Assembly (NCBI GenBank): GCA_002269645.1
Contig: NIVC01001494.1
Coordinates: 62,001-126,000, forward strand
Length of the DNA: 64,000 nt
Direction of reading: 5' to 3'
Origin: Macrostomum lignano
Lineage: Eukaryota
This document shows, piece after piece, positions 1 through 64,000 of this stretch. The number at the start of each line of letters is the position of its first letter. The first letter of the stretch is position 1. The translations under genes and the position numbers were made by a program. The notes under the pieces are model-generated. The model had not been told where the DNA came from. It saw only the letters and a list, made by a program, of their open reading frames with translations, and did no database searches.

Positions 1-2590
1 AAATTTTGAGTTGAAATCAGAAACAATTTCATTTTCTATTTTCATTTTTCATTTTTCCAAACTTCTTACTGCAAAAGATACAGAATGGGACTGGAAACGC
101 CACAGAATGTGGACTCGGGGGGGGGGGCTGCAGCGCAAGATTTTTCCCATCGCATTTAAGGCAATGAGCTGAAGTCAATGCAGGCACAGGAACACTCGAA
201 ATTTCCACACAGAGCTCAGTCAGCCAGTCTCGCTTGCACTGGCAGCCAAGTGATTGAAAACCATCTGGCCTATGCAATTGTTGACTGTGGCTGAGTTGCC
301 AGCAGAGGAGAAAGAGCGGGTGAAGAGACAGGGTGATTAAAGTACAATGCTGATCAACAATAATCCCGTCGCTACTCCTGACCAGACGCTGGAAGCTGGC
401 GGCCGAAGGCGACGACCTCGCACAGTGTGAGGTACTCGCCCTCGGTTCGCTGCGTCACCCTGAGGTTGCTGCCGACTTTATCGCAGGCGAAGTCTTTCAC
501 GCTGAATGTCTGGCCGGAGTTGTAGCTGGCGCACTGCTGGCCGTCCAGGGCGATGGTGAAGTTCGTCAGCCTGTTGGCGCAGCAGTCCTGCCGGTTGTAG
601 ATGCGCACCAGGCTAATGAAGGCCTTGGAGGCCGCGGCCGCCTGCCACCACTGTTTGGTGTTGGCCAAGTTGTCTGTGTGACCGCAGCTCCCGGCCGAGT
701 AGGTCTGTGCCGTGCCGCCGTCTGTGACGCGTTCGCAGATGCCGTTGTAGCTGGTGCTGGACTGGCTGCAGCCGCTCAGCTGCAGCTGCTCTGCAGAATG
801 TTTTTATGGAGGATATTTATATGAAGCCTAAATTCAGAGCCTCGAGGATACGGGATTGCAATATTAGTCCTCAGACTCAAAGTTATTTTCCAGGTAACTG
901 CATGGCCAAAAAAATTCTGTCATAATTTAGCATGTCAGCTTCCTTCAGACTAAGCTTTCTCACCTGACCGCCAGGCAAACAGCCGATCGCCGCTGCAGTC
1001 AGTCGCGGAGGCGGCCAATGCAGCCGCGCTGACTTCCTGCTCGCTGCCTAGCAGGGCGCAGCTGCCGTCGTCAACAAGGCGGATGCCGCGGCACAGGGGC
1101 TCCAGTGTGCATCTCCAGGCGCACGCGGAGAGCGCAGTTTGAATGTACACAATGTACACAAACACACACACACACACTCAGGCGTATTCACAGCAAGAGC
1201 TTCCTGCCGATGGCGCCATCGCCTGCGGCGATCGGTGCTGCAGGATGCGCTGCAGGATGCGCCTGAGTGTGTGTGTGTGTGTGTGTGTGTCTGTGTACAT
1301 TGTGTACATTTGGTCCTATATACCGGAAATTGCGTACATTTATGCGTACAATTATGTCTATGCGCTACATTGTGTGTAGTTCGTTGCCCTGCGTTTGTAA
1401 ATACAGTTTAGCCCGTGCACTGCATTGATGCCTACTTTTGTGTTAGGTACCAGCTTTTTATTAAATACACTGCACCAAAAGCAACTTTAATCGGTACATA
1501 CTGTGTTTTTGTAGAGGTGCCGGTATGCTTTTTAATACATACATGTATGTCTTTAGTGTAATTTGGTGTGCTTCTTCAACTTGGCTCGCGAATCTTGCAC
1601 TATGGCTCTCTAGTGGAAAGTACTCTTACTTGTGCTGGTTGCGGGTGATTGTAAGGCTTTCTGCTTGACTTCTTTAGTTTACTTGATGGTTAAATGAGGA
1701 GTGGGAGCTGACGCGCCTACCTCGGGGGAGGAATGCAGCCCTGCGGTCTGATGCAGCGCTTTCTGTTACCCCTCTCCGTCCGCACTGTACTTGGTCTCCG
1801 CTACAATCACCCCTTGGGGTTAAGAGTGGGCGGGTCCTTTGTACTCGACCCTGGGTTAAAAACTCACATTTGGAGGCTCTGGGGAGAGTTGCAGTGGAGT
1901 TCAACAAATTTCTGATAAGATCTCTTGCGGGGGCATGACACTCGTCTCGAAATAATAATAACCCGAACAAGTGCTGGATGCCCTTACTAGTTGGCGTTTG
2001 TTACCTCTACAATTGTGCACTATTTCTGTCAATATTTTCCCCTGCATTATGTCAATATGTGCTACAGCGTGTCATAATATGATACTTTACGCACTAATAT
2101 GTATCATAATTTTCCTGCATTATGCCTGCTTCTACCTCTACGATGTGTGTATTTTAGCCTATGCATCTACATAATTCGAATCTATAGTGTGTGCATATGC
2201 ACCTGCATTATACTTGTATCTACTGTGCGTATGTGTATTTCAACCTATGTTTTACAATATACTAGCATCTACAAGCGCCTACTACACTAATGAGTAGGTT
2301 CTGTGTATTATACCTACTATTTTGTCTATTTCACCTACTTTTCTGCCAAAATATCGATAAAATGCACCTACATTGTGTGTTTTTTGCTGCCCATATGCTT
2401 AATTCTATATGTCCGTACACCTATATGTTTCGTAATATGTATTATGCACCGATATTTACACCTACTGATGTGATTAATATGTGTTTTGCTTACTTTTTAT
2501 GTAAATATACGCAATTTCACCTACTATAAGTAGTTTTCACTAGCCTAATTTTGTGTTAATAGGTATTGTTGACTACAAATCGATGTACAC

Positions 2591-2755
2591 ACATATCGGG
2601 AGAGTGGTAGAGTGTACATATCGGTAGAGTGTACACTCGGGGCGCCTGCGGCTCGGTAGAGTGTACACTCGGGGTGCCTGCGGCTCGGTAGAGTGTACAC
2701 TCGGGGTGCCTGCGGCATGGGCGTCTGCTGCATGGGCGCCTGCGGCTCGGGAGGG
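2591..2755. repeat. 165-bp direct repeat, copy A
   Basis: Matches 5215-5379 with 2 mismatches; built from units containing the palindrome GAGTGTACACTC and GCCTGCGGC. Confidence 0.9.
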
Positions 2756-5214
2756 CATACATATCGGGAGGGTTGCCTGCATCATACATATCGGGGCGCA
2801 TGGACGGGGCTCGAGTGGTGTACTCTTTGTGTGAATGTATTCTTGTTGTGTAACTCTTGACCGTCCCTTCCCTCCAGGAGCACTGCAAGTAGACTAGTAT
2901 GGCTTGGTATTCGGAGTTGGCGTGTGTACGTAATATACTCTTTGTAATATTTACCTGACCTGGGTTTGCAAGTTCTAATAACATATAAATGACTACTGCT
3001 GACTAGTTGACGCATCTGGATGGTGTGATAAAAACTAGTAACGTACCGTGATTTCGAGAGAAATCCTAGCACAATACTGTTCTGTCCGGCATGTGGAAAA
3101 GTATTTGCCCCGCCTTCGCTTACTCATACTGCACACAGACAAAGCTTATCTCTATTAGCAATCTGTTCGTGGTGGTTTAGAAGGATACTGTCTTCCTGTA
3201 TATAGCTCTCTATCCCTTCATCACTCGTATTAACTTCATAAATGCTCGCTTGACCAATGGCTGGTACTGAACTAATAATTCATACGATACATAATGGTTA
3301 ATACTTTCTAACTCCGTACAGCTCACAAGTTTCTACTCTCTACCTTATCAGTAACATTAAAATAAAAAGGTAAAATTTGCTGGTTTTGTGCCTCGTTTGC
3401 TTACTTTTCTATTAAAATACTTGCGGTTTATAATTGAAAATGTCTGCTTTTTATTCAATTTTATGTGGTTTGAAGGTTTATTTTTGCTAAAATGCCTGGT
3501 TTCTTATAAAAATTTCTACTCTCGACAATGATTGTGTCAGCTATTTCATTAAAATAACCTACTTTTTGAATAAAACGTTGTATTTAAGCCCCTAGTTTTT
3601 TCAAAACATAATGGAAACCCTCACAACGCCCTTGGAACCTCCTCAAGCAGCTTACATAGAGCATGCAGACCCCGAAACCCCCTCTAGTGTGCCCTGATTT
3701 CAGCGGTCTGACGGTTAAGATCTGTATTTTTACACTATATTTTCCTTCATACAGCAATACAGGAGGGCTTGGAAGAGTGAGTCTGGCGGGAGAGGGGGCT
3801 TGTGGGGTGATGAGGATGCGTACACACAGTTTAGCCTGTTTTAGCCTACCTTTTGGGCTAATATACTTACTATTATTACTACCATTATACCTACTATGTA
3901 CATACTATTATACTACCCGCTATTAAATATGCTGCACTAAAACCAACTTTTGAAAATACATAGCGTGTTTTGGTCGATTCTCCCTCACGTCTCTGTCCCT
4001 ACACGTGCTCTGCCCGCTTTGGTCTCTGTTTGTGTACCTCTCTGTAACGTCTCTGTACGCTCAGACTGGTTTCTCCGTCCCCGCACGCGCCTCTACTAAA
4101 GTTTGCTGTTACCTACCCCTACACACTGCTCTCTGTCTCCCTCCGCGCACACCTCACTGCCCTTGCATGTAACTTGCATGCCTTGCATGCCCTGTCCTGC
4201 CCTCGCGTGGGTCCCTGCCTATACATAGCTACCGGACCCTACCTCTCTCTGTGCCTTGCTCGCAACTCTGTCCCAGGCCCCCCTTCATACTTCTCTGTCC
4301 CGGGCTGCAACTGGCTGACACGCGCCTCTCTGTTCCCCAGCCTGCGTGGCTGCCTACCCCTGCACACTGCTCTCTGTCCCCCTCCGCGCCTCTCTATCAT
4401 CCTATTCCTGCAGCTGACCGTGCCGTTCAGCTCTGTCCACGCACGGCTCCACCCCTGCCCGTGTCTCACTGTACCGCCCTGTGTGGCTCCCTTACCCAGC
4501 GCGTTTGCTTCCTATCTCCCTCCTGCTCCATATGTTTCTGTTCCCTCACACTACGCACGCGTGGCTGGCTCTCTGTCCATACACATCTCTGCTCCTCCAC
4601 TCTATCCTCGCGTGGCCCTTTGACGGTTCGCATGCCCCTGCATACCCTGCCTGCCTCTCTGTCCCCTGCAACTGGGGAGGGAGCTCTCTATCCTCTGTAT
4701 GGCTTTCTCTGTGGGGTGTGTGTGACTCACACTGCCTCTCTGTCCTAGCATGCGCCTCTCTGTCCACGCCGCGTGCTGCGACATGCCGGGGCTGCGCAGG
4801 GTGCCTCCACGCACTCTCTGTCCCAGCACCCCGTGTCTCTCTGTACCCCGCCTCATACTGCTACAGGGGGCCGCCTGTTATCTGTCCCCTGCTACAGGGG
4901 ATGGCGGCTCTCCACGCACTACCCCTCCTGCTACAGGGGCTGCTCTCTGTCCCCAGCTACAGGGCTGCTCTCTGTCCCCCGCATGGGGGTTGGTTGCTCA
5001 GTGTACAGGGCTGCGTCAGCATCGGGGTTAAAACTTCTCGCTCCCTATACCCCCAAACCGTGTAGTGGCCTAGTATGGGCGCGACCTGGGTTCGAGTTCG
5101 CTAGTTGAGATGTGGGTGAGAGAGGGGAAGAGGCTAGGTGGGGGCAGGGCGTGAGGTATAGGGTGCCTGCGGGGTACGTATCGTTGACTACATATCGGGA
5201 GAGTGGTAGAGTGT

Positions 5215-5379
5215 ACATATCGGGAGAGTGGTAGAGTGTACATATCGGTAGAGTGTACACTCGGGGTGCCTGCGGCTCGGTAGAGTGTACACTCGGGGTG
5301 CCTGCGGCTCGGTAGAGTGTACACTCGGGGTGCCTGCGGCATGGGCGCCTGCTGCATGGGCGCCTGCGGCTCGGGAGGG
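5215..5379. repeat. 165-bp direct repeat, copy B
   Basis: Matches 2591-2755; one extra 25-bp unit precedes it from 5190. Confidence 0.9.
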
Positions 5380-7020
5380 TGCGCTTGGGATCTGATTGAT
5401 TTGGGATCTGATTGATTTGGGATCTGATTGATTTATTGGGATCTAATATCGGTAGGTGCGCCTGCGGCATGGGCGCCTGATTGGCTCCACGCGCCTGCGG
5501 CATTGGCGCCTGGATGGCGCGCCTGGATGGCGCTTGGCGCCACGCGCCTGCGGCGCGCGCGCGCCGAGCGCCAGCCAATGAGAGGCGGGGTGGGTTGACA
5601 CCCACCCCACCTCCAAAACGCCCGGATCTACCGGCCCTTAGTAGTGGCGGTGGCCGGGTTTCTCGGCTCGAAAATCAGTCGCGAGCTGCACGGCTGCAGA
5701 GCCTCAGCGCCGCGGACTGCAAGCAGCAGACAGCTGCAGCAGAATACAGCGATCAGCGGCATCGACACCGTCATTGTTGAAGTCGGTTTGGCAGCCTAAA
5801 ATTACGAGTTGTATAGGGATGAGTCGTTCAGGTTGCGTCGGTTCGGGTCTACTAGGTGCAGATGATGCGAATTCCGTGAAATTTCATGCAAACATTATTG
5901 GAAATTGCTTCATTTTGGTACTCTTATGCTCAAGTCCAGAAGGTGAAGTATTTGGAAATTTGAGCTAAAGAAACTGAAAATGCTTCCTATATTGCCAATG
6001 CATTTTGCTGCGAAGTTTGTACGCTTTGCGAGTTCTGTTTTAGCTGTCCCTGCTAGAAAACTGCGGGCTTACCAGCATGCAGACTCGACTAGACCAGCAC
6101 TCGCTGAGCAGATGCCGAATATACAAAAATAGGCTGCTGTAATTAAAAGAAACTGCAGCTGCGGGGCGCAACTGCCAATTATTTGGCATTCACTGAAGCA
6201 CTGTGGGTGATTATATACTATCGTCTCTGCTACCTGTCTATTTCTGCAGGTGCCCACTTTTTTGTCGCTATTCCCGGACCCAATCAATAACAATCGGAGT
6301 GCGTGGATTTGGCAGGTCAGTTGGCAGGGAAAATTAGCAAAATTACCGACATCGCACGGCATAGGAGACCCGCCAGCCTCGGTTTTTGCCTGCCCCACTT
6401 GAGTGCTGCTGCTGCCTCCCACTAGTCCGCAGAGGCTCTCAAGACAATGCAGCCATTAGAGAAAATACACCGAGCCAAACATGACCGACAGAATCAATTA
6501 AGTGGCTATTGCTGCTGTTTGCGTCAATCAATTCTTTGTAAACAAACATTTCCAACTGTCTGGCTAACTTTTTATTAGAGGCAGAGGGGCTGTGTGCACC
6601 CTGGCGCACTTTTAGCGAAATTGTCATTCCGCTGACTCCCCTGAGCAGGCACACAAGCGCTCGGATGCGTGCGCACTGCGCAGTCATGCACACACAGGCA
6701 CACACTACTCACACAGGAGTGCACAGCGGCCCTCACTTAATTCACCGTTAGGCATGTAACCTTGTGCCAAGGGCGTTAATCACACTAACAGACCCAAGCC
6801 TGGGCCGCTGGCACACAAGAGCGCCGTGCTAGACAACTGGGCTACGGCCCCTGCTGTCGGCCTAAATTTCTAGAAAAGAGCTTGTAAAAACTTCACGCCT
6901 CAACCAGAGAGAGTGAGTGAGAGAGAGAGAGAGAGAGCGAGAGGCTGTCAAGGTCAAAGCCTTGTGGCAGTAGCCAGAGGTGAACTGGCTTGATGCAATG
7001 CGCAACCATATTAACTTCAG

Positions 7021-7215
7021 TAGAGTATTGCAGATTATTGCAGGTATTGCAGGGTATTTCAGAGTATTGCAGAGTATTACAGGGTATTGCAGAGTATTAC
7101 AGAGTATTAAAGGTTATTGCAGAGCATTACAGAGTATTGCAGAGTATTACAGAGTATTGCAGAGTATTGCAGAGTATTAAAGGGTATTGCAGGGTATTTC
7201 AGAATATTGTAGAGT
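7021..7215. repeat. 10-bp tandem repeat (CAGAGTATTG)
   Basis: Direct reading; about 19 variant units. Confidence 0.9.
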
Positions 7216-7311
7216 ATTCAAGTTTCTTTTTCAGCTTTTGTTTTCTTTCACTATTTCAGCAGCAACCGCATTCGACTCCGCTAAGAAACGCTTGGCCGGT
7301 CGCTTCTTCCT

Positions 7312-9714
7312 TCACAGCAGCCGTCCGAAGGCGATGACCTCGCACAGGGTGAGGAACTCATTACTGAAGCGCTGCGTGACCTTGAGAGTCGTGCCAACCT
7401 GCTCGCAAGGAAAGTCCTTGATGCTGAATGCCTGGGTGGAGTTGTAGCTGGCGCACTGCAGGCCGTCCACGGAGATCGCGAAGTTATTCAGTCTGGACTC
7501 CACATCGTCCTGCCGGTTGTAGATGCGCACCAGACTGACGAAGGCCCTGGAGGCCATGGAGGCCTGCCACCACTCGTTGCCCACTGTTGCCTGGGTATGG
7601 GTGCAGACGGCCCCGGCGTTGTGGTTTTGGTCCAGGCTTCCGTCAATGGCGTTGTTGCAGTTGCCTTCAAGTGTGCTTGACTCGCTACATCCTGACAGCT
7701 GCAGCTGCTCTGGAATGTTTTTGTTCGATTGAGCGAGTATTAACTACCTGAAGACTTCAATTTAGAACAGTCCTGCTCCTGCATAGAAATGTCAGGCGAT
7801 AATTTAGGGTTTAAGCTTTGAAAGCTCTAACATATGGACCCCACACTGGATTTTCTTAGAAATGAGCCGAAGAGCCGGTAAGGAACGAATGTTTGTCGCA
7901 ACGCCAGTGCCTTCAGCATGCTCTCGAGCAACACGGATTTTTCTCGACCGGATTTGTCTATGGCAAAAACCAATTCAGCGCTATGCGTTCTCTGCAGCGC
8001 TACGCCGTTTTGTCGCCTATTTTGACCAAATTCGCATCGAAAAACTCGCGACACTTCTTTCTATTCAGTCACCATGAGCTGGCCGGCCCCGGGGATCGAA
8101 TTCGAACTCTTTAATTATATTTACAGATTGTGACATCCTCCGTTGAACAAATCGACTCGCAGAACTTCAAGCGCCCTGTGGTGTTTCGTCTGGCAGTTCC
8201 CTTGCCAGCTTGCTGTTAACCATTAAGCTTTTTACTGATATACAATTTCCGTGTCTTGAGACTTATACTTAGACTTACAATGATTCTGCCTCTGTCAGCA
8301 TTGCTAATCTTGTTGCTTGTTATTCAACATTGCTAAGGTGTGGTGTGTTCTTATTGATTCTCTGGAGTCGTGGGGAATGAGGGGGTTCTTACTGATTTTT
8401 GTTTGTTTGATGTGACTTTGGATAAATAATCAGCGGTCATAAAAATGCAAACAATTGCCAGACAATGGTCAAAATAAACCGGTAGAACGGTGCAGCAATG
8501 CGACAAATATAAATTCCTTTCTGGCCTCTACGAGTTCGCATCTCGTTTCTAAGAAAATCGAGTCTAGCATCCTTCTGCTTCAGCTATCCGTGCTTTAACA
8601 CTTAAAGAAGAAGAGTCCGTGGAGCCCTGTTTGAGTGTGTGGGCTGTGTGTTAGTTTATTTGTTTACTTTGAGCTCAGAGGATCAGTCTATCCACATACG
8701 GTTGTTCTGTACAAAAACCTAATGACCTAATAATCTCATAACATACCTAATTTATCTTCGTAAAATTCATTGAATCGAATGAAGCTTCCCCGCACTGCAA
8801 CTTGCCAATCTTCCATTTCATTTCAAACACCCGGTCGCCCGTGCAGTCGGTCGCGCTGGCGGCACTCGCACTCGCGTTGACCTCCAGCTCGCTGCTCAGC
8901 AGGGCGCAGACGCCGCCGCTTCCGCCGTTATCAGCGAGGCGAATTCCGCGGCAGCGAGCCTCCACAGCGCATCTCATGGAACAGCGGGACAGTGCGTCCC
9001 AAAACCTGCCGTCGGAGCAGGAGGCGGCCGGATTTCTGGGCAGAAAGGTCGATACTGAGCTGCGGTGCTGCGCCGCATCAGCCTCAAAAACTGGCAGAAG
9101 CAGCAGCAGCGGCAGCAGCAGGCAGTAGCTGACCGCGGCCAGCGCCTTCACCAGCTCGGCTCGCGTTTGGGCAACCTGAAATGTCAGCAATATGTGGAGT
9201 TGCTATGGGTAAGCTGAGACCCTCAGTCACAGTGTGCATTGGTGAGCTGAGGCACTCAGTCACAGTGTGCATGGGTGAGCTGAGACCCTCAGTCACAGTG
9301 TGCATTGGTGAGCTATGACCCTCAGTCACAGTGTGCATGAAGGAGCTGAGACCCTCAGTCACAGTGTGCATGGGTGAGCTGAGGCACTCAGTCACAGTGT
9401 GCATGGGTGAGCTGAGGCACTCAGTCACAGTGTGCATGGGTGAGCTGAGACCGTCAGTCACAGTGTGCATGGGTGAGCTGAGACCCTCAGTCACAGTGTG
9501 CATGGGTGAGCTGAGACCCTCAGTCACAGTGTGCATGGGTGAGCTGAGGCTCTCAGTCACAGTGTGCATGGGTGAGCTGAGACCCTCAGTCACAGTGTTT
9601 CAATCGATAAGCATAATTAGTCCAACCAAGAAAATTGTAGCATCAGACCCGAATCGAAAATCTCCGACTCACCTGCGTTTTCCGACCAGAAACAGAGAGG
9701 TTTGCACCTGCCAT
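7312..9714 (-). CDS. PAN/Apple-like + F-type lectin, copy 2 (about 269 aa)
   Basis: Exons 9714-9673 (MAGANLSVSGRKTQ, donor GTGAGT), 9175-8806 (hydrophobic leader, CSMRCAVEARCRG...CALL, GC donor G|GCAAGT) and 7709-7312 (NAIDG, HTQ...RQDDVESR, LTLCEV). Frame is continuous across all three. Confidence 0.85.
9205..9597. repeat. 33-bp minisatellite in lectin intron 1
   Basis: Unit GGTGAGCTGAGACCCTCAGTCACAGTGTGCATG, about 12 copies; same family at 16476-16737, 20660-20769 and 23531-23640. Confidence 0.95.
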
Positions 9715-10384
9715 GTTGGAAAGCCTTGTCTTGCTGCGCTGCCTTTCTGCTTTGCAAAATGCTTTAAATTTGTCTCGCTTTTTTACAGAGTTCGGAAGGT
9801 TTCTTTGCTAAATATGTTTTCTGCTCATCTTCATTCAAGTGTCTTCTCAGCCTCCTCCTTAACACACCATTGTTTAAGTCTGCTGCATGGTTGCTTAGGC
9901 GCACAGAGCATGCCAACTAACCAGCAGCTCCCATTCAGAGCCCCGGCCTGACTGCGGAGCCGTAGCGCCGTGAGTCAGTCAACAGAAAGGCAACAATTCA
10001 AAGAGCTTCTCCCTGTCAACTCTGCCTGCTGTGCTGCCACAGTCGAGAGTGGCGCCAACAGCCCAAGAAGCGAAGCGAGCGGTTTCACATTGTCTGTGAT
10101 CGTTGCCCCGGCAACGGGAGGAAGAATTGAGGAGGGGACGAAAATGCTCTCCAGCACACCTGCATGAATGCAGAGCAGCTGGGAAGCTGGCCGGTGTTTC
10201 GCTCTGATCCTCATTGCGAGGCCCAAGAGGAGGAGAATTGACGTGTTTGGCATCCCAGTCACTTTTTGCTGTTCCCAGCCACAGAATCTGCAGGAAGGGA
10301 ACGAAAGATCTCCTATGACTGCCTGTGTGTGGGTTTAGCATTCAAATGCTGCATGAACTTTAAGATTCGTGATTTTAATGTTAG

Positions 10385-10560
10385 ATTCTCTGATGATTCT
10401 CTGATGATTTTCTGATGACTCTCTGATGATTCTTTGATGATTCTTTTATGATTCTCTGATGATTCTTTGATGATTCTTTTATGATTCTCTGATGATTCTC
10501 TGATGATGTTCTGATGACTCTCTGATGATTCTTTGATGATTCTCTGATGATTCTCTGATA
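10385..10560. repeat. 11-bp repeat (CTGATGATTCT)
   Basis: Direct reading; paralogous longer array at 17360-17835. Confidence 0.9.
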
Positions 10561-10894
10561 ATCGTGAAAAAATTTTATCGTGAATAAATCGTGAAATAAT
10601 TAAAATAATTAAAATTATTATCGTGAAATAATTTTATCGTGACTAAAATGTGTACATTTATCATTTTATAAGCTTTCCACTCGGGAAATGTTTGCATGGT
10701 CAGCCTGGCATTCCAGCTGCATGAGAGCACTGCTGAGGACCGAAAGTTGCAAGTCAAATAAAATGAAAAGCCGACAAAATTTTACAGAAACTGCGAGAGG
10801 ACTTTTAAGACTTATTTGATATAAATATGCTTTTGTTTATTTCAGACAGCAGGTAATTCGCTGTTGTATCGTTCAGAAAGAGATTGAAAACTTT

Positions 10895-11290
10895 CACTTT
10901 GAGGGCCGGCTGAGGACAGGCTGAGGGCAGGCTGAGGGCCGGCTGAGGACAGGCTGAGGGCAGGCTGAGGGCAGGCTGAGGCGGGCTGAGGGCAGGCTGA
11001 GGACAGGCTGAGGGCAGGCTGAGGGCAGGCTGATGACAGGCTGAGGCGGGCTGAGGGCAGGCTGAGGGCCGGCTGAGGACAGGCTGAGGGCAGGCTGAGG
11101 GCAGGCTGAGGCGGGCTGAGGGCAGGCTGAGGGCAGGCTGAGGACAGGCTGAGGCGGGCTGAGGGCAGGCTGAGGGCCGGCTGAGGACAGGCTGAGGGCA
11201 GGCTGAGAGCAGGCTGAGGACAGGCTGAGGACAGGCTGAGGCAGGCTGAGGACAGGCTGAGGGCAGGCTGAGGGCAGGCTGAGGGCAGGC
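10895..11290. repeat. 11-bp G-rich repeat (AGGCTGAGGGC)
   Basis: Direct reading; paralogous array at 18410-19057. Confidence 0.95.
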
Positions 11291-11584
11291 TTATCATTGC
11301 ACTGTGGGAAACTGGGCTGGTTGATGGAGAAACAAAAAAGTTGCAGGTGCTGCACAGCTGGCTTGCTTTTCATATTTGATGTAAGTTCGCAAACCTGTCA
11401 ATCATTTGTGGGGCTGATGCTGTCAAATCTATCGGATAAGAGTTACGTCTGAAACAATGATAAAATCTGTTTTGTGTGTAAATTAAGGGACAGGCAGTAA
11501 TTCTAGGCAACATTATGTAGTGAAGAAAAATCGAGAGAAAAGCTCCAGATTGTATAGGTGTATGTTTAACATATAATAGGTGTA

Positions 11585-12045
11585 CTGGCTACAGTTGATC
11601 ATGTTTAGCATAGGTGTGCTCATGGCTACAGTTGATCATGTTTAGCATAGGTGTGCTCATGGCTACAGTTGATCATGTTTAGCATAGGTGTGCTCATTGC
11701 TACAGTTGATCATGTTTAGCATAGGTGTGCTCATGGCTACAGTTGATCATGTTTAGCATAGGTGTGCTCATGGCTACAGTTGATCATGTTTAGCATAGGT
11801 GTGCTCAAGGCTTCAGTTGATCATGTTTAGCATAGGTGTGCTCATGGCTACAGTTGATCATGTTTAGCATAGGTGTGCTCGTGGCTTCAGTTGATCATGT
11901 TTAGCATAGGTGTGCTCATGGCTACAGTTGATCATGTTTAGCATAGGTGTGCTCATGGCTACAGTTGATCATGTTTAGCATAGGTGTGCTCATGGCTACA
12001 GTTGATCATGTTTAGCATAGGTGTGCTCATGGCTACAGTTGATCA
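11585..12045. repeat. 37-bp minisatellite
   Basis: Unit GTTGATCATGTTTAGCATAGGTGTGCTCATGGCTACA, about 12 copies; paralogue at 19350-19515. Confidence 0.95.
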
Positions 12046-12135
12046 GCTTCAAAGTAACCGTCTGCTTTCACTTCACAAATCAGCATCAGCCATCGACTTT
12101 GCTGAGAAACACTTGGCCGGTCACTTCTTCTTTCT

Positions 12136-15100
12136 TCACAGCAGCCGTCCGAACGCGATGACCTCGCACAGGGTGAGGAACTCATTACTGAAGCGCTGCG
12201 TGACCTTGAGAGTCGTGCCAACCTGCTCGCAAGGAAAGTCCTCGATGCTGAATGCCTGGGTGGAGTTGTAGCTGGCGCACTGCAGGCCGTCCACTGAGAT
12301 CGCGAAGTTCTTTAGTCTTGTCTCGCAGCAGTCCTGCCGGTTGTAGATGCGCACCAGACTGACGAAGGCCCTGGAGGTCATGGAGGCCTGCCACCACTCG
12401 TTGGCCACTGTTGCCCGGTCAGTATGGGTGCAGACGGCTCCAGGATTGTGGTTTTGGTCCACGCTTCCGTCAATGGCATTGTTGCAGTTTCCTTCAAGTG
12501 TGCTTGACTCGCTACATCCTGACAGCTGCAGCTGCTCTGGAATGTTTTATTTAAAATAATGTTTATGCTCATAGCTTAAAGCTTGCTCTCGTCACCCTTG
12601 TTTGCCTTGAGTAAACTGCTTCACTCTAATCTTGACTTGTAGAGTATAATTATTCATAAAATGCTACTGTAAGTAGACTAATGCAAACATGCGCAGCAAA
12701 ACTTAAACTGTGAATCAGGTTACTATTTATAACGAAGCTATGAAGCATGTTACTATTTATAATGGGAAGATGTATCATGTTACTACATATGATGAAAGAT
12801 GAGTCGGCTTACCATTTATAACAAAAAGAGGAATCATGTTAATACGTAAAAAACTTGCCTATAAATACAAGCCAAAATCCGAGCTAAAATCTCAGACTCG
12901 GAGCAGCCTCCAAAGATCTTGAGTTTGCCGAAGCAGTTAAGCGAGGCTACATCTCCGAGGGAAATAAATACCATTCGGTAAGTCTTTGTTCGAGTCTTCG
13001 TTATTTGATTATTGAGAGCTGCGTTATTGCCGGCCGTTACTGATCAGTTGAGTTCACTAAGTCTATTAAGTTTGAGGCCTTCCTTTTCCTAAAGGATTGG
13101 ATAGGATCTGCGGACCGATTCCGATACCCTTAGAGGATTATTGATTGATTGATTTTGGTACCCTAGAGTAATCGATACGGGCACACGACTCCGATTCCGT
13201 TATTTCTAGAAGAAGACACCCTTTCTGGAGGACCTCGTTATTGTTTTAGAGTTGACTTTGTTATTAGGGCGCATCTCTGATCTCAGCACTCGAGGAATAT
13301 ATTGACTTCTGCACTCGAGGAATATATTGACTTCTGCACTCGAGGAATATATTGACTTCTGCACGCGAGGAATATATTGACTTCTGCACTCGAGGAATAT
13401 ATTGACTTCTGCACTCGAGGAATATATTGACTTCTGCACGCGAGGAATATATTGACTTCTGCACGCGAGGAATATATTGACTTCTGCACGCGAGGAATAT
13501 ATTGACTTCTGCACTCGAGGAATATATTGACTTCTGCACTCGAGGAATATATTGACTTCTGCACTCGAGGAATATATTGACTTCTGCACGCGAGGAATAT
13601 ATTGATTTCTGCACTCGAGGAATATATTGACTTCTGCACGCGAGGAATATATTGACTTCTGCACGCGAGGAATATATTGACTTCTGCACGCGAGGAATAT
13701 ATTGACTTCTGCACTCGAGGAATATATTGACTTCTGCACGCGAGGAATATATTGACTTCTGCACTCGAGGAATATATTGACTTCTGCACGCGAGGAATAT
13801 ATTGATTTCTGCACGCGAGGAATATATTGACTTCTGCACGCGAGGAATATATTGACTTCTGCACTCGTGGAATATATTGACTTCTGCACGCGAGAAATAT
13901 ATTGATTTCTGCACGCGAGGAATATATTGACTTCTGCACTCGAGGAATATATTGACTTCTGCACGCGAGGAATATATTGACTTCTGCACTCGAGGAATAT
14001 ATTGACTTCTGCACGCGAGGAATATATTGACTTCTGCACGCGAGGAATATATTGACTTCTGCACGCGAGGAATATATTGACTTCTGCACGCGAGGAATAT
14101 ATTGACTTCTGCACTCGAGGAATATATTGACTTCTGCACGCGAGGAATATATTGATTTCTGCACGCGAGGAATATATTGATTTCTGCACGCGAGGAATAT
14201 ATTGACTTCTGCACGCGAGGAATATATTGACTTCTGCACGCGAGGAATATATTGACTTCTGCACTCGAGGAATATATTGATTTCTGCACGCGAGGAATAT
14301 ATTGACTTCTGCACTCGAGGAATATATTGACTTCTGCACGCGAGGAATATATTGACTTCTGCACGCGAGGAATATATTGACTTCTGCACGCGAGGAATAT
14401 ATTGACTTCTGCACGCGAGGAATATATTGACTTCTGCACGCGAGGAATATATTGACTTCTGCACGCGAGGAATATATTGACTTCTGCACGCGAGGAATAT
14501 ATTGACTTCTGCACTCGAGGAATATATTGACTTCTGCACTCGAGGAATATATTGACTTCTGCACTCGAGGAATATATTGACTTCTGCACGCGAGGAATAT
14601 ATTGACTTCTGCACGCGAGGAATATATTGACTTCTGCACGCGAGGAATATATTGACTTCTGCACGCGAGGAATATATTGACTTCTGCACGCGAGGAATAT
14701 ATTGACTTCTGCACGCGAGGAATATATTGACTTCTGCACGCGAGGAATATATTGACTTCTGCACGCGAGGAATACTTTGTCGTCGACGGATTGAATTGTT
14801 ACGCTCTTACATTCGGCCGATTTATAGAATTCAAGATAATACTCCGGAGGAAGAATATTCGAAGAAAGGAGCTCGGAGAACCTGCCCGACAAAGAAGAGG
14901 AGCCCGCATCAGTAAGTGATCACTGAATTCTGTTCCCAGGCTTAACATCTGGAAGTGGGAGTTCGTGAGTTTAGACACTAGACTTAATTCTCTCTTTCCC
15001 TCTCTCTCTAGTGTGCTAAAGCGAACTCTTCAGACTTTTAAAGAACTGAACATTGCCACAACTCACCAAACAGTTTCTCTCTAGTCGGTAAGTAACAGGT

Positions 15101-16853
15101 TATGATCGCAATTTCATTAATAAATATCTTCATCAATTGCGCACCCATGGTAATTTAGGCTTACATTCGGCCTAATGGCTTAAGGAGTGCTCGGGGCTCA
15201 GCATAAATGCATGCTGGCTTGCCTTCTCGCTAGCTGGCATCTCAGCCTCTGCAAAATAACTGGATCAGCTTCCTGCAACTTGCTGCCAGCCAAATGGAAC
15301 TGAAGCCCCTGACTGCAACTTGCCAGCCAAACCGAACTGAAGCCCCTGACTGCAACTTGCCAGCCAAACCGAACTGAAGCCCCTGACTGCAACTTGTCAG
15401 CCAAACCGAACTGAAGCCCCTGACTGCAACTTGCCAGCCAAATGGAACTGAAGCCCCTGACTGCAACTTGCTGCCAGCCAAATGGAACTGAAGCCCCTGA
15501 CTGCAACTTGCTGCCAGCCAAATGGAAATGAAGCCCCTGACTGCAACTTGCTGCCAGCCAAATGGAACTGAAGCCCCTGACTGCCACTTGCCAGCCAAAT
15601 GGAACTGAAGCCCCTGAATGCAACCTGCCAGCCGAATGGAACTGAAGCTTCCCTGACTGCAACTTGTTGCCAGCCTAATGGAACTGAAGCCCCTGACTGC
15701 AACTTGCTGCCAGCCAAATGGAACTGAAGCCCCTGACTGCAACTTGCCAGCCAAATGGAACTGAAGCCCCTGACTGCAACTTGCCAGCCAAATGGAACTG
15801 AAGCCCCGCACTGCAACTTGCCAGCCAAATGGAACTGAAGCCCCGCACTGCAACTTGCCAGCCAAATGGAACTGAAGCCCCGCACTGCAACTTGCCAGCC
15901 AAATGGAACTGAAGCCCCGCACTGCAACTTGCCAGCCAAATGGAACTGAAGCCCCGCACTGCAACTTGCCAGCCAAATGGAACTGAAGCCCCGCACTGCA
16001 ACTTGCCAGCCAAATGGAACTGAAGCCCCGCACTGCAACTTGCCAGCCAAATGGAACTGAAGCCCCGCACTGCAACTTACCAGGCTTCCATGCCAACACC
16101 CGGTCGCCCGTGCAGTCGGTCGCGCTGGCGGCAGTCGCACTCGCGTTGACCTCCAGCTCGCTGCTCAGCAGGGCGCAGACGCCGCCGCTTCCGCCGTTAT
16201 CAGCGAGGCGAACACCGCGGCAGCGAGCCTCCAAAGCGCATCTCATGGCGCAGCTGCTCAGTGCGTCGCGCAGCCGGTCATCAGAGCAGGAGGCGGCCGG
16301 ATTTCTGGGCAAGAAGGTCAGTCTCGAGCCGCAGTGCTGCGCCGCATCAGCCTCAAAAACTGGCAGAAGCAGCAGCAGCGGCAGCAGCAGACAGTAGCTG
16401 ACCGAGGCCAGCGCCTTCGCCAGCTCGGCTCCCGTTTGGGCAACCTGAAATATCAGCAAAATGTAGAGTTGCTATGGGTGAGCTGAGGCACTCAGTCACA
16501 GTGTGCATGGGTGAGCTGAGACCCTCAGTCACAGTGTGCATGGGTGAGCTGAGACCCTCAGTCACAGTGTGTGCATGGGTGAGCTGAGGCACTCAGTCAC
16601 AGTGTGAATGGGTGAGCTGAGGCACTCAGTCACAGTGTGCATGGGTGAGCTGAGGCACTCAGTCACAGTGTGAATGGGTGAGCTGAGACCCTCAGTCACA
16701 GTGTGCATGGGTGAGCTGAGACCCTCAGTTACAGTGTTCGAACCGATTAGCATAATTATTCTAGCTAAGAAAATTGTAGCATTAGACCCGAATTGAAAAT
16801 CTCAGACTCACCTGCGTTTTCCGACTAAAAATAGAGAGATTTTCACCTGCCAT
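12136..16853 (-). CDS. PAN/Apple-like + F-type lectin, copy 3 (about 268 aa)
   Basis: Exons 16853-16812 (MAGENLSIFSRKTQ), 16444-16081 (donor G|GTAAGT) and 12536-12136 (HTD...RQDCCETR); frame continuous. Confidence 0.88.
12638..15032. mobile_element. Solo-LTR-like insertion (2,395 bp) carrying a 25-bp array
   Basis: Ends TGTAGAG...CTCTTCA with a 4-bp TSD GACT (12634-12637 / 15033-15036). The empty site (CTTGACTTTTA) is present in copy 4 at about 20094-20104. TATAAA at 12860 and AATAAA at 12963. Confidence 0.8.
13286..14774. repeat. 25-bp minisatellite, about 59 copies
   Basis: Unit GCAC(T/G)CGAGGAATATATTGACTTCT with two interspersed main variants. Confidence 0.97.
15270..16080. repeat. 37-40-bp minisatellite starting at the lectin exon-2 donor
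   Basis: Minus-strand unit GGCAAGTTGCAGTGCGGGGCTTCAGTTCCATTTGGCT, about 21 copies; 3 copies at 20145-20261 in copy 4. Confidence 0.95.
16476..16737. repeat. 33-bp minisatellite (lectin copy 3 intron 1)
   Basis: Same unit as 9205-9597. Confidence 0.9.
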
Positions 16854-17359
16854 TGTTGGAATTATTTCGCTTGTTGCGCTGCCTTTCTGCTTTGCAAGAT
16901 GCTTTTCATTGGATTTGTCTTGTTTTCTTTTCACTGGTTTGGGAAGATATCTTTGTTAAATATGTTTTCTGCTCATCTTCATCTTCATCTCAGCCTCCTT
17001 ACGCACCATTGTTTAAGTCTGCTGATTGTTTGGGCGCATGGGAGCGTGCCAACTAACTAGCAGCTCCCATTCAGAGCCCCGGCCTGACTGCGAACTGTAG
17101 AGCCAGCCGTGAGTCAATGAACAGAAAGGCAACAATTCAAAGAGCTTCTCCCTGCCAGCTCTGCCTGCGGTAAGCATCATTCAGTTGAGTTCCCGCCGCA
17201 GCACAGGAGAGCGAAGCGAGAGGTCTCAAATTGGCTGTGAAATTTGCCCGGCAACTGGAGAAAGGAGTGAGGAGGGGACGAAAGTGCTTTCCAGCAGACC
17301 TGCATGAATGCAGAGCAGCTGAAGAGCTGCCCGGTGTTTCGCTCTGATCCTCAACAATG

Positions 17360-17835
17360 CTCTGACTCTCTGATGATTCTATGATGATTCTCTGGTGATT
17401 CTCTGATTATTCTCTGATGACTCTTTGATGATTCTCTGATGATTCTCTGGTGATTCTCTGATTATTCTCTGATGACTCTCTGATGATTCTCTGATGATTC
17501 TCTGGTGATTCTCTGGTGATTCTCTGATGACTCTTTGATGATTCTCTGATGATTCTCTGGTGATTCTCTGGTGATTCTCTGATTATTCTCTGGTGATTCT
17601 CTGGTGATTCTCTGATGACTCTTTGATGATTCTCTGATGATTCTCTGGTGATTCTCTGGTGATTCTCTGATTATTCTCTGATGACTCTTTGATGATTCTC
17701 TGATGATTCTCTGGTGATTCTCTGATGATTATCTGATGATTCTCTGATGATTCTCTGATGATTCTCTAATGATTCTCTGATGATTCTCTGATGATTATCT
17801 GATGATTCTCTGATGATTCTCTGATGATTCTCTAA
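17360..17835. repeat. 11-bp repeat (CTGATGATTCT)
   Basis: Direct reading. Confidence 0.9.
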
Positions 17836-18409
17836 TAAAATGTACTAGTGGTTGCTCATATACACAACTTGCGTGGCAAAAAATCGTTAAAATATGACAC
17901 ATCTCCCATCACTAAATTTTATAAGTATTAATTCTCAACAATCCTTCTGCGGTCAATATAATTTTTAAAAGCAATTGCTGCTCTTCCTGTCTACTAGAAA
18001 TACCTTGCAGATTCAGCTTGGCTATACTTTGAAGTTGGAATGAATTTATCTGTATTCCGCTCAGAAAAGGTTGGTATGCTCAGCCCAGACATTCCAGCTA
18101 TATATGAGCACACTACCGAGGACTGAAGGCTTCTGCGTCAAGACGTGGCAGAAAAGCGGTTGGTTTGGAGCATCGGTGTAATTTATTAAGTCGTTGTTCA
18201 ATTTCTAAATATTCTCAGGCTGTTGAGTTTTTAATCGCAATAAAAAAATGATAAAATAATAAATTAATAATAATAAAATAATAAAATGACAAGAGGGATT
18301 TTACAGAAATTGAGATTTTTGGCTTGTTTGGTCTAAATATGCTTTATTTCAGACAACAGTTTATTAGCAGTCGTATTATTTGAAAACAGATTGGATACTT
18401 TCATTTGGA

Positions 18410-19057
18410 AGGGCAGGCAGAGGGTAGGCTGAGGGCAGGCTGAGGGCAGGCTGAGGACAGGCTGAGGACAGGCTGAGGGCAGGCTGAGGGCAGGCTGAGG
18501 ACAGGCTGAGGGCAGGCTGAGGGCAGGCTGAGGGCAGGCTGAGGACAGGCTGAGGACAGGCTGAGGGCAGGCTGAGGGCAGGCTGAGGGCAGGCTGAGGG
18601 TAGGCTGAGGACAGGCTGAGGGCAAGCTGAGGGAAAGCTGAGGGCAGGCTGAGGACAGGCTGAGGACAGGCTGAGGGCAGGCTGAGGACAGGCTGAGGGC
18701 AAGCTGAGGGCAGGCTGAGGACAGGCTGAGGGCAAGCTGAGGGCAAGCTGAGGGCAGGCTGAGGACAGGCTGAGGGCAGGCTGAGAGCAGGCTGAGGGCA
18801 GGCTGAGGGCAAGCTGAGGGCAGGCTGAGGGCAGGCTGAGGACAGGCTGAGGGCAGGCTAAGGGCAGGCTGAGGGCAGGCTGAGGACAGGCTGAGGGCAA
18901 GCTGAGGGCAGGCTAAGGGCAGGCTGAGGGCAGGCTGAGGACAGGCTGAGGGCAGGCTGAGGGCAGGCTGAGGACAGGCTGAGGGCAGGCTAAGGGCAGG
19001 CTGAGGGCAGGCTGAGGGCAGGCTGAGGGCAGGCTGAGGCCAGGCTGAGGGTAGGCT
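18410..19057. repeat. 11-bp G-rich repeat (AGGCTGAGGGC)
   Basis: Direct reading. Confidence 0.95.
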
Positions 19058-19349
19058 CATCATTGCACTGTGGGAAACTGGACTGGTTGATGGAGAAACA
19101 AAAAAAGTTGCAGGTGCTGCACAGCTGGCTTGCTTTTTATATTTGATGCAAGTTCGCAAACCTGTCAACGAGTTATGGGGCTGATGCTGTCAAATCTATC
19201 GGATAAGAGTTATTTTTGAAGCAATGATAAAATATATTTTGTGTATAAATTAAGTGACAGACAGTAACTCCAGGCAAGATTATGTAGTGAAGAAAAATTG
19301 AGAGAAAAGCTCCAGATGGTATAGGTGTATGTTTAACATATAATAGGTG

Positions 19350-19515
19350 TACTGGCTACAGTTGATCATGTTTAGCATAGGTGTGCTCATGGCTACAGTT
19401 GATCATGTTTAGCATAGGTGTGCTCAAGGCTACAGTTGATCATGTTTAGCATAGGTGTGCTCATGGCTACAGTTGATCATGTTTAGCATAGGTGTGCTCA
19501 AGGCTACAGTTGATC
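19350..19515. repeat. 37-bp minisatellite
   Basis: Same unit as 11585-12045, about 4 copies. Confidence 0.9.
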
Positions 19516-19603
19516 AGCTTCGAACTAACCGTCTGCTTTCACTTCACAAATCAGAATCAGCCATGGACTCAGCTGAGAAACAGGCCGGTCGCTTCTTCCT
19601 TCT

Positions 19604-20625
19604 TCACAGCAGCCGTCCGAAGGCGATGACTTCGCACATGGTGAGGAACTCATTACTGAAGCGCTGCGTGACCTTGAGGGTCGTGCCAACCTGCTCGCAA
19701 GGAAAGTCCTTGATGCTGAATGCCTGGGCGGAGTTGTAGCTGGCGCACTGCAGGCCGTCCACGGAGATCGCGAAGTTATTCAGTCTGCTCTCGCTACCGT
19801 CTTGCCGGTTGTAGATGCGCACCAGACTGACGAAGGCCCTGGAGGCCATAGAGGCCTGCCACCACTCGTTGCCCACTGTTGCCTGGGTATGGCTGCAGAC
19901 GGCTCCAGAGTCGTGGTTTTGGTCCAGGCTTCCGTCAATGGCATTGTTGCAGTTTCCATTATAGGTGCTTGACTCGCTACATCCTGACAGCTGCAGCTGC
20001 TCTGGAATGTTTCAGTAAAATATGATTATGCTTATAGCTCGTAGCCAGCTTTATGCGCCTTTATTTGCCTTGAATGAACTGCTTCACTGTAATCTTGACT
20101 TTTAGAGAACTGAACATTGCCACAACAAGTCACTGTTGACTGCAACTTGCCAGCCAAATGGAACTGAAGCCCCTGACTGCAACTTGCCAGCCAAATGGAA
20201 CTGAAGCCCCTGACTGCAACTTGCCAGCCAAATGGAACTGAAGCCCCTGACTGCAACTTGCCAGGCTTCCATGCCAACACCCGGTCGCCCGTGCAGTCAG
20301 TCGCGCTGGCGGCAGTCGCACTCGCGTTGACCTCCAGCTCGCTGCTCAGCAGAGCGCAGACGCCGCCGCTTCCGCCGTTATCAGCGAGGCGAACACCGCG
20401 GCAGCGAGCCTCCAATGCGCATCTCATGGCGCAGCTGCTCAGTGCGTCACGCAGCCGGTCATCAGAGCAGGAGGCGGCCGGATTTCTGGGCAAGAAGGTG
20501 ACTCTCGAGCCGCAGTGCTGCGCCGCATCAGCCTCAAAAACTGGCAGAAGCAGCAGCAGCGTCAGCAGCAGGCAGTAGCTGACCGCGGCCAGCGCCTTCA
20601 CCAGCTCGGCTCCCGTTTGGGCAAC
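19604..20625 (-). CDS. PAN/Apple-like + F-type lectin, copy 4 (exon 1 not found; possibly a pseudogene)
   Basis: Exons 20625-20262 (GC donor G|GCAAGT) and 20001-19604 (HTQ...RQDGSESR), open frame. No homologue of the 42-nt ATG exon is seen beyond the gypsy insertion. Confidence 0.7.
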
Positions 20626-20769
20626 CTGAAATATCAGCAGTATGTAGAGTTGCTATGGGAGAGCTGAGACCCTCCGTCACAGTGTACACGGGTGAGCTGA
20701 GACCTTCAGTCACAGTGTGCATGGGTGAGCTGAGGCACTCAGTCACAGTGTGCATGGGTGAGCTGAGGC

Positions 20770-23530
20770 TGTTATAATCGATGAAGTATGCGGTCTTTAT
20801 TGTTTGTTAAATGTTGTTAGGGACGTGCCTGCATCCTATCTTGCAAAGCCATTGTGAGAGCTCTTGTGACACCAGCTGAGGTCCATTATCAGAAACTATG
20901 GTGTCAGGCACGCCTTCCTGTGCGAAGTCGCTTGATAGTCTCAGCAGCCGTCGTCTTTTGCATCAGGTGCACCTCCGGCCATTTAGAAAAGGCATCCATC
21001 ATCACCAGTGCGTGCGTGCCGTTTTTGAGCGGTCCTGCGAAGTCTATGTGGACTCGATTCTACCGGTCGATTTCGTCTGGACAAGACTCTCAATGAGGTC
21101 TTGTACAGTCCTTCCCTCTGCAGCAACCTTCGCATGCTCTGGTGTGGTGCTCTTTATCTTTGCCGATGTTTATCCACCATACCGACTTTCTGGCCAAGGA
21201 TTTCATCGCTTCCTTTCCCATGTGTCCATTGTGCAACTCTATGATAACTTTTTTTCTTAATCACTGAGGAATCACCAGTCTGTTTCCTTTGTAGATAAGA
21301 CCATCCTCCAATACTAGATCATTCCAAATCTTGGCATATGGTTGTAGAGGACATCGAACAGTTTGCTTCCATCCGTGAAGAATCTGCTTCTAAAGCTTTT
21401 TCATAACGAGGTCGTTCTTAGAAGCTGTTCGAATTTCCTTTTTAGAGACTGGCGGATCGTTGGTGCAGTCCTGAATCGCTTCTATTTCGAAGTGTTCTCT
21501 CTCAGATCCAGATGAGGCACAACGCGATAGTGCGTCGGGAACGGGAATTTCACTCGTCACTTTGTGCACAATCTCGCAACTGTAGGCCATCATTGTGACC
21601 GCCCAACGCTGAAGCCTAGCTGCTGTTACAGAAGAGAGCGTCTTGTTCGGATGGAAAATGTAGTGCAATGGTTTATTGTCCGTCACTAGTTTAAATCTTC
21701 TCCCGTAGAGGAGGAACTTTTGCAATCTTTTATCTGCCCAGACCACAGCCAGCGCCTCTCGCTCGATTTGAGCGTAGTTCTGCTCGGCCTTTGTGAGAGT
21801 CTTCGACACGTACAGAACAGGCCTACCGTTTTGCTTGATCACCGCTCCAATTCCGTGGGGAGATGCATCAGTCGTCAGCGTGACCTCTTCTTTCGGGTTG
21901 AACGGCACCAGAACGGAATCTCCCGTCAATGCTTCTTTCAGCTTCTGGAAGGCTTCGTCCTGCTCTTGGCCCCGAGACTATGCGATGTTCGATTGCAGAA
22001 GTCGGCTCAGTGGGGCTCTGATGTCTGAGAGGTCCTTAATGAAACGTCCATAGAACTTGAGCATTCCCAAAAAGCTTCTTAGCTCATTCGAATTTTTTGG
22101 TTTTTGGAATCCTTTTATCGCTCGAACCTTCTGTGGATCAGGTCAAATTCCGTGGGCACTAACAATGAGGCCGAGGATCTTTACTTTTTCTTTGCAGTGA
22201 GAGCATTTGCTTTCATTATGCTGCAGTCCGTTCTGATGAAGCCTTGACTTTACTGATTGAACTGCTGCATCATAGTCAGCTCGTGATGCCGTGTGCACGA
22301 TAACATCGTCTTGATAACTCTGGAAACCTTCAAGCCCACGTATCGAAGTTCATGGACAGATGACTGCCGTTGATATTCAGACTGACAATCAACGTTCTCC
22401 TGTCTGGAAATCTAGCAGCAAATATATATCGATCGGAGCTACTATGCTCGGAGTCTCGAGGAGCTTTACTGCTGTCGTTGATCAGTCTAACCTGATTTGC
22501 TCGCCTTTTGTGACGGCACACTGCCTCTAGATGACCTGACTTGTGACAAACTCTGCAGGCTTCATTTCGAAATCTGCAGTCTGCTTCTGATGACCTTTCT
22601 TTCCACAGCATCTGCAAAAGCTCTAACCTTTTCCAGCATTCCGCGAATCCTGCTGCCCATTCTCGATCTTACTTCCGGCCATGCGCCTGTCCCGTTTAGC
22701 CAACTTGTAAATTGAGCCTTGTTCGGGTTGCCAGTTCTTCTGTGACCTCTTAACTGCCTCGTGAGCTGTCGCGATTTCGACTGCTTTTTGAAGCGAAAGG
22801 TCGGATAACTTTTCTGTAAGCATCTTCCTCGGTGCCTCTTGGTTAGCAATCCCAAATACAAATTGGTCACGAAGTCGGCTTTCCAGCTCTGAAGAACCCG
22901 TTGGTTGGCCATCTTGCTTCGGCGTTTCTAAACTGAAGTCGCAGTTCTCAGCTGCCGCTCGAAGCTTCCGCACGTACGTCGGAATGTCGTCATCGCCTTG
23001 GCGCAGATTTGAAAAATCGAATCGGGCTGCAATCGGGAGTTTCTTGGGCTGAAACTGTCCCAGGATGATCTCCTTCAGCTCGCTTAGTGACTTGTCAGCT
23101 GGCTTCAGGGGAACTATTGCGTCGGCTACCATGTTGAACGCTTCAATCTCCACCATTGCCAGCAGTGCACTTTTCAGTCTGCCGCCCTCCTACGGAATTT
23201 GTTGCCAGGATGCGACTGCCTCAGACTGCAGAAGCCATAGATTGGGTCGTCACCGCGCTTTAGTGGTTCGATGAATTCTCTTGAGCTCGTCGCCATTTTG
23301 TTATAATCGATGGAGGATGCGGTCTTTATTGTTTGTTAAATGTTGTTGAGCGTTTATTTAGCTCCTACAGCTCTTGGCTTCTTTATCATATTTTTTTATA
23401 TAAAATAATTCATTCGAGCCATGAGCTCAAAACCTCCGTAGCTGTACTGTCTACGTAGGATTAAACATAAACAAATATTCGCAGTCAGCGCTGATTCTAA
23501 GTTCATTTTAATAGTGCAAAAGCCACAACA
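20770..23530 (-). mobile_element. Degenerate, internally deleted Ty3/gypsy (Mag-like) LTR retrotransposon
   Basis: 5' LTR 23299-23530 (TGTT...AACA) and truncated 3' LTR 20770-20818. TSD GAGGC/GAGAC with 1 mismatch. PBS TGGCGACGAG at 23295-23286. Gag 23156-22623, Zn knuckle CRVCHKSGHLEAVC, protease remnant DTWA, RT YQDD, RNase H (TDASPHGIGAV...YAQIEREALA), integrase (HNGH...CEGC, HIDFAGP, VSDNGPQ), with stops and frameshifts. Confidence 0.93.
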
Positions 23531-24267
23531 GAGACCCTCCGTCACCGTGTGCATGGGTGAGCTGAGACCCTCAGTCACAGTGTGCATGGGTGAGCTCAGA
23601 CCCTCAGTCACAGTGTGCATGGGTGAGCTGAGACCCTCAGGCAGTGCTCTCAAAGGATTTCAAGCTACTCGATCGGCTTTCAATATGAAAGAACTGGAAT
23701 TTCAGCCTTACCTGCCTTGGACGAGCGAAGCCAGATGAGGTTTCAGCTGCCATCAGTTCCCACTTGCTTGTCTCCGTTTGCTTTGCTTGAGAGCTGTTTG
23801 GGAGGCTCAGTGATTAACAATAGGATTTGTCTTGCTTTTCTTTCACGCAGCGCGGAGACTCTGCTTGGGTAAATATGGTATTTTGCGCAACCTTGCCCCA
23901 ACCTCAGCTCCTGCCAATCAACAGGGTAGCGCATTCGCCTGCTTGGGGTGAAGTGCGCTTCTGAACTCATTTAACTTCATACAGAATGCCTGATGCCTGC
24001 TTGCCTAGCTGGTAAACAATGGCTGCTAAGGACTCAGAAATTGTCTGTTGTCAAGCGTGGCAACAATTCAAGAGCCTGTGGGCATTCTGGCCCCGTAGCC
24101 ACGGTTGGCAGGGGAGTGGGGGGGGGGGCTGCTGCGCGCCTGAGTGCTTGAAGCAATTGAAGCTCTGGTATCTGCTATCGGCATGGGATAGATGCACACG
24201 GGCTGGGAGGGCTGCGCGCACCTTTTATGAATTTCAGTGGACGGTTGCCAAGATGGGCTTTGCTGCT

Positions 24268-24530
24268 TCTCCGCCGAGCCGAGGAGTCCGTGAACCAGGA
24301 TCTGGAGTGCCAGCTGCTTCTCCGCCGACCCAAGGAGTCCGTGAACCAGGATCTGGAGTGCCAGCTGTTTCTCCGCCGAGCCAAAGAGTCCGTGAACCAG
24401 GATCTGGAGTGCCAGCTGTTTCTCCGCCGAGCCAAGGAGTCCGTGAACCAGGATCTGGAGTGCCAGCTGCTTGTCTGCCGAGTTAAGGAGTCCGTGAACC
24501 AGGATCTGGAGTGCCAGCTGCTTGTCTGCT
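24268..24530. repeat. 60-bp tandem repeat, about 4.5 copies
   Basis: Unit contains GGAGTCCGTGAACCAGGATCTGGAGTGCCAGCTG. Confidence 0.9.
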
Positions 24531-24924
24531 GGTTTTAATTTCCACAAGCAGCTACCGCCTGTTTATGAGTACATCACTCATGATCTCATAATTTTTAAGT
24601 GGCCTATGGAGAGTTTAAAAAGCGTAAAAATGTGCAACGCCTTCGAAAAGCTGGCGGTGAGGCGATTCTGCCCATTCCTCTGACTCCTGAGCACACAGAT
24701 CAGATACAAGCGGGCCAATACTGTGCGCACGCACTCATGCTCACACAGGGTGTACAGCAGCCCTGGCTTTCTAATCGTCGGGCATGTACACTCTCGTGAA
24801 TGGCCTATTTTTCTTGCACAAACTTCAAATTATAGCGGCCAGTACGAAAGCGAACCAGGGGATGAAATTGGGAGAGAATCCCGAACTCACGCAAGCACTC
24901 ATGAACCACAGTCTCAAACTGCAC

Positions 24925-25430
24925 CTGCACGACAGCCTCAACCACCCGCACCACAGCCTCAACCACCTGCACCCACACCACAGCCTCAACCACCTGCACC
25001 ACAGCCTCAACCACCTGCACCACAGCCTCAACCACCTGCAACACAGCCTCAACCACCTGCACCACAGCCTCAACCTGCTCCTGCACCACAACCTCGACCT
25101 GCACCACAGCCTCAACCACCTGCACCACAACCTCAACCTGCACCACAGCCTCAACCACCTGCACCACAACCTCAACCTGCACCACAGCCTCAACCTGCAC
25201 CTGCACCACAACCTCAACCACCTGCACCACAGCCTCAACCACCTGCACCACAGCCTCAACCACCTGCACCACAGCCTCAACCTGCACCTGCACCACAACC
25301 TCAACCACCTGCACCACAGCCTCAACCACCTGCACCACAGTCTCAACCTGCACCACAGCCTCAACCACCTGCACCACAGCCTCAACCTGCACCTGCACCA
25401 CAGCCTCAACCTGCACCACTGCCTCAACAC
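24925..25430. repeat. 18/21-bp repeat (CACAGCCTCAACCACCTGCAC)
   Basis: Direct reading; encodes (PQPQPPA)n in one plus frame. Confidence 0.9.
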
Positions 25431-26180
25431 TGCGTCACCAACCGTTTGCTTAATCGTCTATCAATTGCCGTCACTTTGGTCCGGAGTTCTACTCTCTGCA
25501 GTCAGCTTTAACGGGGTCTTGAATAAGGGGGCCTTGCGGGTGAAGACTGGGCACTCCGGGTGATTTGGTTCAAGATCTCCTTGGCCCAACCACCCGCTGC
25601 AGTCGGCAGGAATCTGTTTGCATTCCAGCCCTCAGCTGGGTGTTTTCTGCTGGGGAAGGCAGTCCCTAATCAAGACAGCATTTTAAAAAAAGCAACAGAC
25701 TTCGCAGCGGAAAATTTACAACAATTTTTACAGCACCATCTAATTGGGCATTTTTGAGCCTCTGTAGGACTGAGGGAGCGGTTGGCTGACAAACCTGCTG
25801 TTATTTATTTATGACCTGCTCCAAAAACGGAAGCCGAAAGCACCCAAAAGCAGCAATTTTTTATTGCAAGCCGCACTGAGAATTTCCTCTCGCTTGCAAG
25901 TGGCTCGAAAAGTGCGGCGAATTTGAGCGGATTTGCTGGGCAAAAATTTCTATTCATTAAATTATATCAGTATGTAATCTGGGAGAGCTGCTCGTTTCAT
26001 AAACGCAATGAAAATATCGGTAAGTATTCACATTATATAACCTAATATTGACTAATGCTATTGATAGTAGTATTCAAAGAGAAAAGCGAGCATTTTTAGC
26101 TTGGCTGGAACGTGAACATGTATGATCAGCAGCCATTATTTTGTTTATAATATTTCTGTGGCTTTTGGTTGTTGGCACTG

Positions 26181-26370
26181 TGGCGCCAGCACCAGGGGCG
26201 CCAGCAACAGGGGCGCCAGCACCAGGGGCGCCAGCACCAGGGGCGCCAGCACCAGGGGCGCCAGCACCAGGGGCGCCAGCACCAGGGGCGCCAGCACCAG
26301 GGGCGCTAGCACCAGGGGCGCTAGCACCAGGGGTGCCAGCACCAGGGGCGCCAGCACCAGGGGCGCCAGC
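26181..26370. repeat. 15-bp repeat (CCAGCACCAGGGGCG)
   Basis: About 12 copies; encodes (PAPGA)n. Confidence 0.9.
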
Positions 26371-28176
26371 AGTTCAACCCCGCCCAGTTCAACAGCGAAT
26401 GTACTAATTAAATGCATAGCAAAATTTACTGTGTAGAAAATAAAGACGAAAAACATGTTGACACGGCAAAACCTCAGTTAGAACAAATAATATAAATGAG
26501 AGTAAGATCTTAGCACTTGCGCCCTGTAATCATTAATGCAAAAATATTTTCCTGAACAGGTACATGGCTGCAACTATTTAGAAAAAACATTTTTTTTCCA
26601 AAAAACGGGCCGGGGGGACTTCTGTAAATCTTGCTAGTTGCATTTTAATCTATTAACTGGCCGACAAAAACCTTCAGAATATACGAACGGCGCTTCCTTA
26701 TCGAAGTCGTCGTCCTTGAATTCTGGTAAACTGAACTCAAAGACAGTGACGAATTAATTGCTAAAAGTGGCAAATCCAAAATAAATTATAGCTTTGCATA
26801 GAATTTTTATTTTGAACAAAAATGTAATTAAAACTTCGCACCTTTCCTGTGGGCTGGTTTGTGCGGTGCAGAATGTTTGTATGCAATCGGACGTAATGGA
26901 TGACTATTTTTATACCGTTTCTGGGCTTTCACAATTTTACACTTTTAACTTTTGCCTTTGTTTGTGTCCCTCGAGTTTGACTCATAAATTATATAGTCCC
27001 TTCACTCAAGGGATTTCCGTCCCTTGAGTTTTGATGTGCATTGAAATATCAGTTTCGAAATGATTTCACTTGGGATTTGGATTTGCTTTGTTCCAAACCA
27101 AGGCAATTACAAATAAATATAAACAATCAACACATCTTATTTACCATCTAAAGCTTTCAGATGAGTCCGCTAAGTCAAGTCAAGTGAGTCAAGTCTGTGA
27201 TATCAAAATGAATATAATAACCTGTGTATGTGTTTTATGTACTAAAATGTAACCAACTGGCAAAGTACATCTCAGTTGTTAAAACCTTATAAAAAGGGCG
27301 TGGAATTTAAATTATCGAAGTTTCCAGAAATTTCTGCGTGACGACGACGATGGGGCTTTTCACATTACTAATTCCAGAACCAGAATCGGTTCGGATCTTC
27401 CAAGAAAAAGAACAGTATAACTATTTAACTTTGTTGAGTTGTTTGACTGCCTTAACAGCCTCACAATTTTTCACTTTCTTCTTGGCTATTGCCATTCAAT
27501 AATCACAACTTTAAAGCACTTGTTGTATCCCTTTAGCATAGGTGACAAAAAGTTATACTTTACAAATTGGATCTGGTTCTAGAACCAGAACAAGCAGTAT
27601 GAAAAGGCCTGATGATGCTAAGACTTGGCTTATTCTGCATTTATCTGTAAGCTTTATAAATGTAGTGTAGTTCTTGTTTTACCAGCATGGCATACTAGCA
27701 TTGCAGGTCAACATAGTGTCTAATACACTGTTTTACTGTTTACCATGATGGCCTACTTCTGATTATATTCTACTTTTTCTAATTCTACATTTCACATTTG
27801 AACATTTCTACTTACAATCTTACATTACATAATACATACTAACATACCATGGCAAGACAAAAGGAAAAAATGGGTGCAGTCAAATTTGTCATCTACAAAT
27901 AGGCCTACAGTTAATGTAGCTGAAAAAATGAAGATGCATATTTTTCTATATGATAGATTTGACAATTACATTTAATCAAAATTCTATAAATTCATAGACA
28001 TGATGGGTGATAAGCTTTATGATTTGGACTTAATTATTCTATCAAACTGTTAATCAATATTGTTTTTATTTCTTGTTTAACTTCAAGATACATAGATATG
28101 CACAAGCAGAATAAGACTAACTAAATGTTGTCCTAAAGTCATATAGACTACACTAAGATATTATAGGCTTACTATA

Positions 28177-28720
28177 CAAGGGCTACTTAATAAGTTCGTA
28201 GAAAATCCAATTTGCCCAAAATTTTACCTGCATAAGCAATAACCTAATGACATTTTTCAAAATAATTTCTAGCCAATTCCATGCATTTTTTCATGCAATG
28301 AAACCAAGCTTCAAAACAGTGTCTCAATTCCAGCTGTGAGACAATCTAAAGCTCAGTTCTCAGTACATTTCCAGCTCTTGACAGCAACAAAATTGCTTTC
28401 CCTTCAAGTTCTTCTTAATCCTAGGAAAGAGAAAAAAGTCAGAGGGCACAAGATCTAGTGAGTAAGGCGTAAGCTGGATATGGCAGCAGCGTCAGCTGAG
28501 TTGACTAGAGAAACTGCTGTCACCCTAGCGCGGTATGTAGGTGCATTGCCATGATGCAGCAGAATCTTGCATTCTTTTGTCTTTAAATGCTGCTAAGTGA
28601 GACTTTTGAGCACTTGTAGCAGACAGACGGTTGAGTACCATTCACTGGTCACTGTGGCACCATCCTCAAGTAGCACAGGTAACAGGATGCCGCATTGTCT
28701 GAAAAAAAACCACCATGTCA
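28177..28720 (-). mobile_element. Mariner transposase remnant (C-terminal half plus one TIR)
   Basis: Minus-strand translation with stops and shifts: FFRQCGIL...GATVTSEWYSTVCL...ILLHHGNAP...PYSLDLVPSDFFLFPRIKKNLKGKQF...CFEAWFHCMKKCMELARNYFEK. TA|CAAGGGCTACTTAATAAGTTCG is a TIR-like end at 28175. Confidence 0.85.
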
Positions 28721-30545
28721 ATCTGGCAACAATTAGTATAGTGCAACTAAAGCTAACAAATCAACAATTTAGCATTTACATAGATTATTAGAGCTATGAT
28801 TATTAATAAATTTTTTTATATTATATTTTGCAAATGTTTTTCTATGTAGAATTTGTTAAATTAAATGAAATATTTATAACTATATGTTGCATTTTCCTAT
28901 GTAAACATGGCAAATGCATATGTCAAAAAATAATAAGACTAAAAACTAAGCTAACAACATTTAAATTAGATTTAAATTGATACTGAGAGAGAAGGAGCAG
29001 TAAGTGGGCGCAAGGCCCAAACTGATATATTTATATAACATTAACTTTGGGGTGCAAAGATAAGACAAAGGGGTGGAGTGGAGTGCGCGACCAAGGAAAG
29101 AGGCGAGAACAGAGAGCCAATTAGAATGTAGCAAGGGAGAGAAAGATAAGAATAACAAGATTGAGCAAGACAGAGAGAGAAAAAACAGAGTAAACAGAGA
29201 CAAGTAAAGGTGAACTAAAGAAATGACTAAGAAAGTTGCAACAGCATGGAAGTTGCAATGAAACCAGCAATTTTTGAGTTCTCTGATTCTCAAATATTGT
29301 TAAAAGAAAAAAGAATCTGAGCAATTACCAGTAATTGCTTAAAAGCTTTGTATTTATATAGTTCATGTGCAGCAACAAATAAATGAATATAAATGAGCTC
29401 CAATTTATAAGACATATAATAAAGTATTTGTATTTTGTTATAGATAGCTCAGAAAGTAAAATTTAATTACTACAGTAACTTAATTTAGGATTGACGCATC
29501 CTTGATTAGAACAAAAGCATTATACACACATATAAGCCTAAAGCATTAGATGCAATCCTAAAATCCATAAAATCTATTAAAAAATCTGTCGCCAGATCCT
29601 CTGTCACCACTTTGACTTGTCGCCAGATTATCTGTCGTTAGATCATCTTTTTGCCAAATTGACTGGAAGCCCTAAGGAATTACTCAATGCTAAAATAATT
29701 AAATATTTGAACAATATGCTTTTTATATACATAAATCAAATAGATTTTTTATGAATGCATTGTTACAATTGTAGAGAAAAACTAACTAAATTGTGAATTT
29801 ATAAAGATTATAATATAATAGGTTGTTTCTTTATTGTTAGTTTATTGGTTAAATTGATTCTAATTTGAATTATATCACAATATTGAAAACCATATGTAAG
29901 CATAGTATAAGACTTACTTTTGATTGTATAACTATATTGTTAACTTCAATAATGGCAACTGATACTACTGATACTGACTGATAGCGAATTGATTATAAAA
30001 CTCTCTTGTGGTTTTTATTCTAAACTATGTGAATATTGAATCATAAGTACTATAATTCATGTAATTGATTTGATAAAAGCTAGCCTAGATACAAATTATT
30101 TGAACTGCTAATACAGTAATATACATTCAGATTTTTATTGTGTAAATTTTTTTACTACAAGCTTTTTTAAACAGAAGAAATCTCAAACAAAGATTGCTAT
30201 ATCAAATATTAAACAAAGCATCATGTTAAACAAATAAACAAATTATTTGTGGATGGTGATGATTTTTTTATATAAACAAATATCAAACATTTAATTTAAT
30301 ATCAAACATTAGGGTATCATGTCAAATGTAATAGAAATGCCATATCAACCATAAAAGCAGTGTCATGTCAAAAATAAAAGAAGTGTCTTTTTTAACATGA
30401 AATATGTGCCACATCAAACATAAAAGAAGCATTATGTCAAACAAAAGATTGGGGAATTGCTAAGATACCAAGGCTCATGGAGAAAGGGCCTATCAACTTA
30501 AGCTCAATCTTTTTTTATATGAATTGCAGCAGCTCTGACTCTGCC

Positions 30546-32093
30546 ATGGCCAAGTGGGGCGAAGGCGATCCGCGCTGGATAGTGGAGGAGCGGGCAGACG
30601 CCAAGAATGTCAACAACTGGCACTGGACGGAGAAGAACGCCACCCAGTGGTCCAAGGACAAGCTGCGCGAGCTGCTGGTGGGCTTCAAGGTCAGCGAGGC
30701 CGACAGCTTCGAGTTCCGGGTGTCCGACATGCCCAAGTGCGACGGCGAGGCCACGGCGAATAACCGCAAGGCCAAGCTGATTTTCTTCTACGAATGGACC
30801 ATCACGCTGGACTGGGAGGGCCAGCTGCTGGGCTGCGACAACAAGACCAAGTTCAAGGGTAAGGTCGAGGTCATCAACCTGTCGGAGGAGAACAGCGCCA
30901 GCGAGATCGATATGGACGTGTCGGTGGAGTCCAGCTCTAATGATGCCTTCAAGCTGAAGGAGCTGGTGCGCCGGGTGGCTGTGCCTCGGCTGCAGACCCA
31001 ACTGGGGATGTACATCGACCAGCTGCGGACCGAGTTCTCCCAGGTGAGCTCTGCACTGCTGGCACTGCCTTGTGTCTGAGGACTCAGTCTGCTGGCACTT
31101 AGGTGTGTCTGAGGACCCAGTCTGATAGCACTGCCGTGTGTCTGAGGACCCAGTCTGCTGGCGCTGCCGTGTGTCTGAGGACCCAGTCTGCTGGCGCTGC
31201 CGTGTGTCTGAGGACCCAGTCTGCTGGCACTTAGATGTGTCTGAGGACCCAGTCTGCTAGCACTGCCATGTGTCTGAGGACCCAGTCCGCCAGCAGCATA
31301 CTCGTGTATTTTCTAACCTCACACAAACCTCACCCCCCCCCCGCCAGAACCTGATTCTGCCCACCAAAGGCGACACCGGAAAGCCGGCGCCGGCCACCTC
31401 CAACGCTGCAGCCCCGGCCGCCTCCACGGTGACTCGCGACCGCACCGTCATCGCGGGCAGCGACGGCCCCAAGGCTCCGTCCGGCTCAGCCGATTCCTCT
31501 GGCGCCCGCCTGGCCACCAAGAAGCTGACCTTCAAGGAGGAGTTCTTCTGCGCCCCCGAAGACCTGTTCCGCGTGTTCACCCAGGAGCACCTGCTGGCCG
31601 CCTTTGTCCGCGCCCGCGCCACCGCCGATGCTCGGGAGGGCGGCGAGTTCAGCCTCTGTGACGGCTCCATCACCGGCTTCTTCGACGAGCTGGTGAGTGC
31701 ACGGCGACCTGCCTGACGCCAGGGATTTTTTAGTAAATTCAGTACAGGGATATCTGTGAGTTTCTGTGTGCCAAAGTTAGGACTCGAACCCGCGGTCACC
31801 TGCGGTAGCAATAAGTAGCACGCATACTATAAGTCAGCATTGGCCTTCATACTCACCCCTCACTCCAGCTGCCACCCGACCGCCTGGTGATGCGCTGGCG
31901 CCACCGGAAGTGGCCGGCCGGCCACCATTCAATTTGCGAGCTGAAGTTCCGGCCAAGCGACGGCGGCACCCAACTGGAGCTGGTGCAGACGCAGGTGCCC
32001 GAGAAGGAGGTGGAGTTCACCCGCAACAGCTGGCAGGAGCACTACTTCAGGGCTATCAAACAGACCTTCGGCTACGGCGGCAAACTGTTTTGA
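30546..32093 (+). CDS. AHSA1: Activator of Hsp90 ATPase (AHA1), about 355 aa
   Basis: Exons 30546-31043, 31348-31692 and 31869-32093, all phase 0, GT-AG. MAKWGEGDPRWIVEERADAKNVNNWHW N-terminus and START-like C-domain (GEFSLCDGSITG, WQEHYFRAIKQTFGYG). AATAAA at 32254. Confidence 0.97.
31060..31290. repeat. 33-bp minisatellite in AHA1 intron 1
   Basis: Unit GTGTCTGAGGACCCAGTCTGCTGGCACTGCCGT, about 7 copies. Confidence 0.9.
31730..31845 (-). mobile_element. Possible degenerate tRNA-derived SINE in AHA1 intron 2
   Basis: B-box GGGTTCGAGTCC at 31791-31780; A-box poorly conserved. Confidence 0.35.
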
Positions 32094-32635
32094 TTGGCGC
32101 TCTGCCAATTATAACATTCTGCTACTATCTGCTTTATTTTCCATCCCAGACTTAAGTAGTATATAGGCACAGCCGTTCGGCATCCCAGATCCGCTACTAT
32201 CCAGATCAATTCAATTTAGCAGCTTTCAAGGATTAACATAGTAACTAATTTATAATAAACGACAATTAATTATTTTGTATTGCGTAATACTATTACGTAA
32301 AAGTTTTGTTTGGTTGTGTGATTCAAAGCAATTTAAACTTAAATATAAAGTATTGTTGACTTTGTAACACTACTGATCAGTAGTGCGCGCAGCAATTTAC
32401 TCCCCATAGTCCCAGATTTAAAGTTAAATGGTTCAATTCACAGTCGGGTCCGGGATCTATTGCATTTTCCACCTTTTTGTACCCCTTTTTCTCTCTCAGC
32501 CGCAGATACTGGAATAACCAGGTGTGTCATCCGCAATTAAAGATGTAAAAAAGCAAAGCGTCTACTCTTATCAGTAGTTTGTCTGCGTTTTGTCACTTTA
32601 ATTTAATCTGGCAGCTAAAATTTCCTTTCCTTCCT

Positions 32636-32765
32636 CGGGGGCAGCCTCAATCTAGCTCAGCCAATGAGAGGGCACTAAGGAAAGAAGTCAGATTTAGACG
32701 GACGAAACCCAACCTAAGGGGGCAGGCCCAATCTAGCTCAGCCAATGAAAGGGCAGTGAGGAAAG
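32636..32765 (+). promoter_or_regulatory. Duplicated CCAAT-box unit upstream of SCaMC
   Basis: Two roughly 85-bp copies, each with CTCAGCCAATGA(G/A)AGGGC (NF-Y-type consensus). Confidence 0.5.
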
Positions 32766-33399
32766 ACGTTAAAGTCAAACACGCGTGCAAGCAAAAAGCC
32801 TGGCTGGGTACTGGGGCGCCACGCCTTTTCTCTCTGGCTCGCTATGCACACGCATAGGGTTAGGGTTTTTTAGTTTTCCTGCCATCTTCAGCCTACTGAA
32901 GAGTAAATGAGCGCATTTTTACGAGTGAAATCTAATTACTCTAGTATCTGTGCTCTCAACTGGATGGAAAGCTGGTCCGGCTGTTTCATTTCAAAGAACC
33001 CTAGAAGTAAAAGATATGGGATATTGTTTCTTAGAAAACGTTTCCTATCTCCGGTTGTCATTAAGTTCACTATGCACTTTATTAAAATGCTTGCAAAAGA
33101 AGCTTGCGATCTGTCAGACCGGGCAAGCTGCGGGTCTGCCATCTGCCCGCCATTCAGTGACTCCGTTTGCTTATTCACATTTTTCTGCATCTCCTGTGCG
33201 CTTCGGTTTTTCAAAGTACATAAAAGTACATGTGGTTGCGCCTGCTCTGAGACACAAAATTTCTACATAATCTTTGATGCCGTGGGCCTTCTGATTATGT
33301 GTTTTGTTCTTTTTTATTTTTAAATTTGAATTTAGAGGAACGCTTGTCAATATTCTAAGGAATTCTTCAATAATACCAATCGGTTCCATCCCTGTTTGA

Positions 33400-33680
33400 T
33401 GATACCACTGTCCCCATCCCAGTCTGAGAATTCCACTGTCCCCATCCCAGTCTGAGAATCCCACTGTCCCCATCCCAGTCTGAGAATCCCACTGTCCCCA
33501 TCCCAGTCTGAGAATCCCACTGTCCCCATCCCAGTCTGAGAATCCCACTGTCCCCATCTCAGTCTGAGAATCCCACTGTCCCCATCCCAGTCTGAGAATC
33601 CCACTGTCCCCATCCCAGTCTGAGAATCCCACTGTCCCCATCCCAGTCTGAGAATCCCACTGTCCCCATCCCAGTCTGAG
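33400..33680. repeat. 28-bp minisatellite
   Basis: Unit CCCACTGTCCCCATCCCAGTCTGAGAAT, about 10 copies. Confidence 0.95.
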
Positions 33681-33726
33681 AACTGGCCATGATAATCCCA
33701 TTGTCCTAATGCATGTTTCAGGGCCG

Positions 33727-36700
33727 ATGTCGAAGGACGGCAAAAAGCCTTACAATGCGGAGGCGGAGCGCGCCCGCATCGCCCGGCTGTTCAAGCAGCT
33801 GGACAAGGACGGCGACGGCCGCATCAGCGCCTCGGAGCTCAGCGCCGCCCTGAAGCAGCAGTACGGCCAGGAGGCCAAGCGACTGGAGGCGGCCGAACGC
33901 GTCATCCAGGCCAGCGACTCGAACGCGGACGCGGGCCTCGATATGGACGAATTCGTCCGCTACGTCACAGATCAGAACAGGCGGCTCCGCCTGGCCTTCA
34001 AGGAGCTGGACAAGAACAAGGACGACCGCATCGATGCCGAGGAGATCCAGGCGGCCATGCTGGAGCTCGGCATCAAGCTCAACAAAGCAGAGGCTGAGCA
34101 GCTGCTCAACAAACTCGACAAGGACGGCTCGCTGAGCATTAATTATGAGGTGAGTGGCTGAGGCCTGGCGCTGGCCCATTTCGGGCCCTGGATGAGTCGC
34201 ATGGAGAGGCAGCGGGCCCTGGATGAGCCGCATGGAGACGCAGCGGGCCCTGGATGAGCCGGATGGAAAGGCAGCGGGCCCTGGATGAGCCGCATGGAGA
34301 CGCAGCGGGCCCTGGATGAGCCGCATGGAGAGGCAGCGGGCCCTGGATGAGCCGCATGGAGAGGCAGCGGGCCCTGGATGAGCCGCATGGAGAGGCAGCG
34401 GGCTCTGGATGAGCCGCATTGAGCTTCATAATAATTCCTGTATTTCTGCGTTGTACGCACTCCGCCATCCATCTTGTTTGCTCAGGTCGCATTGATACAT
34501 CGGTTGCCCCCAGTGACCCGGGACTACGGAAAGGGTAAATAGTGTGTTATGGTGTGAGCTAATACCCAGATTATTATTAATAACGTATAAATATCGGCTG
34601 CTGGCATTGTATGCCGCTCCGCTTTAGAGATGTTGGACCTGCCACTTGCTCACACGCTGCATGTCGTGGCGTGGCGGAGCCACTGATTGCCCGCTTGTCA
34701 CTGTTGTGTCTTCGCCGCATTTTTATTGTTAGGCCTTCATCATAGCTGTTGGCTTCCAGCAGCCCCCTCGTATTTTGCTTAATGTACTTTTATTTTATAC
34801 TTTTCCTTGGATGTAAATTCATTTTGTTGTACCGGTACCAACCCGTTAATTTGGTTCTGTTTCGAATTTGGGATCACTGCTCCCAAGTCCATTGATCGCA
34901 CTATGATCATAATGGGACAATTCTCCCAACTCCTTCAATCACACCCTAATCATAATGGGATAATTCTCCCAACTCCCTCAATCACACCCTAATCATAATG
35001 GGACAATTCTCCCAATTCCCTCAATCGCACCCTTATCATAATGGGATGATTCTCTTTATTCCCCCAATCGCACCCTAATCATAATGGGATGATTCTCCCA
35101 ACTCCCTCAATCACACCTTAATCATGATGGGATGATTCTCCCTACTCCCTCAATCGCACCCTAATCATAATGGGATAATTATCCCAACTCCCTCAATCGC
35201 ACCCTAATCATAATGGGATGATTCTCCCAACTCCCTCAATTGCACCCTAATCATAGTGGGATAATTCTCCCAACTCCCTCAATCGCACTCTAATCATAAT
35301 GGGATAATTCTCCCAACTCCCTCAATCGCACTCTAATCATAATGGGATAATTCTCCCAACTCCCTCAATCGAACCCTAATCATAATGGGATAATTCTCCC
35401 AACTCCCTCAATCGCACCCAAACCATAATGGGATAATTCTCCCAACTCGCTCAATCGCACCCTAACCATAATGGGATAATTCTCCCAACTCCCTCAATCG
35501 CACCCTAACCATAATGGGATAATTCTCCCAACTCCCTCAATCGCACCCTAACCATAATGGGATAATTCTCCCAACTCCCTCAATCGCACCCTAATCATAA
35601 TGGGATAGTTCTCGCATCGCGCAGGAGTGGCGCGACTTCCTGCTGCTGACGGGCCGGCACTCGGTAGATGAGATCTTCATGCTGATGCGCCGAGCCTCCA
35701 GCTTCGACATCGGCGAGAGCTTCGTGATCCCCGACGATTACACACCGGAGGAGCGGCAGTCCGGCGTGGCCTGGAAGACGCTCGTCTCCGGCGGCCTGGC
35801 CGGCGCCGTTTCCCGCAGCGCCACGGCGCCGCTGGACCGCCTGAAGGTGGCCTGGCAGGCCAGCGCCGGCTCCAAGGACAGCCACGGCGCCAAGGCCTCG
35901 ATGTGGCGCGGCATCGCCGGCATGGTGACAGAGGGCGGCGTGGCCAGTCTGTGGCGCGGCAACGGCGTCAACTGCATCAAGATCGCCCCGGAGTCCGCCA
36001 TCAAGTTCCTGGCCTACGAGACCTACAAGGGCCTGATTGTGGGCGAATCAAAGCGGCCGGTGAGGCTTACCTGGATCCTGCTTTCTCCTTTTTAGGATAT
36101 TTGTAATTACTTATCTAGAGGGCTGTCTTTTGAGTAGATCTCTATATGCGGGAATTGGCAGATCCCCATTTTAAAAGAATCGGCAGATCCCCATTTGGGA
36201 GAATCGGCAGATCCCCATTTGGGAGAATCGGCAGATCCCCATTTGGGAGAATCGGTAGATCCCCATTTGGGAGAATCGGCAGATCCCCATTTGGGAGAAT
36301 CGGCAGATCCCCATTTGGGAGAATCGGCAGATCCCCATTTGGGAGAATCGGTAGATCCCCATTTGGGAGAATCGGTAGATCCCCATTTGGGAGAATCGGT
36401 AGATCCCCATTTGGGAGAATCGGTAGATCCCCATTTGGGAGAATCGGTAGATCCCCATTTGGGAGAATCGGCAGATCCCCATTTGGGAGAATCGGTAGAT
36501 CCCCATTTGGGAGAATCGGTAGATCCCCATTTGGGAGAATCGGCAGATCCCCATTTGGGAGAATCGGCAGATCCCCATTTGGGAGAATCGGCAGATCCCC
36601 ATTTTAAAAGAATCGGCAGATCCCCATTTGGGAGAATCGGCAGATCCCCATTTGGGAGAATCGGCAGATCCCCATTTGGGAGAATCGGTAGATCCCCATT

Positions 36701-37561
36701 TGGGAGAATCGGCAGATCCCCATTTGGGAGAATCGGTAGATCCCCATTTGGAGAATCGGTAGATCCCCATTTGGGAGAATCGGCAGATCCCCATTTGGGA
36801 GAATCGGCAGATCCCCATTTGGGAGAATCGGTAGATCCCCATTTGGGAGAATCGGCAGATCCCCATTTGGGAGAATCGGTAGATCCCCATTTGGGAGAAT
36901 CGGTAGATCCCCATTTGGGAGAATCGGCAGATCCCCATTTGGGAGAATCGTTAGTCCCTATTGTTGAAGCAAAACCTTATCCCTCTCTTCCCTCCAGGTG
37001 CAGCTGCACGAGAAGTTCGTTGCCGGCGCCCTGGCCGGGGCCACGGCGCAGACGCTGATCTACCCGCTGGAGGTGCTGAAGACGCGGATGTGCCTGCGCA
37101 AGACCGGCCAGTACTCATCGCTGTTTGACTGCGCCCGCAAGGTGTACGCGGAGGGCGGAGCGGCCATCTTCTACCGCGGCTACGTGCCCAACATGCTGGG
37201 CATCCTGCCATACGCCGGCATCGACCTCGCCCTGTACGAGACCTTCAAGCAGACCTACCAGAAGTGGCGCGGCAACGAGAGCGGCAGCCCGCCCATCTAC
37301 GTGTCCCTGGTGGCCGGCGCCGTGTCCTCCGTGTGCGGCCAGGTGGCCACCTACCCGCTGGCTCTGGTGCGCACCAAGCTGCAGGCCCGCATCGGCGGCG
37401 GCGGCGGCCTCGGCAGCATGTTCGCCGACATCCTCAAGCGGGAGGGCGTCCGCGGCCTCTACCGTGGCATGGGGCCGAACATGCTGAAGGTGATCCCCGC
37501 CGTCAGCATCTCCTACGCCACCTTCGATGAGATGAGGCGCAGGCTGGGGCTCATCAAGTGA
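33727..37561 (+). CDS. SCaMC: Ca2+-binding mitochondrial ATP-Mg/Pi carrier (SCaMC, SLC25A23/24/25 family), about 473 aa
   Basis: Exons 33727-34149 (EF-hands [18 protein letters not shown]), 35625-36059 ([28 protein letters not shown]) and 36998-37561 ([40 protein letters not shown]). All phase 0, GT-AG. Start codon slightly uncertain. Confidence 0.96.
34180..34420. repeat. 31-bp minisatellite in SCaMC intron 1
   Basis: Unit GGGCCCTGGATGAGCCGCATGGAGAGGCAGC. Confidence 0.9.
34900..35606. repeat. 43-bp minisatellite in SCaMC intron 1
   Basis: Unit CCTAATCATAATGGGATAATTCTCCCAACTCCCTCAATCGCAC, about 16 copies, ending about 20 bp before the acceptor. Confidence 0.95.
36150..36950. repeat. 24-bp minisatellite in SCaMC intron 2
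   Basis: Unit GATCCCCATTTGGGAGAATCGG(C/T)A, about 33 copies. Confidence 0.97.
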
Positions 37562-37639
37562 GCACCTAGAGGAAGCTGGCTGGCTGTCACTGCAAATCGA
37601 CATAAAATCCCTTCATTAAAGATCCCATCAGGATATCCG

Positions 37640-38800
37640 AAACCCTAATCCTGAGATCCCATCCCGATATCAGAAATCTTAACCTTGAGATCCCATCCCG
37701 ATACCAGGAATCCCAACCTTGAGATCCCAACCGGATATCAGAAACCCTAACCCTGACATCCTATCCAGATATCAGAAACCCTAATCCTGAGATCCCATCC
37801 CGATATCAGAAACCCTAATCCTGAGATCCCATCCCGATATCAGAAACCCTAACCCTGACATCCTATCCAGATATCAGAAACCCTAATCCTGAGATCCCAA
37901 CCCGATATCAGAAACCCTAATCCTGAGATCCCATCCCGATATCAGAAACCCTAATCCTGAGATCCCATCCCGATATCAGAAACCCTAATCCTGAGATCCC
38001 ATCCCGATATCAGAAACCCTAATCCTGAGATCCCATCCCGATATCAGAAACCCTAATCCTGAGATCCCATCCCGATATCAGAAACCCTAATCCTGAGATC
38101 CCATCCCGATATCAGAAACCCTAATCCTGAGATCCCATCCCGATATCAGAAACCCTAATCCTGAGATCCCAACCCGATATCAGAAACCCTAATCCTGAGA
38201 TCCCATCCCGATATCAGAAACCCTAATCCTGAGATCCCATCCCGATATCAGAAACCCTAATCCTGAGATCCCATCCCGATATCAGAAACCCTAATCCTGA
38301 GATCCCATCCCGATATCAGAAACCCTAATCCTGAGATCCCAACCCGATATCAGAAACCCTAATCCTGAGATCCCATCCCGATATCAGAAACCCTAATCCT
38401 GAGATCCCAACCCGATATCAGAAACCCTAATCCTGAGATCCCATCCCGATATCAGAAACCCTAATCCTGAGATCCCATCCCGATATCAGAAACCCTAATC
38501 CTGAGATCCCATCCCGATATCAGAAACCCTAATCCTGAGATCCCATCCCGATATCAGAAACCCTAATCCTGAGATCCCATCCCGATATCAGAAACCCTAA
38601 TCCTGAGATCCCATCCCGATATCAGAAACCCTAATCCTGAGATCTCATACCGATATCAGAAACCCTAATCCTGAGATCTCATCCCGATATCAGAAACCCT
38701 AACCCTGACATCCTATCCAGATATCAGGAGAATCCCAAGCTTTAGATCCCAACCCGATATCAGTAAATCTCAACCCTGAGATCCCATCCCGATATCAGGA
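37640..38800. repeat. 34-bp minisatellite 3' of SCaMC
   Basis: Unit GAGATCCCATCCCGATATCAGAAACCCTAATCCT, about 33 copies. Confidence 0.97.
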
Positions 38801-39519
38801 ATCCCAATCCTGTCAGTGGCCCGCGAGTCACCAGCTGTTTTGTTTCACAATTGCCGAACTGACCCATTCGAACAAAAATCACCGACTCAAGATTTGAAAG
38901 GCCCGCCGACAGCAACAGTTGCTATGCGAACAAATTTCATAGAAAAAAATATTTATAGTTTTGTTATACTGATTATTTACACTAACTGGCCCTTTTTACC
39001 GCATCCGCGCCTCGGTCCGCCTTCTCTGCTTTCAAGGTTGTTCAAAGTGCGGCCGGTTCCTCATGCAACTCTTGGCTGTGCCAACCCCCCTCCAACTGCT
39101 GAGCAACCGAAATTTTATTGCTTCCCTGCAAACTTTATTTTCGATTTTCGAACGCAGCCAACAGTTGGAAGTTTTCGTCTTCAAGTTTCTATAGAAATGT
39201 TTGTTGTTATGAATATTGCCGCCATTCACTGATGCTCTCGATCTGTGCTATATTTATGCAGATCTCATCTGCACTCAATTACCTTTTTCTGACCGCCATT
39301 TTTATTCTATTTAATCATTTTTCTGCGATCGTTTAAAGTTCGCTGAATTGCGAGTGTGAAAATATTATCTTCATCATTTTTCCTAATTAATTATTCATAT
39401 TACAAACGAAGACTAACCCAGCTATTTATATTTATATTCTAACTGTTAGCCAAGTTTTGCTCTTTATTCGATCTCAGAGAATTGTTTTTTTGCTTTCTTT
39501 AGTACTAATATTACGTAGT

Positions 39520-40105
39520 ATCCAGCAATGTGCACTGCAGCTACTAATAGTAGCTCTGTATCAATACACCCGGCAATTTGCACTGCAGCTACTAATAGTA
39601 GCTCAGTATCAATACACCCGACAATTTGCACTGCAGCTACTAATAGTAGCTCAGTATCAATACACCTGGCAATTTGCACTGCAGTTACTAATAGTAGCTC
39701 AGTATCAATACATCCGGCAATTTGCACTGCAGCTACTAATAGTAGCTCAGTATCAATACACCCGGCAATTTGCACTGCAGCTACTAATAGTAGCTCAGTA
39801 TCAATACACCCGGCAATTTGCACTGCAGCTACTAATAGTAGCTCAGTATCAATACACCCGGCAATTTGCACTGCAGCTACTAATAGTAGCTCAGTATCAA
39901 TACACCCGGCAATTTGCACTGCAGCTACTAATAGTAGCTCAGTATCAATACACCCGGCAATTTGCACTGCAGCTACTAATAGTAGCTCAGTATCAATACA
40001 CCCGACAATTTGCACTGCAGCTACTAATAGTAGCTCTGTATCAATACACCCAGCAATGTGCACTGCAGCTACTAATAGTAGCTCTGTATCAACACACCCG
40101 GCAAT
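39520..40105. repeat. 48-bp minisatellite with internal palindrome
   Basis: Unit GCAATTTGCACTGCAGCTACTAATAGTAGCTCAGTATCAATACACCCG, about 12 copies. Confidence 0.97.
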
Positions 40106-41671
40106 GTCTACAGACACATCAAAAGCCCTGAATAAATGTGCATGTAGGTCCGATACTGCGCTTTCTAGCTACTTATAGTAGGTGACTAGCAATAAAAGTG
40201 CATAGAATGTGTGCGTGCAGCATAGTTTATTCTCCTAATTCAAAGCACGGCCTGCAGCTGAGTCAAGTATTATTGCCTGTCCATCAAGCCCTGGCCAACG
40301 GGCACTCATTGCTGCTTTCCTGGCCAGCTCTCAGCTCTCACTCGCAGTTCAGCGCCTGCCTGCTCATTCGATCTCAAACCCAGACGGCCAGCGCCTGGCA
40401 ACTGCACTGCTAGCATCCAACGCCTAGCGATCAATGCATCTCATGACCTTTCCTGCATGCTTTGTGGGCCAAGGAATGATGGAGATGTGAGGCTGCAGAA
40501 ATTGAGAGGCAACTGTCTCAGCAGAAGTGCTTCTGGCCTTGAGAGTTGTGCGGGAGAGAGAGAGCTGCTCCCCACTCCGTATTATTAGCGATTGCAGCCC
40601 CATCATTCCTCGCCTCTCTCCCGATATATGCTGTTCGCTTGGGGGGGGGGAGCATCGCACGGGCACGGCTTCCCGCGGGAGTCGGGACTGCAGCAGAGGG
40701 GCGCTGCATGAGGCCGACCGGATCTGCAGGCTGCCATTCCTGCTTCTGTCTGGGGCATTCTGGGCAATGGGTTGAGTGACTTATCAAGTTAAGCTTAATA
40801 TGTTCTCCTTCGTGACTCACTGCACTGCCAATGCAGAACATAAAATGGAGGCTGCTGTAGTTCAGAGGCGAGAAGGAGACGGAGAGAGTGAAGGAGAGAG
40901 AAGGATGGAGAGGGAGAGGAGCGATGTCGAGATGCAGAGGATGCCGCAGACTGAGCTCCCCACGTTTGGCAGTGCAGAGCTGGCAGCAAATCCGCAATTC
41001 CCTCCAGCCCATGCACGCAGCTTCTCGCCAAGACTCCGCCCGCGCCCGGCTCGCCTTTCCGCACCGCGCCGCTCATTTTGCATTTCGCCCCGGCCCGGCC
41101 AGCGCTGGCGGCGGCCGACAGTCTCGGCCGCAGTCGCGAGGCGGCTGCTCTTTGAAGTGCCTTCCCCTCCCTCAGTGCCACCGTCCACCATCCCGCGGCC
41201 GTCTACGCAGAGGGTGAAGCATTAAGAGGGCGTTTTTTTAGCTGACCGGAATTCCCGGCCCCGTCCTGTCGTCCCCATGTCTCCCGCATCGCAGCAAATC
41301 GAATTCCCAGCAATCGCTTTGCTCTCATGGCTAATCAGATTCCCGCCGGCTCCATCGCTCGACCGGCCGCGTCTCATCGGACTCCGCGGACCGCAGAATC
41401 TGCCGCTTGCGCTTTCAGGACTTCAGATTGGACCCCGGGGAGCTCGGCGATTGAACAGCCGATTGAAATTTATATGCAATTCGACTGACATTGGGTGTAG
41501 TGGCGGACTTGAATACTGATGGGGTAAGTGGACAGCATTTAAGGACGAAATTAAATGAGCAGAGTGATATAGGCTAAGGGACGTAGGCTGAGTGACATGG
41601 ACAGAGTGACAGACAGAGTGACATAGGCTGAGTGACATGGACAAAATATCAAAGAAGTCGCATTGGCAGAG

Positions 41672-41865
41672 ACAGAGCAGCTCAGTGGTTAGCGAGCCTG
41701 ACTCTCGCTCCAGAGTACCCCGGGTTCGATTCCGTGTACCGTCACATCAATCTGGGACTCGTGATTCTCTCGTCTATGAGGACGAGACCCCAAGGCGCAG
41801 AGTGTATTTGCCCGACAGGCTGTACACCCCGTGTGAGCGCCTGTCTGCGTACGCATTCGTGTGCT
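41672..41865 (+). mobile_element. tRNA-derived SINE-like element
   Basis: A-box AGCTCAGTGG (41679) and B-box GGTTCGATTCC (41723); the body ACCCCAAGGCGCAGAGTGTATTTGCCCGACAGG is shared with the copy at 60.4-60.6 kb. Confidence 0.7.
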
Positions 41866-42600
41866 CTAGATCATAGAATCAGACTTCTAGATCATAGATC
41901 AGACTTCTAGATCATAGAATCAGACTTCTAGATCATAGAATCAGACTTCTAGATCATAGAATCAGACTTCTAGATCATAGAATCAGACTTCTAGATCATA
42001 GAATCAGACTTCTAGATCATAGAATCAGACTTCTAGATCATAGAATCAGACTTCTAGATCATAGAATCAGACTTCTAGATCATAGAATCAGACTTCTAGA
42101 TCATCGAATCAGACTTCTAGATCATAGAATCAGACTTCTAGATCATCGAATCAGACTTCTAGATCATAGAATCAGACTTCTAGATCATCGAATCAGACTT
42201 CTAGATCATAGAATCAGACTTCTAGATTATAGAATCAGACTTCTAGATCATAAAATCAGACTTCTAGATCATAGAATCAGACTTCTAGAGCATAGAATCA
42301 GACTTCTAGATCATAGAATCAGACTTCTAGATCATAGAATCAGACTCTAGAGCATAGAATCAGACTTCTAGAGCATAGAAACAGACTTCTAGAGCATAGA
42401 ATCAGACTTCTAGAGCATAGAAACAGACTTCTAGATCATAGAATCAGACTCTAGAGCATAGAATCAGACTTCTAGAGCATAGAAACAGACTTCTAGAGCA
42501 TAGAATCAGACTTCTAGAGCATAGAAACAGACTTCTAGAGCATAGAATCAGACTTCTAGAGCATAGAATCCGACTTCTAGATCATAGAATCGAGAAGACT
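41865..42600. repeat. 21-bp minisatellite
   Basis: Unit AGACTTCTAGATCATAGAATC, about 35 copies, directly abutting the SINE. Confidence 0.95.
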
Positions 42601-43109
42601 TCTAGCAGCATGCATCGCAGGGGCCAGCAAGACATGAATTGTTAATAGACAAAAACGCTCTACCCGCTACCCACAAGCTGGCGGGGTTCGACGCACGCAG
42701 CCTTCACAGATCTGTGCATCGCTCAGTGCCGCTCCCAAGGCCTGCTATGTTCTCTTCTATCGGTACTGTATACTCCTGTCTTCTGCTTCCTTCGCCCAGA
42801 TTTCTGCTTTCAATAACCAGCCGTCCTGCCGGCCCACCGGGTGCAGGGCTGGCCAGAGGCACAAAGATGAAAGAAGAGCGGCCTCGGATTTGCAAAGGCA
42901 AAGCCTCCTCTGCCTCTTCCTGACTGAGCAGAGGGAAATGCAGCGAGCAGCGGATCAGAGGCAGCCAACTGGCTCTCTGTGCGGCCCTTTGGCTCGGATT
43001 TAAATATCACTATAATGGCTTTGAAGGGAGCCCTCGTGGGGACAGACTTTTTCAAAATGCTTTTGTTAGGGGCACAGGAATTTCTTATTTACTTTTGGCA
43101 TGTTTGCTG

Positions 43110-43420
43110 CAAACGGCAGCAGGAAGGGCTCTGATTGGCTGGGCGTATTTATTTCCATAGACTGCAGAAGGAAGAGCTCTGATTGGCTGGACGTATTTTC
43201 ATAGACTGCAGAAGGAAGAGCTCTGATTGGCTGGGTGTATTTCCATAGACTGCAACAGGAAGGGCTCTGATTGGCTGGGCGTATTTTCATAGACTGCAGA
43301 AGGAAGAGCTCTGATTGGCTGGGCGTATTTTCATAGACTGCATCAAGAAGGGCTCTGATTGGCTGGGCGTATTTCACCATAGACTGCAGCAGTCAGGGCC
43401 CTGGTTGGCTGGGCGCATTT
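43110..43420. repeat. 44-bp repeat carrying CCAAT boxes
   Basis: Six intact CTGATTGGCTG (= CAGCCAATCAG) plus one degenerate unit. Confidence 0.85.
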
Positions 43421-43824
43421 CACCATAGGATACAGGAATTCGTTTTTTGCTTGGCTGATTTGCAGTGAAAAAATTGTCAAAGTAACGCGGGGACATCAGT
43501 AGTTCATATTTTATATATTTGAACAGTCGCTATTATTGTACGTAAAAATATCGATTTTTCAAAACGTTTAATTTTTAATTGCCGCTGCATCGCGACTTGG
43601 GTAATTATACAGAAAAGCAACATTGCGCAGGCATGCGAATGCAGGGTACAGTACGGATTAACGCAGTGACTGGGCGAGTTTTCATAGCTCTGCTCTCATC
43701 AGCGCCTACAACTGGAGTGTCAGCTGTGGTTCATTCGATGTTGAAAATATTTATGGGGCCGGAAGTGAACGTGCAGCCCAGGTTGATTCTCCGTCTTGCC
43801 TGTGGTAGGTTTTTACCTCCGCCA

Positions 43825-46800
43825 TCAGTGATGATGGTGCAGCTCCACCCCCAGCGGGTGCCACACTGTGTGTGTCTGGTAGGGCATCTTGATGGCCGCC
43901 TCCCAGTGCGTCCACCGCTCCCCGCTGCACTTGTTGCCGAGCCGCAGGGCGCCTGGGATTGCGAAGGTGCGGGGAATTCGCGTTCGATTTCTGGTGTACA
44001 CAGCCCCCCTGCACACTGACACACTCTGCCCCAGGTGTACACAGCCCCCCCTGCACACTGACATACTCTGCCCCAGGTGTACACAGCCCCCCTGCACACT
44101 GACATACTCTGCCCCAGGTGTACACAGCCCCCCCTGCACACTGACATACTCTGCCCCAGGTGTACACAGCCCCAGGTGCACACACCCTTTGCCCTGACTC
44201 ACCGATAAAGTCATTCTTGGCGCCGAAGTCTTTGTCCCACACGGTGATCTCCAGGGTCTTCAACGGCAGCTCCTGAGGCGACACGCTGAACAGGAAATCC
44301 TGCGGGAGAGTGAACGAGCCAGCTAGTGATCACTGATGAGCACCCGGACTCAAATATCAGATCACGGCGGGGTACCTCATTGAACTCCGGGTTCAGGGTT
44401 TTCTTCTTGACGGCAGTTTTGAATTTCCCGTTCCGGTTGCGGTCGGGCCGGAGGAACCTGCGGAGGCGCGGGCGGGCTGTGCAAAGTAGGGCAGCAAGCT
44501 TTGTTTCTAAGAAAGTTTTTAAAGGCTGGATTTACGCGAAAAAGCAGATCGCCTTTTCTAGCTACGCTTTTGAAAATTGAAGGCTTCAACTTTTAGTTAC
44601 AGAGAGGAAGGCGCGTCAACAGCTGCCTGACATGCCCGGCAATAATTAAGAAGGAGCAGACAGCGCTGCAATGCAGATGCAGGGTCGCTTCCTCAAGCCC
44701 AAAAAGTCTGGCTCAAAACTTCACGACACCCACTTTGTGAACTGGCCCTGGAGTCTGCGTATGCAGAGAAGCTAAAGAAATACTTTAGTGGGCCTCAGAT
44801 GGCGGCTTGTGTGCGCATCGGGGCGCGGCCCATCAGCGCGAATCGCTCAGCTCACTGAAACAGCTGGTAAGATGCCTGCTTTGCATTCCTGCCGCGAATT
44901 CCAGCTGCCCTTTTCTCGAGGATGAGGCGGAGAGGCTGGGCTCCGTCTCCTCACTCTCTCTTCACCCGCCTCCGTGTCGCGGTCAAAGCTTGGAGGCATG
45001 CGGGCGGCATCGCCCCTGCCCCCTGCCCCCTTCCCCTGGCATCTTCCCCTGCCCTCTGCCCCCTTTCCCTGCCATCTTCCCCTGCCCCCTGCCCCCTTCC
45101 CCTGCCATCTTCCCCTGCCCCCTGCCCCCTTCCCCTGGCATCTTCCCCTGCCCCTGCCCCTTCCCCTGCCATCTTCCCCTGCCCCCCCTGCCATCTTCCC
45201 CTGCCCCTGGCATCTTCCCCTGCCCCCCTGCCCCTTCCCCTGCCATCTTCCCCTGCCCCTGCCCCTTCCCCTGCCATCTTCCCCTGCCCCCTTCCCCTAC
45301 CATCTTGCCCTGCCCCTGCCCCTGCTATCTTCCCCTGCCCCCTTCCCCTACCATCTTCCCCTGCCCCCTTCCCCTGCCATCTTCCCCTGCCCCCTGCCCC
45401 TCCGAGTCCCTAACGAGGCGGCGCGGTACTCACAGCTTCACGAAGGGGTCGCTGTAGCCGTTGGGGTCCATGGCCAGCAGGCCCACGCACTGGATGACCT
45501 TCACAGTCAGCTCGCTCTTGGCCGGTGCATAAAACAGGCCGATCTGGATCTTGCCGCGGTCGCAGGCCTGCGCGGTGAGCGACTTCTCCAGCTCCTGCCA
45601 GGCGTGGGGGGGCTTGCATCTCATTGCTTTTCTCCCTGCAACCCAATCTGCTCCCTTCTGTTTTCTGTCCCACTTTCACCAGAGAGATGGTCGTCTGGAG
45701 CGGAGCGCCTTCGCCACCCATTTAATAACTATAAAGTGATAAATTGGATCTCAACATCCCTGCATCCCTGCATCCCTGCATCCCTGCATCCCTGCATCCC
45801 TGCATCCCTGCATCCCTGCATCCCTGCATCCCTGCATCCCTGCATCCCTGCATCCCTGCATCTCTGCATTCCTGCATTACTTCATTGCTGTGTCCCTGCA
45901 TCCCTGCATCTCTGCATTTCTGCATTACTTCATTGCTGTGTCCCTGAATCCCTGCATCCCTGCATCTCTGCATTCCTGCATTACTTCATTGCTGTGTCCC
46001 TGCATCCCTGCATCCCTGCATCTCTGCATTCCTGCATTACTTCATTGCTGTGTCCCTGCATCCCTGCATCCCTGCATCCCTGCATCTCTGCATTCCTGCA
46101 TTACTTCATTGCTGTGTCCCTGCATCCCTGCATCCCTGCATCTCTGCATTCCTGCATTACTTCATTGCTGTGTCCCTGCATCCCTGCATCCCTGCATCTC
46201 TGCATTCCTGCATTACTTCATTGCTGTGTCCCTGCATCCCTGCATCCCTGCATCTCTGCATTCCTGCATTACTTCATTGCTGTGTCCCTGCATCCCTGCA
46301 TCCCTGCATCTCTGCATTCCTGCATTACTTCATTGCTGTGTCCCTGCATCCCTGCATCCCTGCATCCCTGCATTCCTGCATTACTTCATTGCTGTGTCCC
46401 TGCATCCCTGCATCATATTTTTGCTAGTTTTCGCTCCAACTCTACACTTTCCAGTCAGGGGCTCGGGCTGCAAGGCCGGATCGGTGCGGAGGCGGCCGGA
46501 CTCTTAGCCGCTAAAAATAAGAGGACTTGGCCGGGGAGAAAGTTAAGAACTCACACCGACTTCTTCAGCCAAGAAGAAATCCCACAAGCTCAGTCAGGCA
46601 GCGGATACATATGGGGGGCTGTTTCCCTACTAACACAGCCAAGGACCGCGACCGATTCCCCCAGGCGAGAGCTGGGCCGGATGCCGGGCCGCTCTCTGAT
46701 TCGAGGGGCAAATTCATCGATTGGGTCGGAGAGTGCAGGCGGCTGAGATGAGGCGGGGGGAAGAAACGAATGAAATAGTGGGGGAGAAAGGATGGGAAGA

Positions 46801-49800
46801 GAGATGAGTGACAGAAGAGACACGGGAGGGAAAGAAAATAGAAAGACCAGGGCGTGAGAGCGAGACAACAGTGAGACAGGAGAGATTAGATTGAAACAGG
46901 AGAGATTAGAGTGAGACAGGAGAGATTAGAGTGAGATAGGAGAGATTAGAGTGAAACAGGAGAGATTAGAGTAAGACGGGAGAGAGTACATTGAGACAGG
47001 AAAGATTAGACTGAGACTGGAGAGATTAGAGTGCGATATGAGAGATTAAAGTGAGACAGGAGAGATTAGATTGAAACAGGAGAGATTAGAGTGAGACAGG
47101 AGAGATTAGAGTGAGATAGGAGAGATTAGAGTGAAACAGGAGAGATTAGAGTAAGACGGGAGAGAGTAAATTGAGACAGGAAAGATTAGACTGAGACTGG
47201 AGAGATTAGAGTGCGATATGAGAGATTAAAGTGAGACAGGAGAGATTAGATTGAGACAGGAGAGATTAGATTGAAACAGGAGAGATTAGAGTGAGATAGG
47301 AGAGATTAGAGTGAGACAGGAGAGATTAGATTGAGACAGGAGAGATTAGAGTGAGATAGGAGAGATTAGAGTGAGACAGGAGAGATTAGATTGAGACAGG
47401 AGAGATTAGAGTGAGATAGGAGAGATTAGAGTGAGACAGGAGAGATTAGATTGAGACAGGAGAGATTAGAGTGAGAAAGAAGAGATTAGAGTGAGCAGGA
47501 GAGATAAGATTGCTCAAAGAAACCACGCAGCAACGAGAGTGAGATGAGAGTGGGCGCTGCCGGTCTGCCTGCACCGGAAGCTGAGCAGTGAGTCCCAGCT
47601 CAGCCAGCGCCATCTGTGCAGCCGCATCCCCCCAGGGCTACCTCATTCTTGGGCTGCAGGTGAACAGCGTAGCACTCCTTCCGGCCGTGGGCCAGCTGCC
47701 TGAGGGGGAACACGACCTCCCCCATCCAGTCGTAGCCGATGGTGTCCTCGTCCAGCACCGTGAGCCTGCGGGTCGGCGGAATTGTCGCGAGGGAGGTGAG
47801 AGGAAGTTTCTTGGTGATGAAGATTGTGAGGCTGAATCCCCGTCGCGTACTTTTGAATCCCAAATAAAGATAAGTTAAAAAGATTCTCGGAGCTCAAAGT
47901 CGATAAATGCACTGGATGACCCAGCCTGGTGCTGCGAACTGATCATCTGTTTGATCACTGGCTGCGCACTGGGGGGGGGGGTAGAGAATCTATTAGATAA
48001 CTGGATTAGTGGTCCATGGACTGCTTTAGCGATGTGTGGACTTTCAGGCAATTCTGACTGCAAATCCGTGAATAATATAGCGACTCATGATCTTTGTTAC
48101 GGCTAGTCTTGCAATCCATGAACTAGTCTAGCAATCCATGAACTAGTCTTGCAATCCATGAACAATACTCGCAATCCATGAACTATACTCGCAATCCATG
48201 AACTAGACTAGCAATCCTTGAACTAGACTAGCAATCCATGAACTAGATTAGCAATCCTTGAACTAAATTAGCAATCCTTAAACTAGTCTTAAACTAGCTA
48301 GATTAGCAATCCTTGAGCTAGATTAGCAATCCTTGAGCTAGATTAGCAATCCTTGAGCTAGATTAGCAATCCTTGAGCTAGATTAGCAATCCTTGAACTA
48401 GACTCGCAATCCCTGAACTGGACCATCATCCATGGGCAGTATTAGCCAGCAGAGCTCGCATGAACTCGCTGGAGCGCCCCGGCCCCGTCCGCCTGCCTCA
48501 AGTTCTTCTTCTCCAGGTCTGCGGGCAGGACGCCGCTGTAGCAGAACTCCTCGTCCCAGATGGGGCTGAGCGTCCGGTGGCAGGTGCGGGTGCGCAGCTT
48601 GGTGCCCTTGCCCGTGTCCGGCAGCAGGTGGATCTTCACGTACGGATCGGACAGCCCGTTCGAGTCCTGGGCCGTCATGCCGGTGCCTTTGATGATGCGG
48701 ATGTACAGTGCCGAGTTCGCGATCAGGTACTGCAGGGCGAAGTGCACCTGGCCCAGCTGCCGGTTAGGAAAATGCGACTCCAGCTTCATCCGCTGCAACT
48801 CCTGCAGTTGCTGCTGCTGTTGTTGCAGCTCTTGCTGCTCCTTCTGCTCCTGCTGCTGCAGCTGCGCCTCGTCGGGAGTTTGCGTGTATTCCGAGATCGA
48901 CTCCTTCTTGACGGACTTGGCTGACGCTGTGGGTGTTGGGTTTCCTGTCTATTCAGGTCGAGGTCAATTCGGGTCGAGGTCAATTCGGGTCGAGGTCAAC
49001 TCTGGTCGAGGTCAATTCGGGTCGAGGTTAATTCGGGTCGAGTTCAATTCGGGTCGAGTTCAATTCAGGTCGAGGTTAATTCGGGTCGAGTTCAATTCGG
49101 GTCGAAGTCAATTCGGGTCGAGGTCAATTCGGGTCGAGGTTAATTCGGGTCGAGGTCAATTCAGGTCGAGGTCAATTCAGGTCGAGGTCAATTCGGGTCG
49201 AGGTCAATTCGGGTCGAGGTCAACTGGGGTCGGGGTCAATTCGGGTCGAGGTCAATTGGGTCGAGGTCAATTGGGGTCGAGGTCAATTCGGCTCGAGGTC
49301 AATTCGGGTCGAGGTCAATTCAGGTCGAGGTCAACTCTGGTCGAGGTCAATTCGGGTCGAGGTTAATTCGGGTCGAGTTCAATTCGGGTCGAGTTCAATT
49401 CAGGTCGAGGTTAATTCGGGTCGAGTTCAATTCGGGTCGAAGTCAATTCGGGTCGAGGTCAATTCGGGTCGAGGTTAATTCGGGTCGAGGTCAATTCAGG
49501 TCGAGGTCAATTCAGGTCGAGGTCAATTCGGGTCGAGGTTAATTCGGGTCGAGTTCAATTCGGGTCGAAGTCAATTCGGGTCGAGGTCAATTCGGGTCGA
49601 GGTCAACTCTGGTCGAGGTCAATTCGGGTCGAGGTCAACTGGGGTCGAGGTCAATTGGGTCGATGTCAATTGGGTCGAGGTCAATTCGGGTCGAGGTCAA
49701 TTCGGGTCAAGGTCAATTCGGGTCGAGGTCAATTGGGGTCGAGGTAAATTCGGGTTGAGGTCAATTCGGGTCAAGGTCAATTCGGGTCGAGGTCAATCCA

Positions 49801-50069
49801 GTCGGTGCCAAATCAAGTCAGGTGCTGAGCAATCGCCACTCTATTTCAGCTTCATCAAAACGGCTCACACTTTCGCGACAAAGACCCGGCCGCCAGCTCC
49901 TCGGCCGCCTCTTTGCGAGCGGGCTCCGGCGGCTCCCCTGCGTCAGTCGCTCCGTAGTTCGTGTAGCCGCCCGCGGGCTGCCGACTGCCGCCCGCTGCTG
50001 CTCGCGCCGGGCCTGCGGATGGCGGGCGGAGTCTGTGCGAGTGGGGCTTCCCAAAGTGCCTGACGTCAT
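43825..50069 (-). CDS. DOC2/RPH3A: Doc2/rabphilin-like tandem C2-domain protein (5' end uncertain)
   Basis: Exons 48948-48497 (Q-rich, C2A: AQDSNGLSDPYVKIHLLP; GC donor), 47765-47642 (LDEDTIGYD), 45594-45434 (AMDPNGYSDPFVK), 44457-44376 (KTAVKKKTLNPEFNE), 44299-44203 (WDKDFGAKNDFIG) and 43952-43825. Frames are continuous. Candidate first coding exon 50069-49869 gives about 414 aa. Confidence 0.9.
44000..44175. repeat. About 41-bp minisatellite in last Doc2-like intron
   Basis: Unit CCCAGGTGTACACAGCCCCC...TGCACACTGACATACTCTGC, about 4 copies. Confidence 0.85.
45015..45395. repeat. C-rich low-complexity repeat (CCCCTGC / CATCTT)
   Basis: Direct reading; intronic. Confidence 0.9.
45755..46410. 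repeat. 8-bp repeat (CCTGCATC) with higher-order 48-56-bp structure
   Basis: Direct reading; intronic. Confidence 0.9.
46870..47510. repeat. 20-bp purine-rich repeat (GAGAGATTAGAGTGAGACAG)
   Basis: Direct reading; intronic. Confidence 0.95.
48110..48420. repeat. 20-bp repeat (GCAATCC(A/T)TGAACTAGA..)
   Basis: Direct reading; intronic. Confidence 0.9.
48955..49800. repeat. 16-bp repeat (GGGTCGAGGTCAATTC)
   Basis: About 52 variant units; intronic. Confidence 0.95.
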
Positions 50070-50979
50070 TTAGTCCGGAACTTAGTCTGCAGATGTGGAG
50101 ACTCGCGAGAGCCGGTGAGAGGGCAGCGACTTGCGGGCTGAGTTTCTCCTCTGCAAAAGCCGCTGGGAGACTCGGATTCTCCTCCAGGGGACTCCGCAAG
50201 CCTCCCTGATCAGGCCGTCTGCCCCGCCCTCGCGGCCTGGGAGCCCCGCGCCCGCCACCTGCTGGTTCGCTACTCCCTGACCAGCAATATCTGCTCCCGA
50301 CTGCCCTGCTGTAGAAGTTTTCCCCGTAGTTTCCCCTCCCTCCTGCGCTCGCTCCCTGAGGACTTTTTGCTTGCTAGGCTTCCATCGGCTCCCTCTCAGC
50401 CCCCCCCCCCGAGTTCGTTAGTCAGGCAGCTCAGGCAGCCGCCGCGAGTTTCGAGCAGACAAGGAGGATATTTTTGTGCAGAGGCGGCCCCTCATCCGCA
50501 GCTGCAGCCGCAGCAAGCCGCTCCCGGTTCCAGCGGCTGAAAAATATAAATCCCAACCCCCCGCTTCCCTACAGAGACTCCCAGGGGATTTCGGCTCAGC
50601 CATGCGGCTGGGACTCCGCTCCGCCAAGACGCTTCACGCACTGCGGGGCCGCCCGGGCCGGAGGTGCGCGGCTGACGGTGAAAGATTGGCGGCGGGCAGG
50701 CAGGAAGCTGGCGGGAGCGCGGGAATTAATTGAGAAGCTGAGGCTGCTCAGGAGAAAGTGGAGCTCAGAGCCGGCAGATGAATGCGGCAATGCCGGCCAG
50801 GTGGGGCTCAGCTCAGCTGGGGAGTCAGGAAAGGGGAGCCGCCCCGACAAGGCCTGAGCAGCGGCTTCAGGGCCGGGGAACACCTCCGAAAACTGCAGGA
50901 CTGCCGCAGCCCTCTAGCGGTTAAACAGCTGGCGTTAATCCTGCTGCGGGGTCTGGACCGCTCTGCCCCGCCTGCGAAT

Positions 50980-51326
50980 GGACTCTCATGTCCCTGCATA
51001 GGTGGACTCTCATGTCCCTGCATAGGTGGACTCTCATGTCCCTGCATAGGTGGACTCTCATGTCCCTGCATAGGTGGACTCTCATGTCCCTGCATAGGTG
51101 GACTCTCATGTCCCTGCATAGGTGGACTCTCATGTCCCTGCATAGGTGGACTCTCATGTCCCTGCATAGGTGGAGTCTCATGTCCCTGCATAGGTGGACT
51201 CTCATGTCCCTGCATAGGTGGACTCTCATGTCCCTGCATAGGTGGACTCTCATGTCCCTGCATAGGTGGACTCTCATGTCCCTGCATAGGTGGACTCTCA
51301 TGTCCCTGCATAGGTGGACTCTCATG
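50980..51326. repeat. 24-bp minisatellite
   Basis: Unit GGACTCTCATGTCCCTGCATAGGT, about 14 copies. Confidence 0.97.
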
Positions 51327-52489
51327 TTCTTATGACCTCAGCTCAGATGTGGCCATATCACAGCAAGTTGAGTTGAGGTTTGATTCCAGCGACTGCTTAC
51401 TAACCGCGACCAACTCTGCTTAACTTGTCTCTGAACTCTTTCAACTTCTCCCAGAGATCCTAAACGGTCTCCCGGGTCGGCAGTCACGTGACCAGTTTCT
51501 CTCCTCATCCCCAACGCACCGCCGCTCGCCTTGGCAGCCTTCAGCGGCACGAATTTGTCGTCGTCTCCAGCCTCGCCGGCGCCGCTTCGGTGGCCGTCGG
51601 CGGCGAGCGCCGCGGCGGAGCAGCAGCTGCCCCTGGAGACGCGGCCGCTTCCGGCGCTGCCCCCGCTGCGACCTCCGCCTCCCCAGCGACGCCGCGCGTC
51701 CGACCGGCGGAAGCGGCCAGCGAATTCGGCCAAGGCGGCGAGGGCGCCGGTCGGGCAGCAATCGACCAGCGCGCGGCTGGCCGCCGAACCCATGCGGCTG
51801 CTGGGTGTTGAAGGTTCAAAAGCTCAAGGGCTGAAGGACTGAAACGTGGATGGATTGAGCTGTGGAACAGTAGAGGCTGCTCAGTTACAACCAATCTCCT
51901 AAAAGCCAAGATGTGCTGCAAAAAATGAGAGGGCTGGGACTCAAAGAAGCCACGGGCAGCCAAGGTGCTCTTAAACAGTGCTTTAGATGTGCCGAGATGC
52001 AGCTAAGAGGCTGGGGCTCCAGGGCGCGGCAGGCGGATTGGACCCCGGACTGCTGGGCGAATGGGCGAATAGGGAGCGAGAAGAGTTGAGCAGCTGAGCT
52101 GAGCAGGGGAACAGCGGGAGGCTTCGCTGATTGATTTTATTACCGCTGGAGAAGTCCCTCGCTGCTGGGAGTACTAGCTCGAGCTCTTCAGCATCAATTC
52201 TCAGCATTCAGACTCTGCGCCCCATCAGCTTAAGTTGCATTGAGTTCCCCAGCTTCACCGGAATCCATTATTAATCGATTGTATGGCCACCCCGTGGCGG
52301 GCTGTCGTTCTCATAAAAATTTATAATTTACTCAATTCTGCCTGTTTTTCTACTGATAGTAGGATAGTGAAGATGTTTTGCAAAAATTTATCATATCTGA
52401 CCTATTTTTTTCGCGTCCTACAAACTTAATGTAGATCTCATGGTGCATGGAATCAACTTTGAGGAATGCTTAGTCTAGTAGTCCTTGGT

Positions 52490-53005
52490 CCACTGGATTA
52501 CTCTAGCAGTCCTTGGTTCAGTGGATTAGTCTAGCAGTCCTTGGTGCAGTGGATTAGTCTAGCAGTCCTTGGTTCAGTGGATTTGTCTAGTGGTCCTTGG
52601 TTCAGTGGATCTGTTTAGTAGTCCTTGGTTCAGTGGATTAGTCTAGTAGTCCTTGGTTCAGTGGATTAGTCTAGTAGTCTTTGGTCCAGTGGGTTAGTCT
52701 AGTAGTCCTTGGTTCAGTGGATCTGTTTAGTAGTCCTTGGTTCAGTGGATTAGTCTAGTAGTCCTTGGTACAGTGGATTTGTCTAGTAGTCCTTGGTACA
52801 GTGGAATAGTCTAGTAGTCCTTGGTACAGTGGATTTGTCTAGTAGTCCTTGGTACAGTGGAATAGTCTAGTAGTCCTTGGTACAGTGGATTTGTCTAGTA
52901 GTCCTTGGTACAGTGGAATAGTCTAGTAGTCCTTGGTACAGTGGATTTGTCTAGTAGTCCTTGGTACAGTGGAATAGTCTAGTAGTCCTTGGTACAGTGG
53001 ATTTG
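52490..53005. repeat. 28-bp minisatellite
   Basis: Unit GTCTAGTAGTCCTTGGT(A/T)CAGTGGATT(A/T). Confidence 0.93.
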
Positions 53006-53084
53006 TATAGTAGTTTCTGGTCAAGCGATTTATTTAGGTTAAAAATTACCTCAAAACTTCTAAATATGGCGTTGAAGGGGTGCC

Positions 53085-53275
53085 CATCTGGGTGTCAGAG
53101 GTGCCCATCTTGGTGTCAGAGGTGCCAATCTGCGTGTCAGAGGTGCCAATCTGTGTGTCAGAGGTGCCAATCTGTGTGTCAGAGGTGCCAATCTGTGTGT
53201 CAGAGGTGCCAATCTGTGTGTCAGAGGTGCCAATCTGTGTGTCAGGAGGCGCCAATCTGGGTGTCAGAGGTGCCA
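53085..53275. repeat. 21-bp minisatellite
   Basis: Unit GTGTCAGAGGTGCCAATCTGT. Confidence 0.9.
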
Positions 53276-53789
53276 AAACGCAGATGCTTCAGAGGTTCTC
53301 ACGGTTCTGTACTCCTCTTCATCACTTCATTCATTACCGAAAAAGTTCCGAACTGAATTTCTTATCCAGAATCTTCTCAGCTGTCGAGGGTCTCAGGGGC
53401 CCCTCATCAGTTGGAGTTCAGAGCCGACTGAGAAGGCTCTGAAGGTGATACGGCTGGCTTGAGTATCCATCAGGAACCGGAAATTCCTTATTCTGACAAG
53501 CCTTAAGAGTCTGGAACGGATTAAGGATATAGCGGATGAGTCTGATTTCCGCCCGCTGCATCCTGAGTCAGTTTTGGTAGGATTGGAACTTTTATTGCCG
53601 TCCATTGCGCAGTTGTCCTGCGGGCACCAAATGTCCAATTTGATGATGGATGAGCTTGACAATGCGATGGAGGAAGGCTCGGGTGTTAAACTTCACATAA
53701 TCCCTGGCTTGCGGTATCCGGGGCCGAAACCTCGCTTTAAAAAACACATTAAGGCGGTTGGTAGATCTGTGTTTTCCTTTTTCGAACAC

Positions 53790-54805
53790 CCTGAATAGAC
53801 TGGAGCCCTTCTAGAGCCCCTGAATACACACTGGAGCCCTTCTAGAGCCCCTGAATACACACTGGAGCCCTTCGAGAGCCCCTGAATACACACTGGAGCC
53901 CTTCGAGAGCCCCTGAATACACACTGGAGCCCTTCGAGAGCCCCTGAATACACACTGGAGCCCTTCGAGAGCCCCTGAATACACACTGGAGCCCCCCTTC
54001 TAGAGCCCCTGAATACACTGGAGCCCTTCGAGAGCCCCTGAATACACACTGGAGCCCTTCTAGAGCCCCTGAATACACACTGGAGCCCTTCGAGAGCCCC
54101 TGAATACACTGTAGCCCTTCGAGAGCCCCTGAATACACACTGGAGCCCTTCGAGAGCCCCTGAATACACACTGGAGCCCTTCGAGAGCCCCTGAATACAC
54201 ACTGGAGCCCTTCGAGAGCCCCTGAATACACACTGGAGCCCTTCTAGAGCCCCTGAATACACACTGGAGCCCTTCGAGAGCCCCTGAATACACTGGAGCC
54301 CTTCGAGAGCCCCTGAATACACACTGGAGCCCTTCGAGAGCCCCTGAATACACACTGGAGCCCTTCGAGAGCCCCTGAATACACACTGGAGCCCTTCGAG
54401 AGCCCCTGAATACACTGGAGCCCTTCGAGAGCCCCTGAATACACACTGGAGCCCTTCGAGAGCCCCTGAATACACTGGAGCCCTTCGAGAGCCCCTGAAT
54501 ACACTGGAGCCCTTCGAGAGCCCCTGAATACACACTGGAGCCCTTCTAGAGCCCCTGAATACACTGGAGCCCTTCAAGAGCCCCTGAATACACACTGGAG
54601 CCCTTCGAGAGCCCCTGAATACACACTGGAGCCCTTCGAGAGCCCCTGAATACACACTGGAGCCCTTCGAGAGCCCCTGAATACACACTGGAGCCCTTCG
54701 AGAGCCCCTGAATACACACTGGAGCCCTTCGAGAGCCCCTGAATACACTGGAGCCCTTCGAGAGCCCCTGAATACACTGGAGCCCTTCGAGAGCCCCTGA
54801 ATACA
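53790..54805. repeat. 29/31-bp minisatellite
   Basis: Unit GAGCCCCTGAATAC(AC)ACTGGAGCCCTTC(G/T)A, about 33 copies. Confidence 0.97.
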
Positions 54806-55430
54806 GCTCCAATGCCCTCAAAGGTTGCACTGCATGCGCATCAGAAATCATACAGCCGGGCACCGGCTCTGCACTGCCCCGGCAACCCGCTCAGCCGCAC
54901 GGGGCCGAGCTGGCAGGTGGAGCCGCCAGCGCCCGGATTGGCTGCCCGGCCGGCGTCGAATCTGCTGCGCCGGCCTCCCCGACGCGCGGGAAGGGGATTA
55001 AAATCCACCGCCGGTCCGCCGCCTGGGGGAGCCGCCACTCGGTGGAGCAGCTTCTCGGCAGATCAAGGCAGTCGCCAATTTTCGAGCTTTGAAAATCTCA
55101 GGTGAGATCATTGCTAGCTGAAATTATTGCCTTCCCTGGTCTCTGCCCCCTCCCAGGTCCCCACTGACAGCTGCCTCCAGTGCCCCGCCCTCCCCGCTGA
55201 CTGGGCAGCGATCTGTCATGCCTAGCGCAGCTTGTCTCCCGAGCACAGGGGGGGGGGGGGATGACCCGGCCATCCATCAGCTGCCCGGCCAGCTGCTCAA
55301 ACAGACCCTGCCCTACTCAAGCTCCCCCGAACCCGTCTCCGCATTGCAGCGATTTAGCGAGCGAACAAGCGAGGCGGAGCCAAGCGAGTGAAAGTCGAAT
55401 CGGATCGCACAGCTCGGCAAATCAGGCAAA

Positions 55431-56649
55431 ATGAACTGCGTCGCTGCCCTGGCCGCTCTGGCCCTCCTGGCCGCGCTGGCGCCCGCCGCCTCCACTGCCG
55501 ACGGCAAGGCGGCTGCCGCCCCAGGTGAGTTTCCGCCGCCTCCTGGCCCCCTCCTTTTCCATGTCCCACCGAGACCCCGCCGGCTGCCGCTGGCCCCGCC
55601 CCTTGCGTGTCGGGCTCCGCCAAGGAGGCGGCAGCGACCGTCCAGACGCGGCCACTGGGAGGCGCTTCTGAGAGACTCCGACCCGCCCAAGTCGTGTTTC
55701 AGGGAAACCCTCTCTCCCTGCCTGGCAGCTCGCAGGTTCCCGCGGGAACCGCCCCTCCCATGTCCGCCCCTCCCATGTCCGCCCCTCCCATGTCCGCCCC
55801 TCCCATGTCCGCCCCTCCCATGTCCGCCCCTCCCATGTCCGCCCCTCCCATGTCCGCCCCTCCCATGTCCGCCCCTCCCATGTCCGCCCCTCCCATGTCC
55901 GCCCCTCCCATGTCCGCCCCTCCCATGTCCGCCCCTCCCATGTCCGCCCCTCCCATGTCCGCCCCTCCCATGTCCGCCCCTCCCATGTCCGCCCCTCCCA
56001 TGTCCGCCCCTCCCATGTCCGCCCCTCCCATGTCCGCCCCTCCCATGTCCGCCCCTCCCATGTCCGCCCCTCCCATGTCCGCCCCTCCCATGTCCGCCCC
56101 TCCCATGTCCGCCCCTCCCATGTCCGCCCCTCCCATGTCCGCCCCTCCCATGTCCGCCCCTCCCATGTCCGCCCCTCCCATGTCCGCCCCTCCCATGTCC
56201 GCCCCTCCCATGTCCGCCCCTCCCATGTCCGACCCGGCCCTTCAGCCTCCTCATAGTCCCGCCCCGGTCACTCAACCTCCACTTCAGAGGCCGAGCAGGC
56301 GGAAAAGAGGTACATGCGTTTCGGCCGCTCGGGCGACTCGGCTGCCGACGAAGACGGCCTGGACAGCGTGGAGGGCGTGGACGAACACTGGCCGGTAGAA
56401 GCGGACAAGAGGTACATGCGCTTCGGCAAGCGATACATGCGCTTCGGCAAGAGGTACATGCGCTTCGGCCGAAGCTACGAAGACCCGAACGCTGAGGTGG
56501 ACAAGCGGTACATGCGTTTCGGCAAGCGATACATGCGCTTCGGCAAGAGGTACATGCGCTTCGGCAAGAGATACATGCGCTTCGGCCGAAGCTACGAAGA
56601 CCCGAACGCTGAGGTGGACAAGCGGTACATGCGCTTCGGCCGAAAGTAA
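55431..56649 (+). CDS. FMRFamide-like neuropeptide precursor encoding 9 x YMRFamide (151 aa)
   Basis: Exon 55431-55524 (signal peptide [21 protein letters not shown], donor G|GTGAGT) and exon 56288-56649. Nine YMRFG units flanked by KR/R cleavage sites. Likely 5' UTR intron 55102-55349; AATAAA at 56777. Confidence 0.97.
55749..56230. repeat. 15-bp minisatellite in neuropeptide intron
   Basis: Unit CCCCTCCCATGTCCG, about 32 identical copies. Confidence 0.97.
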
Positions 56650-57984
56650 TGCCACAATCAAACTGCAGTTAAACACTGATTGCCGCTGAGCACTGGCAGA
56701 GCCCTCCAGCACCCCCTCTTAATCCGCCCTCCGTTCCACAGTTCCGCAGTTCTCTGTTCAATCAATTGAAATGACAAATAAACTGGTTCTTCGAGTCCCC
56801 AACCTCAGGTGACTCTTGAATCGGGGCCGCCGGTTCCCCCAGCAACACCGATTGTCTTGGAAGTCTGTTCAATGCAACCCCGCAGATCTGGGCATGTACT
56901 ATTAGCATTGCTAGAGCTGCAGCAGTGTCTGCTTGACATTAAAAACTGATGTCTGCAAGACTGCATTGCCGGATCCGTTCTCCTTGAGTGCAAGTCCCAC
57001 TGACACTGTGGGGTGCTGGCAGCAGAGGGGGCCGGAGCTGGGGGAGCTGGGGAAGGTAGAGACGAATTTCACTTCCACGCGATAGCAGAGCCGCGGAGCA
57101 CAAGGGAAGAAAATTCGCCCTGAGCGCCATGCGTTGCCGTGGGATGCCGCGAACGTCTTGGCCACGCGCTGGTACGCAGAGCTGCTAAGATGACGCCTGC
57201 GTCTCCCGGTTACCCAGCGGGTTTGTCAGCCTCCCAAACACCTGACGGTTCGATGCCCCTCTCCATCCTTCATTGCCCCTCCATCAGCTTGATGCAGCGC
57301 CGTCAGCTCAGTTTGAAGAGGCTGGGGTTGGGGAGGCTCGCTAAACAAGCCTTGTCAATCGCTGGGCCGCTGCCTGACGGGTGTCTCAATTTCCAATTGT
57401 TGCTTTTGCATGTTGTTAAGCAGCTCAAAGCCAGGCTCTTGCCCTGCTTCAGAGATTGCCGCGACACGGCACTCAGAGACCCGCCTGCCGTTCTGCCACT
57501 CCATACAGCAGAACAACAGAAGAGCGCGGATCAGAGGGGGCCGCCGCCGCCGCGTGGCGGAGGCTGTCAAAGCTGAGAGGCTGCTCTGACGCGGAGCAGC
57601 AGAAATCGATGAATTTCGATAGAAAACTCAAAGGCCTCTCCGCTTTCAGCTGGTGGGACTTTTCCCCTCTCCTAGTTTCACACGGAGCAGTGGGGATCGA
57701 GCGGCGCCGTCCAAGTCACTTATGATCTCAGATTTCTTCATTTCGAATGACGTGATTTGGCTGCCAATATTGTCACGGTGAGGGGCTCTCTTCTAGAAGA
57801 AGATTGCCAATCAAACAGTGGCCGGCATTCTGAAACTGTTGAGGTTGAGAAATTTGATGCCGATGCTCGGGAGGGACTCATCTGCGATGCTTCAATAATT
57901 GCTTTTTTATCACCCTGGCGGGCTGCGGGACTCGGATTTTGGCTGGGCTTTCCTGGAAAGAAACAATTGCCAAAGATTGCCTGG

Positions 57985-58185
57985 GGTGATGGGGTGATGG
58001 GGTGATGGGTGATGGGTGATGGGTGATGGGGTGATGGGGTGATGGGGTGATGGGGTGATGGGGTGATGGGTGATGGGTGATGGGTGATGGGTGATGGGTG
58101 ATAGGGTGATGGGGTGATGGGGTGATGGGGTGATGGGGTGATGGGGTGATGGAGTGATGGGGTGATGGAGTGATGGGGTGATGGG
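57985..58185. repeat. 7/8-bp repeat (GGG(G)TGAT)
   Basis: Direct reading. Confidence 0.9.
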
Positions 58186-58819
58186 GAGACTGTAGTATTG
58201 AGGGCAGCAGCCCCAGCCGCAGAGCTGCTGCAGTCGGACGGAGCCGCACAAATGCAGTGATGGAGCCGAGCCAGATGTCGCATGCAGCTGCCCCACATGA
58301 TTTCTTGGGAATTCGGTGCAGCCGAGAGTGCTCAAACAGGTGTGTTCTGTATTTCTGCCAGTATTTTCGTGTACTCACCTTCGCCTCATCCGCCCCAGCC
58401 TCCCCCCCCCCCGATAGCAGCGCATTGATCTCGGGGGTTTTTCGGGTCCAAGAAAATTGCAAAATTTTCTGCCTGACTTGAGCAAGTGACTCTCCTGTGG
58501 CAGGTGCACTTTTTTCCTCCCCCGGCGGGCCCGCACCGCCAGCTCCCATTGTCGGCGGAGGAGGCCTGTTAGCAATTTATTTTGAATTCATTCAGAATGG
58601 CTTCATGGCTTGGAATTTTAGCTCCACTCTGCCTTCTTGTTTTACTAGAGGTAAGTTAAAAATTAAATTCTCAATTAATTATTTTCCCCGCTCTTAGTTA
58701 TGTAGCCATTGCGGGGCTTTCTGAAATATTGCTTTTTGGTCCGAAGCTGAGGCAGACAGTTTTCATGCGCTGTCACAATCTCAGCGATCTTGTGATCCCT
58801 GCTTTTATCACAAGAGGCT

Positions 58820-59826
58820 GGCGGTCTGATCATAGCCTGTATGGATCTGGTCATAGCCTGTACGGATCTGCTCATATAGTCTGTACAGATCTGATCATAG
58901 TCTAAAGATCTGGTCATAGCCTGTACAGATCTTATCATAGTCTGTACAGATCTGATCATAGTCTACAGATCTGGTCATAGCCTGTACGGATCTGCTCATA
59001 GTCTGTACAGTTCTGATCATAGTCTACAGATCTGGTCATAGCCTGTACGGATCTGGTCATAGCCTGTACGGATCTGCTCATAGTCTGTACAAATCTGATC
59101 ATAGCCTACAAATCTGGTCATAGCCTGTATGGACCTGATAATAGCCTGTATGGATCTGGTTATAGCCTGTACGGTCCGAATCAAAAGTATACACGGTCCT
59201 GATCATAAATGTGCACGATCCTTGTAATAGGTCTGTAGTATATGTACGGTCCCGATCATAGATGTGTACGGTCCTGATCATAGGTGTGTACGATCCTGGT
59301 CATAGGTGAGTATAATCCTGATCATAGGTGTGTACGGTCCTGATCATAGGTGAGTACGGTCCCGATCATAGGTGTGTACTGTACCGATCACAGGTGTGTA
59401 CGGTCCCGATCATAGGTGTGTACGGTCCCGATCATAGGTGAGTACGGTCCCGATCATAGGTGTGTGCGGCCCTGATCATAGTTGTGTACGGTCCCGATCA
59501 TAGGTGTGTACGGTCCCGATCATAGGTGAGTACGGTCCCGATCATAGGTGTGTACGGTCCCGATCATAGGTGTGTACGGTCCCGATCATAGGTGAGTACG
59601 GTCCCGATCATAGGTGTGTACGGTCCCGATCATAGGTGTGTACGGTCCCGATCATAGGTGAGTACGGTCCCGATCATAGGTGTGTACGGTCCCGATCATA
59701 GGTGTGTACGGTCCCGATCATAGGTGAGTACGGTCCCGATCATAGGTGTGTACGGTCCCGATCATAGGTGTGTACGGTCCAGATCATAGGTGAGTACGGT
59801 CCCGATCATAGGTGTGTACGGTCCTG
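58820..59826. repeat. Compound 21-22-bp minisatellite
   Basis: CTGTAC(A/G)GATCTG(A/G)TCATAG units grading into GATCATAGGTG(T/A)GTACGGTCCC units. Confidence 0.93.
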
Positions 59827-60439
59827 CTCACAGTTACCGCTGTCACCGCTAGCTGTGTACTCACTCGTTGCTCTCAGATCGAACATGACTGACGCAGGCT
59901 GGCTGAAATGCTGAGCCCTAGCGGCTGTCAGCGAGAGTCCCCGTGCTTGGCCAGCACTGACTGACAGGTTGGGGCATCGCAAGTGTCGCTTGTCAATTCG
60001 TTTGCTCAGCAGGCTCTTGGCTGTAATTCAGCTATCATTCGTATCTATTCACTGCAAGCCCTGTATAGGCTGCGGGGCTGATGGGTGAAGAAGCAACAGT
60101 GCTGGTGCGATGAGGCGGGGAGGCTGGGGCATTAGCAGCAGACAGCAGGTGTGACGCAGGCAGACGACCAATTAAAAAAATCGGGTAAAGTGCCAGGATA
60201 AACTGTGAGGATTAAAAAGCGGCCTGGGAATTAGCGAGGCGGACTCCGCAGCATGACAGAAATTCTCAGGCTGAAACCTGATGTGTCGGCCGCGCGCCAG
60301 GGACTTCTTGAAATAGCACGGTTGGACTGGAAGCCTGAATAAAGCGCGCCCCCGCTTTAGCGTTCAGTGGGGCGAAGAGTTTTGTCCTTTTGCACCAAGG
60401 AGAGGGGATTAAGGACTGCCACAGTTCAGTCACAACATT

Positions 60440-60555
60440 AGAGAGGTCACCTTCGGCATGTACACTCTCCGTGCCTTGGGGGTTGGCCCTCACGGGTCGG
60501 AATCGAACCAGGGGTCGCGGCGCGAGAGTCGGAACGCTTCCAGTCCACCGGTGCC
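60440..60555 (-). mobile_element. tRNA-derived SINE-like element, second copy
   Basis: B-box GGTTCGATTCC (60509-60499); GACTCTCGC and ACCCCAAGGCACGGAGAGTGTACATGCCGAAGG shared with the 41.7-kb copy. Confidence 0.65.
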
Positions 60556-60769
60556 AATTCTAGAAGTCCCTGAGCGTGCTCCGCGAGCGACCTTGCTCAG
60601 GACTTTGCAACTGGCCAGGTTGAAGTGATGAGGCGAGTTGGGATAAAATAGTGATAAATAGGAGGACAATTAGAATATCATATTGCAGTTTTCTCGAATT
60701 TGTTTTTAGTCTCAAAACAGCCTCCAGTTCCTCCGCCTCATCACACTGGCTCCTCAGCCTCCTTGTCGT

Positions 60770-63700
60770 TCAGCGGCACGCTGCCCTCCCGCCGAATGGC
60801 CTGGCGTCGTAGTTGCTGGGCACGTGCCAGAACCTGTCGTCCTGGAAGAAGTTCTCCATGCGCACCGGGTCCAGGATGGGCAGACGGAGAATGAAGCCTG
60901 CGGATGGGGAGGCGGGGAGGCTAAAGATGATGCTGGTTTGCTGGGTGAGTAGGAATGGGTGGTTAGAATTCAGTGGTGGGCAGGTCAGCCATCCCAGAGC
61001 ACAGGGCTGAGCAGCAGGGCAGGTCAGCCATCCCAGAGCACAGGGCTGAGCAGCAGGGCAGGTCAGCCAGCCCAGAGCACAGGGCTGAGCAGCAGGGCAG
61101 GTCAGCCAGCCCAGAGCACAGGGCTGAGCAGCAGGGCAGGTCAGCCAGCCCAGAGCACAGGGCTGAGCAGCCGCCCACCTGTCAGCAGGCCACCCAGGAC
61201 GGCGCACAGCAGCGTGAGTCCCAGCGCGGCGGCCTGAAAAGCCGCTTGCGACCCGGCGGAGCGGCCGGCGCCGCCTCCTTCAACTGACAGGGTGCCGTCC
61301 TTCACCACGTATTCGAAGGCGCTGCCGTTGGCCGTGACTGGCGCCCTGGCCGGAAAAATCTGGTAGAGCCTGCGGGGGAGTTTAAATGGGTCCGTGAGTG
61401 AGTTTATGGGTCCGTGAGTGAGTTAATGGGTCCGTGAGTGAGTTTATGGGTCCGTGGGTGAGTTTATGAGCCCACGAGTGAGTCTATGAGCCATTGATTG
61501 AGTTTATGAGTCATTGAGTGAGTTTATGAGCCATGGATTGAGTTTATGAGCCCTTGAGTGAGTTTATGAGCCCACGAGTGAGTTTATGAGCCATGGATTG
61601 AGTTTATGAGCCCTTGAGTGAGTTTATGAGCCCACGAGTGAGTTTATGAGCCATGGATTGAGCTTATGAGCCCTTGAGTGAGTTCATGAGCTCATGAGCG
61701 AGTCTATGAGCACATGAGTGAGTTCATGAGTGAGTTCGGAGACCCATACCACCATCTACCATGTCGCGCAGGATGCAGTCAGGCTGAGAGCGCGGGGCGG
61801 CTCATCCTGCCAGCAGTTCGGCAACCAATGAGATGCCGATCACTGCGAGCGTCTCGGCGTGTTTTTTCATTTTTTCATTGATTTTTTACTAATGTAAAGC
61901 CGGCCGGCCTCCCGCCCCGGAGCTCAGGCGGCTGTTTATGGATTTTAATTTAGTGTAAGGCATTTGTCTGCAACAATGCGCTGCCAGTGCAGCTGCCAAA
62001 GCGGGTGTTTGGAGATGCTGCAGCTCTGGTGCTCTTTTAGCTAAAAAATATGCGAGCTTGCGCTGGGACTGCTCGATTTTTTAAAAGGAAAGATGATGAT
62101 GGGAATCTGGGATTGCAATGCTGGAAATAATGTTTTCTTTCAAATACTCCTTGATTATGATGAGGGAATCTGGGATCCAAATGATGGGATCTGGATCCAA
62201 ATGATGGGATCGATCTAGATCCAAATGATGGGATCTGAATCCAAATGATGGAATAATCTGGGATCCAAATGATGGGATCTGGGATCCAAATGATGGGTTC
62301 TGGGATCCAAATGATGGGATCTGGGATCCAAATGATGGGATCTGGGATCCAAATGATGGGATCTGGGATCCAAATGATGGAATAATCTGGGATCCAAATG
62401 ATGGGATCTGGGATCCAAATGATGGAATAATCTGGGATCCAAATGATGGGATCTGGGATCCAAATGATGGAATAATCTGGGATCCAAATGATGGGATCTG
62501 GGATCCAAATGATGGAATAATCTGGGATCCAAATGATGGGATCTGGGATCCAAATGATGGGATCTGGGATCCAAATGATGGGATCTGGGGTCCAAATGAT
62601 GGAATAATCTGGGATCCAAATGATGGGTTCTGGGATCCAAATGATGGGATCTGGGGTCCAAATGATGGAATAATCTGGGATCCAAATGATGGAATAATCT
62701 GGGATCCAAATGATGGGTTCTGGGATCCAAATGATGGGATCTGGGATCCAAATGATGGAATAATCTGGGATCCAAATGATGGGATCTAGGATCCAAATGA
62801 TGGGATCTGGATCCAAATGATGGTAGGTTAAATCAATTTAATTAGTGGATCTGGAAAAAAGATGATTTAGGTGCCGAAGCCGGATGGGGATCTGGAATAA
62901 AGACAATCGGGATCTGGGATAAAGGTAAACAGAATGACCGAAGTGCACATAAAGACTGTTGCCATGGCAAGCAGCACCTCACCCGTTCCCATAGTCATCG
63001 AGGCTGGCCGAAGCGGAGTAGATGATGCCCAGGAGGCCGGCCAGCAGACCGGGCATGCCGTGCAGGTTGTTGACCCCGCACGTGTCCAGGATGTTGGCGG
63101 CGCGCAGCTTTTTCTGCAGATTTTGCGGAAAGGAACTGCCTGAGCTACTGACAGTAGGCTGTGGTAGGTTTGCTTCTGTTAGGCAAATGATAGAAAAAGA
63201 CAGATCCCAGCACGAATTCCCAGAAATTAAATCCCAGATCCCAAATCCCAGATCCCAAATCCCAGATCCCAAATCCCAGATCCAAAATCCCAGATCCCAC
63301 CTGCAAAACCCGCATACCAATTCTTGACTCCCATCCCAAGTCACACATCTCAAACCTCATATCCCCATAACGGGATACCCAATCTCAAATCTTAAATCCC
63401 AGGTTCCAAATCCCAGATCCAAAATCCCAGATCGCAACTCCCAGATCCCAAATCCCAGATCCCAAATCCCAGATCCCAAATCCCAGATCCCAAATCCCAG
63501 ATCCCAAATCCCAGATCCCAAATCCCAGATTCTAATCTCAATCTTCCTATTGCATCAACCCCCCGCAGGCAGGTGAGCAGTGCTCACGCCAGGTGCTCAC
63601 AGCAATCACAGCGTAGCCAAACACGCTGAGCAGGCCGGCCAAGCAACCGATGATCAGAGCTCCGTACGGCCGGATCATCATGTCGGCGACTGTCCCGACG

Positions 63701-63899
63701 GCCACCCCGCCGGCCAGCGTGGCGTTCTGAATGTGACTCATCTCGAACTTGCCCTTCTCGAAGAGGGCGGAGGCGGCGTAGGCCACGACGGTGCAGGCGG
63801 CCAGGGACAGGTAGGTGTTGATCACCGCCCGGTGCTTGTCGTCTCCCGAGGCCAGGCCGGCGTTGAAACTCGGCCAGTACAGCCACAGAAAGATGGTGC
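60770..63899 (-). CDS. Rh50: Rh-type ammonium/ammonia channel (Rh50 group), 3' portion; 5' exons lie beyond the window
   Basis: Exons 63899-63601 ([28 protein letters not shown]), 63113-62983 ([13 protein letters not shown]), 61369-61179 and 60897-60770 ([11 protein letters not shown]). Splice phases match. Confidence 0.95.
60975..61170. repeat. 39-bp minisatellite in Rh intron
   Basis: Unit GGGCAGGTCAGCCAGCCCAGAGCACAGGGCTGAGCAGCA, about 5 copies, starting at the donor. Confidence 0.93.
61390..61735. repeat. 20-bp minisatellite in Rh intron
   Basis: GAGTGAGTTTATGAGCCC.. units. Confidence 0.9.
62165..62825. repeat. 22/26-bp minisatellite in Rh intron
   Basis: CTGGGATCCAAATGATGG(GAT/AATAAT) units. 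Confidence 0.95.
63205..63530. repeat. 14-bp repeat (ATCCCAGATCCCAA) in Rh intron
   Basis: Direct reading; two blocks. Confidence 0.9.
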
Positions 63900-63904
63900 C
63901 TGCG

Positions 63905-64000
63905 GGAGTGAGTGAGTGAGTGAGTGAGTGAGTGAGTGAGTGAGTGAGTGAGTGAGTGAGTGAGTGTGTGAGTGAGTGAGTGAGTGAGTGAGTGAGTGAG
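63905..64000. repeat. (GAGT)n microsatellite
   Basis: Direct reading. Confidence 0.97.

Follow-up and report, generated by a model that had tools for sequence, protein, structure and literature searches.

A precise insertion without target-site duplication in a Macrostomum lignano lectin exon has features that argue for a non-autonomous mobile element

In a 64-kb stretch of the Macrostomum lignano genome (hereafter the window) we found an insertion in exon 1 of a lectin gene that is genuine and precise, with neither a target-site duplication (TSD) nor loss of target sequence. The organization of the inserted DNA speaks for a real mobile element, one that is non-autonomous and would move by an asymmetric, non-DDE mechanism. 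From the one copy examined, our best guess, held tentatively, is HUH single-strand rolling-circle movement of the Helitron2/Helentron kind. We infer the multi-copy status of the element, its mobilizing enzyme and its orientation.

The interrupted gene is one of the lectin genes that are arrayed in tandem along the minus strand of the window. The array genes are of the PAN plus F-type-lectin type, and the window paralogues match M. lignano FTP-domain proteins in UniRef at 99-100%; an exact-protein look-up of the neighboring M. lignano gene products found no record. The exons of the disrupted gene sum to 744 nt, which is 247 codons and a stop codon. As an earlier note on this DNA had claimed, deletion of exactly the inserted segment joined the two halves of exon 1 in frame (AAG GGC CGG T|TT CAA ACT). 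The rejoined protein, PRNPATATTKGRFQTALS compared with PRNPAASCSDGRFWDALS, aligned without gaps to three paralogues, and lectin copy 2 reads AGG TTT at the position equivalent to the insertion point. An empty allele would read GGGCCGGTTTCAAACTGCG.

The junctions, TTTGAA|TGTACAC and GGATCT|ACCGGC, leave the breakpoint base unambiguous. We observed no direct repeat at the junctions, and no host base was lost or duplicated, in agreement with the lack of a TSD proposed before. The target reads T|T in the minus strand and A|A in the plus strand. The minus-strand flanks are GGT| and |TTC, so that in the one insertion available a single T stands on one side, and the surrounding host exon is GC-rich rather than T-rich. 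Since the ORF, the splice sites and the RxDxxxxR lectin motif of the split gene are all intact, the insertion is probably recent, as had been suggested. We rejected an introner or true intron because the AG is missing at the 3' boundary. A candidate cryptic in-frame splice (donor CG|GTAGAT at 5632/5631, acceptor AG|A at 1113/1112) may rescue the gene. The M. lignano genome is neopolyploid, repeat-rich and hard to assemble (PMC10733133), which could favor a chimeric join or a mis-placed repeat. However, a misjoin would not resume at the next exon base, in frame, after 4,486 bp, and we regard an assembly artefact as highly improbable.

Table 1. Coordinates of the split lectin gene and of features of the inserted element (window positions).
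Feature	Coordinates	Strand	Basis or remark
Host lectin exon 1, 5' part (1a), with ATG at 5772-5774	5630..5774	-	tblastn 100%
Host lectin exon 1, 3' part (1b)	964..1143	-	GT donor 963-962 read directly
Host lectin intron, GT..AG	791-963	-	sequence reading
Host lectin exon 2, F5/8-type-C / FTP domain, stop codon included	372..790	-	
Inserted element, 4,486 bp, non-coding	1144..5629	.	excision restores gap-free 247-codon lectin ORF
Terminal foldback, 167 nt, exactly at one end	1144..1308	.	symmetry extends to 1142-1310
Bipartite motif GATGGCGC..CGCCTGCGGCG in foldback loop	1209..1230	+	8-11-nt direct end-to-end matches
'Head' segment, weakly like 3820-3977 (~75% over 57 nt)	1397..1515	+	sensitive blastn chain
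R1, tandem units of 25, 32 and 15 bp	2563..2755	+	repeat analysis
C/T-rich region, degenerate CTCTCTGTCC repeats	3980..5000	+	GC skew -0.30, AT skew -0.41
R2, second repeat-block copy, one additional 25-bp unit	5178..5379	+	repeat analysis
Three perfect 16-bp repeats TTGGGATCTGATTGAT, each echoing terminal GGATCT	5385..5434	+	TRF, 100% match
GC-rich array, GCGCCTGCGGCATGGGCGCCTG-type motifs	5450..5581	+	ATTGG/CCAAT boxes at 5480, 5502, 5575
Subterminal GC hairpin, 14-bp stem, 4-nt loop	5582..5613	.	16 nt from element end

The ends of the element read TG...ATCT in the plus and AG...TACA in the minus strand. They lack the marks of DDE, LTR, poly(A)-tailed and canonical Helitron elements, as the earlier note had stated for terminal inverted repeats (TIRs), LTR ends, poly(A) and canonical Helitron ends. 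Between the two ends (300 nt each) no inverted match exceeds 8 nt, the chance level (shuffled controls usually gave 7-9 nt), and this 8-nt match sits in the foldback loop and not at the tip. Both the TIR and the TSD of a DDE cut-and-paste transposon or MITE are missing at the element. We did not find the terminal TG..CA direct repeats with a 4-6-bp TSD of an LTR retrotransposon or TRIM, nor a poly(A) tail, nor the 5'-TC and 3'-CTRR ends of a canonical Helitron (Helitron1); unlike that of Helitron1, the host site does not lie between A and T. No recurrence of either terminal sequence was found near the other end, and R1/R2 is the only long repeat and is internal. We rejected R1 and R2 as the LTRs of a nested element, since they are not terminal and have no TG..CA and no flanking TSD.

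We found that the two ends instead carry structures of very different size. The large foldback that had been described at one end begins at the first base of the element and has the arms TGTACACAATGTACAC-(AC)n-TCAGGCG and CGCCTGAG-(GT)n-GTGTACATTGTGTACA, an inverted repeat with 39-nt arms that match at 95%. Its DNA fold reaches -69 and -64 kcal/mol (z = -11). The symmetry and a perfect 9-mer tandem, (AATGTACAC)x2, run on for 2 nt into the host, over the AA at 1142-1143, and TRF placed 9-mer arrays at 1142-1161 and 1292-1310. We rejected the view of the foldback as a MITE of its own, because the host AA would then have to lie inside the MITE, breaking the reading frame. At the other end we recovered the previously noted GC stem-loop, a perfect 9-bp core (5587-5595/5600-5608) 21 nt from the end, and found that it lengthens to 14 bp (5582-5595/5600-5613). 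On the minus strand all positions of this hairpin are paired, with one G.T pair, and on the plus strand there is a C/A mismatch (fold z = -6.1 and -4.1, respectively).

The bipartite motif of the foldback loop occurs again near the other end, at 5513-5555, in direct orientation. This argues against a DDE transposase, which needs inverted ends. Twelve copies of GCCTGCGGC were found in the window, all of them within the element and on the plus strand (0.72 expected), with one in the foldback loop (1221) and three near the other end. Similarly, CTCTCTGTCC has eight copies, on the plus strand only, and none elsewhere in the window. Every 32-mer of R1 holds GTGTACAC and GCCTGCGGC. The internal direct repeat reported earlier was borne out, with 2591-2755 (the R1 core) and 5215-5379 (R2) identical at 98.8%, and the collinearity of the head-segment similarity with the R1/R2 pair suggests an old internal duplication. 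All five occurrences of GGATCT fall in the last 245 nt of the element, and subterminal repeat arrays contain echoes of TGTACA and GGATCT, the two terminal hexamers. Positions 5480-5591 hold promoter-like CCAAT/ATTGG boxes and a GC box, as had been proposed.

These features also bear on whether a transposon is involved at all. Injected DNA integrates into the M. lignano genome randomly, efficiently and without a transposase (PMC5730564), and a double-strand break could likewise have captured 4.5 kb of repeat-rich genomic or extrachromosomal DNA in a one-off end-joining event. The 0-2 nt of microhomology at the junctions would fit such a capture, as would the minisatellites and simple repeats of the insert, which resemble the intergenic DNA of the window, and the single copy seen by blastn within the 64 kb. 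However, every target base was kept, which is rare for end-joining, one breakpoint is the exact boundary of the 167-nt palindrome, and a bipartite motif common to both ends is unexpected for a random fragment. We consider this origin unlikely.

The preferred reading is that a trans-acting enzyme would mobilize the non-coding element by a single-strand cut-and-join, strand-specific and HUH/rolling-circle-like, between two neighboring T residues, as in Helitron2/Helentron elements and the non-coding HINE derivatives. Putative protein-binding-like motifs occur in direct orientation, at each end as well as in the two internal repeat blocks. The cut-and-join step is suggested by the fact that no target base was duplicated or removed. 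A foldback exactly at one terminus together with a subterminal GC hairpin of Helitron-type 3' geometry supports an HUH mechanism, and so do the confinement of GCCTGCGGC to the element and to one strand and the echoed terminal hexamers. Against it, a single copy was seen, which makes mobility as a family putative.

Comparison with described HUH elements gave both likenesses and differences. In Helitron2 the 5' hairpin is made by the terminal nucleotides and starts 0-2 nt from the end, and insertion is into T-rich sequence after a T run without a TSD; non-coding derivatives exist (Bao & Jurka 2013, PMC3627910). Like these elements, the insertion in plus orientation begins with a T, has hairpins at both ends and lacks a TSD. 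Its foldback starts at base 1144 and its 3' hairpin falls in the final few tens of nucleotides, 16 nt short of 5629. Unlike Helitron2, it has no 8-15-bp asymmetric terminal inverted repeat (ATIR) upstream of the right hairpin, its target in the orientation implied by the hairpins is A|A and not T-rich, and its 167-nt 5' foldback with microsatellite arms is far larger than those described. The insertion site of HINEs is TT, with two or more T per side and no change to the target; in Helentrons and HINEs a palindrome of 5-10 bp stands 8-35 nt before the 3' end (Thomas et al. 2014, PMC4067079). We found a perfect 9-bp stem 21 nt from the end in plus orientation. As in HINE/DINE-1 elements (PMC4067079), the target is unmodified, insertion is between T residues (on the minus strand), coding capacity is absent, and much of the element consists of central microsatellites and tandem repeats. 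In contrast to Helentrons and HINEs, no 12-15-bp subterminal inverted repeats (subTIRs) were found between the ends, 4.5 kb is long for a HINE, and only one T stands on one side of the insertion.

The two orientation cues are in conflict. The plus orientation fits the hairpin geometry, with a terminal 5' hairpin, a 3' hairpin near the end and a 5' T, but the target is then A|A; the T|T target fits the minus orientation only. This conflict, the size of the foldback and the GC-rich host exon argue against the HUH reading; we also saw no sign that RepHel genes occur in M. lignano. Because ATIR and subTIRs are absent and the hairpins and the target imply opposite orientations, membership in the Helitron2 or Helentron families is not supported.

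Subterminal hairpins without TIRs or a TSD are also features of the prokaryotic HUH insertion sequences IS200/IS605 and IS91. The element resembles these in having hairpins at both ends in place of TIRs, a strand-specific organization and TSD-less insertion, although a conserved target tetranucleotide is not definable from one insertion. These families are bacterial and have no known animal representatives. A quite unlikely but distinct reading is that the element represents an undescribed group of animal transposons, lacking TSD and TIRs, with a long microsatellite-armed foldback opposite a short subterminal hairpin and with putative binding motifs in direct orientation at either end. The mover may then not be the RepHel of classical Helitrons but, for instance, another kind of HUH nuclease or an enzyme that processes hairpins.

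The earlier note had named HUH and tyrosine-recombinase (YR) elements as typical of TSD-less insertion and had taken this DNA for a non-autonomous member of an undescribed family. The HUH option fits the apparent mode of movement best but fails on the ATIR and subTIRs. For the YR option, a non-autonomous Crypton-, DIRS- or Ngaro-like element would have entered by site-specific recombination of a circular intermediate. The absence of both TSD and TIR agrees with this, and direct-orientation end motifs could suit a recombinase that works on a circle junction. However, we found neither the ITRs with an internal complementary region nor the split direct repeats (A1...B1A2B2) of DIRS/Ngaro/PAT elements. 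The terminal direct repeats of a Crypton were also missing, and there was no core common to the two junctions or to the inferred circle junction. Pfam searches in six frames detected no YR domain and no RT remnant. For want of the ITRs and internal complementary region, the split repeats and a shared junction core, the YR options are disfavored, and we think a YR origin very unlikely.

Read on the minus strand, the same structures could be those of a non-autonomous retroposon whose transcript was inserted by target-primed reverse transcription (TPRT), using a LINE enzyme with CR1/L2-like 'stringent' 3' recognition. The minus-strand 3' end is a stem-loop that closes in a tandem 9-mer, (GTGTACATT)x2, and the final TT of the 9-mer coincides with the host TT, a 2-nt microhomology expected from TPRT priming. 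With CR1/L2-type LINE-dependent retroposons the element shares a 3' stem-loop with a short tandem repeat after it, target microhomology and a short or absent TSD. In addition, the CCAAT and GC boxes at the other end are a possible internal promoter (putative), the right-end hairpin has one imperfect pair, which is G.U-compatible on the minus strand, and all motif arrays are strand-asymmetric. However, the AA/TT coincidence is expected by chance at 1/16, and TPRT seldom gives an insertion without either a TSD or target loss. Unlike CR1/L2-type retroposons, the element shows an exact blunt insertion and no evidence of 5' truncation. It has no poly(A) and no RT/EN remnant or other RT-related sequence in six frames, and 4.5 kb of non-coding DNA is long for a LINE-dependent element. 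We judge a retroposon unlikely.

The content of the element gave no sign of a coding function. Pfam searches of all six frames detected nothing. We also compared its ORFs with 5.8 billion proteins, with the aim of finding spurious gene calls in other copies of the element; the query was the concatenated six-frame ORFs of at least 55 aa, minus four low-complexity ORFs over the foldback, and no match was found. In Rfam, with a cutoff of E<=1, the element matched nothing but (CA)n/(GT)n hairpin miRNA look-alikes far below threshold, and no hammerhead, other ribozyme or rRNA was found. ARAGORN found no tRNA, and a tRNA-like A/B-box look-alike at ~5050-5100 was dropped on that ground.

Searches for further copies were also negative. 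When the element was compared with the window by blastn only self matches were found, and the 64 kb hold no autonomous partner with Rep/helicase. A first metagenome scan and a scan of viral contigs returned nothing. A second metagenome scan with 16-mers returned more than 120 matches, which BLAST of the fetched loci resolved as microsatellite matches only; three of the loci (L018, L040 and L048) were read and proved unrelated. A vector or plasmid origin was rejected, as there was no plasmid match.

As known now, this is a single unclassified insertion; it disables or changes one gene within a redundant lectin array. The transposons of M. lignano are largely uncurated, and published annotations threw out unclassified repeats (PMC5730564). 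If other copies confirm the termini, this would be a clean case, within a regeneration model, of a TSD-less element that was active recently and has a reconstructable empty site. It would then also offer a handle on the enzyme that mobilizes such elements in flatworms, and would show how tandem repeats spread inside mobile elements.

When position 5630 was joined to position 1143, removing the 4,486-bp insert (1144-5629), the lectin exon read AAG GGC CGG T|TT CAA ACT and a stop-free 744-nt ORF of 247 codons was restored, as the earlier note had described. The rejoined junction region aligned without gaps to three paralogues. At the junction position the closest paralogue reads AGG TTT, which makes the host TTT codon ancestral and fixes the boundaries exactly. 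We found that the junctions are TTTGAA|TGTACAC and GGATCT|ACCGGC and that no host base is duplicated or deleted at either one, in agreement with the reported lack of a target-site duplication. An assembly artefact is highly improbable because a misjoin would not come back to the very next base of the exon; thus the insertion is real. In the disrupted gene neither splice site is damaged and the fucose-binding motif RxDxxxxR is complete, which fits the recent insertion that had been proposed.

The right junction makes a possible 5' splice site, CG|GTAGAT (donor 5632/5631, minus strand), and an in-frame AG|A acceptor lies at 1113/1112 on the same strand, 31 nt into exon 1b. The predicted splice between them would excise the whole insert and 33 host nt (FQTALSACAWR), and by this route the disrupted gene might still give a shortened protein.

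The host gene is one of at least four PAN-like plus F-type lectin genes arrayed in tandem on the minus strand across the first 20.6 kb of the window (372-20532), each with an N-terminal Cys-rich exon and an F5/8-type-C / F-type-lectin exon. In a protein search the reconstructed lectin matched exclusively FTP-domain proteins of Macrostomum lignano, two of which are 99-100% identical to paralogous exons in the window; this identifies the window as M. lignano DNA. The same search returned no annotated intact allele of the disrupted lectin, the top matches being paralogues at 59% identity. Relative to this assembly, the UniRef models P0001 and P0003 mix exons of different array copies and appear to be chimeric or derived from another haplotype. 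The copy 3 intron (12644-15273) exceeds the copy 4 intron by ~2.6 kb, mostly because of a 1.5-kb minisatellite (13278-14774, period 25/50 bp), an array that produces long spurious ORFs in each of the three minus-strand frames.

Features of the insert, its host gene and the rest of the window
Feature	Position	Strand	Detail
Disrupted lectin, exon 1a	5630-5774	minus	
Disrupted lectin, exon 1b	964-1143	minus	
Disrupted lectin, intron	791-963	minus	GT..AG
Disrupted lectin, exon 2	372-790	minus	
Lectin array, exon 2 copies	375-794, 7315-7713, 12139-12537, 19607-20002	minus	
Left-end foldback	1144-1308		arms TGTACACAATGTACAC-(AC)n / (GT)n-GTGTACATTGTGTACA; z = -11
Repeat block R1	2563-2755		
Repeat block R2	5178-5379		
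CCAAT/ATTGG and GC boxes	5480-5591		
Right-end GC hairpin	5582-5613		16 nt from tip; 9-bp perfect core, 14 bp total
LTR-retrotransposon fragment	21393-23189	minus	RT RNase H domain (Pfam E = 2.5e-28)
Minisatellite arrays (examples)	9205-9598, 10384-10562, 17363-17838, 36134-36962, 37620-38812, 48947-49823, 53789-54805, others		

Beyond the array, the window carries genes for Aha1, EF-hand/mitochondrial-carrier, C2-domain and ammonium transporter proteins, and an LTR-retrotransposon fragment with a CCHC-like gag segment among its upstream ORFs. Minisatellite arrays are very abundant and exceptionally dense all along the window, several of them within gene-like regions, a density consistent with the 15% simple/tandem repeats reported for M. 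lignano.

The large foldback at one end, the GC stem-loop near the other, the CCAAT and GC boxes and the internal direct repeat noticed earlier were all recovered. The symmetry of the foldback, like a perfect tandem 9-mer, continues for 2 nt into the host sequence (AA, 1142-1143); this is a 2-nt microhomology or else a coincidence with a 1/16 chance. The right-end hairpin pairs completely on the minus strand, via a G.T pair. The bipartite motif GATGGCGC..CGCCTGCGGCG is present at both ends, in direct orientation. Both terminal hexamers are echoed: TGTACA occurs 16 times in the 4.5 kb of the insert versus 20 times in the remaining 59.5 kb, and GGATCT occurs five times, always within the last 245 nt. 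The longest inverted match across the two 300-nt ends was 8 nt, in the range of shuffled controls, so the absence of a TIR pair holds. In the metagenome contig JAAUYG010069886.1, positions 1-233 form an unrelated perfect palindrome of ~230 bp whose arms hold the 16-mer TGTACACAATGTACAC ~10 nt inside each tip; beyond this 16-mer nothing is alike, and we treated the match as coincidence.

Inside the insert, GCCTGCGGC occurs 12 times on the plus strand, which accounts for every copy in the 64-kb window (0.72 expected): one in the foldback loop, four each in R1 and R2, and three near the right end. R1 and R2, built of 25-, 32- and 15-bp units, are 98.8% identical across 165 nt. A weaker match between 1397-1515 and 3820-3977, collinear with R1/R2, points to an older internal duplication. 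A 1-kb C/T-rich stretch holds eight plus-strand CTCTCTGTCC motifs. The C/T-rich tandem-repeat region at 44974-46746 has a composition skew like that of the insert at 4000-5000, with neither sequence similarity to the insert nor the CTCTCTGTCC motif. No coding capacity was detected: Pfam found no domain in six frames, a concatenate of nearly all ORFs had no hit among 5.8 billion proteins, and Rfam and ARAGORN gave no real structured RNA or tRNA.

Judging from one copy, there being no second in the window, we think that the insert is a non-autonomous mobile element, because a random fragment is unlikely to stop at a palindrome boundary with a common motif set at both ends. A one-off end-joining capture is conceivable, since M. 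lignano readily integrates foreign DNA (PMC5730564); the defined ends speak against it, and we hold it to be quite unlikely. If the insert were a retroposon transcribed from the minus strand, the promoter-like boxes would sit at its 5' end and (GTGTACATT)x2, its final TT overlapping the target, would form the end of a 3' stem-loop; this pattern resembles CR1/L2-type TPRT. This too is unlikely, as the insert has no RT trace and the insertion is blunt and loss-free.

The insert lacks the marks of several classes: inverted ends and a TSD (DDE transposition), LTRs, poly(A), ITR/ICR (DIRS type), split repeats (Ngaro type) and a shared core (Crypton-like). Since all these marks are missing, an asymmetric mechanism remains. 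HUH-like transposition would leave the target unmodified and would go with hairpins at both ends and direct-orientation motifs; because this combination is typical of single-strand HUH transposons, we tentatively suggest such a mechanism. Of the two modes put forward in the earlier note, HUH and YR, a YR element is improbable, while the non-autonomous status stands. Mechanisms not listed here take the remaining probability.

In eukaryotes, two terminal hairpins are described for two groups, Helitron2 and the Helentrons, the latter including the non-autonomous HINE/DINE-1. Tandem repeats often lie in the centre of these elements, which insert between T residues and leave the target unchanged (PMC3627910, PMC4067079). 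In behaviour the insert is nearest to Helitron2/Helentron derivatives and may work like them. However, both the 8-15-bp ATIR that defines Helitron2 and the 12-15-bp subTIR that defines Helentrons are missing. The terminal 5' hairpin, near-end 3' hairpin and 5' T agree with these groups in plus orientation, whereas the T|T target agrees in minus orientation only, and the 5' hairpins reported for these groups are much smaller than the foldback. For these reasons membership is not shown and we do not file the insert under either group.

Since published M. lignano repeat annotations dropped unclassified elements (PMC5730564), it is plausible that the family is undescribed, as had been suggested, chiefly because these repeats lack curation. 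As it stands, this is an unclassified non-autonomous insertion whose boundaries are precise, in a genome rich in repeats.
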